Shown piece by piece: positions 1 to 64,000 of a DNA stretch of 64,000 nucleotides (position 1 is its first letter; each line of letters opens with the position of its first letter). The DNA comes from Dehalococcoidia bacterium. Its GTDB lineage: Bacteria > Chloroflexota > Dehalococcoidia > Lucifugimonadales > UBA3495. A program made the translations under genes and the position numbers. A model generated the notes under the pieces. The model saw only the letters and a program-made list of their open reading frames with translations. It searched no databases and had not been told where the DNA came from. The DNA lies in contig CBDANO010000004.1 of the NCBI GenBank assembly GCA_965197665.1, positions 447,885 through 511,884 of the forward strand, given 5' to 3'.

Positions 1-951
1 CGAGGGCAAGTGGTCCTGATCGATTTCTGGACCTACACCTGCGTGAACTGCCTTAGGACTTTACCGTACATTAAGGATTGGAACACCAAGTACGCCGATA
101 AAGGTCTGGTCATCGTCGGGGTTCACACACCCGAGTTCGACTTCGAGAAGGTAACCGACAACGTGGTCCGCAGCGCCCAAGAAAACGAAGTGTCTTGGGC
201 TATCGCTCAAGACAACGACTACAGAACTTGGCGCTCCTACAACAACCGGTATTGGCCCGCCAAGTACCTGGTGGACCACGAAGGCGCCGTCCGCTACACT
301 CACTTCGGCGAGGGCGCCTATGTCGAAACCGAGGAACAGATACGAAGCCTGTTGCAGGAAGCAGGCGCCGACCTATCCGGCGTGGCGGTGAGCGAACAGC
401 CGGCGCCTAAAGTGGACCCCCGGGCCTATACGACGGACCCGGCACTCCGCATAACCAGGGAGATCTACGGCGGCTTTGGCCGTAACGCTTCGCCGCAGGG
501 TATATACATATCACACCAGGAGTACTACGAGGGGCCGAACCGGACAGTCTTCTACACCGACCCGGGCGAACATATGAACCAGTTCATGTACTTGCAGGGA
601 CCCTGGGAGAATGGATTCGAGCAGATCAAACATGCTCGCGAAACCGAGAACTATGAAGACTACATAGCCTTGCAGTTCGTTGCTACCAGCGTCAACGCGG
701 TTATCGACCCGGAGGGCGGCGACCCCTTTGAAGTACAAGTGACCATCGATGGGCGCCCGCTCACCGAGGAAGAAGCCGGAACGGATTTGATGGTTGAAAA
801 CGGACGCAGTTTCTTCGAGGTGGACGAGCCCAGGATGTACGAGGTGATAGCCTTGCCCGACTTCGGCAACCACGAACTCAAGCTCAGTTCCAACTCCCCC
901 GACTTTTCCTTGTTTGCTTTTACTTTTGGCGCTTACGAGGAAGGGCCCTAA
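1..951 (+). CDS. Redoxin/thioredoxin-domain protein with DipZ-like C-terminal domain (5' truncated by window)
   Basis: Frame open from base 1; IDFWTYTCVNC CxxC motif, GVHTPEF and NRYWPAKYLVD motifs of DipZ-type redoxins; C-terminal beta domain ending FAFTFG. Confidence 0.85.
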   Translation, partial: RGQVVLIDFWTYTCVNCLRTLPYIKDWNTKYADKGLVIVGVHTPEFDFEKVTDNVVRSAQENEVSWAIAQDNDYRTWRSYNNRYWPAKYLVDHEGAVRYTHFGEGAYVETEEQIRSLLQEAGADLSGVAVSEQPAPKVDPRAYTTDPALRITREIYGGFGRNASPQGIYISHQEYYEGPNRTVFYTDPGEHMNQFMYLQGPWENGFEQIKHARETENYEDYIALQFVATSVNAVIDPEGGDPFEVQVTIDGRPLTEEEAGTDLMVENGRSFFEVDEPRMYEVIALPDFGNHELKLSSNSPDFSLFAFTFGAYEEGP

Positions 952-956
952 ACGGC

Positions 957-1964
957 ATGCTTGCCCATCCGACCCGTCTATCCGCCGCCACTGCCGCGTT
1001 GGTCATCACCGTCTTGGCGGCGTCCGCTTGCGGAAGCAACGTGACCGCCACGCCCCCGGAGCCCTCTCCCGTGCAGACAACGGCAACGGCAACACCTATA
1101 GCCTCGCCTACTGCGCCGCCAACGGCAACACCGGTAGCCTCGCCTACTGAACCTCAGGCGGCAACAGATGAAGTCAACACCATTTTGGCTACCACGGTGC
1201 TGCGGGTGGGCAGCCAAAGAGTGGCGTTTCTCCTCACCACCTCCGAGGGGATCATCAAGACACCACAGGCCGGGGTGAAGACGGAGTTCTTGGGGGAGGG
1301 CGAGGCCGCCGGGCAACAAGAGACGGCCGAGTTTCACTTGTGGCCCTACGGCGTGCGCGGCGCTTACAGCACCGAGCTTGACTTCGAACGGGCCGGCCCT
1401 TGGCGCATAGACGTGGACGTAGAAGGCCCCAACGGTCCGGCAAAGGCCCGCTTGGAGATTGAAGTAGCCGAGGAGGTGGGAATTCCAGACATCGGATCGA
1501 TCCCCCCGTTTGGCTCCAACAAGACGGTCCACACCGTGGACCGCTTGGAGCAGCTTACCACGGATTTTTCGCCGGACCCCGACCTCTACCAACTCACCAT
1601 CGCCGAGGGGGTTATCTCGGGGCGGCCAACCGTCGTCGTGTTTGCCACCCCCGCCTTTTGTACCAGTCCCACCTGCGGGCCCCAGGTGGACACTGTCTCT
1701 GAACTCAAAGACCTGCGAGGAGCCGAGGCCAACTTCATTCACGTCGAGATCTATGATAACCCCGAAGAGATCCAGGGGGACTTGAGCAGCGCGGTGATAA
1801 CGGACTTGGTCCACAAGTGGGGCCTCAGCTCAATCCCCGACTGGTTCAACGAGTCCTGGACCTTCGTCATAGGCCGGGACGGCCGCATCGCGCAAAGATT
1901 CGAGGGGTTTGCCACCCTCGAGGAGTTGGACGCCGCCCTCCAAGCGGTGCTGGACGCCGTCTAA
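957..1964 (+). CDS. Lipoprotein with Pro/Thr linker and C-terminal thioredoxin-like domain
   Basis: Lipobox ASAC; P/T-rich linker; VVVFATPAFCTSPTCGP thioredoxin-like segment; starts 5 nt after the upstream stop. Confidence 0.7.
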   Translation: MLAHPTRLSAATAALVITVLAASACGSNVTATPPEPSPVQTTATATPIASPTAPPTATPVASPTEPQAATDEVNTILATTVLRVGSQRVAFLLTTSEGIIKTPQAGVKTEFLGEGEAAGQQETAEFHLWPYGVRGAYSTELDFERAGPWRIDVDVEGPNGPAKARLEIEVAEEVGIPDIGSIPPFGSNKTVHTVDRLEQLTTDFSPDPDLYQLTIAEGVISGRPTVVVFATPAFCTSPTCGPQVDTVSELKDLRGAEANFIHVEIYDNPEEIQGDLSSAVITDLVHKWGLSSIPDWFNESWTFVIGRDGRIAQRFEGFATLEELDAALQAVLDAV

Positions 1965-2099
1965 CGTCCCTTGTGACCACCCTCGCCCTCTGCTAAAATC
2001 TTGGCGGATTCGCATCCTCGGAGTTTGGGCCGGCCTGCCCTCTCAACACCCAATCTCAGGAAGAAACACGGGCTGAAATTACCCCCGGGAGGTAGGACC

Positions 2100-2876
2100 A
2101 TGCCGTCCTTTTGGGAGAACCTGCGATTCGCCGGAGAGCGAGAGTTCGACGATCTACACGGGCAGCAGGGGCAGGATATGGCAACCTACGTTAGCCACCC
2201 TCCTCCTTCCGCCGGGACCAGTTTCCCGGCCATTATCGTGGCGCAGGAAGCCTTTGGAGTTACCCGCCACATCGAGAAGGTGTGCGACCGGTTTGCCGAT
2301 GAGGGGTACGTTGCCATGGCGCCCGCCCTCTATCACCGCGACCACCCCAACCCAAAACTGGGCTACGGCGACGAGGACGCGCCTACCAGGACGCGATACA
2401 TGAGCTCCCTGCGGGATGACGAATTAGTCGAAGACATAAACGTCACCATCAACTATTTGCAAAACCGGTTCCCCCGGACCCGCGGCCAGAAGATAGGCAT
2501 CGTCGGATACTGCGTCGGCGGCCGCATCGCCTACCTGGCCGCCGCCAGCTGCCCCGGGCTTAGCGCCGCGTCGGTCTACTATGGGGGACGCATCCTGATT
2601 CCCTTCGGCGACGGCCCGGCCCCCATAGACCTGAGCCATCAGATCAACATCCCGGTCATGGGGAATTTCGGAGAGAAGGACGCCAACCCGACACCGGATG
2701 ACGTGGCCCAAATCGAGGCCAAGCTCAAAGAGGCAGGGGTGACTTACGACTTCAAGATGTACCCCGAGGCCGGCCACGGCTTCAATTGCGACGAGCGACC
2801 CGACTACCACGAGGCCACGGCTAAAGACGCGCTAAGCCGTACCTTGGCTTGGTTCGACAAATACGTCAGGAATTGA
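2100..2876 (+). CDS. Dienelactone hydrolase family protein
   Basis: QEAFG, GYCVGG nucleophile motif, GHGF; SD GGAGGT upstream of ATG 2100. Confidence 0.9.
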   Translation: MPSFWENLRFAGEREFDDLHGQQGQDMATYVSHPPPSAGTSFPAIIVAQEAFGVTRHIEKVCDRFADEGYVAMAPALYHRDHPNPKLGYGDEDAPTRTRYMSSLRDDELVEDINVTINYLQNRFPRTRGQKIGIVGYCVGGRIAYLAAASCPGLSAASVYYGGRILIPFGDGPAPIDLSHQINIPVMGNFGEKDANPTPDDVAQIEAKLKEAGVTYDFKMYPEAGHGFNCDERPDYHEATAKDALSRTLAWFDKYVRN

Positions 2877-2980
2877 CGGCGCGGCGCCCGTCGAATGACC
2901 TAGTAGCGTTGCTGCCTGCTCAGGCAGCGGGTTCAACCACCGGCAGACCGGACGGTGCGGGCGGGTAACCCGGCAAGGGA

Positions 2981-3535
2981 TTAACCGGCGAAGGATTTCC
3001 TCATTCGATAGACGGTCAACTCCGGTTCGATGGGGGACACCGGAAGGTACTCGGCCTCTTGGACCTTGGCTACGATGAACCAAGGCCCCTCCTCCTGAAG
3101 GGCCGTGGAAAATATCGACGCCAACCCTTCAAGGTCGGAAACTGTCTGAGTATGGCGTATCCCGCAACTCCGGGCCACCTGAGCTAGGTCGGTACCCGTT
3201 GCCGTGTGGCTGGGTTGGTGCCCCGTCTGACCCCACTCCTCGTTGTCCCAGACCACCACAATCAGATTCTTGGGTTGTTCCCTGCCGATGGTAGCAATCG
3301 TGCCCAGGTTCATGAGCAAGGACCCGTCGCCGTCCAACGAAATCACACGCTCTTGCGTGGATAGGGCCATGCCGAGGGCGATGGACGAGCATAGGCCCAT
3401 GCTGCCGTAAGTATAGAAGCTGCGGTCCCGGTGGCCGGCGTGCCACATTTCGTCGCTGGTAGGTCCCAGGTTACCCACGACGGGGCTGTTGCCGGCCTGT
3501 TGCAAGACCAGTTTGGTGGCTTCGAACCTAAGCAA
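2981..3535 (-). CDS. TPP-binding decarboxylase beta subunit (sulfopyruvate decarboxylase ComE-like)
   Basis: GSMG and DGDGSLLMN...DN TPP-binding motif; overlaps the alpha-subunit gene. Confidence 0.8.
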   Translation of the reverse strand: MLRFEATKLVLQQAGNSPVVGNLGPTSDEMWHAGHRDRSFYTYGSMGLCSSIALGMALSTQERVISLDGDGSLLMNLGTIATIGREQPKNLIVVVWDNEEWGQTGHQPSHTATGTDLAQVARSCGIRHTQTVSDLEGLASIFSTALQEEGPWFIVAKVQEAEYLPVSPIEPELTVYRMRKSFAG

Positions 3536-4034
3536 GCTTGCCTCCGTGCAACATTTGGGTCATGCAGACGGCCACCGGCTGGCGGTTGGCGTGGCACAGC
3601 TTCAGCGCTCCGTCCAGCCTGCGGTCCAACCTATCTTCGTCCTCCAAGGTGAAGTGGACCAAGCCCAGCAGGTCCAAGATCGGCCTGGTGGTCCGTCCCA
3701 TGGCCACCTGAGCGATGTTGAACTCGCCCTCGCCGCCTCGAAGGTTGATGAACAAGGGGATCGGGGTCCGGCACGGGATGCACAGGCTTGCCAGGGCATT
3801 GACGGTGTTCCCAAAGCCGCTGGACTGCATGAAAACCGCCGAGTTGCGCCCCACCGCGTAAGCGCCAACCGCTATTCCGATAGCTTCTTCCTCCCGGGTC
3901 GCGGAGACCAAGTGAAAGAAGGGGTCGGAATCTATGAGCCTGGTTACTTGGTGTATCGAGATGTCCGGGACGTAAGCGATTAGCGACGTATTCCAGTTTT
4001 TCAACGCTTGTATGATAGACTCAGCCCAAGCCAT
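3528..4034 (-). CDS. TPP-dependent decarboxylase alpha subunit (ComD-like)
   Basis: YVPD, TREEEAIGIAVG and MQSSGFGN motifs. Confidence 0.8.
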   Translation of the reverse strand: MAWAESIIQALKNWNTSLIAYVPDISIHQVTRLIDSDPFFHLVSATREEEAIGIAVGAYAVGRNSAVFMQSSGFGNTVNALASLCIPCRTPIPLFINLRGGEGEFNIAQVAMGRTTRPILDLLGLVHFTLEDEDRLDRRLDGALKLCHANRQPVAVCMTQMLHGGKLA

Positions 4035-4205
4035 GGCCCCGGTTATCTCCCTCGTCTCAAAATTGCGGCCTCCGGTCGGCGACGGCGGGCGCCGCCGAGT
4101 GTTAACCGCCGGAAGCTCGACCCTAGTTGGGCCTGCGGCGTCGAAAGCCCCGGCGGGTCCGAGCCGCCGGGGCAGTCCAGTCAGGCCATCTATGAATCGA
4201 CGGAC

Positions 4206-4694
4206 CTAATACGGCGGCGCGTCGTCGGTGCTTCCTCCCGCGCTTCCATACGGCGGCGGCCCCGCCGAGCTTTCATCCGGAAGCCGCGGCCGGTCGTCGG
4301 GGCCTCTATAATTCTCCAACGCTTCGTCAAACCGGTCGCGGAACTCGTCAATGTTCTTGGCCGATATCACCACCCGTTGGCCGTTGGCCATCCTCAGCCT
4401 CAACCGGTTTCCCGTGGGCATCACCAACATCTCCAGGTACTCGATGTCGTCGAACCGGTACGCTTTCACCCGGGGCCGGCCGTAAGCAATCAACAAAGCG
4501 TCCGGGTAAATGTAGTATTGCCTGGCGTTGGTAAACCAGCCCCAAGCGGCGCCCGCCAAGCCCAAAACCAACAACAGCGGGTTTATTCCTTGAACCAATC
4601 CGAGGACGATGACAACCACGGAAAGTATTAGGGTAATATTCAGCGAGCTTTTGGCGGTGTCCCAGTGAAGGGGTTGTTGTTGGGGTTGCTCCAT
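4206..4694 (-). CDS. Hypothetical membrane protein (2 TM plus PH-like beta domain)
   Basis: Start re-placed at MEQPQQ (4694); the longer ORF runs through the repeat element; two hydrophobic helices then a beta-rich domain. Confidence 0.65.
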   Translation of the reverse strand: MEQPQQQPLHWDTAKSSLNITLILSVVVIVLGLVQGINPLLLVLGLAGAAWGWFTNARQYYIYPDALLIAYGRPRVKAYRFDDIEYLEMLVMPTGNRLRLRMANGQRVVISAKNIDEFRDRFDEALENYRGPDDRPRLPDESSAGPPPYGSAGGSTDDAPPY

Positions 4695-4802
4695 GGCCAA
4701 TATTCTAACACACCGACTCGTCATAAAGCAGGGCTGCGGGGTACGATTGTCCCAATTGTCCGCACTCCGGTTGCTATAATCCGCTTGGTGTGATGAACTA
4801 GC

Positions 4803-4999
4803 AACCCCGTGGGCAAACTTCCCATGGCCTGTCCGAACGTAACGCAAGGGTAGCCCCACCCAGGAAGGACCGAGGGTGGTTGGCCCGCCGTGGCGGGCCA
4901 ACCACCCTCCATTTCTCTCGTTTAAGACGGGCCGAATCCCACGACGACGTTGTTGCGTTGGCAATTCAACCCGCAACCGAAGAACTTGCGCACCGGGTT
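4803..4999 (-). repeat. Dispersed palindromic element, copy A (197 bp, MITE-like)
   Basis: Ends AACCCCGTGGGCAAACTT / AACTTGCGCACCGGGTT; central palindrome 4872-4909; colinear with copies at 31747, 57728, 34749 and about 22376. Confidence 0.9.
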
Positions 5000-5097
5000 A
5001 GGTGAAGAATCGTTATGGCGCCCTTGCCGAAAAAGCGCTGGTGATGACGGAGCACTGCAACGCGGCCGCAAGATAAGGCCGCGGCGAGGGGAGGCGG

Positions 5098-5952
5098 ATG
5101 ACCAACACCCCAGGATATTGCCGTTACTGCGGAGGGGAACTGTCAACATCCCAGGACAGGTTCTGCCCAAATTGCGGGCGGGCTACCTCGGAGTCCGGGC
5201 CCAGTATCCCCCGTCCTACCGCCGCGGGCCATACGTTTGCTCCTTACGGTCAAAGCATCTATGAATCACCAAAAACCCGTTCCAAGTGGACGTTGGTTTT
5301 CTTTGGGGTGCTGATTGCCGTCATCGCGGCGTCACTCGTGTCAACCGCGGCGGAGATACGCTTGCTGGAAAGGGTGGTAGACGGGGAGTCCGTCGCGGAG
5401 CAGGAACTCACAGCCAGCGACGACCGGCGAAGCGCCATCGCGGGTATTACCTTGATCGTCTACGTATGTCTGATAATTGCGTTTTGCACGTGGGTCTACC
5501 GAGCGTCTAAGAATCTTGGAGCGTTGAATGCGGCGGGTCAGCGCTTCTCCCCCGGCTGGTCCGTGGGATGGTGGTTCGTCCCGATAATGAACCTATTCAG
5601 GCCCTATCAAGTAATGAGAGAGATATGGCGGGGGAGCGACCCCCGGGTGACCGGCCAGGACCCATCGGCCTGGCAAGATTTTCCTCCCAGCCCAATCCTT
5701 GGCTGGTGGTGGGGCATTTGGATTGTCTCCAACCTCATTGCCATCGGTGTCTCGAGGGTCCTAACCTCCGACGATATCCCTCCCGAGGACCTTCTGACCG
5801 CCCACTACTTCAGCCTCGTTTGGGACGGGCTCACAATCGTGGCGGCCGTGATGGCTTTCATGTTGGTCAGAGGAATTACTTCCAACCAGGATGCCAAACA
5901 TCTCAATCTCGACTCCGCAAACCGTATTCCAACGCCGGGAGGCTCCCACTAG
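5098..5952 (+). CDS. Zinc-ribbon plus DUF4328-like membrane protein
   Basis: N-terminal CRYCG..FCPNCG; WVYRASKN, GWSVGWWFVPIMNLFRPYQVMREIW, WWWGIW motifs. Confidence 0.8.
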   Translation: MTNTPGYCRYCGGELSTSQDRFCPNCGRATSESGPSIPRPTAAGHTFAPYGQSIYESPKTRSKWTLVFFGVLIAVIAASLVSTAAEIRLLERVVDGESVAEQELTASDDRRSAIAGITLIVYVCLIIAFCTWVYRASKNLGALNAAGQRFSPGWSVGWWFVPIMNLFRPYQVMREIWRGSDPRVTGQDPSAWQDFPPSPILGWWWGIWIVSNLIAIGVSRVLTSDDIPPEDLLTAHYFSLVWDGLTIVAAVMAFMLVRGITSNQDAKHLNLDSANRIPTPGGSH

Positions 5953-6140
5953 AAGGATAGAAAGCTAACCGTTCAGCCTCATCGATGTAGACCGCGAGGC
6001 CCTCCCCGAAGCTGAAACCGGCCCCCCGATGATGAACACGGTCGCGCCCGGATAGTCAAAACGCCGCCAAGCCCAGGACCCCCTTCTCGGGGCCCGGCGT
6101 CCCACGTAGCAGCCGGCCCCGGCAGGCTTGAATCCCCGTC

Positions 6141-6530
6141 CTAAGGAGTGAATATCCGGGCGTACTGGCTGTCTGCCACTTCGCCGCTCTCGGCAAAGGA
6201 AAAGTTGGAGGTTATAACGCCGGTGACCCCGCTGAACTCTCCGTCCCCTCCCGTGACGTTCCATAAGACGGCGCCGTAGTTCACCCCGGCTACCGGGCTG
6301 CCGGTGATGTATCCGACACCGATGGTATCGAACCTCACGCTGCCGCGTCCGGCATAAGTGATGGTCCCCACCTCATTGAAGCCTTCGCCCGTTAGCACCA
6401 CTTCCGATTCGAAATTGACCGTTTCTCCATTTGGCCCGGTACCGGACGTGTTGGCTCGAAAAGTATTTTCTTTGCCCTCCACGGGCACCGCGCTGCCCCT
6501 CATTTCTGTCGCGAACACGAGCTCTGCCAC
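6141..6530 (-). CDS. Hypothetical beta-barrel protein
   Basis: 129-aa ORF with SD AGGAGG; VTGGDGEFSGVTG motif reminiscent of allene-oxide-cyclase/dirigent-like barrels. Confidence 0.65.
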   Translation of the reverse strand: MAELVFATEMRGSAVPVEGKENTFRANTSGTGPNGETVNFESEVVLTGEGFNEVGTITYAGRGSVRFDTIGVGYITGSPVAGVNYGAVLWNVTGGDGEFSGVTGVITSNFSFAESGEVADSQYARIFTP

Positions 6531-6835
6531 TTGGACACCTCCTGTCAGACTCGCTCTTTCGGCCGTTGCCGGCGTAACCGGTCGCAGCCCGTCCCGGCTT
6601 CATACAGGATACCACCGACAACCGGTTTTCACATCGTTCATCATGAAGTCGTAACCGGTCAGCCCCCGCGGGTGGAATCGTGAGGGCCTCCCCAGGTTGG
6701 CAATGGTTATCCAAAGAGCCTGCCATAGACCCTGCGGCAGACCGCCGCCGGGTTGCCGCCGTGATATACGCCTCGTAGAATGATAGTTGAATTGCAGTGA
6801 CGGGACGACCTTCTGAGTCCCGCGAGGGGCGAACG

Positions 6836-7678
6836 TTGAAAGCCATTGACATGCACGTGCACGTCCCCCGGCAGCCGGGACTACCCGGCGGGTCTCTGGA
6901 GCAGACTTTGAGGGACTATTTTCGTTTGAAGGGCGAGCCGGACGACGCGGCGCAAATGGCGGAGAAATACACTGAATGGGACCTGCTGGGCGTGCTTCTG
7001 TCCATAGATTCGGAAACCACGACCGGCGACGCCCCGGACTCCAACGACTACATAGCCGGAATCGTGGACCGGTACCCCGGCCGGTTCATCGGCTTCGCCG
7101 CGGTAGACCCTTGGAAGGGGGCCAAGGGCCTTGCGGAACTCGACCGCGCGGTGAATGACTTGGGGCTGCGGGGGCTAAAGCTTCACCCGGTACACCAAGC
7201 GTTCTACCCCAACGACCGGCAGTTCTACCCCTTCTACGAGAAGTGCTCCGAGCTAGGCGTGCCCGTCCTGTTCCACTCGGGCATGGCGGCGTCCGGTTCG
7301 GGAACACCGGGAGGCGGAGGCCTCAAACTGAAGTACAGCGCGCCCATTCCGGGCATAGACGACGTAGCCGCCGACTTCCCCGAACTGACGGTAATAATGG
7401 CCCACCCGGCTTGGCCCTGGGTGGAAGAGCAGATCGCCGTCGCGCTGCACAAGCCCAACGTGTACATCGATCTCTCGGGTTGGTCGCCCCGTTTCATCCC
7501 GGAGAGGCTCATCCAAGAAGCGAATACGAGATTACGGGAGAAGGTCCTCTTTGGCTCCGACTATCCGTATTTACCCCCCGACCGCTGGCTGTCCGAGTGG
7601 GACGGCCTCGACATACGGGACGAGGTACGCCCCAAGATCCTTCTTGAAAACGCAAGGAAAGTTCTTAAGTTGGACTAG
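6836..7678 (+). CDS. Amidohydrolase-2 family protein
   Basis: IDMHVH, GLKLHP, LFHSG, MAHPAWPW and LFGSDYP motifs. Confidence 0.9.
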   Translation: MKAIDMHVHVPRQPGLPGGSLEQTLRDYFRLKGEPDDAAQMAEKYTEWDLLGVLLSIDSETTTGDAPDSNDYIAGIVDRYPGRFIGFAAVDPWKGAKGLAELDRAVNDLGLRGLKLHPVHQAFYPNDRQFYPFYEKCSELGVPVLFHSGMAASGSGTPGGGGLKLKYSAPIPGIDDVAADFPELTVIMAHPAWPWVEEQIAVALHKPNVYIDLSGWSPRFIPERLIQEANTRLREKVLFGSDYPYLPPDRWLSEWDGLDIRDEVRPKILLENARKVLKLD

Positions 7679-7724
7679 CCGGGGCAGGCCGGACATGGTC
7701 CTTGGCCGACAAGGGACGTAGATT

Positions 7725-8909
7725 GTGAAAGTCTTCTATCAGCAAATCGGACGCCAAGTCCGGCTGCGAATCCTCGGCGCGGCGGTTGGCGTCGGGGCGA
7801 TTCTGGCCTTGACCGGCGCCTGCGGAGACACTGGCACTGAAGCCGGCGATAGCCTCTCAGGCGCGCTGACCGACGCCGCCCCACCCGAGCGAGCGCCCCT
7901 GCGGCCGGGCGGGTCTGTCGGCTTCAGCCATTTCGTTTTCGAGCAGGTGGGCGATGACGTGGTCACTTCCCTGGTTGAAGGCCCCCGCGGTCTCCAGGTG
8001 CGAGTACCCATCTCTTTCCCGGCAATGAAGCGAATCCTCGAGTCGGGGGGTCCGGTACCCGATGAGTTGCAAATGGACCGCTCCCAGTTGGGACGGTTGG
8101 TGGAGCAGTTGGACTCGGTGCGCGCCGCGACGGAGAAGTACCGGGACTTCAACGCCGCCATCGCCGACGGCTACGTTCAGGCGGGAGGCGTAGTACCCAA
8201 CATGGGGGCCCATTTCATCAACGAAGCGCGGATCAACGACGGGGTGCTAAACGTCGAGGAGCCGGAGTTCGTGCTGTATGACCGAGATAAGGATGGTCAA
8301 TGGCGGCTGGTTGGCACCGCCTTCGTGCTGCCCCGGGAAGGAGGCCCGCAGTCGCCGGCTAAGGCCGCGGGAGACGCTCACCCCGAAGGATTTGAAGGGC
8401 CGCTGGACAACTGGCACGTTCATTATCAGCTTTGTACTTTGCCCGACGGAGCCTTTCGCACCTTGAGCCAAGGGGCTTGCGAGGAGCGGAATGGAATGTT
8501 CACTCCTTCTTTCGGTTGGATGATCCACGCCTGGGTCCATGACGACAATCCCATGGGAGTGTTTTCAATGTGGAACCCGAACGTTCCTCCCTTGGCCTTG
8601 GGTACAACGGGCATTCGCCTCACCCGCGACACGTCCCCGCGGTCTAAGAAGGATTCAGTTAGCTTGGCGATCCAGAACTTCGAGCATTCGACCATAGAAA
8701 TCAAAGCCGGCGACTCAGTGACCTGGATAGACACCGACGGGGTACCTCACACGGTCACGTCGGGTCAAGGGGGCGTGGCCGACGGGGCCTTCGACTCAGA
8801 CCTATTCGGACCGGGGCAAACATTTACGCGCCGGTTCGACGAAGCGGGTACCTTTGCTTTTACTTGCACCATTCACCCCCAAATGAACGGCGCGGTCATC
8901 GTGAAGTGA
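7725..8909 (+). CDS. Lipoprotein with His-rich domain and C-terminal cupredoxin domain
   Basis: Lipobox TGAC; PHTVT and FTCTIHPQMNG type-1 copper motif. Confidence 0.75.
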   Translation: MKVFYQQIGRQVRLRILGAAVGVGAILALTGACGDTGTEAGDSLSGALTDAAPPERAPLRPGGSVGFSHFVFEQVGDDVVTSLVEGPRGLQVRVPISFPAMKRILESGGPVPDELQMDRSQLGRLVEQLDSVRAATEKYRDFNAAIADGYVQAGGVVPNMGAHFINEARINDGVLNVEEPEFVLYDRDKDGQWRLVGTAFVLPREGGPQSPAKAAGDAHPEGFEGPLDNWHVHYQLCTLPDGAFRTLSQGACEERNGMFTPSFGWMIHAWVHDDNPMGVFSMWNPNVPPLALGTTGIRLTRDTSPRSKKDSVSLAIQNFEHSTIEIKAGDSVTWIDTDGVPHTVTSGQGGVADGAFDSDLFGPGQTFTRRFDEAGTFAFTCTIHPQMNGAVIVK

Positions 8910-8946
8910 CGCGGAAGAATGCGGGCCCCGCTCAATGACGCCCTCT

Positions 8947-9318
8947 TCACACCTCGCGGGAAAGCATCAAGAGAGCATCGGCGGGGATGAGTCGCTGGCC
9001 CACAGGATCGACGGCTAGAAGAGCTCGTTCAAGGGTATAAACCCCCAGCAGAGTCGGTGACTTCTCTTCGCCAAACACCACGACGGTGCTTACGACCCGG
9101 CCATCCACTCCCACTTGAGTCTCGCCTATATCTCTTTCTATGACGCGCTCGTCCGCCAAGCGGAACCGGACCTTTTCCTTTCGGGCGACGCCGAGCCGCT
9201 GCAGAACGGCGGAGGGAATGACCGTGAAAGTCGCTCCTGTATCTACCAGAGCCTCCACTTTCTCGAAGCGAACCCCCTCCGGGTCGCCGACCATCAAGGT
9301 ATATGAGAAGACGCTCAT
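8947..9318 (-). CDS. Clan AA (retropepsin-like) aspartyl protease
   Basis: ALVDTGAT and LLGVYTLE motifs; start at MSVFSY. Confidence 0.85.
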   Translation of the reverse strand: MSVFSYTLMVGDPEGVRFEKVEALVDTGATFTVIPSAVLQRLGVARKEKVRFRLADERVIERDIGETQVGVDGRVVSTVVVFGEEKSPTLLGVYTLERALLAVDPVGQRLIPADALLMLSREV

Positions 9319-9412
9319 TTGACCCCCCTCTCCCGACGAGCTACTTTGGGTTGCCGCCTCTATGATAGCAGGCCAACCGGAACCATTAGTCCGGGTTTGA
9401 TACGTAATCCTC

Positions 9413-9442
9413 AAAAAAGCCGTTACGGAATGACGTAACGGC
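9413..9442 (-). terminator. Intrinsic terminator downstream of tRNA-Pro
   Basis: Stem GCCGTTACG/CGTAACGGC followed by T6 on the minus strand. Confidence 0.8.
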
Positions 9443-9467
9443 TGTCTACCCGGTTGAACGGTGTGGA

Positions 9468-9544
9468 TGGTCGGGGCGCCCGGATTTGAACCGGGGGCCC
9501 CCTGCACCCCATGCAGGTGCGCTACCTGGCTGCGCTACGCCCCG
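9468..9544 (-). tRNA. tRNA-Pro(GGG)
   Basis: Cloverleaf CGGGGCG...CGCCCCGACCA; anticodon arm CCTGC-ATGGGGT-GCAGG; GGTTCAAATCC T-arm. Confidence 0.95.
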
Positions 9545-9805
9545 ACGGCCGTAATTATATCATGGGGGCTTAACGCCGGGCGCCCCGCGCCGGGGGCAAT
9601 CCCGAGGGTGACCGTGCGCTGGCGCTCGTGAAGCCGCGGCCTCTATAATCTCCCAAACGCTCGCGGCTCCGGCATTCTAAAGCCCAAGGCATGTAGGGGG
9701 CCTAGGCCCGCCTCCTCCATGGGGAGCCGGCGGCCCACTCGAATCGGCTACGGCCCGAGCTAGCGATTAACGCCTGCGGCCTGAGATGAAATTGAGGTGC
9801 CGCCC

Positions 9806-11074
9806 ATGCCGGGACCACTTAGCGGAGTCAAAGTCTTGGAGTTTACCGAGATCATTGCCGGCCCGTTAGCCGGCATGCTTTTGGCTGACTTCGGAGCGGA
9901 GGTCATAAAAGTGGAGCCGCCTTGGGGGGACCCTTGGCGGTACACCCAGTCCTTTCTTCCGACGGAAAGCCGGCCGTTCATCGCCAATAACCGGGGAAAG
10001 CGAAGTTTAGCACTGGACTTGACAACCCCTGAAGCACGGGGTGTTCTCGAGGGCATGCTGCCGGGAACCGACGTGGTGCTGGTGAATCTGCGTCCCGACG
10101 TGAGTTACAAGTTGGGCTTGGAATACGAGACCCTATCCCAGTTGAACCCGAGGCTAATCTACTGCGATCTTACCGCTTTCGGACGCCAAGGTCCCGATTC
10201 GAGCCGGCCCGGCTACGACATCCTTTTGCAAGCGGCCACCGGGCTTATGGCAGCCGAGGGCAAGCTGGACCGAGGAGTGCCGCAGCACGTCTGGTCAACG
10301 CCGCCGGTCGACACCGCGGCCGGTCTGTGCCTAGCTTGGTGCGTTTGCGCCGCATTATACGCCCGGGAGCGCACCGGACAGGGCCAAAAGGTGGAATCCA
10401 CCCTCCTCGGCGCTGCGGTGGGTCTGCTGGGAATGCGCCTCGTCCAGGTTGAATCCCTTGACCGGGAATCCAGGCTTCAATCCTTGGAGGAGTTGGAAGC
10501 TTTACGGTCGGCGGCGGCGCCCTTCGAGGAAGTCCTGACGCTGTATCAGGCCAACCACCCGCTGCCCTCGGGGAATATTTACTATCGGGTATTTATGGCC
10601 CAAGACGGCCCGGTGGCGGTGGGCTGCCTCAGCGACCGGTTGCGCCGGCGGCTTCTGGACCTTCTTGGGCTGGAGGATATCCGCTTCGAGCCAAGCTATG
10701 ACCCGGCCAGCCCGGAGGCCGAAGAGTTCGGGCGAGCGCTGGAAAGCAAAGCCGAGGAGATTTTCCGGACTAAGAGGGCCGCCCAGTGGTTGGAACTTTT
10801 CGAGACGCAAGGAATACCGGCGGGGCCGGTGCGCTTCATCGAAGAGTTATTCGATGACCCCCAGGTAGCGGCCAACGGTCTGCTTACCGAGGTGGAGCAC
10901 CGGGACGCCGGTGTGGTAAAGATGGCCGGTCCACTGGCCCGGTTTAGCGAGACTTCCTTGGACCCGCCGGTCCCGCCGCCAGCTTTAGGCCAGCACACGG
11001 TGGAGATACTTCAAGAGATGGGATACAGCGGCGAAGAGATTGCCAGGTGGCGGGAGGCCGGAATCGCTGGTTGA
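9806..11074 (+). CDS. CaiB/BaiF family (class III) CoA-transferase
   Basis: GPLSGVKVLEF, IAGP, NRGKRSLALDL, GYD and PALGQHT motifs. Confidence 0.9.
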   Translation: MPGPLSGVKVLEFTEIIAGPLAGMLLADFGAEVIKVEPPWGDPWRYTQSFLPTESRPFIANNRGKRSLALDLTTPEARGVLEGMLPGTDVVLVNLRPDVSYKLGLEYETLSQLNPRLIYCDLTAFGRQGPDSSRPGYDILLQAATGLMAAEGKLDRGVPQHVWSTPPVDTAAGLCLAWCVCAALYARERTGQGQKVESTLLGAAVGLLGMRLVQVESLDRESRLQSLEELEALRSAAAPFEEVLTLYQANHPLPSGNIYYRVFMAQDGPVAVGCLSDRLRRRLLDLLGLEDIRFEPSYDPASPEAEEFGRALESKAEEIFRTKRAAQWLELFETQGIPAGPVRFIEELFDDPQVAANGLLTEVEHRDAGVVKMAGPLARFSETSLDPPVPPPALGQHTVEILQEMGYSGEEIARWREAGIAG

Positions 11075-11245
11075 GCTTTGCCCAAAGCTTTATGTTCCAG
11101 TCTTTCCACAGTCGTTGAGTTCGCCGGCAGGCTTCCCAACCGGTCCTCGGTGTTGGCCCGGTACCCGTCATTGGCCCCCATGCCGCGAAGGCGCCGGAGA
11201 GTCCGGTAGGGGGCCGTTCCCAAGGAACTCGTGGAAAAATCGAAC

Positions 11246-12043
11246 TTAGTTCAAGCCGGCCAGAAACTCCAACACCGCGGCCTGAAACTCTTGAGGTTTT
11301 TCTACCTGGGGCGAATGGCCGCAACGGTCGATGGACTTGAGGGTGGCATTGGCCAAAGCCGCCCGGTAAAGCTCCCCGCATTCCATCGGCAAGACCGCAT
11401 CCTGGGCGCCCCAGACGACGAGGGCGGGTGTTTTGACCTTTCGGAGGTAGAAGGGCAGGCTGGGGTTGTGCAGGTAAGGTTTCCAACACAAACGAGAAAG
11501 CATTTCCATGTTCGAGTGGGCGGTGTTCGCTTCGTCCGGGGAGAGATCTCTAAAGTACCACTCATAGTCGGCTACCTGAGAAGGGTCGTAGAAAGCCTTC
11601 TCCAACCGCTCCTCCGCCGAGACCATGAGCATCTCCGCGATCTCGCCAACCTTTGGCTTGATGCCCGCCGCGTCTATCAACACCAGCCCCTTGAGGTCTT
11701 GATGGCACATAGCGGCCATTTCCGCACCAATCCAACCGCCCAAAGAATGTCCCATCAGAACGTACTGTTGCAGGCCCAGTTGCTGGACCAATTCCAAGGT
11801 AAAGTGGGCCGCGTCGGTCACGGTTGACACCCAGGGGGGCCTGGGGGTGCCGAAGAACCCAGGATGAGAGGGGCAGTACACGGTATATTGCTGACCTAGC
11901 GGGCTGCTCCAAGGGTCGAAAGTGGCCAGCCCTCCGCCTCCGTGGAGGAGCAGCAAGGGCGGGCCCGAACCCCGGGAAAACATTTGCACCGGGGTACCGC
12001 CCACGGTAACTATCGATTCTTTAGCGCTTTTAGTCGTCGTCAT
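11246..12043 (-). CDS. Alpha/beta hydrolase
   Basis: LLLLHGGGG, GHSLGG nucleophile elbow, GHSPQVE. Confidence 0.9.
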   Translation of the reverse strand: MTTTKSAKESIVTVGGTPVQMFSRGSGPPLLLLHGGGGLATFDPWSSPLGQQYTVYCPSHPGFFGTPRPPWVSTVTDAAHFTLELVQQLGLQQYVLMGHSLGGWIGAEMAAMCHQDLKGLVLIDAAGIKPKVGEIAEMLMVSAEERLEKAFYDPSQVADYEWYFRDLSPDEANTAHSNMEMLSRLCWKPYLHNPSLPFYLRKVKTPALVVWGAQDAVLPMECGELYRAALANATLKSIDRCGHSPQVEKPQEFQAAVLEFLAGLN

Positions 12044-12195
12044 TCGGTGAATCCCCATCGCCGATTGTTTGCGGCCCGCCGGGCGTATTCTCGACGCCTG
12101 CCGAAAGCCAAAGGCCAATAGACGGCCTGTGGGTGGAACGTCCCCGATTCTGGAACAAATGCCAAGGGATGTCAAGCTGAGCCGCTTTTGAGACC

Positions 12196-12224
12196 TTGAC
12201 AGGCAATAGGGGTCTTAATACCAT
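12196..12224 (+). promoter_or_regulatory. Sigma70-type promoter for tRNA-Gln
   Basis: TTGACA-17 nt-TACCAT. Confidence 0.6.
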
Positions 12225-12315
12225 GAATCTACCCGGAATCTATCCTGAATCTACTGGGGATAGTATCTCCCCGGGCGCCATCCTCGAAGTCGAAGCCCGC
12301 CGCAACCACTGCCTC

Positions 12316-12389
12316 TGGGGATTAGTCTAGCGGTAGGACGCCTGACTCTGGATCAGGTAGCCGAGGTTCGAATCCTCGATCCCCAGCCA
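12316..12389 (+). tRNA. tRNA-Gln(CTG)
   Basis: TGGGGAT...ATCCCCAGCCA; anticodon arm CCTGA-CTCTGGA-TCAGG; GGTTCGAATCC. Confidence 0.95.
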
Positions 12390-12491
12390 GTTCGCAGCAC
12401 TCATGGCCAGTTTGACGCTCGAGCAACCGCCGCTTGTTTGGTTCGCGTTCACCATTTCGGGTTCGCCGTTTGCTCAATGGGTGTTTCAATA

Positions 12492-12604
12492 GTCCCTTCT
12501 CCGTGGGGAGAAGGTGAGGATGAGGGGAAAGGTCTGAAGGCAACCGGGATGGTCCGCGCCGGGAATCGTCCTCACCCTGCCCTCTCCCAAGTGTGAGACG
12601 GAAC
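12492..12604. repeat. Inverted pair of REP-like CCTCACCCT..CCCTCTCCC units
   Basis: CCCTTCTCCGTGGGGAGAAGGTGAGGATGAGGGG followed by inverted TCCTCACCCTGCCCTCTCCCAAGTGTGAGACGGAAC. Confidence 0.5.
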
Positions 12605-12643
12605 CTCATAGAACCATCCGAGGGGATTTCAAGGCTATAAATG

Positions 12644-12672
12644 TTGACAGTGCAAAATAGTGTACGTAACAT
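12644..12672 (+). promoter_or_regulatory. Sigma70-type promoter of the sppA operon
   Basis: TTGACA-17 nt-TAACAT in an AT-rich patch. Confidence 0.6.
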
Positions 12673-12763
12673 GCGGGTTGCTTAAACCTGTGCCCCGGGT
12701 CCGGTCCAGCAGGCGCGGGTTACGCCCCTGGGCAACGATCGCCGGCCCGCAAGGAGCTGGGGA

Positions 12764-13816
12764 GTGACAGGCGCCATGGGCAGGCTTTCCTCTATGACTC
12801 GATTTATTACTAGGTGGTATGTTTCCGCAGTCTTGCTTGGGGCCATCGGAATTGTTCTAGGGTCGATGGTCTTCTTCTTTGCGTGGCCCGGCAAGCCCAA
12901 GATCGGGATCATAGACGTGCCATTCACAGTGATTTCCGACCGGTCGGCGTTCGAAATCAACGCGCTCCTTGACTACGCCCGGGACCAAGACTCCATAAAG
13001 GGCGTAGTGATTCAGCTGAACTCCCCGGGAGGCTCCGCCGCCCCCTCCGAGCACCTGTATCTGGAGATAGCCAATCTCCGGCAAGAAAAGCCGGTGGTCG
13101 TGGTAGTAAACCAGTTGGCGGCCAGCGGTGGGTACATGATGGCCTTGGGCGCGAATTATGTTTACGCCAAACCGTCGAGCTTCGTAGCAAGCATCGGCGT
13201 AATCATATCGTCCCTTCCGGGGCTGATTCCCAGGCAGCCCAGCGAACGAGAAGCAACGACAGGGCCTTTCAAGGGCGCGGGCGGGGACTATAGACACTAC
13301 GTAACCTTACTTGACCAGCTGAAGCAGTCGTTTGCCCAGCTTGTAGTTGCCGAACGGGGAGACCGCCTTCGAATACCCCTTGAAGAAGTCATGGAAGGCA
13401 AGATCTACGTGGGAGTCGAGGGTGTGCAGCTTGGCTTCGTAGACGCCATCGGCGGAAGGTCCGACGCTATTGAAAAGGCGGCCTCCTTGGCCAACGTCTC
13501 AGGCTATGACCTGGTGGACATAAATACCGAGGTTTCACTCATCTTGAACCGGAAACTTGAACGGATTAACGAGCCCTTACGAGGGTCGGCGGCACTCCCG
13601 CCGTGGGGCCAGCAACCCTCCTTCGAAGATGGACGGCCAACGTTCCAGGGCCCCGGTGAGTCCGGGCGCCTCACTGGTAAGTCGGACCTGAGCGAGCTGC
13701 GGCTTCTGCCGCTGCCGGGAGGGATCGGCGAAGACCCCGACACCGCCTTGCCGGACTTCCCGATAGAAATCAACAAGCCCAACGTGTACTACCTATATGT
13801 CGGCCCGTCTCCTTAG
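12764..13816 (+). CDS. S49 family (SppA-like) peptidase, membrane anchored
   Basis: LNSPGGS, AASGGY catalytic Ser, SIGV, GPFK Lys; N-terminal TM helix. Confidence 0.85.
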   Translation: MTGAMGRLSSMTRFITRWYVSAVLLGAIGIVLGSMVFFFAWPGKPKIGIIDVPFTVISDRSAFEINALLDYARDQDSIKGVVIQLNSPGGSAAPSEHLYLEIANLRQEKPVVVVVNQLAASGGYMMALGANYVYAKPSSFVASIGVIISSLPGLIPRQPSEREATTGPFKGAGGDYRHYVTLLDQLKQSFAQLVVAERGDRLRIPLEEVMEGKIYVGVEGVQLGFVDAIGGRSDAIEKAASLANVSGYDLVDINTEVSLILNRKLERINEPLRGSAALPPWGQQPSFEDGRPTFQGPGESGRLTGKSDLSELRLLPLPGGIGEDPDTALPDFPIEINKPNVYYLYVGPSP

Positions 13817-15119
13817 AATAAGCCTACTATTGGTTGCGCCGCTGGCCGCGTTGGCGTTTTTCCTGGGGGCTTACTTCTTTTTCTATCGAGGGGGTTATGA
13901 CTCGCCGCCCGCCGTGACTGTCCCCTTCGATAGAGTATCCTCTCCCTTGTCCAGCCACGTTAGCTTTACTGACGCGGCCGAGCTCCACTCGGGGATGCTC
14001 CTGGTGGACGGCGCGCACCTCAACGACTTCACCCGGGGGGAGGTGTCCTACCTTTTAGACCGGGTGGCTTCTCGGGGCTTCGACGTTGAGTTCACCGGCC
14101 CAGTGGCGACCCTCTATTCGGTTCAGCAGGTACCCTCGGAAGAAAGACTCGCCCTGCTAAGGGAGGGTCTTCGCCGGGCGGACAGCTTGCTAGTCATTGC
14201 GCCCGTTGAAGCCTACACTCGCGGCGAAGTGGACTTGGTGGAGCGGTTTGTGGAAAAGGGCGGGAGATTGCTGTTGATAGCCGATCCGACCCGGGCCGCG
14301 GATATCAACAGCTTAGCCGAGCGGTTCGGCGTTACTTTTCAACCCGGTTACCTGTACAACAACGTGGACTACGACCTGAATTTCCGCAATATCTTCGTTC
14401 GAAATTTCCGGCCCGACGAGGTGACCCGAGGCCTGCGCCAAATCGCTCTCTATACGGCGGGGTCGATTAAATCGGCTAGGCCGTGGCTCGCTCATACAGA
14501 CGCGAATACCCGCTCGTCCATCGTCGAAAGGGTCGAGCCTTTCTACCCCATCGTCAGGGGAGAAAACGGCCGGGTCCTCGCCATCCACGACCTGACCTTC
14601 ATGGTGCCGCCGCAAAACTCGATCCTAGACAACGACCAGTTGATATCCAATATAGCCGGCTACCTCACCGCGGGACAGAGGAGCTTCGACCTAGCCGATT
14701 TCCCTTATTTTCTCCGGGGTGACGTCGACATCTTGCTGGGCCGGTCCTCCCTTTTCGACGCCGGCGCGGCGATGAAGGCCGCACTAGGCGGGCTTCAAGT
14801 AAGCTCCAACATCGTGGGCGTTGAGGACATCACCAGAAGTACTATCTACTTGGGGCTTTACCAGGATGCTCCCGGCGTAGCCCAATACCTGGAGATTGCG
14901 GGCGTCCGGGTCGACGGCGCCTTGCGGACCCCGTTCACCCCCGATATCGACCCTGAGGATACGGCTTTTATCCTGCTGCATGAGACCCAGGATAGAAGGG
15001 TCCTGGCGGTCTTGGGCGCCACCGAAGAGGCTGTGGCCGAAATGCTGCGCCGGTTGGGCGACGGGTCCTTCCGCACCGGACTTGTAAGTGACTCCATAGG
15101 AGTGTACCGGATTCGATGA
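13797..15119 (+). CDS. Membrane-anchored DUF4350/GldG-like (GATase-like fold) protein
   Basis: N-terminal TM; LVDGAHLN, LLVIAP..Y, FVEKGGRLLLIADP, DNDQLISN motifs; overlaps sppA. Confidence 0.65.
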   Translation: MSARLLRISLLLVAPLAALAFFLGAYFFFYRGGYDSPPAVTVPFDRVSSPLSSHVSFTDAAELHSGMLLVDGAHLNDFTRGEVSYLLDRVASRGFDVEFTGPVATLYSVQQVPSEERLALLREGLRRADSLLVIAPVEAYTRGEVDLVERFVEKGGRLLLIADPTRAADINSLAERFGVTFQPGYLYNNVDYDLNFRNIFVRNFRPDEVTRGLRQIALYTAGSIKSARPWLAHTDANTRSSIVERVEPFYPIVRGENGRVLAIHDLTFMVPPQNSILDNDQLISNIAGYLTAGQRSFDLADFPYFLRGDVDILLGRSSLFDAGAAMKAALGGLQVSSNIVGVEDITRSTIYLGLYQDAPGVAQYLEIAGVRVDGALRTPFTPDIDPEDTAFILLHETQDRRVLAVLGATEEAVAEMLRRLGDGSFRTGLVSDSIGVYRIR

Positions 15120-16705
15120 ATCGAAGACTACGGCTATTGGCTGCTATGCTTTCCATTGGAATTTTGGCGCCTGGAATTCTGGTGTCGTGCGCCTCGGACC
15201 CCGCTACTCCGCTCCCGGGCGCGGCGGCAGAGGCTACGCCCGACGTTTCCGCCACAATAACCGCTCAAGTCCAACGGGCCGGACCAGGCACGCCGACGCC
15301 GACGGCGGTACCGGCCGGGGCCCGGGCTGCGGCTCTGGAGTTTGCTGCTTCCCATGCCGACATTTCCGCTGACTGGGACCAATTCCATGCTGACTATGAC
15401 AACTGGCGCTTGGGGCTATCGGCTTGCACCGCCGGCTCGTTCCGCGCTTCGTTGCAAGGCTTCGCCGGACGTTTCGCCGGGGTCACCGCGGCCGCAAGGT
15501 CGCTGCCTCGGTCCACCGCCGTACGAGAGTTGTCCGACGCGCTCATCGAGGCTGCGGAGCTGGAAGAGGCGGCTTTGCGCAATCTCAGGGACACGTGGCG
15601 ACCGGCAGACACGTCGATTAGGGAAGTAGTTGTCGAGGGTGACTCCGAAAACGACTCCGAGGAAGCCGGTGTCTCGCAAGTCCAGGCCCCCGTCTCCGGG
15701 TTCGAACTTGTAGACCAAGCCCGCGCCGTGTCATCGGCCCTGCGGCAGGACGTGGCGGACTCCCTTACCGACCGGGCAGCCAATACTTCCGAGGCCTCCG
15801 TGGCCAGTATCAACGAGTTTGCCGCCGGCTTCAACGCCATCGACGCCGCGTGGGACGACTTTCATCGCCGCTATGACTCGTTCCGCAGTGAGACGCGGCG
15901 GACCGCTTCCGGCGAGACCGTAAGCCAGCTTGGCTTACTCATCAACCGGTTCCACGACATTGTCACCGACATAAGGCAACTGCCGACTATAGCATCCACG
16001 CGGCCGGCGGCGGAGGCCCTAGTCCAAGCCGCCGAGCAGGAAGACCTTGCCCTGCGCCGGCTGAGGGATACTCTCCAGTTGATCGTGGACCCTGTTGCCG
16101 GAGCCATCGATGAATCCTTGACCTCCAATAGCGTTCAGGACCCGTCCTCAGCGGGTGGGGAGTCAGCCGAGCAAGAGCCTGAAACGCCCGCCCCCACTTT
16201 GTTCCATGCTTTCGACGCCCAGCTGGTGGAAGCCAACTCCGAAAGACTCGAAGCCCAGCGATTGTTGGAAGAAGTCCTGGAGGATATTTCCGACAATACC
16301 CAAGTCGAAGTCCAAGACTTTGCCGGGTCCTACGGCCGGCTACTCGAGGATTGGAACAGCTTCCACGCCGAGTATGACGAATGGCGCAATACCGGTGGGG
16401 GGTGCGATCAATCCGAGGCAACCGCCGCCCTGGGGCAGCTGAGCGCCTCCTTTGGGAAGATATCCAGGGCGGTGAGGGGCCTACCCGCCGCCACGGTCTT
16501 GCGGCCCCTGGCCGAGATACTCGTTGAAGCCGCCGAAAGGGAGGAGCGAGCCCTCAGAGAGCTGCGGAACACCTGGCGGCCAAATGACACCGGAGTGTAC
16601 CGGGACTTCGACCTCCAACGGAGCACGGCGGGCAAGCTGCGCCGCCAAGTTAAGACCGGCCTTCAGGAACTCTTGGAGGACTACGGTATATCGTCTTTGA
16701 AGTAG
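15116..16705 (+). CDS. Lipoprotein with three tandem helical repeats
   Basis: Lipobox LVSC; three copies of FA-x-W..FH..YD.[WF]R...LP...L..AAE.E..ALR.LR.T; ATGA overlap with upstream gene. Confidence 0.75.
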   Translation: MNRRLRLLAAMLSIGILAPGILVSCASDPATPLPGAAAEATPDVSATITAQVQRAGPGTPTPTAVPAGARAAALEFAASHADISADWDQFHADYDNWRLGLSACTAGSFRASLQGFAGRFAGVTAAARSLPRSTAVRELSDALIEAAELEEAALRNLRDTWRPADTSIREVVVEGDSENDSEEAGVSQVQAPVSGFELVDQARAVSSALRQDVADSLTDRAANTSEASVASINEFAAGFNAIDAAWDDFHRRYDSFRSETRRTASGETVSQLGLLINRFHDIVTDIRQLPTIASTRPAAEALVQAAEQEDLALRRLRDTLQLIVDPVAGAIDESLTSNSVQDPSSAGGESAEQEPETPAPTLFHAFDAQLVEANSERLEAQRLLEEVLEDISDNTQVEVQDFAGSYGRLLEDWNSFHAEYDEWRNTGGGCDQSEATAALGQLSASFGKISRAVRGLPAATVLRPLAEILVEAAEREERALRELRNTWRPNDTGVYRDFDLQRSTAGKLRRQVKTGLQELLEDYGISSLK

Positions 16706-16757
16706 ACTTGGGCCGGACGATTGCTGGGCTGCCCGGCGCAATCGACCGGCCCAAGTC
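16705..16757. terminator. Long GC hairpin after the sppA operon
   Basis: GACTTGGGCCGG/CCGGCCCAAGTC plus CGATTGC/GCAATCG stems; no U-tract. Confidence 0.45.
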
Positions 16758-16861
16758 AACCCTGGTATTGGCAATGACCCGCCGTACTCGTTCGGGAAGC
16801 GGCTCCCTTGCTCGACGCGAAGGTGAGCGACGTCGTATTGGCGAGATAGCATCCCTACCGG

Positions 16862-16922
16862 CCTAGCGGGGGGCTGTGCAAATTGCAAGTAGTACTTGCA
16901 ATTTGCACAGCCCCCCGCTAGG
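16862..16922. repeat. Perfect 61-bp palindrome (30-bp arms, 1-nt centre)
   Basis: CCTAGCGGGGGGCTGTGCAAATTGCAAGTA-G-TACTTGCAATTTGCACAGCCCCCCGCTAGG. Confidence 0.95.
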
Positions 16923-16931
16923 TTAGACACC

Positions 16932-18104
16932 ATGATCGAGCGAGAGATTACCGGCCGTTTGACCGCGCTGTTTCAACAGTACCCCTTCGTGACTGTGACC
17001 GGGCCGCGGCAGTCGGGTAAGACGACGCTCTGCCGCGCTGCTTTTCCTGACCTGGCATATGCCAACCTGGAAGCGCCCGACCAGCGGGCCTTTGCCGAAT
17101 CCGATCCCCGTGGATTTCTCTCGCAGCTCGGCGAGGGCGCCATCATCGACGAGGTCCAGCATGTTCCCACTCTGTTGTCCTACCTGCAGGTTTTAGCTGA
17201 CGAAAGACGGCGCAACAGCCTCTTTGTGCTCACGGGCAGCGAGCAGTTCAAACTCTCCGACGCCATCAACCAGTCTCTCGCCGGGCGGACGGCGCTGCTC
17301 CGTCTGTTGCCATTTTCGCTGACGGAACGGCAGCGGACGGGCGCCAGCAACGTAATAGACGATCTTCTATACTCCGGGTTCTATCCCCGAATTCTCGACC
17401 AAGGACTCGATCCACACCAAGCCCTGGCTGATTACTTTGAGACCTACGTTGAGCGCGACGTGCGCCGCTTGGGGGAAATTCGGAACCTTACAAGTTTCCG
17501 GCGCTTCGTCCGGCTGTGCGCTGGGCGGGTGGGCCAACTGGTCAATCTTAGCTCGCTGGGTTCGGACGCCGGCGTATCACACACGACGGCGCGAGAATGG
17601 CTTACGGTGTTGGAAACGAGCTACGTCGTCTTTCAGCTGCCGCCGTACCACGCCAACATACGAAAGCGTTTGGTCAGGTCGCCCAAGCTGTATTTCTATG
17701 ACGTTGGGCTGGTCAGCTATCTCATAGGCATTGAACACGCCAACCAAGTCGCCACCCATCCCCTGCGGGGGTCCCTTTTTGAGAACGCGGTGGTTGCGGA
17801 GGCGCTCAAGCACCGTTTCAACCAGGGCCGCCAAGCCAATCTCTCCTTTTTCCGAGACGCGCGAGGCTTGGAATGCGACCTCTTTTATGAAACCGGGCGC
17901 GGCATCGGCGCAATCGAGATCAAAGCCGGGTCCACCATTGCCTCAGACTATTTTGGCCCGCTCAATCGCGTCGCCGAGTTGATTCCGGCCATCTCAGCCA
18001 AAGCCGTCGTTTACGGCGGCGCAACCCGGCAGTCCCGAAGCGATTGCGAGGTGGCGCCGTTGGGCGACTTGGGCGAATTGTTGGAACGCTTTGACCTGAG
18101 TTAA
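16932..18104 (+). CDS. AAA_14/DUF4143 family ATPase with C-terminal PD-(D/E)xK-like domain
   Basis: GPRQSGKTT Walker A, IIDEVQ Walker B, LTGS, SLAGR, PKLYFYDVG, ECDL...AIEIK. Confidence 0.9.
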   Translation: MIEREITGRLTALFQQYPFVTVTGPRQSGKTTLCRAAFPDLAYANLEAPDQRAFAESDPRGFLSQLGEGAIIDEVQHVPTLLSYLQVLADERRRNSLFVLTGSEQFKLSDAINQSLAGRTALLRLLPFSLTERQRTGASNVIDDLLYSGFYPRILDQGLDPHQALADYFETYVERDVRRLGEIRNLTSFRRFVRLCAGRVGQLVNLSSLGSDAGVSHTTAREWLTVLETSYVVFQLPPYHANIRKRLVRSPKLYFYDVGLVSYLIGIEHANQVATHPLRGSLFENAVVAEALKHRFNQGRQANLSFFRDARGLECDLFYETGRGIGAIEIKAGSTIASDYFGPLNRVAELIPAISAKAVVYGGATRQSRSDCEVAPLGDLGELLERFDLS

Positions 18105-18109
18105 TCTGT

Positions 18110-18130
18110 GGGGCGGCCTACAGCCGCCCC
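18110..18130. terminator. Hairpin between convergent genes
   Basis: GGGGCGGC-CTACA-GCCGCCCC. Confidence 0.4.
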
Positions 18131-18157
18131 GACCTGGAAGTAAGATGGCGGAACACC

Positions 18158-19975
18158 CTACTCGTTGGAAATATAGGCGTACCTGAACCTGGGAATGACC
18201 AGCGGGAACAAGTAATAGTCTTTGACGTTGGGCTTGAGCAGGGCATAACCGCTGCCGCTGTGCCAGAGGGGGACCCACGGGGCGTCTTCCAGGATCATCT
18301 CCTCGACTTTGTTGTATATCTCAAACCGGGCGGTTTCATCAGACTCCGTTCTTGCTGCTTCCAGCAAGTGGTCCACTTCTGGATTGGAATACCTGGTGTG
18401 ATTGTTGGCGCTCTCCGAATGGAATAGTACATCCAGGAAGTTCTCCGGGTCCGGGTAGTCGGCTATCCAACCCATTCCGCCAAACATTTGGAAGCGCTTC
18501 CGCTTCAGATCATCCAAGAAGGTAGCCCATTCAGTCTGCAAAAACTCTATCTCGAGTCCCAAGTTTTCCCGCCATGACTGGACTACGGCCTCCATGACGG
18601 GGCTCACCGGGGCACCGAAGGAGCCGGGCACGGTCATTACTATGCGAGGAATCTCGTCCAGGTTATCCCCGTACTTCGATTCCCTAAGCAGTTGCTTGGC
18701 TTTTTCCGGATCATACTCATAGCCCCGGACGTCCGGATTGTACCCGGGAAATGAAGGCGGCAGTATGCCTTTGGCGGGCCTGTCCAGCCCTTCGAGTAGA
18801 ATGGCGGTCAGCGTCTCCTTATCCACAGCATAGTTCATGGCTTGGCGCACCTTCGGATCGTCGAAGGGAGGCTCAGTGGAGTTCATACCCACGTAAGACA
18901 CGTCAAAGCTCGGAGGAGCCTGTATGACTTCTTTGCTCAATGGGTTCGAAGGGTCTAGGACGGCCTCCACGTTGAGCAGGCCCACTCCGGTCACGTGGAC
19001 CTCGTCGTTTTCGTACATCAGCAGGGCGTTGCCGCCGCTAAGAATGAACTGGACTTCCGCTAACTTAGGCGGGCCCAAGTGATAGGCCTCGTTGCGGGTC
19101 AAACGCAGGGTTTCACCGGGCTCGTACTCGGTGAGCCGGAAGGGTCCCGTGCCGTTGGGCTCTCTGAACCATTGCGGGTTGCCTTCGACGTTGTTCCGGT
19201 CCAGCACGAAGGTCGCCGGGTAGGTTAGCTTGGACAGGAAATACGCCTTGGGCGCATCTATGGTGAGAGACAAAGTATGATCGTCAATCACCCGGACTCC
19301 CTCCACGTTGGAGGCCAAGCCTCGCTGCCTGTCTCTGAAACCGACAATGTCTCCCAGGAAGTTATCCGCCAATACCGCCTCGGTTTCCGGGTCGGCAATC
19401 CTCTCTATGGACCACTTGAAGTCCTCGGCGGTCACCGGCCGGCCGTCATGGAACTTGGCGTCCTCTCTCAAGTGGAAGGTGTAGGTCCTTCCATCGTCGC
19501 TTACGTCCCAGTCCTTGGCCAAGTCCCCCACGATCCTTATTTGCTGGTCCTGGGTATTCTTGGGGTTCTCCGCCTCCAGGGTTAGCAGTCCTCCGAATAT
19601 TTCCACGACGTAAAGGGAAGAGAAAGTGTCCCCGGATAGATGGGGGTCCAGAGTGGGCGGCTCGGGCCCCAACCGTATCAAGGTTGCGTCCTCGGCCACT
19701 TCAGGCTGTGTGACGGCAACGGTGGGAGGCAGTCTCGTGGGCCTGGGAGTCGGCGAAACCCTTTCGGGTAAAGGAGTCGACGGCGGGAGTGTTGGTGGCG
19801 TTGTTGCCGTTGGATTGGCCGTGGTGTCGGCCGTTGGGCTGGCCGCGGCGTCGGCAGTGGGCGCCTCGGTAGGCGCCGCACTTGGCGCGCCAGAGGGTCC
19901 CTCCGGCGTCGACTCCGAACCGCAGGCCATGACGGCGACCAGTAGAAGGCATGCAAGGATAAAAGGCCACTTCAT
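18158..19975 (-). CDS. Peptide/nickel ABC transporter substrate-binding lipoprotein (family 5)
   Basis: Lipobox VMAC; TLDP, YTFHLREDAKFHDGRPVTAEDF, NGTGPF, PPFDDPKVRQA, WIADYPDP. Confidence 0.92.
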   Translation of the reverse strand: MKWPFILACLLLVAVMACGSESTPEGPSGAPSAAPTEAPTADAAASPTADTTANPTATTPPTLPPSTPLPERVSPTPRPTRLPPTVAVTQPEVAEDATLIRLGPEPPTLDPHLSGDTFSSLYVVEIFGGLLTLEAENPKNTQDQQIRIVGDLAKDWDVSDDGRTYTFHLREDAKFHDGRPVTAEDFKWSIERIADPETEAVLADNFLGDIVGFRDRQRGLASNVEGVRVIDDHTLSLTIDAPKAYFLSKLTYPATFVLDRNNVEGNPQWFREPNGTGPFRLTEYEPGETLRLTRNEAYHLGPPKLAEVQFILSGGNALLMYENDEVHVTGVGLLNVEAVLDPSNPLSKEVIQAPPSFDVSYVGMNSTEPPFDDPKVRQAMNYAVDKETLTAILLEGLDRPAKGILPPSFPGYNPDVRGYEYDPEKAKQLLRESKYGDNLDEIPRIVMTVPGSFGAPVSPVMEAVVQSWRENLGLEIEFLQTEWATFLDDLKRKRFQMFGGMGWIADYPDPENFLDVLFHSESANNHTRYSNPEVDHLLEAARTESDETARFEIYNKVEEMILEDAPWVPLWHSGSGYALLKPNVKDYYLFPLVIPRFRYAYISNE

Positions 19976-20541
19976 GTTGTCACCCGCCAATCTCGGACCA
20001 TTGGTATATTCTCCTCCGGTATCCTACGGGGTCCTTCGCTGGCACATCCGGCCATTCCCTCTAGGCCTTTCGAGTGAGAAATCGGTCCAGTCATCTAGTA
20101 TTGGGCGCACCGCGTGCTATCCTTGGCTGGAACCGTAGCTTGAAAAACAAGCGGGAGCTGCGTTTACAAGATACTACGTCACCCAATACCGCGCCGGATT
20201 TGAACCCAAAGCCCAAGGCAAGAAGCCCGACGCAGGCGCATTTTAACATGCGGGAAACCCGGTGGAGCCGGAGCATAACACGTCATTCCCGTCGTACCGC
20301 GTCGGCGGTTCACCGCGGCGAATCTACCGGAGGTACGACCGGAATGAGGGTTTGGGCGCCAAAGGCAGGCTGTGCCATACGAATTAAAAGGCGATTGCCC
20401 TGAACTCCTGACCGCTCTCCGTCGACAGCGGCTTGGAGAGTGGGGCGTTTGACAGGCCACGGGAATTCTGGTACCAAACAGGCTGGCCTAATCGATGACG
20501 CCGCCGATTCACCGCGGCAATGCGGACACCCGGAGCCCTGG

Positions 20542-21477
20542 ATGTCAATGATGAACAATTGCCCCGGAGGACTACCGTCCCCACCCGGACCGGTGGAGGT
20601 AGTTTGCTTCGGGATGCTTTGCTACTGCCATTTACTGGTGGTGGATGCTCCGCTGGTCCGAAATGGGGGAACGAGGATCAAGCAGAGCGTGGAATCCTTT
20701 GGCGACGACGCCGCTATAGTGGCGTCCCTCCTCGCCCAATGGGAGGTGCCGGCAGGATTTATCAGCACCGCTCTGGGCGATGATGAGTCGGGCCGCAGAT
20801 TGGCCCAAAGATTGCGAGCTACCGGTATGCACGGGGAATTCCGGTTTTCCAAGAGATTCTCCACCGACCTAGAGGTTAGCATCGTAGACCCCGGAGGCGC
20901 CCGGACCTACTTGCAGGAACGGAACCCCGAGGTTTTGGCAACCCTGGCCCACGCCGACCTCGCCATGCTCGACGACGCTAAGTTCTTGTACATCGACTGG
21001 TACGACGGTGACTATATATTAGGGGCCATGCGGCGGGCCCATAATCTGGGGCTTACCGTCTACCTCAACATAGAGTCCCGCTACAACGACCTAGCCTTGC
21101 TGGGGCGCCTGGCGCCCTACGCGACCGTTTGCCAGGTCTCGACCGATGAACCCGGGGACCAGGAAGCGCCGGACCGCATCATCGATCTATTGCTGGAGTC
21201 GGGAATACACACAGTCGTCATTACCGGGGGCCGGCGAAACTGCCTCGTCGTGAATACGGCGGAGCGGGTATCGGTGAAGCCTCCCAGGCTGTCGGTGGTG
21301 GATGGATACGGCGCCGGAGCGGCCTTCTCCGCCGCCTTCATATTGGGCAGCCTGCGGGGGTGGGCCTTGGAGAAACGGACACGGTTCGCAATCGCCGCGG
21401 CCAGCCTGAAATGCAGCGTAGCCGGTAACGTAGCGTTCCCAATCCCGGAGATCGAGGCCCTTGCGGACCGGTTATAG
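20542..21477 (+). CDS. PfkB family carbohydrate kinase
   Basis: LGDDESG, VITGG, VVDGYGAGAAFSAAF (variant of DTxGAGDxF); start uncertain. Confidence 0.8.
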   Translation: MSMMNNCPGGLPSPPGPVEVVCFGMLCYCHLLVVDAPLVRNGGTRIKQSVESFGDDAAIVASLLAQWEVPAGFISTALGDDESGRRLAQRLRATGMHGEFRFSKRFSTDLEVSIVDPGGARTYLQERNPEVLATLAHADLAMLDDAKFLYIDWYDGDYILGAMRRAHNLGLTVYLNIESRYNDLALLGRLAPYATVCQVSTDEPGDQEAPDRIIDLLLESGIHTVVITGGRRNCLVVNTAERVSVKPPRLSVVDGYGAGAAFSAAFILGSLRGWALEKRTRFAIAAASLKCSVAGNVAFPIPEIEALADRL

Positions 21478-21551
21478 TTGGGGGGCCGACGTCCGGAAGA
21501 AACCGGCGTGGGAGGAGCGATTGGTTGCCGGGGTCTTTGCAATAAGGGGCG

Positions 21552-22241
21552 TTAGGTTTTTCTAACCCAGAAAGCGCAGTGCCGCATCGGCTTGGGGTCT
21601 TTGAAATATAGAAAGCCGCCCATGCGGCCTCTCGAGTCCGCTTTGATCAACTTGCAACCGCAGCCTTCGAGGACCTGGAGGAGCCGCTTTTCATCGTAGA
21701 GCCCGAAGGTGCGGTCTATTCCGTCTTTTCCATAAGCAGCGTCGACAACGGTCTCGACCCCGTTGCCGTTCTTGAACATCAACTGCAACACGCCCCCCGG
21801 GCGGAGGACCCGGGTCAACTCAGGCAAGGTGACTCTCTTGGTCACGGTTTCGGGAATGTGCTGGATCACAGCGTTGCACATAGCCAGGTCGAAGAAAGCA
21901 TCGGGGTAGGGGAGCGCGTGCCCGATATCGGACACCTGAAGCCGGTCGGCGATTTCAGGATGTAGGTCTTTGGCCATCTGTATATTCTCGGCCACGGCGT
22001 CAACTCCATACATGTCGAAACCGCGGCTCCGCATCAAATGAACGTCCCTGGCGCCGGCGCCGCAGCCTGCATCCAGACCTCGAGGACCGGGGGCCAATTC
22101 CATCAAGCGGTTCAGCAGGTCCATGTCCCCCTTGAGGTTACGATGGGAGCAGTCGGTATACACGGAGTGGACAAATCCATGGGACAATTCCGAGTACCGC
22201 TGGTTATAGCGCCGGTAGAAATCGAGGGCTTCGGTGGTCAT
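21552..22241 (-). CDS. Class I SAM-dependent methyltransferase
   Basis: LDAGCGAG motif I, FDLAMCNAVIQH, RVLRPGG. Confidence 0.88.
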   Translation of the reverse strand: MTTEALDFYRRYNQRYSELSHGFVHSVYTDCSHRNLKGDMDLLNRLMELAPGPRGLDAGCGAGARDVHLMRSRGFDMYGVDAVAENIQMAKDLHPEIADRLQVSDIGHALPYPDAFFDLAMCNAVIQHIPETVTKRVTLPELTRVLRPGGVLQLMFKNGNGVETVVDAAYGKDGIDRTFGLYDEKRLLQVLEGCGCKLIKADSRGRMGGFLYFKDPKPMRHCAFWVRKT

Positions 22242-22375
22242 CTACACCTCCCTTGAGCTTGAACGGCAGATAGACCTATCGACCGCGAGTTTAGGCAGCA
22301 TCGCTTCCACTGCCCAAGCAGTCCGTTGCGGTGCTGAATATATTCGCCGCCGCTTGGTATGTCAAGTTGCACGGC

Positions 22376-22512
22376 GGCCCTGTACCGGGGGTTTACGGTT
22401 TGGGACTTACCGGCGGCCAAGGTCCGACATAACCCGTCTTCAACGAGAGAAATGGAGTGGGGCAACCTTGCGTTACGTCTGGACGGGCGATAAAAAACCT
22501 GCAGACGCGGTT
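22376..22512 (+). repeat. Dispersed element, copy D (degenerate left end, central palindrome absent)
   Basis: ACCCGTCTTCAACGAGAGAAATGGAG joined directly to TGGGGCAACCTTGCGTTACGTCTGGACGGGCGATAAAAAACCTGCAGACGCGGTT; left boundary approximate. Confidence 0.8.
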
Positions 22513-23626
22513 AGCTAACGAAAATATCCAGGGGTAGAAACGCCGATACTACGAAGTTGGGCACGTCTACGACCTCGCTGATCTTCAAGTCGACGGCCAC
22601 GCTGCAAATGCAGTAGGCCTGCTCCCGGGACCAACCTCTTTCTTGAAGTAGCTGTATCATGGTTAGCAAAGCGTTCTTTGCCGCTAGGGTCGCGTTCTCG
22701 GACTCGTTGACCCCGTCGGCTATGCACATGCCGGTGGAGGCCAGGAAACGGCGCGGGGCGGCCATTTCGGGGCTGGTGAAGTAGTCGTCCCGCTCGAAAA
22801 TGGGGAATTGCAGGTTTCGCCTCGCCGCCTCGCCTTTGCGGACCTGGAAGCTGGCGTGAAAGGTGCAGTCCATCTCGATGGCCGTGCCGCAGCACTCCGA
22901 GTCGCCTTGGGCGTAGTGGCCGTCTCCCGCGGAAAACAAGGCCCCTTCGGTAAAAACGGGCAGCAACAACCTGGTACCGGCGGTAAGCTGCTTGATGTCC
23001 ATATTGCCGCCGTGTTCCCTGGGGGGAATGGTCCGCAGCCCCTCGGAAGCTATGGGTTCGGCGGCCGGCACAGCGCCGGCGGGGTTGGGGCCCACCACGG
23101 CGCCGCCCCGCCGGAGCAGCTCGTCCTCTCGCAATTCAATCTCTCGCCGCATCTCCCGGGACGGGGCGACGCCTATCGTTCCCATGAAGGACGCCTCCGA
23201 AATCCGCACCCCGGGGAGCTGGGGGGATTCGGCGAACCCGTCCTTCATGTTCCAATGGACTATGTACGGTTCCAAGAAGTAGTCCCTGAGAAAACCGAAC
23301 CCGGGGATTATCACGGTGAATCCCCAGCTTCCCGGTTCGATCCGGAGGATGTTAACCTCGAGCAAGTCCCCCGGCTCCGCGCCTTGGACGTAGACCGGGC
23401 CGGTCAAAGGGTGGACCAACCCCAGGTCTATGGCGCCCAAGTCTCCGGCTTTGGAGCTTGGCGTAACCCCCCCGTCGATGGCATTCCTAGTCTGAAGGAC
23501 GACTTCTTCACCTGGGGCCGCCTCCAAGACCGGGGGTATGTCGGGGTGCCAACGGTTATGTCCCTTGGTGGGCTCGTCGGCGCATTGCTTGGTATAGTCC
23601 AACTCGATGCTTTTCAATTTCTTCAC
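22511..23626 (-). CDS. Acetamidase/formamidase family protein
   Basis: HNRWHPDIPP, HPLTGPV, PPREHGGNMD, GDGHYAQGDSE, SEVVDVPN motifs. Confidence 0.92.
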   Translation of the reverse strand: MKKLKSIELDYTKQCADEPTKGHNRWHPDIPPVLEAAPGEEVVLQTRNAIDGGVTPSSKAGDLGAIDLGLVHPLTGPVYVQGAEPGDLLEVNILRIEPGSWGFTVIIPGFGFLRDYFLEPYIVHWNMKDGFAESPQLPGVRISEASFMGTIGVAPSREMRREIELREDELLRRGGAVVGPNPAGAVPAAEPIASEGLRTIPPREHGGNMDIKQLTAGTRLLLPVFTEGALFSAGDGHYAQGDSECCGTAIEMDCTFHASFQVRKGEAARRNLQFPIFERDDYFTSPEMAAPRRFLASTGMCIADGVNESENATLAAKNALLTMIQLLQERGWSREQAYCICSVAVDLKISEVVDVPNFVVSAFLPLDIFVS

Positions 23627-23911
23627 CTCGCCGCAAACTGCTGCAAACTCCTTTAGAAACTCCTTATTGAAGAAGCAGCATTATAGCTTACTCCGGTTGG
23701 CCGCCCAACTACCGGTCAATCGACGCAAGCCGTCAGCCGGGGCACTGCCCGTGAACGGTTTCGGCCGGAGCGCCCCAGGTTGACGGTCTCGCCGAAACCC
23801 TGGATACTGGCCGAGGCGGCCTCTCGTCGAGTTGACCGGCAAGAAGATAGCAAGACTGGGCTTCATAGGCCGTTACCGCGGCCCAATATCCCACCCAAAG
23901 GAGGAAGGAAC

Positions 23912-24781
23912 ATGCGAGTTGGCGCGATTTTCCCGCAGCTTGAAATCGGCGCGGACCCGGCGGGAGTACGAGATTTTGCTCAAGCTACCGAGTCCCTGGG
24001 CTACGATCACTTGCTGGCCTTCGACCACGTGCTGGGGGCCGACGCCAGCAAACGAGATAAATGGGAGTGGCCCTATAGCCACGTCGACATGTTCCATGAG
24101 GTCTTCGTAATGTTCGGTTACCTGGCCGGGTTCACCGAGAAGGTCGAGTTGACCACCGGGGTCCTGATTTTGGGCCAACGCCAGACGGCTCTGGTAGCCA
24201 AGCAAGCCGCCGAGGTGGATGTCTTGAGCGGCGGCAGGCTTCGCCTGGGGATCGGCGTAGGCTGGAACGCCGTAGAGTACGAAGCTCTGGGGGAGAGCTT
24301 CCGGAACCGGGGACGCCGCTGTGAGGAGCAAATCGAGCTTATGCGCACCCTTTGGACCGACGACGTGGTGACCTTCCAAGGCCGCTACCATCAAGTCACC
24401 GACGCCGGAATCAATCCCTTGCCGGTGCAGAGGCCGATTCCCGTCTGGTTTGGCGGCGGGGCCGAGGCGGTAGTCCGCCGCTTGGCCCGCATCGGCGACG
24501 GCTGGTTCCCGTCGTTTGAACCCGACGGCGCCGGACAAGAACGCATGGGGCAGATGTGGGAATATGCCAAGCAGGCCGGGCGCGACCCCAAGGAAGTAGG
24601 CGTCGAGGGGCGCATCAGCTTGGCCGACCAGAAAGACCCTGACGAATGGCAAAAGTCAGCCGAAGCCTGGAAGAGGGCTGGCGCTAGTCACGTGACAGTC
24701 AACACGATGGGCGTAGGTCTGGAGGGGCCGGGGCAACACATCGAGGCCATCAGCAAGTTCAAGGAGGCCGTTTCCGGCTAA
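23912..24781 (+). CDS. LLM-class (probably F420-dependent) oxidoreductase
   Basis: LGYDHL..FDHV, LVAKQAAEVDVLSGGRLRLGIGVGW, PVQRPIPVWFGG; SD AGGAGG. Confidence 0.9.
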   Translation: MRVGAIFPQLEIGADPAGVRDFAQATESLGYDHLLAFDHVLGADASKRDKWEWPYSHVDMFHEVFVMFGYLAGFTEKVELTTGVLILGQRQTALVAKQAAEVDVLSGGRLRLGIGVGWNAVEYEALGESFRNRGRRCEEQIELMRTLWTDDVVTFQGRYHQVTDAGINPLPVQRPIPVWFGGGAEAVVRRLARIGDGWFPSFEPDGAGQERMGQMWEYAKQAGRDPKEVGVEGRISLADQKDPDEWQKSAEAWKRAGASHVTVNTMGVGLEGPGQHIEAISKFKEAVSG

Positions 24782-24833
24782 TACCGGAGCAGGCCCGAGT
24801 GGTTCTCGCCCATTCAAGACCAAGAAATTGAGG

Positions 24834-26030
24834 CTAGTGCCGGAAGAGAGTCAAGACCCGGTCCAATATCCGATGGCCTACCTCATATTTGGTCAGCAGG
24901 GGCAACTCCTCTATCCCCAGGTCTCTGTCGATCAGGACCACTCTGTTGGTGTCGACGCCAAAACCGCTGTCGGCGGCGGTAATGTCATTGGCCGCTATCA
25001 AGTCCAGGCCCTTGCTCCGCACCTTTGACTTGGCGTTCGGCAACAGGTCCCCGCTCTCCGCGGAAAACCCAACCTTGACGAAGCTGCCCGTTGCCGCTTC
25101 CAGAATATCCACGGTCTTGGTTAAATCGACGGATAGACCGTCGCCGGACTTCTTGATCTTCCGGTCCGACGGGGCGACGGGGCGGTAGTCGGCCACGGCG
25201 GCGGCCATGATTAGTGCGTCTGCATGTTGGACCTGCCGCAACACGGCATCGCACATTTCCTGAGCCGTTCTTACCCTTATCGTGTTTATTAGGGCCGGGT
25301 CCGCCAGTCCGGCCGCGGCTGTGACCAGAACGACGGCCGCGCCCCGGTCCCGGGCGGCCTCGGCCAAAGCGTAGCCCATTTTCCCCGAGGAGTGGTTTGT
25401 GATCACCCGGACCGGGTCGATGGCCTCCATGGTCCCGCCGGCGCTAACCACGATGGTCCGGCCGGCCAAGTCTCCCCCTATTCCCAGCGTCGCGGCGGCG
25501 TGGCCGATTAGCTCGGGCGTCTCCAGAAGCCGCCCCATGCCCGTCAGTCCCGACGAAAGCCTACCGGAGGCGGGCCCGGCGATGACCACTCCCCTGTCCC
25601 TGAGCTTGGCCAGGTTCTCCTGAGTGGCCGGGTGGTCGTACATGTTGCCGTCCATGGCCGGGGCCGCCAAGACCGGCGCCTTGGTCGCAATCACCGTGGT
25701 TGTGAGGGCGTCGTCGGCCAAGCCAAGGGCCAGCTTGGCGATGCAATGGACGGTGGCGGGCGCAATTACTACCAGGTCGGCCCGCTGGGCCAGAGCCACG
25801 TGCTCGCTGCCGAACTCCGAGTTGCTGTCGAAGCCGTCGGTCACCACCTCCCGGTGAGTAATAGCGCGGAAGGCCAGGGGCGTTACGAACTTGGTGGCCC
25901 CGTAGCTCATTATCGTATCCACCAACGCGCCGGCCTGGGTCATCTTGCTTGCCAAGTCCAAGGCTTTATAGCAAGCGATGCTGCCGGTTACTCCGAGGAC
26001 TATGTGTTTGTTCGATAGCGGTCCGGCCAC
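24834..26030 (-). CDS. coaBC: Phosphopantothenoylcysteine decarboxylase/ligase
   Basis: GVTGSIACYK, APAM, AGGTMEAIDPVRVITNHSSGKMG, AAVADY, VGFSAE. Confidence 0.95.
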   Translation of the reverse strand: MAGPLSNKHIVLGVTGSIACYKALDLASKMTQAGALVDTIMSYGATKFVTPLAFRAITHREVVTDGFDSNSEFGSEHVALAQRADLVVIAPATVHCIAKLALGLADDALTTTVIATKAPVLAAPAMDGNMYDHPATQENLAKLRDRGVVIAGPASGRLSSGLTGMGRLLETPELIGHAAATLGIGGDLAGRTIVVSAGGTMEAIDPVRVITNHSSGKMGYALAEAARDRGAAVVLVTAAAGLADPALINTIRVRTAQEMCDAVLRQVQHADALIMAAAVADYRPVAPSDRKIKKSGDGLSVDLTKTVDILEAATGSFVKVGFSAESGDLLPNAKSKVRSKGLDLIAANDITAADSGFGVDTNRVVLIDRDLGIEELPLLTKYEVGHRILDRVLTLFRH

Positions 26031-26218
26031 AATTTCCCCTAGGGCCGAGTGGGCTCGGTCAGGCCTTTGGTCAAACGCCCGGTCGGGACCCCGGGGTTAC
26101 CCGCAGGAAGAGGCGGGCTCATCTCTGCCTAACAATGGCAACCTGCCCAAGGTTGGCCCCGTTACGCCCGGCCTCGCGTTTGATCGCTGGGATTGGACGA
26201 ATCGCATTTGGTCAGGGG

Positions 26219-27025
26219 CTAACGCCCCTTGGCGTCCGGCTGCAAGGATGACACCGCCGGTTGCTGTTTCATTTCATGAATCAGCCGCAGGCCGATGAGA
26301 GTCAAGTCAGGGTTAATGTGGTCGAAGATCCGCGATTCCTGGGATATGATGTCGGCCAAGCCCCCGGTCCCGACCACCTTGGAGTGTTGGCCCAACTCTT
26401 GCTTGAACCGCGCTACTATCCCTTCCACCAATCCGGCGTACCCGAAGACCAGCCCCGACTGGAGGGCCAAAGACGTGTTCTGGCCGATGGCCGATTTGGG
26501 GGCAACAAGTTCCACACGGCGCAGTTGGGAAGTGTTGAGGAACAGGGCTTCGGCGGCCACCTGAACCCCGGGAGCGATGGCGCCGCCCAAGTACACGCCC
26601 TCTTTCGAGATTGCGTCGAAAACGGTGGCGGTGCCAAAGTCCACGACGATTACCGGTGCGCCGTACAACTCGATGGCGGCCACCGCGTCCACTATCCGGT
26701 CGGAGCCGACGTCCCGCGGGTTATCGTATTGAATACGAAGCCCGGTGCGCACGCCGGCCGAGACCCACAAGGGCTTGGCGCCAAAGAAGACGCGGCACAC
26801 TTGGTCGAGGATGGGAGTCAACGGCGGTACCACGCTGCACATGCTGACGCGATCGATACCGGCCGGGTCCACTCCATTGAGGTTTAGCAGGTTGGTGATC
26901 AACAAACCGTACTCATCGGCCAACCTGCGAGTGTCGGTGGCAATCCGCAAAGTGGTGGTCAGCCGTTCCCCGTCGAACACTCCCAGGGTGAGCATACTGT
27001 TACCGATGTCGATGGCAAGCAACAT
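26219..27025 (-). CDS. coaX: Type III pantothenate kinase
   Basis: AIDIGNS, SVVP, GSDR, VVDFGTAT, GGAIAPG, TGG motifs. Confidence 0.95.
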   Translation of the reverse strand: MLLAIDIGNSMLTLGVFDGERLTTTLRIATDTRRLADEYGLLITNLLNLNGVDPAGIDRVSMCSVVPPLTPILDQVCRVFFGAKPLWVSAGVRTGLRIQYDNPRDVGSDRIVDAVAAIELYGAPVIVVDFGTATVFDAISKEGVYLGGAIAPGVQVAAEALFLNTSQLRRVELVAPKSAIGQNTSLALQSGLVFGYAGLVEGIVARFKQELGQHSKVVGTGGLADIISQESRIFDHINPDLTLIGLRLIHEMKQQPAVSSLQPDAKGR

Positions 27026-27195
27026 GGTGGTTTCAGGGCCGTTTCACGGCTGTTGAGGCTATTTGTGAAGCCGATTATACGTTACGCTTCCCACAGCAGC
27101 AACGCAAGCTATGGGTTTGGATGGAGGGAAGTGCAAAACTGACGCTGGGCCAGGGCGGTGATGTTAGGATGGAAGCATCCTAAAAGAGAGGTTTC

Positions 27196-27468
27196 ATGAT
27201 CGTGGTAAAGGAAACGAGGATTGTCTTTGATCTGAGCGACACCAAGGCTCTCCGGCTGAAGTACTCGCATTGCGGGAGAGAAGCTGTTCTACCCATTGCG
27301 AGAACCGAGGTCCCGAAGCAGTGCCCGTTATGTCACAACGATTGGGAGGTAGACTATCCTGGCAACAGTCGAGGGGATAACTGGCAGCTTGTGGACGTCA
27401 TGCAGAGGTTTCTGAAAGCAGAGCATCCTCGAATGACCGTCCGTTTCGAGGTCGACGGCGAAGGGTAA
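27196..27468 (+). CDS. Small hypothetical protein with possible Zn-binding motif
   Basis: 90-aa ORF with SD GAGG; HCG...CPLCH. Confidence 0.6.
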   Translation: MIVVKETRIVFDLSDTKALRLKYSHCGREAVLPIARTEVPKQCPLCHNDWEVDYPGNSRGDNWQLVDVMQRFLKAEHPRMTVRFEVDGEG

Positions 27469-27516
27469 CCTGCGAGGCGGGCCTGGGGAATCAGACGAAA
27501 ACCCCCGCAGTAACTC

Positions 27517-27544
27517 TTGACACGGTAGCAGGCCGTGGCATGAT
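27517..27544 (+). promoter_or_regulatory. hicAB promoter, probably giving a leaderless transcript
   Basis: TTGACA-16 nt-CATGAT with TG extension; ATG begins 7 nt after the end of the -10; no SD. Confidence 0.5.
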
Positions 27545-27550
27545 GATGAT

Positions 27551-27790
27551 ATGGACAGGGCGGCAGAGCAAATAAGACAGAACCCCCGCAACGTCCGCTT
27601 CAACGACCTTCGTAAAGTCTGCGACTGGTACTTCGGGGAACCCCGGCAGAGGGGCAGCCACCTGATATACCAGACGCCCTGGCAGGGCCAGCCTGTGGTC
27701 AACATCCAGTCCCACAGGGGCATGGCGAAGGTCTACCAGGTTCGGCAGGTACTCAAAGCAATCGACAAACTGGAGGAGCTTGATGGCTGA
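27551..27790 (+). CDS. hicA: HicA family toxin
   Basis: NPRNVRFNDL, RQRGSH, AKVYQVRQVL motifs. Confidence 0.85.
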   Translation: MDRAAEQIRQNPRNVRFNDLRKVCDWYFGEPRQRGSHLIYQTPWQGQPVVNIQSHRGMAKVYQVRQVLKAIDKLEELDG

Positions 27791-27998
27791 GATTTCAGAC
27801 CGATACACCTATCGGGTCTTCTGGTCTGAGGAGGACCAGGAATACGTCGGGGCGTGTGAGGAGTTCGAGTTGCTCAGTCACTTGGACGATACGCCGGAGA
27901 AAGCATTTGCGGGCATCCGTGACCTGGTGGCTTCCTCAGTCCAATGGTTGCGTGAGGAAAACAGGCCGGTGCCCGACCCGACACCCGCCAAGGTCTAG
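27783..27998 (+). CDS. hicB: HicB family antitoxin (short, no C-terminal DNA-binding domain)
   Basis: YTYRVFWSEEDQEYVG..EF..LS...DTPEKA; overlaps hicA. Confidence 0.85.
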   Translation: MAEISDRYTYRVFWSEEDQEYVGACEEFELLSHLDDTPEKAFAGIRDLVASSVQWLREENRPVPDPTPAKV

Positions 27999-28165
27999 GC
28001 GAGCTTTGTTACCAGCCCCGGCCTCCGTACCAAGAGCCAAGACCCCGACGGGTCATTGTCATCCAACCCAACGAGTGGACCACGAATTCCCCTCTTTAGG
28101 GGGAGAGGCGGCGCGGCCTCTCTATGACGGAACTGGAACGCTAGTAAATACGTGAGAAGGAGTCC

Positions 28166-28951
28166 ATGAGCAAATTTTTAGACCGGTTGGAACAAATAAC
28201 TGAGGGCGCTCCGCCCCCGATGGGATTCAGGGCGCCCCGGGGACGAAAGACTCCGGGAATGGCCCTGGTAGGCCAGGTTTCAGGGGCCGACTCGGAAGGA
28301 GTGAGCGCCCTTGCGGACTTGGAACCGGACGCGGTCTTGATTAGCGGCGCAATCAATGCGGCGGCTAAGGAATCCGCTCAAGCCCTCAAGGACGGCGCTT
28401 CATGGGGGGTCAGAGCACCGGCCCTGAGCCAAGAAGACGCTCAAGGACTGGAAGAGGAAGGATGCGACCTGCTGGCCTTTTCTTTAGCCGGCACTCCGTT
28501 GGCCGCGGTAACGTCCGAGGAAATGGCCCGGGTCTTGTGCCTAGACAGGGACATCGACTCTGAGCAACTGCGGGCGGTGGACACCCTGCCGGTTGACGTC
28601 TTGTTGCTGTCCGGCTTCGACGTTTCCGGAGCTTGGACCCTTGAAGACTTGCTGGCCTTGGCCCGGATCAGCTCCCGAGTGGGGAAATACATTCTTCTGG
28701 ACATATCGCAGACACCGGCGGCCAAGGAACTGGAAGCCCTCCGCAACACCGGGGTCAACGGCCTAGTCGCCGACGTTGGCACCTTCGATTCTCAGGGCTT
28801 GGCCGAGTTGAAGCAAGCGCTCCTAGACATGCCGCGCCAAAAGCCCCCTAGGCGGGAAAGGGCCGCCGCGATTCTTTCTCGTTCCGCCTTCTCCCTCGAA
28901 CAAAGGGACGCGCAACCGGAACCTGAACCGGAACCTGAAGAGGAAGAATAG
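28166..28951 (+). CDS. Hypothetical protein, degenerate HpcH/aldolase-like TIM barrel
   Basis: SD AAGGAG; alternating beta/alpha pattern; acidic PEPEPEEEE tail. Confidence 0.65.
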   Translation: MSKFLDRLEQITEGAPPPMGFRAPRGRKTPGMALVGQVSGADSEGVSALADLEPDAVLISGAINAAAKESAQALKDGASWGVRAPALSQEDAQGLEEEGCDLLAFSLAGTPLAAVTSEEMARVLCLDRDIDSEQLRAVDTLPVDVLLLSGFDVSGAWTLEDLLALARISSRVGKYILLDISQTPAAKELEALRNTGVNGLVADVGTFDSQGLAELKQALLDMPRQKPPRRERAAAILSRSAFSLEQRDAQPEPEPEPEEEE

Positions 28952-29127
28952 AAGGCGCACCTGCCCTCTCACGGTACCTCAAGCCTCTCTTGTAGCCCCA
29001 CGCCGCGGCCCGGCGACGGACCCGCCGGTAACTCCGACGGTCACGCCCGCTGCGTCGAAAGCACCCCGTGTTAAAATATCGGCGCGGCGGTTGGCGTTCG
29101 CACTTCGAAACCGGGGGATGGACGTTG

Positions 29128-29574
29128 ATGACCGGTGATCAAGCGGGGGCGGAACCCCCGGACCTCTACGGCCAAGTGCTGCCTGACGACGGCATAGTTG
29201 AGCTTTCCGACAGGCTGACCGGGTATATGACCGAGATTCAACTGGACGGTATGCCCGATGTCATCGGCCAAGTCTTGGACGATTTCTTGGAGCAATGCGG
29301 CGGCATTCCCGAAGACCTGACCGACCCTGATGCTTTCGACCAGATCACGAGGAATCAGCTGGCGGTGACCCTCGCCTATCAGTTGGGCCGATTGGAAGGG
29401 CGCTCGCCGCAGGTGGTGTCGATGATCGTGCGGCAAGCCTTCGAGAAATGGGGTTCCCGCCGGGTGCCCGATTCTCCCGACATCTCCGACGAAGACCTGG
29501 AAAGCCCTAAAGAATTGGTTTATCCCAGGCTGCGCCGCTTGGACTACACCGAACCGGGTGAGGCCAACCCTTAA
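29128..29574 (+). CDS. Hypothetical acidic protein
   Basis: 148-codon ORF in the same orientation as its neighbours; start uncertain. Confidence 0.55.
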   Translation: MTGDQAGAEPPDLYGQVLPDDGIVELSDRLTGYMTEIQLDGMPDVIGQVLDDFLEQCGGIPEDLTDPDAFDQITRNQLAVTLAYQLGRLEGRSPQVVSMIVRQAFEKWGSRRVPDSPDISDEDLESPKELVYPRLRRLDYTEPGEANP

Positions 29575-29715
29575 GCTCCTTGTCTTCATACGGCCCGTGT
29601 TCCCTACCGCTAGGCGGCCCCGTCCCCACGTTTTCCCAAGCGGGAACGAAGGGTCTTCTGGCCTGAGGCCGCGCTCCCCAAACGCCCCTCTTCGGCAGGT
29701 AAAAAGGAGAAACTG

Positions 29716-30897
29716 ATGACGACCCTATCGCCTTCCTACGACCTGGTATTAAATGGAGGTACGTTACTAGACCCGGGTCAAGACATACACGACCGCCGGG
29801 ACGTTGCCTTCAAGGATGGCTTGGTCGCCCAAGTGGCGGAAAGCATCGATCCGGCTTTGGCAAAGGCGTCAGTTGATGTTTCCGGTAAATTGGTTACTCC
29901 CGGTCTCATAGACATTCACGGGCACTTCTACCACGGGGGCAATACCATCGCGGTACACGCCGACGAAAAGTGTCTATCGGCCGGGACGACCACCGCCGTG
30001 GACGCCGGCAGCGCCGGGGTCCAAAACTACATGGCGATGCGCGACTATGTGTTTCCGGCCCACCGGACCAGGCTGTTGGCTTTCTTGCACATTGGAGGCG
30101 TCGGTCTGGCCCTCAACCGATTGGTCGGCGGCGGTTTGCACGACATGCGGGTCATAGACGTTGACCAGACGGCGGACGCTATAAAGAACAATCCGGGTTT
30201 TTGCTTCGGCGTCAAAGTGCGGATGCACTTGAACGCCGTGGCCTATTGGAACGCCCACGCCGCCATGAAAGCGGCAAGGGCCGCCGTCGACCAGTCGGGA
30301 AGCCGCTTGATGGTCCACGTAGCCTCCACACCCATACCTTTGCCCGAGGTCCTCGAATACTTGGGGCCGGGCGACATCTGCACCCACGCTTTCAACGGCG
30401 ACCCTGAACACATCCTGGATGAACGGGGCAAGGTCCGTCCCGAGGTCCGAGCCGCCGCGGACCGGGGAGTGGTGATGGATGTGGCCCACGGCGGCGTTAA
30501 CTGCGATTTGTCGGTAGTCAAGGCGGCGATGGAACAGGGCTTTCCGCCCCACGTCATCAGCAGCGACGTACATATTCCGCCTCCGGGGCGGACCGTCTAT
30601 TTGATGAACGACCTAGTCAGCCAGTTCCACGCTATGGGCCTCCCTCTGAAAGACGCGGTGGCGGCGGCGACCAGCCGCCCGGCGGAAGTGCTGGGGTTGC
30701 AGGACTCTTTGGGTTCTTTGGCCCCCGGAATGGCCGGCGACGCCGCGGTGTTCGACCTGCGCGAAGGCCGCTTCGTCTGGCACGACATGTCCGGCCACAA
30801 CGCCGAGGGTAAATTGCGGTTGGACACGCACCTCACCATCAGCGGCGGCGCGGTAGCCTGGCGGGAAGGGCAGCTAACGAGGACCGGTGAGTGCTGA
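29716..30897 (+). CDS. Amidohydrolase/deacetylase (dihydroorotase-like) metallohydrolase
   Basis: PGLIDIHGH, GTTTAVDAGSAG, GVKVR, MVH, THAF, DVAHG, ISSDVH. Confidence 0.9.
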   Translation: MTTLSPSYDLVLNGGTLLDPGQDIHDRRDVAFKDGLVAQVAESIDPALAKASVDVSGKLVTPGLIDIHGHFYHGGNTIAVHADEKCLSAGTTTAVDAGSAGVQNYMAMRDYVFPAHRTRLLAFLHIGGVGLALNRLVGGGLHDMRVIDVDQTADAIKNNPGFCFGVKVRMHLNAVAYWNAHAAMKAARAAVDQSGSRLMVHVASTPIPLPEVLEYLGPGDICTHAFNGDPEHILDERGKVRPEVRAAADRGVVMDVAHGGVNCDLSVVKAAMEQGFPPHVISSDVHIPPPGRTVYLMNDLVSQFHAMGLPLKDAVAAATSRPAEVLGLQDSLGSLAPGMAGDAAVFDLREGRFVWHDMSGHNAEGKLRLDTHLTISGGAVAWREGQLTRTGEC

Positions 30898-30911
30898 TCT
30901 ACGGGTCCGGG

Positions 30912-31577
30912 TCACTCGACGGTGGCCATAACCCGGGCCAAGAGCTCGTCGTTTAGGTAGAACACGAAGTCCACCGGTTCCCCCGGAGGAAATTGGGACC
31001 GGTCAACGGCCACCATAATCATTGGGGCAAACAGATAGGGGTATTCCTTGCCTTGGGCCGCCTCCTCTAATTCCAGCAAGACATCGGCCCGGTTGCCCTC
31101 CAGAGAGAAGCCGACGACCGATAGCGGATCGCCTTGGAGGGGCCGCCACAGGTAGTAGACGGCAAGTAAGACGGACTTGGAGAAATTGGCCCTCTCCAAG
31201 CTGGTCGACGTCCCCATGGAACGCTTCATGTCGAAGCCCCCCTCGAACCGGTCCAATTCGCTTTGGGTGGTGATTACGAAAGCCCGCAACTCTTGAGCAA
31301 ACGCTGCCGTTTGGACCGCTCCATAGGGGGAGACCCAACCGCTGTTGACGTACCGCCAAAGAGGAACTTCTATAGAAGTATCCGGAGAAGTATCCGGCGC
31401 CGGGGTATTGACGGGAGGTGCAGTCGCGGTCGACGGCGCCAGAGTATCGGTGGGGAGAATAGTCGGCGTTGCCGGTTCCGGAGTATCGGTAGGGGAAAGA
31501 GTAGCAGTGGCGGGAGCGCCGCAGGCCGCCAGCCAGCCTATAGCGCATAGCAGGATAAAAACCTTGGCGGGCAACAT
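30912..31577 (-). CDS. Hypothetical lipoprotein
   Basis: Lipobox LAAC; P/T linker; beta-rich C-terminal domain. Confidence 0.7.
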   Translation of the reverse strand: MLPAKVFILLCAIGWLAACGAPATATLSPTDTPEPATPTILPTDTLAPSTATAPPVNTPAPDTSPDTSIEVPLWRYVNSGWVSPYGAVQTAAFAQELRAFVITTQSELDRFEGGFDMKRSMGTSTSLERANFSKSVLLAVYYLWRPLQGDPLSVVGFSLEGNRADVLLELEEAAQGKEYPYLFAPMIMVAVDRSQFPPGEPVDFVFYLNDELLARVMATVE

Positions 31578-31746
31578 GGTCGCCTAGAGTCCCAATCCCG
31601 CGCAGACTAAACTATGCAGCATCGAGCGCCGGACGTTCCCTTTCGGGCGCTCTGAATCGAAGTGCCGCGCAACGCCTGCCGGAGGAGGTGGGTACACCCT
31701 GTCCGAACCAGGGCGGCGTAACACACTCATGCAGGGGAAGCTAATC

Positions 31747-31943
31747 AACCCGACGCGCAAGTTTTTTGGCTGCGGATTGGATTGCCGGCACAACAACGTC
31801 TTCATCCGATAAGACCTGTTTGCAACGAGAGAAATAGAGAGTGGTTGGCCCGCCGCGGCGGGCCAACCACTCTCCTTCTTTCTGGGGTGGGGCAGCCCTT
31901 GCGTTGGGTCTGGACGGGCGATAAGAAACTTGCACACGGGGTT
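31747..31943 (+). repeat. Dispersed palindromic element, copy B (197 bp)
   Basis: AACCCGACGCGCAAGTTT ... AAACTTGCACACGGGGTT ends; perfect 38-bp palindrome 31837-31874. Confidence 0.92.
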
Positions 31944-32131
31944 TGCTATCCCCAATCCGGAGTTAGGCGAGTCACCGATATCATATCAAAATCCTGCCGT
32001 GCGATATATCATTACGGGCCAAGCCCTCAATCGGATTGATAACTGTGGAAGGCGTCCGTCTACGCTAAAATCACGTTTCTCCGCACGCGCCAATGCTTGT
32101 AAATGGCTAGGGTGAATGTCAAACTGTATTT

Positions 32132-33010
32132 ATGCGAGTAGGTGAATTCGAGCTGGACGAGCCAGTACCGGAATTAAAAAACCCTCACGTCCTAGCGGTG
32201 CTAAGGCCTTGGATCGACGTGGGCAACGTAGGCACCCTAAGCCTGAGCCGGGTGGAGCGGCACTTGCGGGCCCAAGAACTGGGCCGCTTGGTCCGGCCGG
32301 GCCGCTTCTATGACTTTACTCGTTACCGTCCTCGTTCCTACTTGAACCACGGAAAGCGGGAGTTCTCGATACCCAACACCATTATCCGGTATGCCTCGCG
32401 GGAAGAGGCTTCCGATCTCTTGCTCATTCACCTTCTGGAACCTCACGCCTACGGAGAAGACTACACGGAGTCGGTCCTGGAAGTCCTCAAGTTCTTTGGC
32501 GTCAAGCGGTATTCATTGATCGGCGCTATGTACGACATGGTGCCCCACACCAGGCCGTTGCTGGTATCCGGCGGCGGCGAGCCGGACAGTGATGAAGAAT
32601 ACCGCATGGTCCGGGTCCGCGCCAGCAATTACGAAGGGCCGACCACTATTACTTACTTGATCTCCCTCCAAGCGGGGCAAATGGGGGTTGAGACCCGCAC
32701 CTTCGTCGTGCACTTGCCCCAGTACTTCCAGGTGGACGAAGACTTCACCGGGACCGCCAGGTTGATGGAGATTCTGTGCAGCCTGTACCAGTTGCCCAAG
32801 AGATTGATGGACCGGCAAAGGGGTCAAGAGCAATACGAATCGCTGCAAAACGTCGTGGGGGAAACCTCCGAAGTAGCGTCCCTGCTGCAGCGATTGGAAG
32901 AGCGGTACGACAAGGAGCAGCAGGACGATATCGCGCCGACTCCGCCCCTGTCTCAGAACATCGAGGAGTTCTTGGGCCAACTCGATAGAGACTTCGACTC
33001 GAAGGAGTAA
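32132..33010 (+). CDS. PAC2 (proteasome assembly chaperone-like) family protein
   Basis: WIDVGNVG, FYDFTRYRP, LEP, VPHTRP, YEGPT, LPQY motifs. Confidence 0.85.
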   Translation: MRVGEFELDEPVPELKNPHVLAVLRPWIDVGNVGTLSLSRVERHLRAQELGRLVRPGRFYDFTRYRPRSYLNHGKREFSIPNTIIRYASREEASDLLLIHLLEPHAYGEDYTESVLEVLKFFGVKRYSLIGAMYDMVPHTRPLLVSGGGEPDSDEEYRMVRVRASNYEGPTTITYLISLQAGQMGVETRTFVVHLPQYFQVDEDFTGTARLMEILCSLYQLPKRLMDRQRGQEQYESLQNVVGETSEVASLLQRLEERYDKEQQDDIAPTPPLSQNIEEFLGQLDRDFDSKE

Positions 33011-33366
33011 CTCCCGCCGGTAAGGCGCCCTTTTTCTTATCCACTGCCATACATTGCTTTCGGGTTAGCCCTCTCCGACGTCACTTCCCCACCGCTTCCC
33101 CAGTCCACGGAAGTCCCATCGAGAACCGAGGCCGGCCCCAGGCCTGGAACGGGGGGTGCGCCCCGGATTTTTGCGCCCGCGTCTAAGGCGGAACGCAGCG
33201 ATGGGCCGCTCATAATCAACCCGGCGCGCCGGGTTGGAAAATGGATTGCCGATGCAACTACGACCGTGGCGCGGTGTCAAACAGGCTGCTATCCTCTGGA
33301 TGGTGTTGAAAAGTGTCTTCTCCCCTGGGAGGAGGGACTATAGAAACACCCATTACTCGCTGGGAG

Positions 33367-34722
33367 ATGGATACTGGAGTATCGATGGTGGCGCCGCCTC
33401 ATTCCCTTCCAACGGCTGACCTGTCCCGGGGACCGGTGGAGTTGCTGCAAACGCTGATCAGCTTCGACACTACCAATCCCCCGGGCAATGAGAAAGACTG
33501 CATAGAATACCTTCGCGCCCTGCTGGACCGCGCCGGGTTAGAATCGGTGACGTTGGGCCGCTCCCCAGACCGGCCCAACCTTGTCACCAGGTTGGAAGGC
33601 CGTGGTGAAGCGCCGCCCCTGTTGCTCCACGGGCACGTAGACGTAGTGCCGGCGGGCGGGGGGGACTGGGTTCACCCACCCTTCGAAGGGAAGCAGGTGG
33701 ATGGATACGTTTGGGGGCGCGGCGCTCTGGATATGAAGGGCGGCATCGTCATGATGCTGTCGGCATTACTGAGATTGAAAAGAGAAAAGGTCTCTCCGCC
33801 CGGCGACGTTGTCCTAGCGTTGGTAAGCGACGAAGAAGCCGGAGGAGAGGTCGGTACCAAGTACCTGGTGGAGAACCACAAAGAGTTGTTTGCGGGCATT
33901 CGGTACGCCGTCGGCGAATTTGGCGGCTTTAGCTTTCCCATAGCCCGGCGGCGGTTCTACCCCATCATGGTGGCGGAGAAGCAGATTTGCGTCCTGCGGG
34001 CCACAATAAGAGGCGCGGCAGGCCACGGTTCTCTACGAGCCCGGGATGGAGCGACCGCCATGCTGGCCCGGGTTCTGGGGCGTTTGGAGCGTCGCCCGTT
34101 ACCGGTCCACGTAACCCCCGTGGCCAAGGAAATGTTCCAGTCCGTCAGCTCCAGCTTGTCTTTCCCATTGAACGGCCTCTTCCGCCTATTACTCCGCCCG
34201 TCAACCACCGGTTTGGCCCTCAAGGCCATGGGCTCCCAGGGATTGCTGTTCGGGCAACTGCTGCGCAACACCGCCAATCCGACCATGTTGCGGGGCGGCG
34301 ACCAAATAAACGTCGCGCCCAGCGAAATCTTGTTGGGGCTAGATGGGCGGATACTGCCCGGTTATACGCCGGACGATTTGATGTCCGAGGTCAAAGCCGT
34401 CGTTGGCGAGGACATAGAATTGGAGGTGGTACACCACGACCCCGTACCGTCGAGTCCGGATATGGGGCTGTTCGGGACCTTGGCGGAAGTTTTGCGCCAC
34501 GCCGACCCCGAGGGCATTCCGGTCCCTATGTTGCTGCCCGGCGCCACGGACGGGAGGTTTCTTGCCAGGCTGGGAATCCAAAGCTACGGGTTCCTGCCTA
34601 TGTCATTACCGCCGGATTTCAACTTTTCTCAGACTATCCACGGCCCCAACGAACGAATTCCAACCCAAGCGTTGTCCTTCGGCTGCGAGGCTATGTACCA
34701 ACTGCTTCGACGCTTCGGCTAG
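33367..34722 (+). CDS. M20/M25/M40 family metallopeptidase
   Basis: TTNPPGNE, HGHVDVVPA, GRGALDMKG, DEEAGG, GATD, IHGPNERI; start uncertain (33367 or 33385). Confidence 0.92.
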   Translation: MDTGVSMVAPPHSLPTADLSRGPVELLQTLISFDTTNPPGNEKDCIEYLRALLDRAGLESVTLGRSPDRPNLVTRLEGRGEAPPLLLHGHVDVVPAGGGDWVHPPFEGKQVDGYVWGRGALDMKGGIVMMLSALLRLKREKVSPPGDVVLALVSDEEAGGEVGTKYLVENHKELFAGIRYAVGEFGGFSFPIARRRFYPIMVAEKQICVLRATIRGAAGHGSLRARDGATAMLARVLGRLERRPLPVHVTPVAKEMFQSVSSSLSFPLNGLFRLLLRPSTTGLALKAMGSQGLLFGQLLRNTANPTMLRGGDQINVAPSEILLGLDGRILPGYTPDDLMSEVKAVVGEDIELEVVHHDPVPSSPDMGLFGTLAEVLRHADPEGIPVPMLLPGATDGRFLARLGIQSYGFLPMSLPPDFNFSQTIHGPNERIPTQALSFGCEAMYQLLRRFG

Positions 34723-34748
34723 GGCTGGTGGTCAAAGCCGCCTCAACT

Positions 34749-34935
34749 AACTCATGTGCGGGTTTTTGATCGCCTGTCCAGGCTTAACGTAAGGGTTGGC
34801 CCACCCCGGTAAGATAGGTCGTGATGGGCCGGCCTATCACGACCTAATTCCGCGGCAGAAGCCGGGCTACATCGAGGGACAACGCTGTTGCATTAGCAAT
34901 CCCTTTTCCAACCCGGCAAACCTGCACGTCGGGTT
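34749..34935 (-). repeat. Dispersed element, copy E (diverged, different central palindrome)
   Basis: AACTCATGTGCGGGTTTTTGATCGCCTGTCCAGG..TAACGTAAGGGTTGGCCCACCCC matches the arm of copies A/B; ends AAACCTGCACGTCGGGTT; hairpin 34815-34846. Confidence 0.8.
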
Positions 34936-35026
34936 GTTTATGTCGGGTTGTTTATAAGCGGTCTCTTGCTCCGCTCCACCTTGGACAACGGCGCAAAAAT
35001 CCGGGGCGCCGCGAGCTTCTTATTGA

Positions 35027-35055
35027 TTGACGCTGGGCAGGCCGTGTGGTAGAGT
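35027..35055 (+). promoter_or_regulatory. Promoter of infC-rpmI-rplT
   Basis: TTGACG-17 nt-TAGAGT with TG extension. Confidence 0.6.
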
Positions 35056-35108
35056 GAACCACCAAATGCCTTTGGATTTCATCAAGAATTAATCGGAGGT
35101 AGACGAGT

Positions 35109-35684
35109 ATAGCTAGGCAATATCGGGTAAACGAGCGGATCACGTCTCCCCAAGTGCGGGTGATCGGCGAAGACGGCGAGCAACTGGGGGTGATGGCCGT
35201 CGGGCGAGCGCTGCAATTAGCGAGGGCGTCGGATACCGACCTAGTGGAAGTAGCTCCCAACTCGGACCCTCCGGTGTGCCGCCTGCTAGACTACGGAAAA
35301 CTGCGCTACCTTTCCTCCAAGAAAGAACGAGAGTCCAAGAAAGGGCAAAAGAGCACCGACCTCCGCGAAGTCCGGTTCCGCCCCAACATCGGCAGCCACG
35401 ACCTAGCGTCCAAGACCCGCAAAGTCAGGGAACTAATCCAGGACGGCTCAAAAGTCAAGCTTACGGTGCGGTTCCGAGGCCGGGAAGCCGCCCACCAGCA
35501 GCTGGGCTTGTCGGTGCTGAAGCGTGTGGCCGACGAATTACGCGATGAAGTCCGCCTAGAAAGGGCACCGGTCATGGAGGGGAGAGCCCTGTCGATGATC
35601 CTCATCCCCTCTTTGCAGCGCAGCGAGAAGACCGATCAGAAGGCGGAACAGAAGGTCGAAGATTTAGCCGATGCCAAAACTTAA
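35109..35684 (+). CDS. infC: Translation initiation factor IF-3 (non-canonical ATA start)
   Basis: YRVNERI..PQVRVI, DLVEVAP..PPVCRLLDYGK, KVKLTVRFRGRE; SD GGAGGT 8 nt before in-frame ATA at 35109. Confidence 0.95.
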   Translation: MARQYRVNERITSPQVRVIGEDGEQLGVMAVGRALQLARASDTDLVEVAPNSDPPVCRLLDYGKLRYLSSKKERESKKGQKSTDLREVRFRPNIGSHDLASKTRKVRELIQDGSKVKLTVRFRGREAAHQQLGLSVLKRVADELRDEVRLERAPVMEGRALSMILIPSLQRSEKTDQKAEQKVEDLADAKT

Positions 35685-35868
35685 GACACACAAAGGCGCC
35701 AAAGCGCGCATCCACGTTACCGGCTCGGGAAAGCTGATGCGCCGCAAGCGAATGAGCAGCCATCTCAGACGTAAGAAACCCAACAAGATAACCCGCAAGT
35801 ATGCCCAGAAGCTTCTCTTGGACCCTACCGCCGTCGATCGGATGAAACGCTTGCTTCCTTACGGCTAG
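35671..35868 (+). CDS. rpmI: 50S ribosomal protein L35
   Basis: MPKLKTHKGAKAR..TGSGK; position between infC and rplT. Confidence 0.95.
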   Translation: MPKLKTHKGAKARIHVTGSGKLMRRKRMSSHLRRKKPNKITRKYAQKLLLDPTAVDRMKRLLPYG

Positions 35869-35935
35869 CCCCAGCCAAGGCTTTCCTAATCGTTGAGTCC
35901 GAGTCGGGATTTCGAATACTGCCGGAGATATAGCC

Positions 35936-36334
35936 TTGCCTAGAGTAAAACGCGGCGTCACCAAACATCGCCGACACAAGAAGGTGATGCTGGCGGCCAG
36001 AGGCTTTCAAGGGTCCTCACACCGTAACTACAAGTGGGCCAAAGAGGCCCTGATCCACGCTTGGGACCACGCCTACCGGCACCGGAGGCAACGGAAAGGC
36101 GACTTTCGTCGTTTGTGGATCGTCCGCATCGGGGCCGCTTGCCGCCAATCCGGGACTACCTACAGCCGGTTCATCCACGGGCTCAGCAAGGCCGGCGTGG
36201 AGTTGGACCGGAAGATGCTCGCCGACCTGGCCGTGCGGGACCAAGCAGCCTTCGCAAAACTCGTGGAGATATCCCTAGAACAAGAAACGGGAACAAGAAA
36301 CGGCTTGAAGGACCACCAGGAAGCGCCGGCGTAA
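35936..36334 (+). CDS. rplT: 50S ribosomal protein L20
   Basis: [37 protein letters not shown]. Confidence 0.97.
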
Positions 36335-36361
36335 TTCCGGGGGGCGGACTGAGTTCAGCAG

Positions 36362-36393
36362 GGGCGCGTACAACGCGCCCTTTCTATTTATTT
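36362..36393 (+). terminator. Intrinsic terminator after rplT
   Basis: GGGCGCGT-ACA-ACGCGCCC followed by TTTCTATTTATTT. Confidence 0.75.
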
Positions 36394-36398
36394 CCCGT

Positions 36399-36836
36399 CT
36401 ACTTCCCGCCGCCGCGACCCACGCTGGAGAACCCGTAATAGGTATCGGCGTCGAGTATCCGGGCCAAGGCCGCTTCGGAAAGGATTATGGGACGAACCGG
36501 GGTCGCCCACCGTTCCGTCAATTCGTAGTGCAAATCGCTTAGGGGCGTGGGCTTGTTGCCTCTAGCCAACAACACCCGAAAAACGATCTCTTGCACCGGC
36601 ATTTCGGTCCGTATGTAATCGTCTTGGTTACCCGAATATTTGGCGATCTCGTCGATTAGCTCCTGAGGACTAGTCAATTCGTGGTCCGGCCGCTGCCGTG
36701 ACGGGGAGGACTCGGGCCGCCGCTCCGCCACCATAGCCAGCGCGGACCGCTTTAGCTCGGACAAGCGGTCAAAACTTATTCGGAAGGCCAGCGGACTTTC
36801 GGGCTGTTGGGGCGTCTTTGGAGAAGTAGTGGTCAT
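36399..36836 (-). CDS. Hypothetical protein, possible winged-helix (HARE-HTH-like)
   Basis: ATGA overlap with moeA; VQEIVFRVLLARGNKPTPLSDLHYEL segment. Confidence 0.65.
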   Translation of the reverse strand: MTTTSPKTPQQPESPLAFRISFDRLSELKRSALAMVAERRPESSPSRQRPDHELTSPQELIDEIAKYSGNQDDYIRTEMPVQEIVFRVLLARGNKPTPLSDLHYELTERWATPVRPIILSEAALARILDADTYYGFSSVGRGGGK

Positions 36837-38179
36837 AAGTCAACCTCTTCGTTCCAGTCGAACATGATTATTCGGACCCTGTCGCCGGCCATCTTCCAGG
36901 GCAGGTTCTCCGGGCACACCGCAAGCCCATTGGCCTTGGACATGGAAGTTAGAATATTGGAACCCTGGGGGCCGGTGGGACTTGCGTAATAGGTGCCGTT
37001 CCGCCGCTTTACTTGCACCCTAGCGTAGACGCGGCGACCGTCGCCATTGTAAATAGGCCCGGTGAGCACCCCCTCCACCGTGGGGCGGGGCAGCCGGGGC
37101 AAACCCAGCATCGCCCGGATGGCCGGGCGGGCAAACATCTCGAAAGCCACCATGGCGCTGACCGGGTTGCCCGGCAGTCCCAAGAGCGGAATCGGGTCAC
37201 CCTCTTCATTATTCAGGTGGCCGAAAGCCAGGGGTTTGGCCGGCCGCATACGCACCGACCAAAAGTTCATATCCCCCCTTTGAGTCAGTACGTCTTTTAC
37301 GATGTCGTAGTCACCCTTGGAAACACCGGCGGACGTGATGATAAGGTCCGACCCAAGGGCCGATTCCAGCTTTAGATGCAGGTCGTCGAGGTTGTCCCCG
37401 GCGATGCCGAGGAGCTTGGGAACGCCGCCGTTGGCCAGGACCATGGCGGCGACGCTAAAGCTGTTGCTGTCGTAGATCTTCCCGCCGTCCGGTACGCCGT
37501 CGAGGCCAACCAACTCGTCGCCGGTGGCCAGAACCGCCACCACCGGGCTGCGAACAACCGGCACCTTTTCCATGCCCAAAGAAGCCAGGACTCCCACCTC
37601 GGCCGGGCGCAGCACTGTTCCGGACTCCAAGACCAACTGGCCCCGGTACACGTCCTCACCAGCGGAGCGGACGTTACTACCGAGAGGCAGGTCGGCCAGG
37701 ACCGCCACCTCTTCCAAGGGCTGTCTCGACTCCCTGCGTTGCACCTCATCGGTTTCCTCGAAGGGCACCACCGTATCGGCCCCCTCTGGAATACCGGCGC
37801 CGGTCATTATCCGGACGGCGGTCCCCGTATCGACCCTCCCCGAGTACAAATGACCGGCGGCCGCCAAGCCAACGACCTTCAGCCGGCGAGGGGACTCAGG
37901 GGAGGAGCCGCGGATGTCCTCTCGCCGCACCGCGTAACCATCCATACCGGAGTTGGATACCGGAGGCAGGTCCAAGGGAGAATCCACGTCCACGGCCAGA
38001 ACGCGGCCCAACGCATCCAAGAGAGGCAATTCCGCGGCGCCCAGAGGAGCGAAGCCGGCCATGATCCGGGCGTAAGCCTCTTCCACGCTGAGCATGTCCT
38101 GCTCCACGTGGCGATGGCCGTGATCAGCCCCCCCGAGTCCGGCGGTCGAGTGGCTTCGTGTGGACTTTGCTACTGTCAC
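36833..38179 (-). CDS. moeA: Molybdopterin molybdotransferase
   Basis: SGMDGYAV, IMTGA.IPEGAD.VV, ATGDEL, IYDSN, GVSKGDYD, LPGNPVS. Confidence 0.95.
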   Translation of the reverse strand: MTVAKSTRSHSTAGLGGADHGHRHVEQDMLSVEEAYARIMAGFAPLGAAELPLLDALGRVLAVDVDSPLDLPPVSNSGMDGYAVRREDIRGSSPESPRRLKVVGLAAAGHLYSGRVDTGTAVRIMTGAGIPEGADTVVPFEETDEVQRRESRQPLEEVAVLADLPLGSNVRSAGEDVYRGQLVLESGTVLRPAEVGVLASLGMEKVPVVRSPVVAVLATGDELVGLDGVPDGGKIYDSNSFSVAAMVLANGGVPKLLGIAGDNLDDLHLKLESALGSDLIITSAGVSKGDYDIVKDVLTQRGDMNFWSVRMRPAKPLAFGHLNNEEGDPIPLLGLPGNPVSAMVAFEMFARPAIRAMLGLPRLPRPTVEGVLTGPIYNGDGRRVYARVQVKRRNGTYYASPTGPQGSNILTSMSKANGLAVCPENLPWKMAGDRVRIIMFDWNEEVDL

Positions 38180-38180
38180 G

Positions 38181-40583
38181 TTAGCTCCTCAGGGATGCTT
38201 GTACTTCCCGCTCCAAGGTGCGCAGCAGGCCCTGCAACGACCGGTTCACTTCTTCTGCGGTCAACGTGCGGTCCTGAGCTTGGAAGTACACGTGGAAGGC
38301 CAGAGACTTGGTACCGGGAGGGATTTTATCTCCGGTATAGATATCGAACAAGTCCACCCGGTCCACCAACCGGTGTCGCGTGATGATACCTTGGACCCGG
38401 GCGGCCGGAGTGTTGGAAGGGACAACCAAGGCCAAGTCTCGGGAGGCGGCCGGGAACCGGGAGATGGCGGCGAACTGCTTTCCATCCGAGGGAAGGGCCC
38501 GAAGCAATGAGTCGATCCCCAACTCGAAGTACATCACCGGCCCGGTTTCCAGGTCGAACTCCTTGGCGACATCCGGGTTGACCTCACCTATTACGCCAAG
38601 GGGCTCGCTTCCGGACTTGACCTCGGCGCACGTCCCCGGGCGAAAATACGGGTCGTCGGCCGGTTTGTAGTCGGCGGCCACCCCCAAGCGTTCAAGCAGA
38701 TCATCCAAGATGCCCTTGGCGTCGTAGAAGTCGATGGGTTGACCGGCTTGCAGCCACGAAGACCGCCACCGCTGCCCCGCCAAAACACCGGATACCATCT
38801 CGCGCTCGTCGGGAAGGTCGTTGGGTCGCGGCCTGAATGTCCGCCCCAACTCGAACAAGCGTACCGGGCCTTCGCTATGGCCCCGGCCCGCGGCTAAGGT
38901 GCCCAACAGGCTTGGCCTCAGCGTGGGGCGAAGAAACTCAGTAGTCGTATTCATAGCGTTGGCCACCCGGAGAGGCCGGTACCCGTTGTCCTGATGTCGC
39001 GCCTTCTCCAGGTCCTCCAAGCTAATGAACGGGTAGCTAATGACCTCTTGCATACCACCGGCCGCCAACGAGTCCTTGACCGTTTCTACCAGCCGCCTGT
39101 TGGGGTCTTGCTGTTGGTAGGGTATTGGGGTGGAGAGCATGGTGACGGGTACCGAATCGTAGCCGATTATACGCACCACTTCCTCCACCAAGTCATCCTC
39201 GATGCTAATGTCATTTCGCCAATAGGGGACCGTGACCTCAACCGCATCGCCGCCGCCGTGGTTGATCCGGAACCCCAAAGAGGTCAACACTCGCTTCACC
39301 GTGTCCAACGGGACGTCCATTCCCAGCACTTTTTTCAAGCGGGCGGACGTCAAGAGCAACGTGTCGGGAAGGTCCCGCCGGCCGGGAAAAACGTCAACGA
39401 TCCCCGGCGCTGCGCTGCCTCCCGCGACTTGTTGAATCAACTGGGTGGCCCGGCGGATGGCGATAGGCGCCAGCTCCGGCCGCAAGCCTTTCTCGAACCT
39501 CAGAGTGGCTTCGGTGCGCAGTCCAAGTGCCTGGGCCGTCTCCCGGTTGTTATAGCCGTCGAACGAGGCCGATTCAAGGAGCACGCTGGACGTATCCGGT
39601 CCGATTTCGCTGTTGGCGCCGCCTATTACCCCGCCGATTCCGATGGGGTCGCGGCTGTCGGCGATAACCAGGTTCCGGCTGCTCAACCGGCGTTCGACGC
39701 CGTCCAAGGTAACCAGGGTTTCACCGGGGGCGGCGCGGCGGACGATGATGGTCTTGTCCTTGAGCTTGTCGAGATCGAAGGCGTGGAGGGGCTGGTTGTA
39801 CTCCAACATGACGTAGTTGGTAACGTCCACCACGTTGTTGATTGGGCGCAATCCCGCCCTCGTCAGCCGCTCCTGCAACCACTGGGGCGAGGGTCCGACG
39901 CCGACGCCGTTTATTAGACTGGCGGTATAGCGGCGGCACAGGTCAGGATCGGCAATGCTGATAGACACTTGGCCGGATATGTCGGGGCCGCTCTCGGGGT
40001 AAGCAACTTCCGGCTCGCGCACTTTGCCGCCCGTCAAGGCCGCCACCTCGCGGGCAACCCCCAACATGGATAAACAGTCCAGCCGGTTGGGGGTAAGCTC
40101 CAAGTCTAGGACCGTGTCCCCCAAGTAACTGTCCAGAGGGACGCCCAAAGGGGCGTCGCCTGGGAGGACGATTATACCGGTGTGATCTTCACCCAAGCCC
40201 AACTCCAACTCGGAGCAAATCATTCCCTCCGACACCACGCCGCGAATACGCGCCGCCTTGACCGCCTCGCGCTTACCGGAGTGGGCGTTGAACAGCTGGG
40301 CGCCGACGCCGGCGAAACAAACTTTTTGTCCGGCGGCTACGTTGGGCGCCCCGCACACCACTTCCAACTCGCCGGTGCCCGTGTTCACTCGGCACAGGGA
40401 CAAGCGGTCGGCTTGGGGGTGAGGCCGGACGTTTTCCACCAAGCCCACCACACAATCATTCCAACCGCCGAGTCGGACCACTTCACCCACCTCCACTCCG
40501 GCCATCGTCAATCGATGGGCCAGCTCTACGGCGGGGAGGTCAACGTCGACATAGTCTTGCAGCCAACTAAGCGGTACTTTCAT
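38181..40583 (-). CDS. pheT: Phenylalanyl-tRNA synthetase beta subunit
   Basis: [49 protein letters not shown]. Confidence 0.97.
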
Positions 40584-40660
40584 ACATTGTCACGCAATGG
40601 GTCATGCAATGGCGCTTTAGCACGATGCTAACCGGGCCCGGCGGGCGATTCCCGGCCGCC

Positions 40661-41734
40661 TCAGAACTGACGCAAAAACCTTAGGTCATTGGAGTAGAAC
40701 AACCTGATGTCGTCGATGCCGTACTTTAGCATTGCGATGCGCTCCGGCCCCAGCCCAAACGCGAAGCCGGTATACTTCTCCGGATCGTAGCCCACGCCGG
40801 ACAGTACCCGGGGATGCACCATTCCGGCGCCCATGATCTCGATCCATCCGCTGCCCCGGCAGATGCGGCAGTCGCTCCTCTCGCCCGAGCAAGCGAAGCA
40901 GTCGATGGACATGTCTACGCCGGGCTCCACGAAGGGGAAGTAGTCGCACCGGAACCTCACCTTGCGGTCCTCCCCAAACAAGCGTCTAGCGAACTCATAC
41001 AGCGTGCCCTTCAGGTCGGCAAAGGTGATGCCGTCATCCACCGCCAAGCCTTCAACCTGGTAGAAATGCCACTCGTGGGTGGCATCGGTCGCTTCATACC
41101 GGTAGCACTTTCCCGGCACCACCACCCGGATTGGCGGACCGGCGGCTTCCATGATTCTGGCTTGCATCGGCGAGGTGTGGGTACGGAGGAGCATTGGCTG
41201 CTCACCGGCTTCGTTCCGGTAGTCGATCCACAGAGTGTTCCACATGTCCCTGGCCGGGTGGCCCTTGGGTATGTTGAGCATCTCGAAGTTATAGTGGTCC
41301 CACTCCACCTCGGGGCCTTCGACCACGCTGAAGCCCATCGCCGCGAAGGCGCCGCAAATTTCCCTCACGATCTGGGTCGTTGGATGCAAGCGCCCCGCCA
41401 AGACAGGCCGGCCGGGCAGGGTAACGTCGAGGGTGTCTTGGGCCGCCTCCCGAGCCTTGGCAATCTCCCGCAGCTTTTGCTCGAATCCGGATTCTAGTGT
41501 CCGTTTCGCCTGATTCGCCGCAGCGCCAGCGCTGCGGCGCTCCTCCAAGTCCAACTCGGAGATTCCTCGAAGGAGGACCGTCAACCGGCCCCGGCGGCCC
41601 AAGTAAGCGACCCGCCACTCCTCCAGCGCTCCGGGTTCGTCCAACCCTTGCAGCCGGCCAAGTGCCTCTCGGGTCAACTCTTCAATTGACTGGGACGCGG
41701 ACTGGGACGCGGACTGGGACGCGGGTACGGCCAA
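40661..41734 (-). CDS. pheS: Phenylalanyl-tRNA synthetase alpha subunit
   Basis: [34 protein letters not shown]; start placed at TTG 41734. Confidence 0.97.
41688..41723. repeat. 12-bp tandem repeat x3 (GACTGGGACGCG) encoding ASQS repeats at the PheS N-terminus
   Basis: Read directly from the sequence. Confidence 0.85.
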
Positions 41735-41945
41735 CAGACTACCCCCGAAGTTGCTCCCATACCTACTCACGGTAAGACAGACGTGGGAAGCGGACGCCAT
41801 GAATGGAAATCGTCATTACCGGCCAAGCTATTATAGGAATCGTAGCGAGCTGAGGTCAAGGACATTGGCCGGCCGTTGACCCCAGCTCCGGCGTCTGGGG
41901 CCTCATCCGTTAAACCGCCGCCCCAGGGGCGCTGACAGGGCAATA

Positions 41946-41974
41946 TTGAAATAGAACATATATTCGGTTAATCT
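41946..41974 (+). promoter_or_regulatory. Promoter with embedded LexA (GAAC-N4-GTTC type) box
   Basis: TTGAAA-17 nt-TAATCT; AGAAC-ATAT-ATTCG (one mismatch) lies in the spacer. Confidence 0.55.
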
Positions 41975-41990
41975 TATCCAGAGGTGCCGC

Positions 41991-42329
41991 GTGGACTGGT
42001 TTCGCTTCAAAGCATGTCTTAAATGCCACGGCGACCTGGTATTCGACGAAGGCGACTGGCTTTGTCTACAGTGCGGGACATACTACTACACCGGCCTTTA
42101 CCGCCGGCCCAACCGGAGCCAACCGCAGGACCATTACAGGCCGGGGCCGCCCTGTCGGGAGAAAGACGCCGCTCTTGGGCAGCTCCAAGCGACGTTTCCT
42201 TTCCCCGGGACAAGCTCATCCACCATCCTGGGAGCGCTCCCTTCCGGGGCCGCGGGCGACGTTACGCATAGAGAGAACTTCGCAAGCGAGTCTTACGTGA
42301 CCGGCTTTGGCCCCACTATATCGGCGTAA
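41991..42329 (+). CDS. Small Zn-ribbon protein
   Basis: CLKCHGDL...WLCLQCG; SD GAGGT. Confidence 0.7.
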   Translation: MDWFRFKACLKCHGDLVFDEGDWLCLQCGTYYYTGLYRRPNRSQPQDHYRPGPPCREKDAALGQLQATFPFPGTSSSTILGALPSGAAGDVTHRENFASESYVTGFGPTISA

Positions 42330-42829
42330 TGCCGCATACAAACCGCCGGCAACCGCTTCTAGCCTTGGACGCCGGGGTTGGGGAAACCGGGTGGGCGGTG
42401 TTCTCTCCCGGCTATGAAGTGACGACCGGCGTCATCGGAATACCGGGGCGGCGCGGTATGAGCGTTCCGGCCCGCCTGCGCCACTTGACCGAGGAGTTGG
42501 ACCGCTTGGTGGAGCAGTGGGACCCGCACGCCGTCGTCCACAGCCTGCCCTCGGGGATCCATTGGCCCGTGCCCGCCTTGCAGTTGTTGGGCAACGCATT
42601 GCAAGAATGGTGTCAACGTTGCCAACTCCCCCTCTTTGCCTACTCGGCTCAAGAAGTGCGGAGCGGCCTTACCGGGCGCTCCAATGCGTCCAGAGAGGAC
42701 TTGTCCTACGCGGTGATGTTGGACCTGGAGTTGATCGGGCAAAGTAAGACCACCCACGAGTGGGAAGCGGTTGCCGTCGGCCACTATCACTTATCGCGCC
42801 AAGGCGGCGGTTCCAAGACCTCCGGGTGA
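42329..42829 (+). CDS. Divergent RuvC-like (RNase H fold) protein
   Basis: LLALDAG..ETGWAV, RL..L, YSAQEVRSGLTG..NASREDL, HEWEAVAVG; TAATG coupling to upstream gene. Confidence 0.75.
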   Translation: MPHTNRRQPLLALDAGVGETGWAVFSPGYEVTTGVIGIPGRRGMSVPARLRHLTEELDRLVEQWDPHAVVHSLPSGIHWPVPALQLLGNALQEWCQRCQLPLFAYSAQEVRSGLTGRSNASREDLSYAVMLDLELIGQSKTTHEWEAVAVGHYHLSRQGGGSKTSG

Positions 42830-43045
42830 AAAGCTCTCCGCCGACCGCCGTCCTAAAGCCCGTCATTCAAGGCCGTGTATAATTAACGCGGCGTGGGGCA
42901 GCCCTCGCGCTATCCCGGGACGGGCGACAAGATACTTGCACATGACGTTAATCAACCGAGGCCGGCAGCGAGGCGCAAGCTCGATTGTTATGCCGCTCCG
43001 ACCCCAGCGCCGCGCCGGAGCGCCGGTCTCACGAGGAGACAACCC

Positions 43046-43402
43046 ATGCCGATCATCCAGCGACCGTACGTCCCGCCTGAGGACCAAGTTCCTCAGGAAG
43101 ATGACTACGTCAACCCCGGCGGCACCCAACCGCAGGAGGGATACGCGGGGGAACCCATCACCTTCTACAGCGATTCCATGCACATCTTCAGCAGCCTCTA
43201 CTCCGCCGTCTTGTTCTTCGGAGAGCAGATGGAAGAACGGGAACCCATCCTGCGGGCCCGGATCAAGGTCAGCCCCCAGATGCTTAAGGCCATCGCCTTG
43301 TTGACCAACAAGCACGTGCGGGAGTACGAGGAAGCGGTGGGGCCGATTACCTTGCCGGAGCAGGTATACGCCGCTTGGGAACTGGAGTCGGAGGCCCGTT
43401 GA
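43046..43402 (+). CDS. DUF3467-like hypothetical protein
   Basis: FYSDS..I....Y...L.FG....ARIKVSPQMLKAIA.LL...V.EYE..VGPI pattern; SD GAGGAG. Confidence 0.65.
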   Translation: MPIIQRPYVPPEDQVPQEDDYVNPGGTQPQEGYAGEPITFYSDSMHIFSSLYSAVLFFGEQMEEREPILRARIKVSPQMLKAIALLTNKHVREYEEAVGPITLPEQVYAAWELESEAR

Positions 43403-43890
43403 TGACCGGCCCGGAAGACCGGCCCTTGGCCGAGGACTCCGCTTGCCCGGTCGAGGTGCAGCCGGGTGTGGACCAAGCGACCCCCGGCGGCTGGAGTTGG
43501 CGGCGCGTCGGTACCAGCCAGCCCAACCAAGCCACGTTCCACATCAGCCATAGCGACGTCACCCAGGTGACGGTGGACGTGCTCCGCCCGTCGGACTCCC
43601 CTCCGGATGCCGCTTTCGAAATCACCAAGGACATCCCCATAGTGATTATCGACAGTCTCGACAAGTATTGGGCTGGTGAAGCCCGGTCCCGGCTGCCTCT
43701 AAACGGCCTTCGAGTGCCGGTGGGGGACGATACCAAGGAGGGCGCCAAGGCGGCGTTGGGGGCTGACTTGGCGGCCCAACTCCGCTTGTTGCTTTTGCTA
43801 TCATCCTCCCGGGAGGGGGAAATGGCGCCCCAGTTGCGGCAGAACTTAGCCCTCCTCAGTCAACACCTGGCGCCCCGCCGGCGGCCGTAG
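43402..43890 (+). CDS. Hypothetical protein, possible HicB-like C-terminal fold
   Basis: TGATG overlap with upstream gene; beta strands then VGDDTKEGAKAAL helix. Confidence 0.55.
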   Translation: MTGPEDRPLAEDSACPVEVQPGVDQATPGGWSWRRVGTSQPNQATFHISHSDVTQVTVDVLRPSDSPPDAAFEITKDIPIVIIDSLDKYWAGEARSRLPLNGLRVPVGDDTKEGAKAALGADLAAQLRLLLLLSSSREGEMAPQLRQNLALLSQHLAPRRRP

Positions 43891-43921
43891 AGGGTCCCGG
43901 CCTACGGTATACTACGCCCGG

Positions 43922-45619
43922 TTACGTTAGCAGACGCCGTACCGCGTCGACCGCTTCATCCATAGGGACGGCGTCGGGCTGCCCATCCCGGCGCCTTTTT
44001 ACTTCAAAGACGCCATTCTTTAGGTTCCGCGGGCTAACCACCAAGCGCACGGGAAGGCCCAAGAGATCGGCGTCATTCAGCTTCACTCCGGCGGCTTGGT
44101 CGGTGCGATCATCGTAGAGTGTCTCGACGCCGTGGTCCCAGAGGTCCCGGTAGAGCCGGCCGGCGGCGGCGGAGACGTCCTCATTGGAAAGGTTCAGCCC
44201 CACCAAGTGGGCTTGGTACGGAGCCAAGGGCGCGGGAAAGACGATCCCCTGCTCATCGTGGTTTTGCTCGATGGCGGCGGCCAGCAGGCGTCCTACTCCA
44301 ATGCCGTAGCAACCCATCGTTATGGGCTGCTGCTTACCCTCCCCGTCCAAATAGAGGGCTCCCATGTTCTCGCTGAAGAAGGTCCCCAGCTTGAAGATGT
44401 GCCCTACCTCGATCCCCCGCACCGATTCCAACCCGTGCCCGCATCTCGAACACATGAGCCCCGGCTCGGCTAGGGCGATGTCGGTAAGGATATCGACCTC
44501 GAAATCCCGGGGGTAGTTGGCGCCCCGCAGGTGAGTGTCGGGCTTATTGGCGCCGACTATGAAGTTGTTCCCCTTGGTGATGGACAGGTCGGCGACCCGC
44601 TTGACCCCGGTGAGTCCTACAGCTGACGCAGAACCGGCCACCAGTCCGGCGGACCCGACTTCTTCATCGGTGGCCAGCCGCAACTCATCGGCGTGCAAAG
44701 CGTTCTTCAGCTTGACCTCGTTTACCGCCAAGTCTCCCCGGATTCCCGCAAACACCACCTCCCCATCGGCCGAGTAGAATACGGCTTTGATGGTCTTCTC
44801 CGGCGGGACATCCAAGAACCGGGTCAAGTCTTCTATGGTCTTGACGTCAGGGGTACTAACTTCATCCAGGACCTGCTCCGGTTCGGCGGGAAGGTCTTTG
44901 CAACCGGCGACCGCTTTCTCTGCGTTGGCAGTGTAACCGCAGCCCGGGCAGGCGATGACCGTGTCCTCTCCGCTGGGAGCGGGTAGAATGAACTCGTGGG
45001 AGTCCTTGCCTCCTATCGCGCCGCTGTCCGCCTCAGCCATAAGCACCGGGAGGTCGCAGCGCCGGTAAACGTTGCGGTAGGCTTGGGCCATGGCCTGATA
45101 GCTCCCTTCCAGGCTGGTGTCGTCAGCGTCGAAGCTGTAGGCGTCTTTCATGTCGAATTCGCGCACTCTCACCAGTCCGGCCCGGGGCCGCGGCTCGTCG
45201 CGGAACTTGGTTTGTATCTGGTAGAGAATCACCGGCAAGTCCCGGTAGCTCTGGACGTTGGCCCGGACGATGCCGGTTACTACTTCTTCGTGAGTCGGCG
45301 CTAGGACCATGGGCCGGCCTCTCCGGTCTTCAAGGGAGAAGAGGTTATCCCCAAAAGCAGCCTTGCGGCCCGTGTGCTCCCACAACTCCATCGGTTGCAG
45401 GGCCGGCATCATTAGTTCCTGGCCGCCGGCGGCGTCCATTTCCTCTCGGATGATGTTCTCGATCTTGCGGAGGGACCGCAAAGCCAAGGGCAAGTAGGAG
45501 TAGACGCCGGCGGCTACTTGATGAATCAGACCCGCCTTGAGCATGAGGCGGTGGCTGGCCGTCTCAGCTTCGGGCGGGTCGGACCGGAGGGTCTTGGTGA
45601 CTAGCCGGGTGAACCTCAT
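43922..45619 (-). CDS. proS: Prolyl-tRNA synthetase (with editing domain)
   Basis: SHRLMLKAG, PTHEE, KFRDEPRPR.GL.R.REF.MKDAYSF, GIEVGHIFKLG, MGCYGIG. Confidence 0.97.
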   Translation of the reverse strand: MRFTRLVTKTLRSDPPEAETASHRLMLKAGLIHQVAAGVYSYLPLALRSLRKIENIIREEMDAAGGQELMMPALQPMELWEHTGRKAAFGDNLFSLEDRRGRPMVLAPTHEEVVTGIVRANVQSYRDLPVILYQIQTKFRDEPRPRAGLVRVREFDMKDAYSFDADDTSLEGSYQAMAQAYRNVYRRCDLPVLMAEADSGAIGGKDSHEFILPAPSGEDTVIACPGCGYTANAEKAVAGCKDLPAEPEQVLDEVSTPDVKTIEDLTRFLDVPPEKTIKAVFYSADGEVVFAGIRGDLAVNEVKLKNALHADELRLATDEEVGSAGLVAGSASAVGLTGVKRVADLSITKGNNFIVGANKPDTHLRGANYPRDFEVDILTDIALAEPGLMCSRCGHGLESVRGIEVGHIFKLGTFFSENMGALYLDGEGKQQPITMGCYGIGVGRLLAAAIEQNHDEQGIVFPAPLAPYQAHLVGLNLSNEDVSAAAGRLYRDLWDHGVETLYDDRTDQAAGVKLNDADLLGLPVRLVVSPRNLKNGVFEVKRRRDGQPDAVPMDEAVDAVRRLLT

Positions 45620-46749
45620 GACGGCGCGGGGGTCTTGTCCACTTCTTCCATGAGGGCCGAAAGCATTTCGTCGCCGGGCACTACCCGCACCTTCTCACCC
45701 TTGCGGAAGATTACTGCTCTGCCAGCTCCCGCCGCTATGCCCACGTCGGCGTCCTTGGCTTCGCCGGGGCCATTGACCTCGCACCCCATGACTGCCACTT
45801 TGACATTCTTGTCACTGCCTTTCAGCAAGGCGTCAACGTCGTTGGCCAGCTTGATTACGTCAACGTCGGCCCGTCCGCAACTGGGGCAGGCCACCAGGAC
45901 CGCGCCTTTCTGCCGAAGGTTCAAGGACTTGAGAATCTCGTACCCCGCGGCTACTTCATCCTTAGAATCGCCGCTCAGCGACACCCTGATGGTGTCGCCT
46001 ATGCCCTCGTAGAGGAGCACCCCCAAGCCCACCGCGGTGCGAATGGAGCCGGCTTGGGCCGTCCCGGCCTCGGTGATACCCAGATGCAAGGGATAGGGGA
46101 CCATTCCCGCCAACCGCCGGTAGGCCTCGACCGTAGTCGGCACGTCGAAGGCCTTCATCGATATCTTGATGTCGTCGAAGTCCTGCTCTTCCAGCAGGCT
46201 GATCTCCCAGAGAGCGGTAGCCACCATGTGGTCGACTACGCTGTACTCGCCCTCTTTTACGTCTCCGGCTTTGGGAAGCCGGTTGACTAGGTCCATGTGA
46301 CGGGAGAAGCCCCTGGTCCTACCGATGCCGCCCACGGGGGGCAGGCTCCCGAAGTTGACGCCTATCCGGATCGGAATGCCCCGGTCCTTGGCCGCTTTGA
46401 CCACTTGACGCACTTGGTCCTCATCCCGCAGGTTGCCCGGGTTGAGCCGCAAACAGTCCACTCCCCCTTCGGCGCATTCCAACGCCAGTTTGTAGTGGAA
46501 GTGGATGTCGGCGATTAGGGGGATGCTGATTCGCTTTTTGATCTCCCCCATGGCTTGGGCCGCTTCCATGTCCGGCACGGCGCTCCGGATGATTTCACAT
46601 CCCTCTTCCTCCAACTCGTGGATCTGGCGAACAGTAGCGGCCACGTCCCGGGTGTCCGTCTTGGTCATGGACTGGACCGCAATATCGGCCCCGCCCCCGA
46701 CTTTGACCCCGCCAACGTATACCGGCTTGGTGGGACGGCGTTTATTCAT
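45616..46749 (-). CDS. ispG: HMBPP synthase
   Basis: VQSMT.T, ADIHF, RLNPGN, IRIGVN.GS, HLGITEAG, CPSCGR, VMGCEVNGPGE. Confidence 0.96.
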   Translation of the reverse strand: MNKRRPTKPVYVGGVKVGGGADIAVQSMTKTDTRDVAATVRQIHELEEEGCEIIRSAVPDMEAAQAMGEIKKRISIPLIADIHFHYKLALECAEGGVDCLRLNPGNLRDEDQVRQVVKAAKDRGIPIRIGVNFGSLPPVGGIGRTRGFSRHMDLVNRLPKAGDVKEGEYSVVDHMVATALWEISLLEEQDFDDIKISMKAFDVPTTVEAYRRLAGMVPYPLHLGITEAGTAQAGSIRTAVGLGVLLYEGIGDTIRVSLSGDSKDEVAAGYEILKSLNLRQKGAVLVACPSCGRADVDVIKLANDVDALLKGSDKNVKVAVMGCEVNGPGEAKDADVGIAAGAGRAVIFRKGEKVRVVPGDEMLSALMEEVDKTPAPS

Positions 46750-46980
46750 GATCAATTCCTCTTCCGGCCCAGGGGCCGGTGAGACATTCTTTGGGTTCAG
46801 CGGAGCGCCAAGTTGAGCCGGTTCTTTCCTTGAGGAGAGGCTGTATGCCCCTCGCCGCCGATTATGATACCCAGGGCAAAGAATGATTCGGAGCTTTCTT
46901 TCGTAATGGTACACGCCGTAATGTTACACGAAAGACGGCGGCCATGAAAGGAGACGGCCTTTCTAATGCGGGAGCTTTCC

Positions 46981-48591
46981 CTAGCTGCCCAGCAGGCTCC
47001 CGCCCTGAATAAGCCGGTTGATGTCGTTGGCGCTGATTACCAAAATCGCGCTAATCAGCAGGGCGAAACCAACCAGATGGACCAGCCCTTCCTTTTCCGG
47101 AGGCACCTTCTTACCCCGCCGCAGCCACTCCAGGATTACGAAAACCAAGCGTCCGCCGTCCAACATAGGTATGGGTAGAATGTTCAGGACCGCCAAGTTG
47201 ATGCTCAACAGTACCCCTATGGCCAGCCAGCCGGTTATACCTCCCTGGCGAGTAACCTCGCCGGTAAGCTGGGCGATGCCTATGGGGCCGGAAAACTCCG
47301 GGGCTGAACCCGAAGAGACGGCGCCGGTGATAGCCTGTTTCATCAGGACCAACGATTCCCAGGTACTGACGAACCCTTGGCCCAAGGCCTCCCACGGAGG
47401 AAGGGACCGGCTCACCGTTCGATTATCGGTCAGAGTGTAGGAGGCGCCGGCGGAATATTGGGGAGCTCCCGGCTCTTGGAGCCGGGGCGTCACCGAAACG
47501 ACTTGCTCCCTTCCCTCCCGGATGACTACCCATTCCATGGGCGAGCCCCGGCCGGACTGAACGGCGCCGCTCAGATCGCCGGGCCGCTCGAGGGTCCGAC
47601 CCCCGGCTCTCAGCAGGACGTCGCCCGGACGCAGTCCCGCCTCCTGGGCCGCGGTGCCGGGTGCGACTTCCTGGACTGTGATCCCGCCCGAGCCGCGGTT
47701 ATAGCTGATGCCGACGACCCACCGGTCCGGCGGGCTTTCGAACCTGGGCGTCACCCTTATGAGTTCTTGACTCTCACCCCGCTCGATCAGCCATTCCATG
47801 GTGCCGCCGCCGTTTAGATTGATGGCGCGGGTGAGATCGATAGTATTTTCTATTCTGTTCCCGTTAGCTCGAACAACGACGTCGCCGGAGTGAAGGCCGG
47901 CGGCGGTTGCGGGAGAGTCCGGGGCCACGTCGGTGACTTGGACTTGCCCCACGGTCACGTCCCGGGGAATCATGAATAGAACGGCGAAAACCACCACGGG
48001 CAGCACCGCGTTCATCAGGGGGCCCGCCACCAACACCAAAAACCGGGTGCCGACGCCTTTACCGGCCAGACTCCGAGGGACATCCGGGTTGTTTTCGCCC
48101 GCCAACTTGACGAACCCTCCCAGCGGCGTCCAATTCAACGAATAGAGCATGTCCGCCAGGATAATCGAGCCGCCGGTAGTGTCCACGGCCCGGACCTTGC
48201 CCTCGTGCTTCAACAACCCCTCAGGCGGCGTTGGCCGGGAGGCTTCGTCGTCGGCGGACTCCGCTGCTTCATTACGTCGCCGGGGCCGCGGTACTTCGAC
48301 GAAGCGGGCTACCAGATTACCGTGGGAATCCTCGGTGGAGTAGACCTTGACCAGTTGGCCGGGCCGTAGGTCCTCGGCGCCTCCCGCGTCGATGAAGCAG
48401 GTATTAGGATCGAGCAGGACTCTGGTCTTGCCGGTGTAAACGCCCAAAGCGCGGGGAGGAAATCCCACCCCGAATTCCAGGACCTTAACGCCTAGGGCGC
48501 GGGCGGTGAGGAAGTGCCCCAGCTCGTGGACGATCACCAAGATCAACAGGAGGGGAACTAGGGTTCCGACGGCGATGAGGGCAGTTTCCAT
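46981..48591 (-). CDS. rseP: RIP metalloprotease RseP (M50) with two PDZ domains
   Basis: HELGH, PLGGFV, AGPLMN, GPIGI, NILPIPMLDGGR; context after dxr. Confidence 0.93.
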   Translation of the reverse strand: METALIAVGTLVPLLLILVIVHELGHFLTARALGVKVLEFGVGFPPRALGVYTGKTRVLLDPNTCFIDAGGAEDLRPGQLVKVYSTEDSHGNLVARFVEVPRPRRRNEAAESADDEASRPTPPEGLLKHEGKVRAVDTTGGSIILADMLYSLNWTPLGGFVKLAGENNPDVPRSLAGKGVGTRFLVLVAGPLMNAVLPVVVFAVLFMIPRDVTVGQVQVTDVAPDSPATAAGLHSGDVVVRANGNRIENTIDLTRAINLNGGGTMEWLIERGESQELIRVTPRFESPPDRWVVGISYNRGSGGITVQEVAPGTAAQEAGLRPGDVLLRAGGRTLERPGDLSGAVQSGRGSPMEWVVIREGREQVVSVTPRLQEPGAPQYSAGASYTLTDNRTVSRSLPPWEALGQGFVSTWESLVLMKQAITGAVSSGSAPEFSGPIGIAQLTGEVTRQGGITGWLAIGVLLSINLAVLNILPIPMLDGGRLVFVILEWLRRGKKVPPEKEGLVHLVGFALLISAILVISANDINRLIQGGSLLGS

Positions 48592-48612
48592 AGAGGTCCA
48601 ACCGCTGCAGGT

Positions 48613-49731
48613 CTATCGATTGGTCAACGCTTCGGCCCGGCCCACCGCCCAGCGGTCCGCCTCCAGAAACTCCGCCGCGTCATTCCCCGGCAGCGGTTCG
48701 TGTTCCGAAATCACCTGGTCCAACACCCGGTAAATGTCGGTGAACCCTATCTTTCCCTGGAGGAACGCCGCCACCGCCACTTCGTCGGCGGCACTGACCA
48801 CCGTCGGGTAGGTGCCCTCCCGTTGCGCGGCGCCAAGGGCCAAGTTGAAGCAGGGATAGCGCTCCGGTTCCATTGGCTGGAAAGTCAGCGAGTGACTAAC
48901 GCCGGTGTCCAGCTTTGGAATCATTTCGTTGAAAAGGCGTTTGGGATAGAACAGAGCATACTGGATCGGCAGGCGCATGTCCGGGGGCCCTAGCTGGGCT
49001 TTTACCGACCCATCCTCAAATTCGACCATCGAGTGGATGGTACTTTGGGGATGGACCACCACTTCTATTCTATCCCAGGGGACGTTGAACAACCAGTGAG
49101 ACTCGATCACTTCGAATGCTTTGTTCATCAGGGTCGCTGAGTCTATGGTTATCTTTTGTCCCATCCTCCAAGTCGGGTGCTGCAAAGCCCTTTCCGGTGT
49201 TACGTCTTCCAACTCCTCCAAGGGAGTGCTGCGAAAAGGGCCGCCCGAAGCGGTGATCATGAGGCGCCGGACGCGGTTGTCCTCACCTTGGAGGCACTGC
49301 CAGATGGCGCTGGGCTCGCTGTCCACCGGCAATACCGTGCCCCCATATCTGGCTTCGTAGTCCTTGATCAAAGGACCGGCCATGACGATGGGTTCCTTGT
49401 TGGATAGGGCAACCAACTTACCCTGCTTCAACGCCGCAAGGGTGGGGACCAGGCCGACGCTGCCCATGGTGGCCATCATTACTATGTCCACCTCTTCCAG
49501 GCACACCATTTCCTCCATGGGCGTAAAGGTTGCGCCATCGGGCAACGCTTCCGATGGGTCCAAACAATATATGTGCTTCGGGCTGAATTCCCGCACTTGC
49601 TCCCTGAGCAACTCCAGGTTGTTCCCCCCCGCTAGACCGAGGACCTCGAACTCTTCGGGGAACGCCCTTACTACGTCCAGAGTCTGGCGTCCGATGGAAC
49701 CCGTTGACCCGAGTACGACTAATTTTTTCAT
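48613..49731 (-). CDS. dxr: 1-deoxy-D-xylulose 5-phosphate reductoisomerase
   Basis: LGSTGSIG, LPVDSE, TASGGPF, HPTW.MG.KITIDSAT.MNK. Confidence 0.97.
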   Translation of the reverse strand: MKKLVVLGSTGSIGRQTLDVVRAFPEEFEVLGLAGGNNLELLREQVREFSPKHIYCLDPSEALPDGATFTPMEEMVCLEEVDIVMMATMGSVGLVPTLAALKQGKLVALSNKEPIVMAGPLIKDYEARYGGTVLPVDSEPSAIWQCLQGEDNRVRRLMITASGGPFRSTPLEELEDVTPERALQHPTWRMGQKITIDSATLMNKAFEVIESHWLFNVPWDRIEVVVHPQSTIHSMVEFEDGSVKAQLGPPDMRLPIQYALFYPKRLFNEMIPKLDTGVSHSLTFQPMEPERYPCFNLALGAAQREGTYPTVVSAADEVAVAAFLQGKIGFTDIYRVLDQVISEHEPLPGNDAAEFLEADRWAVGRAEALTNR

Positions 49732-49756
49732 GGCTCAAATACCGCAGCTAAAAATT

Positions 49757-50578
49757 TCATGGTTCAAATACCGTGGCTAACAAATAATACACAACCGGAA
49801 TGGAGACCAATAGGCTATCCAGCCGGTCCAACACCCCGCCGTGTCCTGGAATTATACTACTTGCGTCCTTGGCGTTGGAAAGGCGCTTGAGTTTCGATTC
49901 CAATAGGTCTCCCCATTGAGCAACCACGCCTACCGCGGCGCCTATGACCACTTGCTGCCACCGGGGCACGCCCAAGTCCAGCAGCAGTCCCAGAATTATA
50001 GCCGCTGCCACGGCGCAGGCCAGCCCCCCAAGGGACCCTTCCCAGGTCTTATTGGGGCTGACATTAGGGGCCATGGCGTGTCTTCCAAAGGCCCGCCCTA
50101 TGAGGAAGGCCCCGCTGTCGGTAGCAAAGACCGCCAAGAGAGTAAACAGGAGCCAGTCCCGGCCCAGGTTGCCCGAGTCCCCGACTTCCCGCAGCATCAA
50201 ACTATGGGCCAACAGGAACCCCACGTAGACCGGACCTGCTAGCAAGTAGAGGGAGGCGGCTAGGGCCCGGCCCCCGGAGTAGTACGCCACCAGCCAGAGC
50301 AAGCAGGCGAAGGCGCCCGCCGCCAGGATGCCGGCCGATATGACCAGGAAGCTGTGGAGGTCGGACGCCACCCAGGCCCCTAGGACCATGGCGACCGCCC
50401 AGAGCACACCTAGCGCCGTGGGAAGGGGACCGGTGTCCGGCGACAGTAAGTGGAAAAGCTCACGGATGCCGAGGGCGGCGGCTACCAGCACCAAGACGGC
50501 CAACCAGGGAGTGCCAAACCAAATGACGGCTATAATGGCAGGAACGGCCACGAGGGCAGTGAGCGTCCGCTGGAGCAA
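49757..50578 (-). CDS. cdsA: Phosphatidate cytidylyltransferase
   Basis: SPNKTWEG, GDLLES..KR...KD....PGHGGVLDRLDS. Confidence 0.95.
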   Translation of the reverse strand: MLQRTLTALVAVPAIIAVIWFGTPWLAVLVLVAAALGIRELFHLLSPDTGPLPTALGVLWAVAMVLGAWVASDLHSFLVISAGILAAGAFACLLWLVAYYSGGRALAASLYLLAGPVYVGFLLAHSLMLREVGDSGNLGRDWLLFTLLAVFATDSGAFLIGRAFGRHAMAPNVSPNKTWEGSLGGLACAVAAAIILGLLLDLGVPRWQQVVIGAAVGVVAQWGDLLESKLKRLSNAKDASSIIPGHGGVLDRLDSLLVSIPVVYYLLATVFEP

Positions 50579-50581
50579 CGC

Positions 50582-51346
50582 TCACTCCTCGGGATTTACT
50601 CTGCCGAAGCGCCTCTCCCGGTTGCTAAATGCCTCCAGGACCTGTTCCAGTTCGGCCAAGTCCAAGTCAGGCCAGAGGGTGGAGGTGTGGTAGTACTCGC
50701 TGTAGGCCGATTGCCAGAGCAAGAAGTTGCTGATTCTTAGCTCGCCGCCGGTGCGAATTATCAAGTCCGGATCGGGGGAATGGGCCGTGAACAGGTACTT
50801 GCTAAAGAGCTTCTCATTGACCTCTTCCGCCGGGACCTTGTCTCGGATGATGTGCTTCACCGCCTCTAATATTTCGTCACGACCCCCGTAATCGAAAGCC
50901 ACGTTGAGAGTGACGCCGGTATTATTACGGGTCAACCGCTGAGCCTCAGCCACCGCCTCCTGCAACATAGGGTCCAGCTTGTCCGCGCCGCCGATGTGGA
51001 CGATGTGCACGTTGTTTTCGTGCAGGGTCTGGGTCTGCTCGCGCAAAGCGCCGTGCAAAAGCTCCAGGATTCCTTTCACCTCTTGCGTTGGGCGGTTCCA
51101 GTTTTCCGTCGAGAAGGCATACAAAGTAACGTACTTAACGCCCTTGGCGCCCAGGGTGTCCAAGACGCCTTGGATGCAGTCCACACCCGCCCGGTGGCCT
51201 TCCAACCTGGGTAGTCCCCGCTTTTTAGCCCATCGCCCGTTGCCGTCCATGATGATAGCGACGTGGACCGGCACCTTGGATGTTTCGGACGGTTCGGGGC
51301 CGGATTCCGGCAGGGTATGTTTGGAAGAAGCAATCTTGACCTGCAT
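50582..51346 (-). CDS. uppS: Undecaprenyl (polyprenyl) diphosphate synthase
   Basis: HVAIIMDGNGRWA, YAFSTENWNRP, DLIIRTGGELRISNFLLWQ. Confidence 0.97.
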   Translation of the reverse strand: MQVKIASSKHTLPESGPEPSETSKVPVHVAIIMDGNGRWAKKRGLPRLEGHRAGVDCIQGVLDTLGAKGVKYVTLYAFSTENWNRPTQEVKGILELLHGALREQTQTLHENNVHIVHIGGADKLDPMLQEAVAEAQRLTRNNTGVTLNVAFDYGGRDEILEAVKHIIRDKVPAEEVNEKLFSKYLFTAHSPDPDLIIRTGGELRISNFLLWQSAYSEYYHTSTLWPDLDLAELEQVLEAFSNRERRFGRVNPEE

Positions 51347-51348
51347 GG

Positions 51349-51939
51349 TTAGACCTGCATTATCTCTGACTCTTTAGCTGCTCCTACCTGATCGATACTC
51401 TTGGTGTGTTCGTCGGTCGTTTTTTGCAGCCGTTCTTGAGCCCGCCGGTTCTCATCCTGGGAAATGACCTTATCCCGCTCCAATTTTCTCAGGGTGTCCA
51501 GGCTATCCCGCCTCACGTTTCGGACCGAGACTTTGCCGTCCTCCAGCTTCCGCTTGAGCAGGCGGACCATATCTTGACGCCGTTCCTGGTTTAGCTGGGG
51601 TATCGGTACGGTAACGATGTTCCCGTCATTCGACGGATTGAAACCCATTTCAGACTTCATCAAGCCCTTTTCGATATCCCGCAACGACGCTTTGTCCCAA
51701 GGCTGCACCTGAATGGACCGGGCATCGGGCGCGGAAATCGACGCGATTTGCTTTAACGGGGTTGGAACTCCGTAGTAGTCTACCTGAATGTTTTCGATGA
51801 GGGACGGCGTGGCCCGGCCGGTCCTCAGCGTGTTCAGGTCTCTTTTCAATGCTTCGATACACCGGTCCATCTTGCGGTTCGTCTCTTCAAGCACGGCTTG
51901 GGGAGTTAACGCCGATTCGATGTCCTTTCTAGCAGACAT
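51349..51939 (-). CDS. frr: Ribosome recycling factor
   Basis: LRTGRA.P, YYG..TPL.Q.A, NPSNDG, RNVRRD. Confidence 0.97.
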   Translation of the reverse strand: MSARKDIESALTPQAVLEETNRKMDRCIEALKRDLNTLRTGRATPSLIENIQVDYYGVPTPLKQIASISAPDARSIQVQPWDKASLRDIEKGLMKSEMGFNPSNDGNIVTVPIPQLNQERRQDMVRLLKRKLEDGKVSVRNVRRDSLDTLRKLERDKVISQDENRRAQERLQKTTDEHTKSIDQVGAAKESEIMQV

Positions 51940-51953
51940 ACTTATTACCTCCG

Positions 51954-52694
<741 letters not shown>

Positions 52695-53204
52695 TCATTC
52701 CCCCAGAGCCAGACGAGTAAACCGCAGCACTCGGACGTTTTCCCCCAGTTTGGCTGCTAGTTCCTGGATCATTTCTCCGACGGAGGTGGAGTTGTCTTTG
52801 ATGAAGGGCTGTTGCAGCAAGCTCACCTGAGCCACGGGGCGGCCGTCTCCATCCTTGATCTCGCTTTTGTCCAAATAATCGGGGGCCATCGCCGCTACTT
52901 GCATAGCAACGTCGTGGGCCAACTCTTTGAACTCGGAGGTGCGGGCGACGAAATCGGTCTCGCAACCCAACTCCACAATGGCTCCCACGCGCCCGCCGGT
53001 GTGAATGTACGCTTCGATGAGGCCCTGGTTGGTAGCCCGGTCCGCCCGTTTTGCTACTTCGGCAAACCCCTTGATCCGTAAGGCGTCGGCGGCTTTGTCC
53101 ACGTCCCCCTGACTGGCTTCCAGGGCTTCTTTGCACTCCATGATACCGGCGCCTGTCTGTTCACGCAGGGTCCGGATGAGTTCGACGGTGACCTCCAACG
53201 GCAT
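52695..53204 (-). CDS. tsf: Elongation factor Ts (short form)
   Basis: LRE.TGAGIMECK.AL, CETDFVAR, LLQQPFIKD, GENV...RF. Confidence 0.95.
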   Translation of the reverse strand: MPLEVTVELIRTLREQTGAGIMECKEALEASQGDVDKAADALRIKGFAEVAKRADRATNQGLIEAYIHTGGRVGAIVELGCETDFVARTSEFKELAHDVAMQVAAMAPDYLDKSEIKDGDGRPVAQVSLLQQPFIKDNSTSVGEMIQELAAKLGENVRVLRFTRLALGE

Positions 53205-53252
53205 TCTCCTATCTTCGGGGACCGCGTTTGGGCGGAGTTTGGCCGGCGGTCA

Positions 53253-54365
53253 CTATTTTGCTTCCTCTCCGGTACCGCCCGGCGGAGGTCCGCCGGTACC
53301 CGGCGCGTCATCCACTACCGGCTGTTCCGGCATTCGGGCTTCGGGAGGTTGCCCGACCGCTTCATCAACCCCAGCAACCCGGGGCGAGACCCCGGCAGGG
53401 GTCGTACTTTCTACTGAATCCGCCGGTGAGACCGCCGCGGCGGTCGCCGGCGCCGGGCCTTCCGTTGCTACCGGACCTGCCGCTATGGGTGGAGCGCCGC
53501 TAACGGGCCGCGCCGAGAGCAACTCTTCTTCCAGCCCCTCGAGGTCCGCCGCCGCCAACCCTTCCCCTTCGGCCGCGCCTTCCTCGTCTTCGCCAAGGCC
53601 CGCCTCCGCCCTTTCGGCCTCCAGCATCGCTTCCCGCTGAGCCAACCCTTCCATCGCCGCGGTGGCCATCCTGCCGGTGATGAGCCGGATGGAGCGGACG
53701 GCGTCGTCGTTGCCCGGAATAGTGTGGCTTACTTTTTCCGGGTCGCAGTCAGTGTCAACGATAGCGAAGATCTTCACTCCCATCCGCCGCGCCTCGGCGA
53801 TGCAAATGTCCTCTTTAGCTATGTCTATGACAAACAACGCGGCGGGGAGTTCGTTCATTTCCCGCACGCCGTGAAAGTACTTTTCCAAGCGGTTCAGGGT
53901 ATCCCGCAGCCTTACGGCCTCTTTCTTGGGCAGGACCCGGAAGTAGCCCTGATCCCTCTTTTGTTGCAACTCGATCATGTAGTTGATGCGGGTGCGGATC
54001 GTCTCGAAGTTTGTGAGGGTCCCTCCGAGCCAGCGCTGGTTCACGTACCACATTCCGCATCGCTCGGCCTCGCTGGCGATCACTTCCTGGGCCTGCCGCT
54101 TGGTGCCTACGAACAGCACCTTGCCCCCGTCGGCAACCAACTGGATCATCGCCCGGTAGGCGTCGTTGATCATGCCCAGGGTCTGCTGGAGATCGATTAT
54201 GTGGATACCGTTACGCTGGGTGAAGATGTACCGCTTCATCCGGGGGTTCCACCGACGGGTCTGATGCCCAAAGTGAACGCCCGCTTCGAGAAGGGACTTC
54301 ATCGTCAGTGGTTCTCTTATTGGCGCCGGTGCCGGCTCCGCCGGCCGCTCTAGGGACTGTACCAT
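53253..54365 (-). CDS. rpsB: 30S ribosomal protein S2 with long acidic/Pro-rich tail
   Basis: LLEAGVHFGHQT..WNP.M, VGTK.QA, RWLGGTLTN, PGNDDA.RSI. Confidence 0.97.
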   Translation of the reverse strand: MVQSLERPAEPAPAPIREPLTMKSLLEAGVHFGHQTRRWNPRMKRYIFTQRNGIHIIDLQQTLGMINDAYRAMIQLVADGGKVLFVGTKRQAQEVIASEAERCGMWYVNQRWLGGTLTNFETIRTRINYMIELQQKRDQGYFRVLPKKEAVRLRDTLNRLEKYFHGVREMNELPAALFVIDIAKEDICIAEARRMGVKIFAIVDTDCDPEKVSHTIPGNDDAVRSIRLITGRMATAAMEGLAQREAMLEAERAEAGLGEDEEGAAEGEGLAAADLEGLEEELLSARPVSGAPPIAAGPVATEGPAPATAAAVSPADSVESTTPAGVSPRVAGVDEAVGQPPEARMPEQPVVDDAPGTGGPPPGGTGEEAK

Positions 54366-54654
54366 AAGACCTGCCTTTCCATTTCACCTGCCTTGGCTAA
54401 TTGTGTTACTTCGCTTACAGAATCGCCGCGGTTCGGCGACTTCAAGTTTTTCGCCCGCCAATGCCTTGCCTTCGCTGCCGCCGCGGTGGAAACCCATATC
54501 CGAATGCCAGGCATTGACAACCAACATATGCTGAAGCGTTTCGTAGCTTCAGCGCCTATGCGGGAGTATAACACACGGGCCAAGGCCGGGCAACGCGCTC
54601 GACCGGGCTATGAATGGGCATCCGGCTATTTCACGAGGTGTTTCACCGGCTATT

Positions 54655-55131
54655 TCAAAAGAAAGCCACCCTCAACCCGTTCAGGAGAGCGGCCCCATAG
54701 AGGCCGGCCAGAAGGTCGTCGGACATTATTCCGAGACCCCCCGGCAACCTCTCCAACCGTCTAATGGGCCACGGTTTCAAGACATCCAAGACGCGGAAGC
54801 AAACAAAGGCCGCCGCCATCCAGGGGAGGGTTTTGGGCAGCAATAGGCAGGTAGCCCACATGCCCACGAACTCATCCCACACCGCCAGCTTGGGGTCGGG
54901 GTCGCTTGGCGAGGTCAGGGTGCCGGTGGCCCAGATTCCGACCAAGAACCCGCCGCCGATTAGGGCGTATAGGGCCGGCGAGTCCTCGGGAATGGGGGCG
55001 ACGAAGTAAATAGCAAGGGCTAGGAGGCTGCCCGCGGTGGCCGGGGCGACCGGCACCAGGCCTGAGCCTAAGCCGGCGCCTATGCTCCAACCGATTCGCC
55101 TCAGGACCGCCGCCGTTAGCCGGGCCGGCAC
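54655..55131 (-). CDS. pgpA: Phosphatidylglycerophosphatase A
   Basis: G.G..P.APAT.GS, DP...VWDEFVG, FR.LD..KPWPI, G.GIMSDDLLAG. Confidence 0.9.
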   Translation of the reverse strand: MPARLTAAVLRRIGWSIGAGLGSGLVPVAPATAGSLLALAIYFVAPIPEDSPALYALIGGGFLVGIWATGTLTSPSDPDPKLAVWDEFVGMWATCLLLPKTLPWMAAAFVCFRVLDVLKPWPIRRLERLPGGLGIMSDDLLAGLYGAALLNGLRVAFF

Positions 55132-55183
55132 TTAACCCGCGCCTGACCACGCCAGGACTAGACAAAAAGCTATAGCCCGCACG

Positions 55184-55549
55184 TCATCCATACCCCAGCC
55201 GGTGTAGGTCTTCTTCTTCCATGCCCAGATAGTGGCCGATCTCGTGGAAAAGGGTGAGTTGTATCTCGTGCTCCGCCTCATCGCGGGTCGAGCAGACCCG
55301 GAGTATCGGCTGCCGATAAATGACTATCCGGTCGGGGAGAACCGGCGCGCCGGCCCGTTCCGTCAGCGGCACTCCGGTATACAGCCCAAAGAGGGAGTTT
55401 TCACCCTCAGCCAGGCCCAACCCTTCCAAATCTGGCCACTCTTCGACGGCGATATCCACGTTCTGAAGGGACCTTCTTACGGCGGGAGGCACCCGGTCGT
55501 ACGCTTGCCGTACCAACCGGACGAACTCTCTTCTGGGCAAGTGAATCAA
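55184..55549 (-). CDS. Zincin-like metallopeptidase family protein
   Basis: LFGLYTGVPL, PDRIVIYR.PI, TLFHEIGHYLG. Confidence 0.88.
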   Translation of the reverse strand: MIHLPRREFVRLVRQAYDRVPPAVRRSLQNVDIAVEEWPDLEGLGLAEGENSLFGLYTGVPLTERAGAPVLPDRIVIYRQPILRVCSTRDEAEHEIQLTLFHEIGHYLGMEEEDLHRLGYG

Positions 55550-55629
55550 GGGCCGACTTTCATCTGTTTTTATGACGTTCTATCTGCCGTCAGATTCTTC
55601 TGGGCAAGTGAATCAAGGGCCGACTTTCA
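55529..55629. repeat. 34-bp perfect direct repeat flanking a 33-bp insert
   Basis: TCTTCTGGGCAAGTGAATCAAGGGCCGACTTTCA at 55529-55562 and 55596-55629. Confidence 0.92.
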
Positions 55630-56470
55630 CCCGTCCGCGGATCTTCTTCAGGGTCTCAATATTTTGGGAGTCCGGGCCTTTCCCTTCAACGCCGGGGACC
55701 TCCAGCAAGAACGGGATGTCCTGGAAGGCGGGGGTACTCATGATTGCTTCGAAGCCGTCCTCGCCTATGAACCCCTCTCCGATGTTGTCGTGGCGGTCCA
55801 CGCCGGAGCCGCAGGGCCGCTTGGAATCGTTGGCGTGGACCGCCCGCAGATTGGCCGCTCCCACGTCTCGTTCGAATTCGGAAATCATCTCCTCGATGCC
55901 TTGCTTGGTGGTCATGTCATAGCCCGCGGCGAAGCAGTGCTGGGTGTCCAGGCACACCCCAAGACTAGGATGGTCCACCGCGCGTAGAATACGCCCTAGG
56001 TCGGAGAATTTTGCTCCGATGTGCTGGCCCATTCCGGCCATGTTTTCCAGCATCAGGCACGGTCCTTCCGGCGAATGCTCCAGTACCCGCCGGATGGAAG
56101 CCACGACCTGGGGAAAGATAGCGTCAAATCCCGATCCGCCGTGGCTTCCCGGGTGAACAATGACCCCGGCCGCTTCGATGCTCGCAGCCAGACCCATGTA
56201 ATTGATCAACGACTGCACTCCCTTTTCCAGGGTATCCTCTTTGGCAGTGCCCAGGTTTATCAAATAGATGGCGTGCAGGAACACCGGCCCTATTCCGGTC
56301 TCGGCGATCCCTTGCCGGAAAGCCTCCACCTCATCCCCGGGGACCGGCTTGAAAGCCCAGCCTTGCGGCGACGAGCCAAAGATTTGAATCGTTTCGCAGC
56401 CGATCTCCTCACCCCGCCCCACGGCTTTGCTGATCCCGCCGGCGGTCGATACGTGGGCCCCAATCTTCAT
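55613..56470 (-). CDS. nfo: Endonuclease IV
   Basis: IGAHVS.AGG, HAIYLINL, HPGS, LENMAG, CLDTQH, H.NDSK, DRH..IG.G. Confidence 0.96.
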   Translation of the reverse strand: MKIGAHVSTAGGISKAVGRGEEIGCETIQIFGSSPQGWAFKPVPGDEVEAFRQGIAETGIGPVFLHAIYLINLGTAKEDTLEKGVQSLINYMGLAASIEAAGVIVHPGSHGGSGFDAIFPQVVASIRRVLEHSPEGPCLMLENMAGMGQHIGAKFSDLGRILRAVDHPSLGVCLDTQHCFAAGYDMTTKQGIEEMISEFERDVGAANLRAVHANDSKRPCGSGVDRHDNIGEGFIGEDGFEAIMSTPAFQDIPFLLEVPGVEGKGPDSQNIETLKKIRGRVKVGP

Positions 56471-56775
56471 TCCGGTTTCCTCCGAAAGCGCTGTTGTTTG
56501 GGAAGGTCCGTCGGCGAGGCTTCAGTCAAAGAAGACTGTCCATGGACCTTCCGCCCTGGCCTTTCCGAAAAAGTCCCGCTCGCATAGATTATACGCCCAA
56601 GGCTGTCGCGTATGAATGCACCCGCGAGACGCGGGCATAATGTCTAATGCGATTGCCCAGGCCGGGACCCGAAACTCTCGACACTCCACTTGACACTCGA
56701 TAGGATGGCGTGATTTGCTGTGCCTTGCCGACGAGACCGGACGTTCAAGGGCGAGTAAGTCGAAGGGGTAAGAAT

Positions 56776-57729
56776 ATGGGTGATAAATTGATCGGTATAC
56801 ACGTACGCGGGACCAAGGTGAAAGAGATCCAGGCGGCTATCGAACAGGCCGAGGAAGTCGGGATACACGCCGCGTGGATGACCACCGCAGGCGCCCAATT
56901 AGACAGCATCACAACCTTTGCCGCAGTTGCCGCTCAGACCCGGAAAATCAAGCTCGGCACTTCCATAGTGCCAACGTACCCCCGTCACCCGTTGGTGATG
57001 GTACAGCAAGCGCAGGTCGTGTCCCAGCTAGCGCCCGGCCGGTTCCGCTTGGGGATCGGCCCCAGCCACCGTCCTACGATGCGCACCATGGGCATACGGT
57101 TGGACGACCCTCTCGGTCATTTGAAAGAGTACCTACGCATTCTGAAGGCGCTCCTGCAAAACGGCAGGGCGGACCACGGCGGGGAGTTCTATCAAGCCCA
57201 CGACAGCGTCGCCGAGCCGGTGCATGTAGAGGTGATGGCTTCGGCCCTCCAGCGAGGCTCCTTTGAGCTTTGCGGCGCCGAGTCCGACGGGGCTATCAGC
57301 TGGGTATGCCCCTGGCCCTACTTGCGGGACGTGGCGCTGCCCGCGATGCAAAAGGGCGCGGAAGAGGCGGGGAGGTCGACGCCGCCGTTGATTGCCCACG
57401 TGCCGGTTTGCGTCCATGAAGATGCCGCCGAGGTCCGGGCCGCCTACCGGGAGCAGTTCGCAATATACCCCAAGCTGCCCTTCTACCGGCGCATGCTCAT
57501 CGCCTCGGGCTATCCTGAGGCCTCGGAAGCCGCTTGGAGCGACGCCATGATTGACGGGCTAGTAGTCCATGGCAACGAATCAGAAGTATCCCAGGGGCTT
57601 CAGGAGCTGCTATCCAACGGTGCCTCCGAGCTCCTGGTCTCTCCGGTACTGGCCGGTACCGACCATTCCGCGTCGATGGACCGCACCGTTAAGTTACTGG
57701 GCCGGATGGCGCAGTCAGTAGCTAAGTAA
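56776..57729 (+). CDS. LLM-class flavin-dependent oxidoreductase
   Basis: T..IKLGTSIVPTYPRHP, GRFRLGIGPSH, DGAISW. Confidence 0.88.
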   Translation: MGDKLIGIHVRGTKVKEIQAAIEQAEEVGIHAAWMTTAGAQLDSITTFAAVAAQTRKIKLGTSIVPTYPRHPLVMVQQAQVVSQLAPGRFRLGIGPSHRPTMRTMGIRLDDPLGHLKEYLRILKALLQNGRADHGGEFYQAHDSVAEPVHVEVMASALQRGSFELCGAESDGAISWVCPWPYLRDVALPAMQKGAEEAGRSTPPLIAHVPVCVHEDAAEVRAAYREQFAIYPKLPFYRRMLIASGYPEASEAAWSDAMIDGLVVHGNESEVSQGLQELLSNGASELLVSPVLAGTDHSASMDRTVKLLGRMAQSVAK

Positions 57730-57923
57730 CCCGATACGCAAGTTTTTCAGGCTGCGAGTAGGGTTGCCGGCAGGACAACGCCTTCGTCCCATGTGACCCG
57801 TCTTCAACGAGAAGAAGAGAGTGTGGCTGGCCCGCCGCGGCGGGCCAGCCACACTCCATTTCCGGGGTGGGGCAACTCTCGCGCTATGCTTGTACAAGCG
57901 GTAAGAAACTTGCACGCGGGGTA
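57728..57923 (+). repeat. Dispersed palindromic element, copy C
   Basis: AACCCGATACGCAAGTTT ... AAACTTGCACGCGGGGTA; perfect 38-bp palindrome 57819-57856. Confidence 0.92.
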
Positions 57924-58018
57924 AAATAGTCCCGTGAGTAGGCATTTCCTCAGAAGGTACCAGAAGGTGCCATTTTCCTTCTTCGAGGCGCCGGTCTCAC
58001 CCGGCGTGGGGGATTTAG

Positions 58019-59578
58019 ATGAAATACGACGTAGTCATAGTTGGGGCAGGCGCGGCGGGATGCGCATTGGCCGCCCGGCTGACCGAGGACTCCGAGCGGT
58101 CGGTGCTGCTGTTGGAAGCGGGCCGCGACTATCCGGAGTTTCAGCGGCTGCCTCCCGAACTTAAGAACGGCTTCAGTTCCACCGCTTCGGCTTTCGACTC
58201 CCCTCATGCCTGGGCCTACCTGGCCGCCGGCGCCCCCGGGCAGTCTACGCCGATGCCAGTGGTAAGAGGCAAAGTCGTGGGGGGTTCCAGCGCCGTCAAC
58301 GCTCAGGTCTTCTTGAGGGGGCTTCCGGAAGACTACGATTCTTGGGCGGCTTTAGGCAACGATGAGTGGTCGTACCTGAAGGTTTTGCCTTATTTCAGGA
58401 AGTTGGAGGCGGACTCCGATATCTACGACGACTTTCACGGCAACGACGGCCCGGTGCCGGTGCGCCGGGAAAAGAGGGAGAAGTGGCAGCCCTGGCAGAG
58501 GGCTTTCTACGAGGCTTGCCTGGCCGCCGGTTTCCCCGAAAATTCGGACATGAACCACCCTGACGCCAGCGGCGTCGGCCCGGTGCCCCTCAATAACTCG
58601 AACGGAATTCGGATGAGCGGCGCCCTGACCTATCTGGACCCGGCGCGCCACCGCCTCAATCTGACCGTCAGAGGGGACGCCGCGGTTAAACGAGTGCTGT
58701 TCGACGGAAGTAAGGCGGTGGGAGTGGAGGTGGAGAGCGGCGGCCAACACTTCACCGTGGAAGGCCGCGAGATAGTGCTTGCGGCCGGGGCTATCGCCTC
58801 GCCCCAGTTGCTTATGCTGTCCGGAGTTGGCCCCGCCGACCGGTTGAGGGCCTTGGGGATTCCGGTAGTGGAGGATTTGCCGGGAGTGGGCCGGAACCTG
58901 CGCGACCATCCGGTGCTCATCATCGATCTGCGGGTAAAGGATGGCGTCAAGCTGGACACGGACGGGCCGCGGTTGCAAGCGGGCCTGCGCTACACCGCCG
59001 ACGGGTCGGAGTCGCGGAATGACATGCAAATCTTCCCTACCAACTACGGCGGGCCCAAGTCCGGCGACTCCATCGGCGACCGGATAAAGGGCTGGAACGC
59101 TGAAGAAGTAGGGGTCCGGCTCACTTGCGAACTGATGCTGGGGCGGAGCGCCGGGGAGTTACGCCTAGCGTCCCGGGATCACGCCGTCCCGCCGGAACTG
59201 GACTATCGCTACTTGGTAGACCCGTGGGACCGGAAGAGATTGCGAGGCGCCGTTCGTACGTGTCAACGCTTGCTCCGGCACCCCTCTTTCGAACCCATCG
59301 TGGACGGCTGGTTGGACCCGGACGAGCGGGACTTGGCTACCGACGAATCGCTGGACGCCTGGATGGTCCAGAACCTAAGGACTGCTTACCACACCTGCGG
59401 CACTTGCAAGATGGGTCCCGAGTCGGACCCTATGGCTGTTGTCGACCAGTATTGCCGGGTGCGGGGGCTGAGTGGGCTCCGGGTGGTTGACCTGTCGGTG
59501 GCGCCCCAAGTCGTTCGCGCCAACACCCACGCCACCGCGATCATGATTGCCGAGCGGGCCGCCGGTTGGTTCCAGTAA
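58019..59578 (+). CDS. GMC family oxidoreductase (MftG/choline dehydrogenase-like)
   Basis: GAGAAG, RGKVVGGSSAVN, SPQLLMLSGVGP, NLRDHP, HTCGTCKMG, ANT. Confidence 0.92.
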   Translation: MKYDVVIVGAGAAGCALAARLTEDSERSVLLLEAGRDYPEFQRLPPELKNGFSSTASAFDSPHAWAYLAAGAPGQSTPMPVVRGKVVGGSSAVNAQVFLRGLPEDYDSWAALGNDEWSYLKVLPYFRKLEADSDIYDDFHGNDGPVPVRREKREKWQPWQRAFYEACLAAGFPENSDMNHPDASGVGPVPLNNSNGIRMSGALTYLDPARHRLNLTVRGDAAVKRVLFDGSKAVGVEVESGGQHFTVEGREIVLAAGAIASPQLLMLSGVGPADRLRALGIPVVEDLPGVGRNLRDHPVLIIDLRVKDGVKLDTDGPRLQAGLRYTADGSESRNDMQIFPTNYGGPKSGDSIGDRIKGWNAEEVGVRLTCELMLGRSAGELRLASRDHAVPPELDYRYLVDPWDRKRLRGAVRTCQRLLRHPSFEPIVDGWLDPDERDLATDESLDAWMVQNLRTAYHTCGTCKMGPESDPMAVVDQYCRVRGLSGLRVVDLSVAPQVVRANTHATAIMIAERAAGWFQ

Positions 59579-59740
59579 CGTTAATTCCTTACGGCTGATT
59601 CGGGCATACCGCGGCTCTCAGAAAGTCCATTCCTTGTCGCGGACTCTGACCGCCGGTATACTGGCCTACGCCACCCGGGTCTAAGCCCCTTTCTCTCCGT
59701 TGGGTGGACTCGCATGCTGGTGAACTGAGAGGAGTTTGGC

Positions 59741-60052
59741 GTGATTTATCAACTTCGAACCTACACCGTGAACCGCGGGATGATGGACGATTGGGTCCGG
59801 CACTTCAACGACAAGCTGGTGGGGCTGATGGCCAAATACGGCATCATCGTCGACGAGGCTTGGGTTAACACGGACCGGAACCAGTTCATTTGGATCAGGT
59901 CCTTTCCAAACGCGTCGGAAGTCGAAACGCGGGAAGCGGCTTTCTACGACTCCCCGGAGTGGAGCGAAACGGTGGACCACACCCGCAGCCACTTGGCGCG
60001 AATCTCAGTAGAAACCATGGAATCGGTCCTGAAGACCCCGGCCGGTCGGTAG
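59741..60052 (+). CDS. NIPSNAP family protein
   Basis: IYQLRTY, F.W..SF, FYDSPEW; SD GAGGAG. Confidence 0.85.
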   Translation: MIYQLRTYTVNRGMMDDWVRHFNDKLVGLMAKYGIIVDEAWVNTDRNQFIWIRSFPNASEVETREAAFYDSPEWSETVDHTRSHLARISVETMESVLKTPAGR

Positions 60053-60210
60053 GGGCTGATACCGGCAGCCGCTGATTGTAAGAAACCGCCCCGGGACAAT
60101 CGGAGACAGCAGGCAGGGCCGGCCTGGCTGATCATCGCGTTTTGCGTAGTCCGTTCGCCCCCGCTCCGGACCCCCCAGCAGCCCGAGGTGAAGAACGCGA
60201 GAGGAAAGAC

Positions 60211-60708
60211 ATGGGAACCCTTACGGAAGATATGAAGCGGGTAGTGCGGGAGCAGCGCCTCGGTTTCATGGCTACCGTAAACGCTGACGGGACGCCTAAT
60301 TTGTCCCCGAAGGGAACGACTATCGTTTGGGACGACGACCACCTCGCCTTCGCCGACTTGGCTTCACCCGGGACCGTGGCCAACCTCCGGCGAAACCCGT
60401 CCATCGAGATATGCTTGGTGGACCAATTCCTGCGCAAAGGGTACCGTTTCAAGGGCGCCGCTACAGTGCTTTCGGAAGGTCCGCTATTCGAGGAGGTACT
60501 CAATACCTACAAGACAGGTGGAATGGGAGTGCAGCGGGTGGCCAACACTATCAAGCGGGTGGTTGTGGTGAAGGTGGAACGGGCTTTGCCTCTGGTGTCC
60601 CCGGGCTACTTCCCCGGCGTTACCGAGGAGCAGATGCGCTCTCAGTGGGAGGGATATTGGAGCAACGTCACCGAGGAGTACCACGCCCGGCAAGCTGAAC
60701 AATCCTGA
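60211..60708 (+). CDS. Pyridoxamine 5'-phosphate oxidase family (split-barrel) protein
   Basis: ATVNADGTPNLSPKG, T..NL..NP, GYRFKG. Confidence 0.88.
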   Translation: MGTLTEDMKRVVREQRLGFMATVNADGTPNLSPKGTTIVWDDDHLAFADLASPGTVANLRRNPSIEICLVDQFLRKGYRFKGAATVLSEGPLFEEVLNTYKTGGMGVQRVANTIKRVVVVKVERALPLVSPGYFPGVTEEQMRSQWEGYWSNVTEEYHARQAEQS

Positions 60709-60873
60709 CGCCGCCCGCCGGAGATGCAACCGCAACGGTCTCAGCACGGTCGTAGACCTTCCTGCGGCGCGGGCGCCTTTGGTATACTTGTCCGGCCACC
60801 ACCGCGCTATTCCGGAGGCCGGTTAACCGATGTGACCCAGTGCGGAGTGCCTGCTCCAGATTCAAGAACGCCT

Positions 60874-60947
60874 GCGGCCGTAGCTCAGTGGTAGAGCACT
60901 GCCCTCCCAAGGCAGATACGTGGGTCCGATTCCCATCGGCCGCTCCA
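60874..60947 (+). tRNA. tRNA-Gly(CCC)
   Basis: GCGGCCG...CGGCCGCTCCA; anticodon arm CTGCC-CTCCCAA-GGCAG; T-loop variant TCCGATT. Confidence 0.9.
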
Positions 60948-61171
60948 ACAGTTGAGCTGCACAACTCGGGCCGTCGTTGATCCCGCTACTGTTCTTGGCG
61001 GCGGGGGCGTTAGGCTGGTACAATAAACGACGAACCGAGAAGCAACGAATCGAGGAAACGGACCGGCAGTTTAGCAGTCCAATTCAATCGTCTGCCCGTC
61101 AGGTGAAGAGTTCCGGGCAACAACCCCTCCGGTAACGGCGAGACTAGGAAATATTGGCTCAGGAGTACTGG

Positions 61172-61360
61172 ATGGCTTACGTAACCCCACGCGAGGGCGA
61201 AAACCCTGAAAGCCTGGTAAACCGTTTTCGCGCCTCGGTACAACACTCAGGAATACTCCGCGAATTGAAAGACCGGCGTTTCTTCCGGTCCAAGGCTCAA
61301 AAAGCCCGGCTCGCGGCCCAACGGGCGGCCCGGCGGCGGCGGCGGCAAAACCGGCGCTAG
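61172..61360 (+). CDS. rpsU: 30S ribosomal protein S21
   Basis: V..REGE..ESL..RF...V...GIL.E.K.RRFF; SD AGGAG. Confidence 0.88.
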   Translation: MAYVTPREGENPESLVNRFRASVQHSGILRELKDRRFFRSKAQKARLAAQRAARRRRRQNRR

Positions 61361-61773
61361 GCCTTTCCCCAATCCGCGGACTTCACCCCGTCTTACCGAG
61401 CGCCCCCTGGAACTGGCCGGTACGGGCGTCAAGGCAGGCCAACCGGCGCGGCCCCGCGGACGGTGGCCGCTTTGTCCAACCCGGGCATTAGGCCGGCCCG
61501 CGACGCCCGGACTTCATGACCAACCTCCGCCCCGCCCTATTGAGGCCGAGAACCCCTCGAAGCTTTGACCCTTCCCGGTTCACCCGGTCCCCGATAGTTA
61601 CAAGCCCCCGGTTTGCGGCGTGTGGGGCACACTTGTTCAAAACGCTGCTGCGCCATACAGTCCATGGCGATGAAAGGCGCCCCTCGCCGGCAGCACCCGT
61701 CGTTCCTAGCCCGGCCAACGGCCGCTGTTGTTTCACTTGAAAAGCTGCCTTGGGCTGGGATAATCTGAGTAGA

Positions 61774-61862
61774 GGAGAGATGGCTGAGCGGACGAAAGCG
61801 CCGGTCTCGAAAACCGGTATACCCCCGTGGTATCGTGGGTTCGAATCCCACTCTCTCCGCCA
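61774..61862 (+). tRNA. tRNA-Ser(CGA)
   Basis: GGAGAGA...TCTCTCCGCCA; anticodon arm CCGGT-CTCGAAA-ACCGG; long variable arm; GGTTCGAATCC. Confidence 0.95.
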
Positions 61863-62040
61863 GACTTGAAGCTGACGCCGCCAATCTCGTATCTGTCCGA
61901 TGACTTGCCCGGGCGCTGAATTACTCCAATTGCTCCCTGTTGCCTGTATCTTCGGAAACGTTCGACTCTCTGTTATCCATGCCTCGGTTTTCCGCCGGTT
62001 GGCCGTAGCCTTGGGCCGGGCGGATAGCGCGGCGTTTCTT

Positions 62041-62120
62041 TTTGGTCTATCATCATTTGGTCTATCATCATTAGGACCGGATCAACCCAACTGCAAGTGA
62101 CCGGATCAACCCAACCGCAA
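62041..62120. repeat. Two adjacent tandem duplications (15-bp x2; 22-bp x2 with 24-bp period)
   Basis: TTTGGTCTATCATCA x2; GACCGGATCAACCCAAC(T/C)GCAA x2. Confidence 0.85.
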
Positions 62121-62175
62121 CGGGTTGGGCGTTTTTGCGCGCCCAGCCGTTTAACCTTGACTCCGGAGGCGGACC

Positions 62176-62916
62176 ATGACGGGCGGGCCCTCAGATACCA
62201 TCATCACTGCGGAAGATATCTACAAGACCTACGACAGCGGTAGGGTAAAGGTACCCGCTCTCCAAGGCGTGGACATGCGGGTGGAACGAGGCGAAATGGT
62301 AGCCATCATGGGCCCCAGCGGGTGCGGTAAGACCACCCTGCTCAACTGCCTTTCGGGGCTGGACGACATCGACTCGGGGGTTATCAAGATACGGGACAAC
62401 GACCTGACCCGAATGAATGATAACGACAAGACCCGGTACCGGGCCACCCAGATGGGCTACGTTTTCCAGTACTACAACCTTCTGCCGGTGCTGACGGTAT
62501 TGGAGAACGTGGAACTGCCGCTCCTCGTATCACGGACCAAGGCCAGCGAGGCGCGGAGCAAAGCTAAGGACGCCGTCGAGGTGGTTGGCCTATCGGAATG
62601 GGAGCGGCACTATCCTAGCGAGCTTTCCGGGGGGCAGCAGCAAAGGGTTACTATCGCAAGGGCCCTGGTCAACCGGCCGGAGATCGTTTGGGCCGACGAG
62701 CCCACCGGCAACCTCGACAGCGAAAACTCCGACGCGATCATGGACCTGCTCTGCGAGCTAAACCAACAGAACCGCCAGACCTTCGTCATCGTAACCCACT
62801 CCGACACTGTGGCGGCCCGGGCCCACCGGGTAATCAAGATGCAGGATGGGCAAATCGTCACCGACGGCCGCGTCGATTCGAGTAACGGTCCGGCGGGCGC
62901 CACCCGGACGGGTTAG
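62176..62916 (+). CDS. ABC transporter ATP-binding protein (LolD/MacB type)
   Basis: GPSGCGKTT, LSGGQQQRV, ADEPTGNLD, VTH. Confidence 0.95.
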   Translation: MTGGPSDTIITAEDIYKTYDSGRVKVPALQGVDMRVERGEMVAIMGPSGCGKTTLLNCLSGLDDIDSGVIKIRDNDLTRMNDNDKTRYRATQMGYVFQYYNLLPVLTVLENVELPLLVSRTKASEARSKAKDAVEVVGLSEWERHYPSELSGGQQQRVTIARALVNRPEIVWADEPTGNLDSENSDAIMDLLCELNQQNRQTFVIVTHSDTVAARAHRVIKMQDGQIVTDGRVDSSNGPAGATRTG

Positions 62917-62918
62917 CT

Positions 62919-64000
62919 ATGGATGAGCTTTTCGGCGTTTCCGTCGGCGGCTTGGCCCAAGTGTTTGGCGTAATATTCGCCGTCATAGCCGCCGGGCTGG
63001 TGTTCATCGTTGTTAGAGACAACATCCTCGTTCGCATGGCTCTCCGCAACGTTTTGAGGCGCCCGGCCCGCAGCGTTTTGATCATCGTCGGCCTGATGCT
63101 GGCGACGGCAATCATCTCCAGCGCCTTTACCACCGGTGATTCCGTAACCTTTAGCATCAAGCGCAGCGCCACAAACGAGCTTCGTTCCGTAGACGAAATC
63201 ATTCGGATAGACGATGACTCGGAGGTGTGGGCAGGCAAAGCCCTGCCCAATGAGTTCTCCGAGGACGTCTTCCACCAAGTGGGGCCGCAACTGGAATCCG
63301 CCTCGGACGTCATCGACGGAGTCTTGCCGGCGTTAGTGGAGTCCACCTCCGTTATCAACTTCCGCACCCGCCAATTCGACGTGGAAGCCATTTTCACCGG
63401 GCTGGACCCGGCAAGGGCGGCCGGCTTCGACACTCTGAGGGACCGCCAAGGCCGCGCGGTCGACTTGGCTTCCCTCGGGCCTGACGAAGTTTACGTCAAC
63501 GAGGAGGGCGCCGAGGAGATTGGGGCCCAAGCCGGGGACGTTTTGGGTGTCGCGTTGGGGCCCGGCGATCTAAGCCGGCTGACCATCAAGTCGGTAGTCG
63601 ATGGGTGGTATTTCCGGCCTTCCGGCACCAAAGTGGTGCTCATGGTACCCCTCACCAGGGCCCAGGAACTCCTGGGCCGGCCGGGCCTGATTTCAGTCAT
63701 TGCCATCTCCAACCGGGGGGATACCCTCAGCGGCGTCGATCTTACGCCCCAAGTCCTCCAGCGGTTCGGCGACCTGCCCGAGCTGGAAGAGGCCGGTCTG
63801 GAGGTGTTCGGCCTCAAGCAGGACATCGTAGACATCGCCAACGACGTGGGTAGCGTGTTCGTCTCCCTCTTCACCACCTTCGGTCTTTTCTCCATCGGGG
63901 TAGGGCTGTTGCTCATCTTCCTAATATTCACCATGTTGGCAGCGGAGCGCAAGAGCGAAATGGGCATCTCGCGAGCAGTTGGGATGGAGCGTCGCCACTT
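62919..64000 (+). CDS. FtsX/MacB-like ABC permease (3' truncated by window; absent from the ORF track)
   Basis: MDELFGVS...MALRNVLRRPARSVLII.GL; end of window reads IFTMLAAERKSEMGISRAVG, typical of FtsX permeases. Confidence 0.88.
   Translation, partial: MDELFGVSVGGLAQVFGVIFAVIAAGLVFIVVRDNILVRMALRNVLRRPARSVLIIVGLMLATAIISSAFTTGDSVTFSIKRSATNELRSVDEIIRIDDDSEVWAGKALPNEFSEDVFHQVGPQLESASDVIDGVLPALVESTSVINFRTRQFDVEAIFTGLDPARAAGFDTLRDRQGRAVDLASLGPDEVYVNEEGAEEIGAQAGDVLGVALGPGDLSRLTIKSVVDGWYFRPSGTKVVLMVPLTRAQELLGRPGLISVIAISNRGDTLSGVDLTPQVLQRFGDLPELEEAGLEVFGLKQDIVDIANDVGSVFVSLFTTFGLFSIGVGLLLIFLIFTMLAAERKSEMGISRAVGMERRH

What the first reader, a model, noticed from the sequence alone, without database searches (positions are those of the whole stretch)
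31747..31943. Dispersed ~197-bp element family with inverted ends and a central palindrome (five copies in 64 kb)
Seen: colinear, diverged copies at 4803-4999 (inverted), 31747-31943, 57728-57923, 34749-34935 (inverted) and about 22376-22512. All are intergenic apart from stop-codon overlaps, and copies A and B are both exactly 197 bp. Shared blocks, in order: left end AACCCG..[A/G]CGCAAGTT, TTGCC..., CCCGTCTTCAACGAGAGAAA, a central palindrome, GGGTGGGGC..CCTTGCGTT..TCTGGACGGGCGATAAG, right end AAACTTGCAC.CGGGGTT. No transposase is present in the window. Inference: either a non-autonomous MITE-like element or a high-copy structured ncRNA/nucleoid-binding site. At this density there could be many copies genome-wide. 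I do not recognise it as a named family.
Basis: partly seen in the sequence, partly recalled or inferred. Interest (0 to 1): 0.8.

Follow-up and report, generated by a model that had tools for sequence, protein, structure and literature searches.

The report
Orphan IS982-type MITE family
The 197-bp repeat is a decayed family of miniature, non-autonomous transposons whose ends match IS982-type insertion sequences in sister genera, so it is an ordinary kind of bacterial mobile DNA, not a new RNA gene.

Summary
All five window copies are real, and the family has about 115 loci in the 3.1-Mb genome, 114 of them intergenic.

It is a MITE. It has 18-20-bp terminal inverted repeats (AACCCGRYGTGCAAGTTT), a likely 4-bp target-site duplication at T|ARYT|A-like sites, one filled/empty paralogous site and no room for a transposase.

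The same terminal repeat bounds 1-kb elements encoding IS982-family transposases in two sister genera. It also matches 13 of the first 14 bases of an annotated cyanobacterial IS982. The home assembly (86% complete) has no IS982 transposase, and copies are old (median 70% identity), so the family is probably an immobile fossil.

A structured-RNA reading is not supported:
- There is no Rfam match.
- G·U does not exceed A·C on either strand (19 vs 18).
- Private mutations hit stem and non-stem columns equally.

The central 40-nt palindrome shows shared compensatory variants, so it mattered to the spreading element.

A roughly 2:1 orientation bias relative to flanking genes remains unexplained.

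Verdict: new member of a known kind, modest interest.

The parts
31747..31943 (+). Copy B, full-length 197-bp element (reference copy)
   Evidence: CM 226 bits over 31741-31949; sequence read. Lies in a divergent spacer between the genes 30915-31289(-) and 32132-33007(+, PAC2 family).
31747..31766 (+). Left terminal inverted repeat of copy B (AACCCGACGCGCAAGTTTTT)
   Evidence: Pairs with 31924-31943. TIR helices are 78-82% paired over 22 copies. The same 18-mer bounds IS982-family elements in G002 and G017.
31924..31943 (+). Right terminal inverted repeat of copy B (AGAAACTTGCACACGGGGTT)
31836..31875 (.). Central 40-nt palindrome of copy B (18-bp GC-rich stem, 4-nt centre), flanked by an A-rich tract on the left and a T-rich tract on the right
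   Evidence: Flagged as terminator-like on both strands. Across copies 95% and 92.5% of cells are paired, and 13 of 17 pairs show changes on both sides. Totals are 561 WC, 19 GU, 18 AC and 24 other cells.
4803..4999 (-). Copy A, full-length 197 bp, inverted
   Evidence: CM 193 bits; divergent spacer.
57728..57923 (+). Copy C, full-length 196 bp; its left edge touches the stop codon of the luciferase-like monooxygenase gene 56776-57729
   Evidence: CM 203 bits.
34749..34935 (-). Copy D, sub-family 2, between the peptidase M20 gene and infC
   Evidence: CM 163 bits.
34936..35020 (-). Roughly 70-85-nt extension conserved on the left side of sub-family-2 copies, ending in TATAA-type sequence (approximate limits)
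   Evidence: Conserved in 11 of the 12 sequences aligned (the twelfth, C5:294308, was a false pick). Only a weak 17-nt similarity to the reverse complement of the element's right arm.
22371..22518 (+). Copy E, internally deleted copy abutting the stop codon of the formamidase gene (22514-23626, minus strand)
   Evidence: CM 53 bits, E 9e-12.
42863..42955 (+).
   Evidence: CM 28.6 bits, E 1e-5; nhmmer right-arm hit.
33158..33313 (+). Probable very degenerate sub-family-2 copy: extension-like sequence at 33158-33223, followed by a weak model match at 33212-33313
   Evidence: blastn of copy D's flank, 80% over 66 nt; CM 14.9 bits, E 0.027. Weak.

Best explanation
[quoted passage not shown] It is a 197-bp non-autonomous DNA transposon that was mobilised in trans by an IS982-family DDE transposase.

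Shown:
- It is bounded by 18-20-bp terminal inverted repeats (AACCCGRYGTGCAAGTTT).
- It occurs at about 115 almost exclusively intergenic loci.
- Its terminal sequence is the one that bounds autonomous 1-kb IS982-family elements in two sister genera, and it nearly matches that of an annotated cyanobacterial IS982.
- The home assembly has no IS982-family transposase.
- Copies are old (median pairwise identity 70%) and accumulate private mutations at the same rate in all parts.

Likely, with moderate support: insertion duplicates 4 bp of a T|ARYT|A-like target.

Inferred:
- The transposase bound the terminal repeats, and staggered 4-bp target cuts gave the duplication.
- The helper IS was later lost from this lineage, leaving immobile, neutrally decaying fossils.
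- The central 40-nt GC-rich palindrome was a functional part of the spreading element. Its variants are compensated and shared between copies, not restored after insertion. It may have helped the ends meet or stabilised a folded intermediate, or it may have acted as a bidirectional transcription stop that made insertions tolerable.
For: Family and copy number:
- 148 nhmmer hits and 115 merged loci.
- 71 terminal motifs against 1 for the reversed control.

Location:
- 114 of 115 loci are intergenic.
- They spread over tandem, divergent and convergent spacers (66/33/15) in proportion to spacer bases (59/28/12%), which fits insertion wherever it is tolerated.

Target duplication:
- Flanks match as direct repeats only at k=4 (1.91 vs 1.42 matches per copy, 0 of 2000 permutations as high). 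Inverted matching is at chance, 1.44 vs 1.44 (45 end pairs, some spurious).
- Non-consensus perfect duplications exist: AACA/AACA and AGTT/AGTT.
- The G017 IS has AATT/AATT.
- Both G008 MITEs have AGCT/AGCT.

Filled/empty site: paralogous two-gene blocks (about 80% identical) carry the element at C3:334352-334514 and lack it at C5:~26620-26640, where the site reads CCAC-TAGC-CAGC.

Cognate family:
- The G002 element is 1006 bp, with copies 97-99.7% identical (4 fetched, 3 with both ends) and ends AACCCGATGTGC...GCACATCGGGTT.
- Its ORF hits NF033520, IS982 family transposase, at 189.6 bits (cut-off 130), and PF13612.
- G017 has an intact relative (71% identical) with its left end AACCCGGTGTGCAAGTTG 3 nt before the ORF.
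- An annotated IS982 on a Pseudanabaena plasmid has the 21-nt TIR AACGCGATGTGCAACTAAGAA, 13 of the first 14 bases identical to the MITE end.
- An IS982-derived MITE is already published for Cardinium (PMC9769881, abstract and passages).

Orphan status:
- No IS982 hit over the cut-off in the home genome (best 39 bits), and none with the G002 protein.
- No home IS family has matching ends.

Against an RNA gene:
- Central stem cells are 561 WC, 19 GU, 18 AC.
- The private-change rate is 1.58% in the stem and 1.61% elsewhere.
Against: - On the 29 best-defined full copies the TSD signal is only marginal: 10 copies with <=1 mismatch at k=4 against 6.0 expected (p=0.048), and 2 perfect against 0.96 expected.
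- The target consensus is itself palindromic, so many flanks cannot tell a duplication from an extended inverted repeat.
- The three young G002 IS copies with both ends do not show clean 4-bp duplications: AATT/AGTT, AATT/AGCT, TGCT/AGTA.
- The single filled/empty pair is between paralogs only about 80% identical, and its junction is ambiguous by one base. A second candidate was not clean.
- Beyond the terminal ~18 nt the interior shows no detectable similarity to the IS982 elements, so descent by internal deletion is not shown.
- The home assembly is 86% complete, so a helper IS could be unassembled.
- No between-strain insertion polymorphism was examined.
- The orientation bias relative to flanking genes (46 vs 20 in tandem spacers, p=0.002) is not predicted by neutral fossils.
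Confidence: 0.85

Rival explanations
1. The copies, whatever their origin, now serve the host as bidirectional intrinsic terminators or other orientation-dependent transcript elements. The GC-rich hairpin with an A-tract upstream and a T-tract downstream would stop or stabilise transcripts. This can coexist with a MITE origin.
For: - The palindrome scores as terminator-like on both strands in copy B and on the minus strand in copy C.
- 23 of 115 loci abut a neighbouring stop codon, and the median distance to the upstream stop in tandem spacers is 32 nt.
- Orientation is biased towards the direction of flanking genes: 46 vs 20, and 22 vs 6 in tight spacers.
- A review notes terminator-like MITEs such as SPRITE (PMC10969869, passages).
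Against: - There is no enrichment at gene 3' ends. Convergent spacers hold 15 of 114 loci (13%) against 12% of spacer bases, and divergent (promoter) spacers hold 33 (29%) against 28%.
- Private mutations hit the stem as often as other columns (1.58% vs 1.61%), and only 11 of 30 complete stems are unbroken. This argues against selection on inserted copies.
- Tail T-richness is similar on both strands, so it does not explain the orientation bias.
- The bias fades with strict gene calls (24 vs 15, p=0.2).
Confidence: 0.1
2. A multi-copy structured non-coding RNA gene family, in which the terminal pairing and central hairpin are RNA helices.
For: - Single copies fold far better than shuffles on both strands (z -6.2 and -5.4).
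- The central helix shows many double changes.
- Sub-family 2 has a TATAAT-like sequence just upstream of the element start.
Against: - No Rfam family matches.
- G·U does not exceed A·C on either strand: 19 vs 18 in the central stem, 43 vs 32 in the TIR helices. Transcribed helices normally tolerate G·U only.
- RNAalifold recovers only the palindrome.
- The element is absent from 30 relatives by BLAST and 150 genomes of the class by the covariance model.
- It has target duplications and an empty site.
- Its ends are those of IS982 elements.
- The consensus scan finds no promoter-like site.
Confidence: 0.03
3. A REP/REPIN-type palindromic element spread by a RAYT (Y1) transposase.
For: High copy number, intergenic location and a GC-rich palindrome.
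Against: - No Y1_Tnp (PF01797) match in the assembly, while the control genomes ring.
- The element is 197 bp with long terminal inverted repeats and flanking duplications, unlike 20-40-bp REPs (size as given in the abstract of PMC3733652, seen in the listing).
- Its ends match a DDE-type IS982 family.
Confidence: 0.01

Closest known systems
IS982-family insertion sequences (autonomous; e.g. the annotated element on Pseudanabaena sp. ABRG5-3 plasmid NZ_AP017561.1, and the unnamed elements in G002 and G017)
   Same: Terminal sequence: AACCCGATGTGCAAG... against AACGCGATGTGCAAC... (13 of the first 14 bases), AACCCGATGTGCATG... in G002 and AACCCGGTGTGCAAG... in G017. All have flanking duplications: 9 bp in Pseudanabaena, 4 bp in G017.
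   Different: The window's element is 197 bp with no transposase gene. Its interior has no detectable similarity to the 1-kb elements. It carries a 40-nt central palindrome.
IS982-derived MITE of the Cardinium endosymbiont of Oedothorax gibbosus (PMC9769881; abstract and three passages read)
   Same: A short (about 240 bp) transposase-less repeat flanked by inverted repeats like those of an IS982-family element (ISCca4). It is lineage-specific and present in many copies in a host-associated bacterium.
   Different: In Cardinium, intact parental IS copies are present and the MITE is thought to be actively maintained. Here no parental IS is found in the genome and the copies are old. I did not compare the sequences.
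166-bp MITEs of genome G008 (same taxonomic family, other genus; L098, L099)
   Same: The same terminal repeats and the same AGCT-type target duplication, plus an internal GC-rich hairpin.
   Different: The interior is unrelated. The covariance model scores only the ends (about 10 bits by nhmmer). Not found by BLAST with the element.
Classical bacterial MITE/small-repeat families (Correia, ERIC, RUP, SPRITE, as reviewed in PMC10969869 and PMC2229807; the first read in passages, the second seen in a listing only)
   Same: Size class, TIR plus TSD anatomy, intergenic location, strong predicted folding, clustering with other repeat families, genus-level restriction (PMC11602168, passages).
   Different: Different transposase family and sequence. 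My recollection that those families derive from other IS families, or from unknown ones, comes from no call.

Membership tests
Prokaryotic MITE | Terminal inverted repeats of at least 10-15 bp (definition as in PMC11602168) | tested here: met
   18-20-bp TIR, 78-82% of cells paired over 22 copies; 71 terminal motifs genome-wide against 1 for the control.
Prokaryotic MITE | Target-site duplication of 2-10 bp | tested here: met
   Direct-repeat signal only at 4 bp (0 of 2000 permutations). It is marginal on the 29 best copies (p=0.048). Perfect examples are AACA, AGTT and AGCT. Related elements show AATT/AATT (G017) and AGCT/AGCT twice (G008). Caveat: the target consensus is palindromic.
Prokaryotic MITE | Small size (50-800 bp) and no transposase gene | tested here: met
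   197 bp. The longest open stretch in any of 22 copies is 72 aa. 0 of 59 window genes is a transposase.
Prokaryotic MITE | Multiple dispersed copies, mainly intergenic | tested here: met
   115 loci, 114 intergenic.
Prokaryotic MITE | Evidence of past mobility (empty versus filled sites) | tested here: met
   One filled/empty paralogous pair. A second candidate was not clean. No between-strain comparison was done.
IS982-family-dependent element | Ends matching those of elements that encode an IS982-family transposase | tested here: met
   G002 IS (NF033520 at 189.6 bits, cut-off 130) and G017 IS share 17-18 of 18 terminal bases with MITE copies. The annotated Pseudanabaena IS982 shares 13 of 14.
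IS982-family-dependent element | Helper transposase present in the same genome | tested here: not met
   Best NF033520 hit is 39 bits against a cut-off of 130. No hit with the G002 protein. The assembly is 86% complete, so absence is not proven. This bears on current mobility, not on origin.
IS982-family-dependent element | Transposase actually binds and moves the element | not testable with these tools
   Needs a mobilisation or binding assay.
Rfam RNA family / structured ncRNA | Match to a curated covariance model | tested here: not met
   Only 4 tRNAs reach gathering score in the window.
Rfam RNA family / structured ncRNA | Strand-specific covariation (G·U tolerated, A·C not) | tested here: not met
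   19 GU against 18 AC in the central stem; 43 against 32 in the TIR helices.
REP/REPIN | RAYT (Y1 transposase) in the genome; 20-40-bp palindromic unit without TSD | tested here: not met
   No PF01797 match, while controls ring in 6 of 14 genomes. The unit is 197 bp with flanking duplications.
Intrinsic terminator-like repeat (SPRITE-like) | GC-rich hairpin followed by a T-tract | tested here: met
   Pattern scan: both strands in copy B, minus strand in copy C. This is a consensus match only.
Intrinsic terminator-like repeat (SPRITE-like) | Preferential placement at gene 3' ends / depletion from promoter spacers | tested here: not met
   Convergent 13%, divergent 29% and tandem 58% of loci, matching spacer bases at 12/28/59%.

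The most novel reading that the evidence does not exclude
The central palindrome is not passive cargo. It would be a selected module that this bacterial family's IS982-type MITEs repeatedly acquire: the G008 family also pairs the IS982 ends with an internal GC-rich hairpin, and an unrelated ~260-bp repeat family in the home genome has its own TIRs around a hairpin. In the home genome, the orientation-biased copies in tight operon spacers would act as host-tolerated or host-used transcript punctuation. That would make the family a case of a lost transposon's relics wiring gene expression in a sponge-associated symbiont.
Probability: 0.1. Interest if true: 0.45.

Novelty: new member of a known kind. 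Interest (0 to 1): 0.25.

Why it matters
It explains about 0.5% of this genome and removes a candidate 'new ncRNA' from the list.

It records past IS982 activity in a lineage that no longer shows the transposase.

It shows the same IS982 ends giving rise to different MITE families in sister genera.

The shared compensatory variants in the palindrome, set against neutral decay of inserted copies, separate selection on the spreading element from selection on the host.

For annotation, the model can mask these loci. The stop-codon-rich target (T|AGCT|A plus the element's AA) explains why several genes end at an element's edge.

Tried and rejected
- RNA evidence: four metatranscriptome runs labelled sponge metagenome held 6-9% of the words of a 9.9-kb stretch. 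Laid on window 20000-39999, none of their listed contig pieces (32 listed, 284 not shown) and no depth bin showed cover over the three element copies there. This is uninformative either way.\n- Replication-linked orientation (as for single-strand transposons): orientation does not follow local GC skew, 55 vs 60.\n- Longer autonomous element in the home genome: inverted end pairs 0.6-2.7 kb apart enclose a methyltransferase, PrpD, amidohydrolases, SecA and CoA-transferases, not a transposase.\n- Home IS families have unrelated ends. These are rve/IS481- or IS3-like, IS21, DDE_3/IS630-like, DDE_Tnp_1_4 (recalled to be the IS1380 group), and other DDE_Tnp_1 elements.\n- TA duplication by an IS630-type enzyme was my first idea. 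I dropped it when the k=2 direct test showed nothing.\n- Copies elsewhere:\n - An exact two-block pattern gave 5 loci in genome contigs and 7 in metagenome contigs, and 0 of 12 pass the model.\n - Two patterns in viral contigs gave 7 loci, all <=10 bits.\n - There was no blastn match in plasmids or phages.\n - These exact patterns recover only 5-12 of the home copies, so diverged relatives could be missed.\n- The second filled/empty candidate (C4:207354 vs C3:243849) is a 156-bp indel containing unrelated sequence too, so it was not counted.\n- Sub-family 2's extension as an inverted right arm: only a 17-nt match, 2 of 500 shuffles as high.

Full report
**Observation.**
- An alignment of the claimed intervals shows colinear blocks.
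- A covariance model built from 22 copies (alignment A2, model R1), run unfiltered over the window, returns four full-length matches: 31741-31949 (+), 57722-57929 (+), 4797-5005 (-) and 34742-34941 (-), at 163-226 bits.
- It also returns the internally deleted copy at 22371-22518 (53 bits), a sixth remnant at 42863-42955 (E 1e-5) and two weak traces.
- Copies A and B are each 197 bp from AACCCG to GGGGTT.
- A profile of the four best window copies finds 148 hits in the 3.10-Mb, 5-contig genome. After merging there are 115 loci (34 full length, 27 left-arm, 32 right-arm, 22 other), or 15.1 kb and 0.49% of the genome.
- The high-copy inference is therefore right.
- None of the 59 predicted genes in the window is a transposase (Pfam, E<=1e-8).

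**Anatomy.** The element has three parts.
- Terminal inverted repeats of 18-20 bp (AACCCGRYGTGCAAGTTT).
- An asymmetric interior.
- A central perfect 40-nt palindrome (consensus GGAGTGTGGTTGGCCCGCCG|CGGCGGGCCAACCACACTCC), flanked by an A-rich tract on one side and a T-rich tract on the other.

Single copies fold much better than shuffles on both strands (z -6.2 and -5.4). RNAalifold recovers essentially only the palindrome.

**RNA or DNA?** I counted pair types in all candidate helices.
- In the 22-copy alignment the two halves of the central stem are 95% and 92.5% paired, and 13 of 17 pairs show changes on both sides. The terminal helices are 78-82% paired.
- In 51 loci that include the centre, the stem cells are 561 Watson-Crick, 19 G·U, 18 A·C and 24 other.
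- In the terminal helices G·U and A·C are 43 and 32.
- A transcribed helix tolerates G·U but not A·C on its own strand. Equal counts mean no strand is favoured, which points to a DNA-level palindrome.
- Rfam has no matching family: only 4 tRNAs reach gathering score in the window.

**Are inserted copies under selection?**
- Copies are old. Median pairwise identity of the 22 best is 70%, with a maximum of 87%.
- Stem columns differ from the consensus about as much as other parts (15-17% against 15-22%). About 94% of central pairs are intact in those copies, against about 70% expected from independent decay.
- Changes private to one copy hit stem columns as often as other columns: 22 of 1390 cells (1.58%) against 114 of 7073 (1.61%).
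- Of the pairs that depart from consensus, 62 are compensated and 61 are not. Only 11 of 30 complete stems are unbroken.
- My reading: the compensated variants are shared and arose in the propagating lineage, while inserted copies decay neutrally. The palindrome mattered to the element while it was spreading, and there is no sign that the host maintains it afterwards.

**Mobility.**
- The five bases outside each end are non-random: T, A, R, Y, Y on the left and the mirror image on the right. Further out the composition is background.
- I first read this as a TA duplication or an extended inverted repeat.
- A direct test settles the register. Across 45 end pairs (some spurious), left and right flanks match each other as direct repeats only at k=4 (1.91 against 1.42 matches per copy, 0 of 2000 permutations as high). 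They match as inverted repeats no better than chance (1.44 against 1.44).
- On the 29 best-defined copies the signal is marginal: 10 copies with <=1 mismatch against 6.0 expected (p=0.048). Perfect non-consensus examples include AACA/AACA and AGTT/AGTT.
- A pair of paralogous two-gene blocks (about 80% identical) carries the element at C3:334352-334514 and lacks it on C5. The empty site there reads CCAC-TAGC-CAGC, and the filled site has AAGC...(T)AGC around the element. The junction is ambiguous by one base.
- A second candidate pair was not clean.

**The cognate transposase.** Nothing in the home genome fits.
- Inverted end pairs 0.6-2.7 kb apart enclose ordinary genes.
- The multi-copy IS families have unrelated ends. 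They are rve-type, IS21, a DDE_3/IS630-like group, DDE_Tnp_1_4 and other DDE_Tnp_1 elements.
- There is no Y1/RAYT transposase.

The element as a whole was not found elsewhere:
- 0 of 30 relatives by BLAST;
- 0 real matches in 150 genomes of the class by the model, which scored only 15 candidates per genome;
- 0 of 12 pattern hits in genome and metagenome contigs;
- nothing in viral contigs, plasmids or phages.

Searching relatives for the 18-nt terminal repeat alone changed the picture.
- G008 has 8 hits against 0 for the control. They include two ~166-bp elements with the same ends, AGCT/AGCT duplications and a different interior.
- G002 has four identical hits that are the left ends of an element whose copies are 97-99.7% identical. 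Three of the four fetched copies have both ends and measure 946-1014 bp; the reference copy is 1006 bp.
- That element has 12-nt perfect terminal repeats and one long ORF. The ORF matches NCBIfam NF033520, 'IS982 family transposase', at 189.6 bits (cut-off 130), and Pfam PF13612.
- A survey of 60 other genomes of the taxonomic family finds relatives of this protein at E<=1e-10 in 8. Five of these are 60-100% identical (G002, G017, G206, G208, G210) and three only 26-30%.
- In G017 the protein is intact (71% identical). The terminal repeat AACCCGGTGTGCAAGTTG lies 3 nt before the ORF, and the ~993-bp element is flanked by AATT/AATT.
- An annotated IS982-family element on a Pseudanabaena plasmid has the perfect 21-nt repeat AACGCGATGTGCAACTAAGAA. 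That is 13 of the first 14 bases identical to the MITE end. It has a 9-bp duplication.
- The end sequence is thus a family signature across phyla, and duplication length varies within the family.
- The home genome has no IS982-family hit over the cut-off (best 39 bits) and none with the G002 protein. The assembly is 86% complete.

**Against the MITE reading.**
- The three young G002 IS copies with both ends lack clean duplications: AATT/AGTT, AATT/AGCT, TGCT/AGTA.
- The MITE's interior shows no similarity to the IS.

**Context.**
- 114 of 115 loci are intergenic.
- Their split over tandem (66), divergent (33) and convergent (15) spacers follows spacer bases (59/28/12%), so they are not concentrated at gene 3' ends.
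- 23 of 115 loci abut a neighbouring stop codon. This fits a target (T|AGCT|A, then the element's AA) that is rich in stop codons.
- In tandem spacers the element's forward orientation is co-directional with the genes, 46 against 20 (binomial p=0.002), and 22 against 6 where the residual spacer is under 100 nt. The bias falls to 24 against 15 (p=0.2) with the strictest gene calls.
- The bias does not follow GC skew, 55 against 60.
- The palindrome scores as terminator-like on both strands with similar T-rich tails, so that does not explain the bias.
- I leave the bias as a modest, unexplained signal. The gene calls come from my own simple codon-model caller and are approximate.

**RNA data.** Four metatranscriptome runs hold small parts of the region, but none of the contig pieces listed covers any of the three copies in the 20 kb laid. 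Nothing follows from this.

**Variants.**
- Sub-family 2 (11 real copies among the 12 sequences aligned, including window copy D) carries a conserved ~70-nt left extension ending in TATAAT. Its similarity to the inverted right arm is only a hint.
- Many partial copies break in or near the palindrome. 17 of 27 left-arm copies end at model positions 96-128, and 23 of 32 right-arm copies start at 104-133.

**Comparison with the literature.**
- The anatomy meets the working definition of prokaryotic MITEs: TIRs of at least 10-15 bp, TSDs of 2-10 bp, 50-800 bp, mostly intergenic, mostly confined to a genus (PMC11602168, passages; PMC10969869, passages).
- An IS982-derived MITE is already described in Cardinium (PMC9769881, abstract and passages).
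- My searches for a description of this family found none. ISfinder was not available.

**Verdict.** This is an orphan, decayed IS982-type MITE family. It is a new member of a known kind, of modest interest.

Noticed in passing
G000:C5:286680-286940 (outside the window); also beside element loci such as G000:C2:82616-82760 and C4:267820-267969: A second, unrelated MITE-like family of about 260 bp. It has its own terminal inverted repeats (GGGTGTTTCAATAGTCCCTTCTCC...) and a central GGGGCGGGTTTGAAACCCGCCCC hairpin. About 35-41 BLAST matches at roughly 90% identity, often adjacent to copies of the 197-bp family.
   Followed up: partly
L098 (G008:C81:8144-8509) and L099 (G008:C88:3013-3375): A sister genus carries ~166-bp MITEs with the same IS982-type ends and perfect AGCT/AGCT duplications but a different interior. 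No IS982-lineage transposase was found in that 89%-complete, 290-contig genome.
   Followed up: partly
L094-L097 (G002) and L108 (G017): Apparently active IS982-family insertion sequences. G002 has at least 4 copies at 97-99.7% identity, some with internal deletions or frame breaks. G017 has one intact copy with an AATT duplication.
   Followed up: yes
window 61839-64000 (G000:C4:509723-515837): The right end of the window belongs to a 6.1-kb segment duplicated at 98.8% identity at G000:C4:81963-88077. The segment runs to the contig end, so it may mark an assembly boundary. A tRNA gene (61774-61859) runs into its start, and another (60874-60944) lies further upstream.
   Followed up: no
G000:C5:1510119-1513852 and G000:C3:428279-431711: Long internally repetitive stretches (self-matches at 70-74% identity, offset by multiples of about 72-145 bp and about 366 bp), probably genes for repetitive proteins.
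   Followed up: no
genome-wide partial copies of the 197-bp family: Breakpoints of half copies cluster in or next to the central palindrome. This may reflect palindrome-promoted deletion, or local alignments ending there.
   Followed up: partly
window 8950-9318 (-): A 123-aa predicted protein with a retropepsin-like aspartyl protease domain (PF13975, E 7e-11), next to a tRNA gene at 9471-9544.
   Followed up: no
window 31584-31955 (-): A 123-aa TTG-start ORF overlaps the whole of copy B. 13 of 132 copy-frames across 22 copies have no stop. Automatic annotation may therefore call spurious small genes across these elements.
   Followed up: partly
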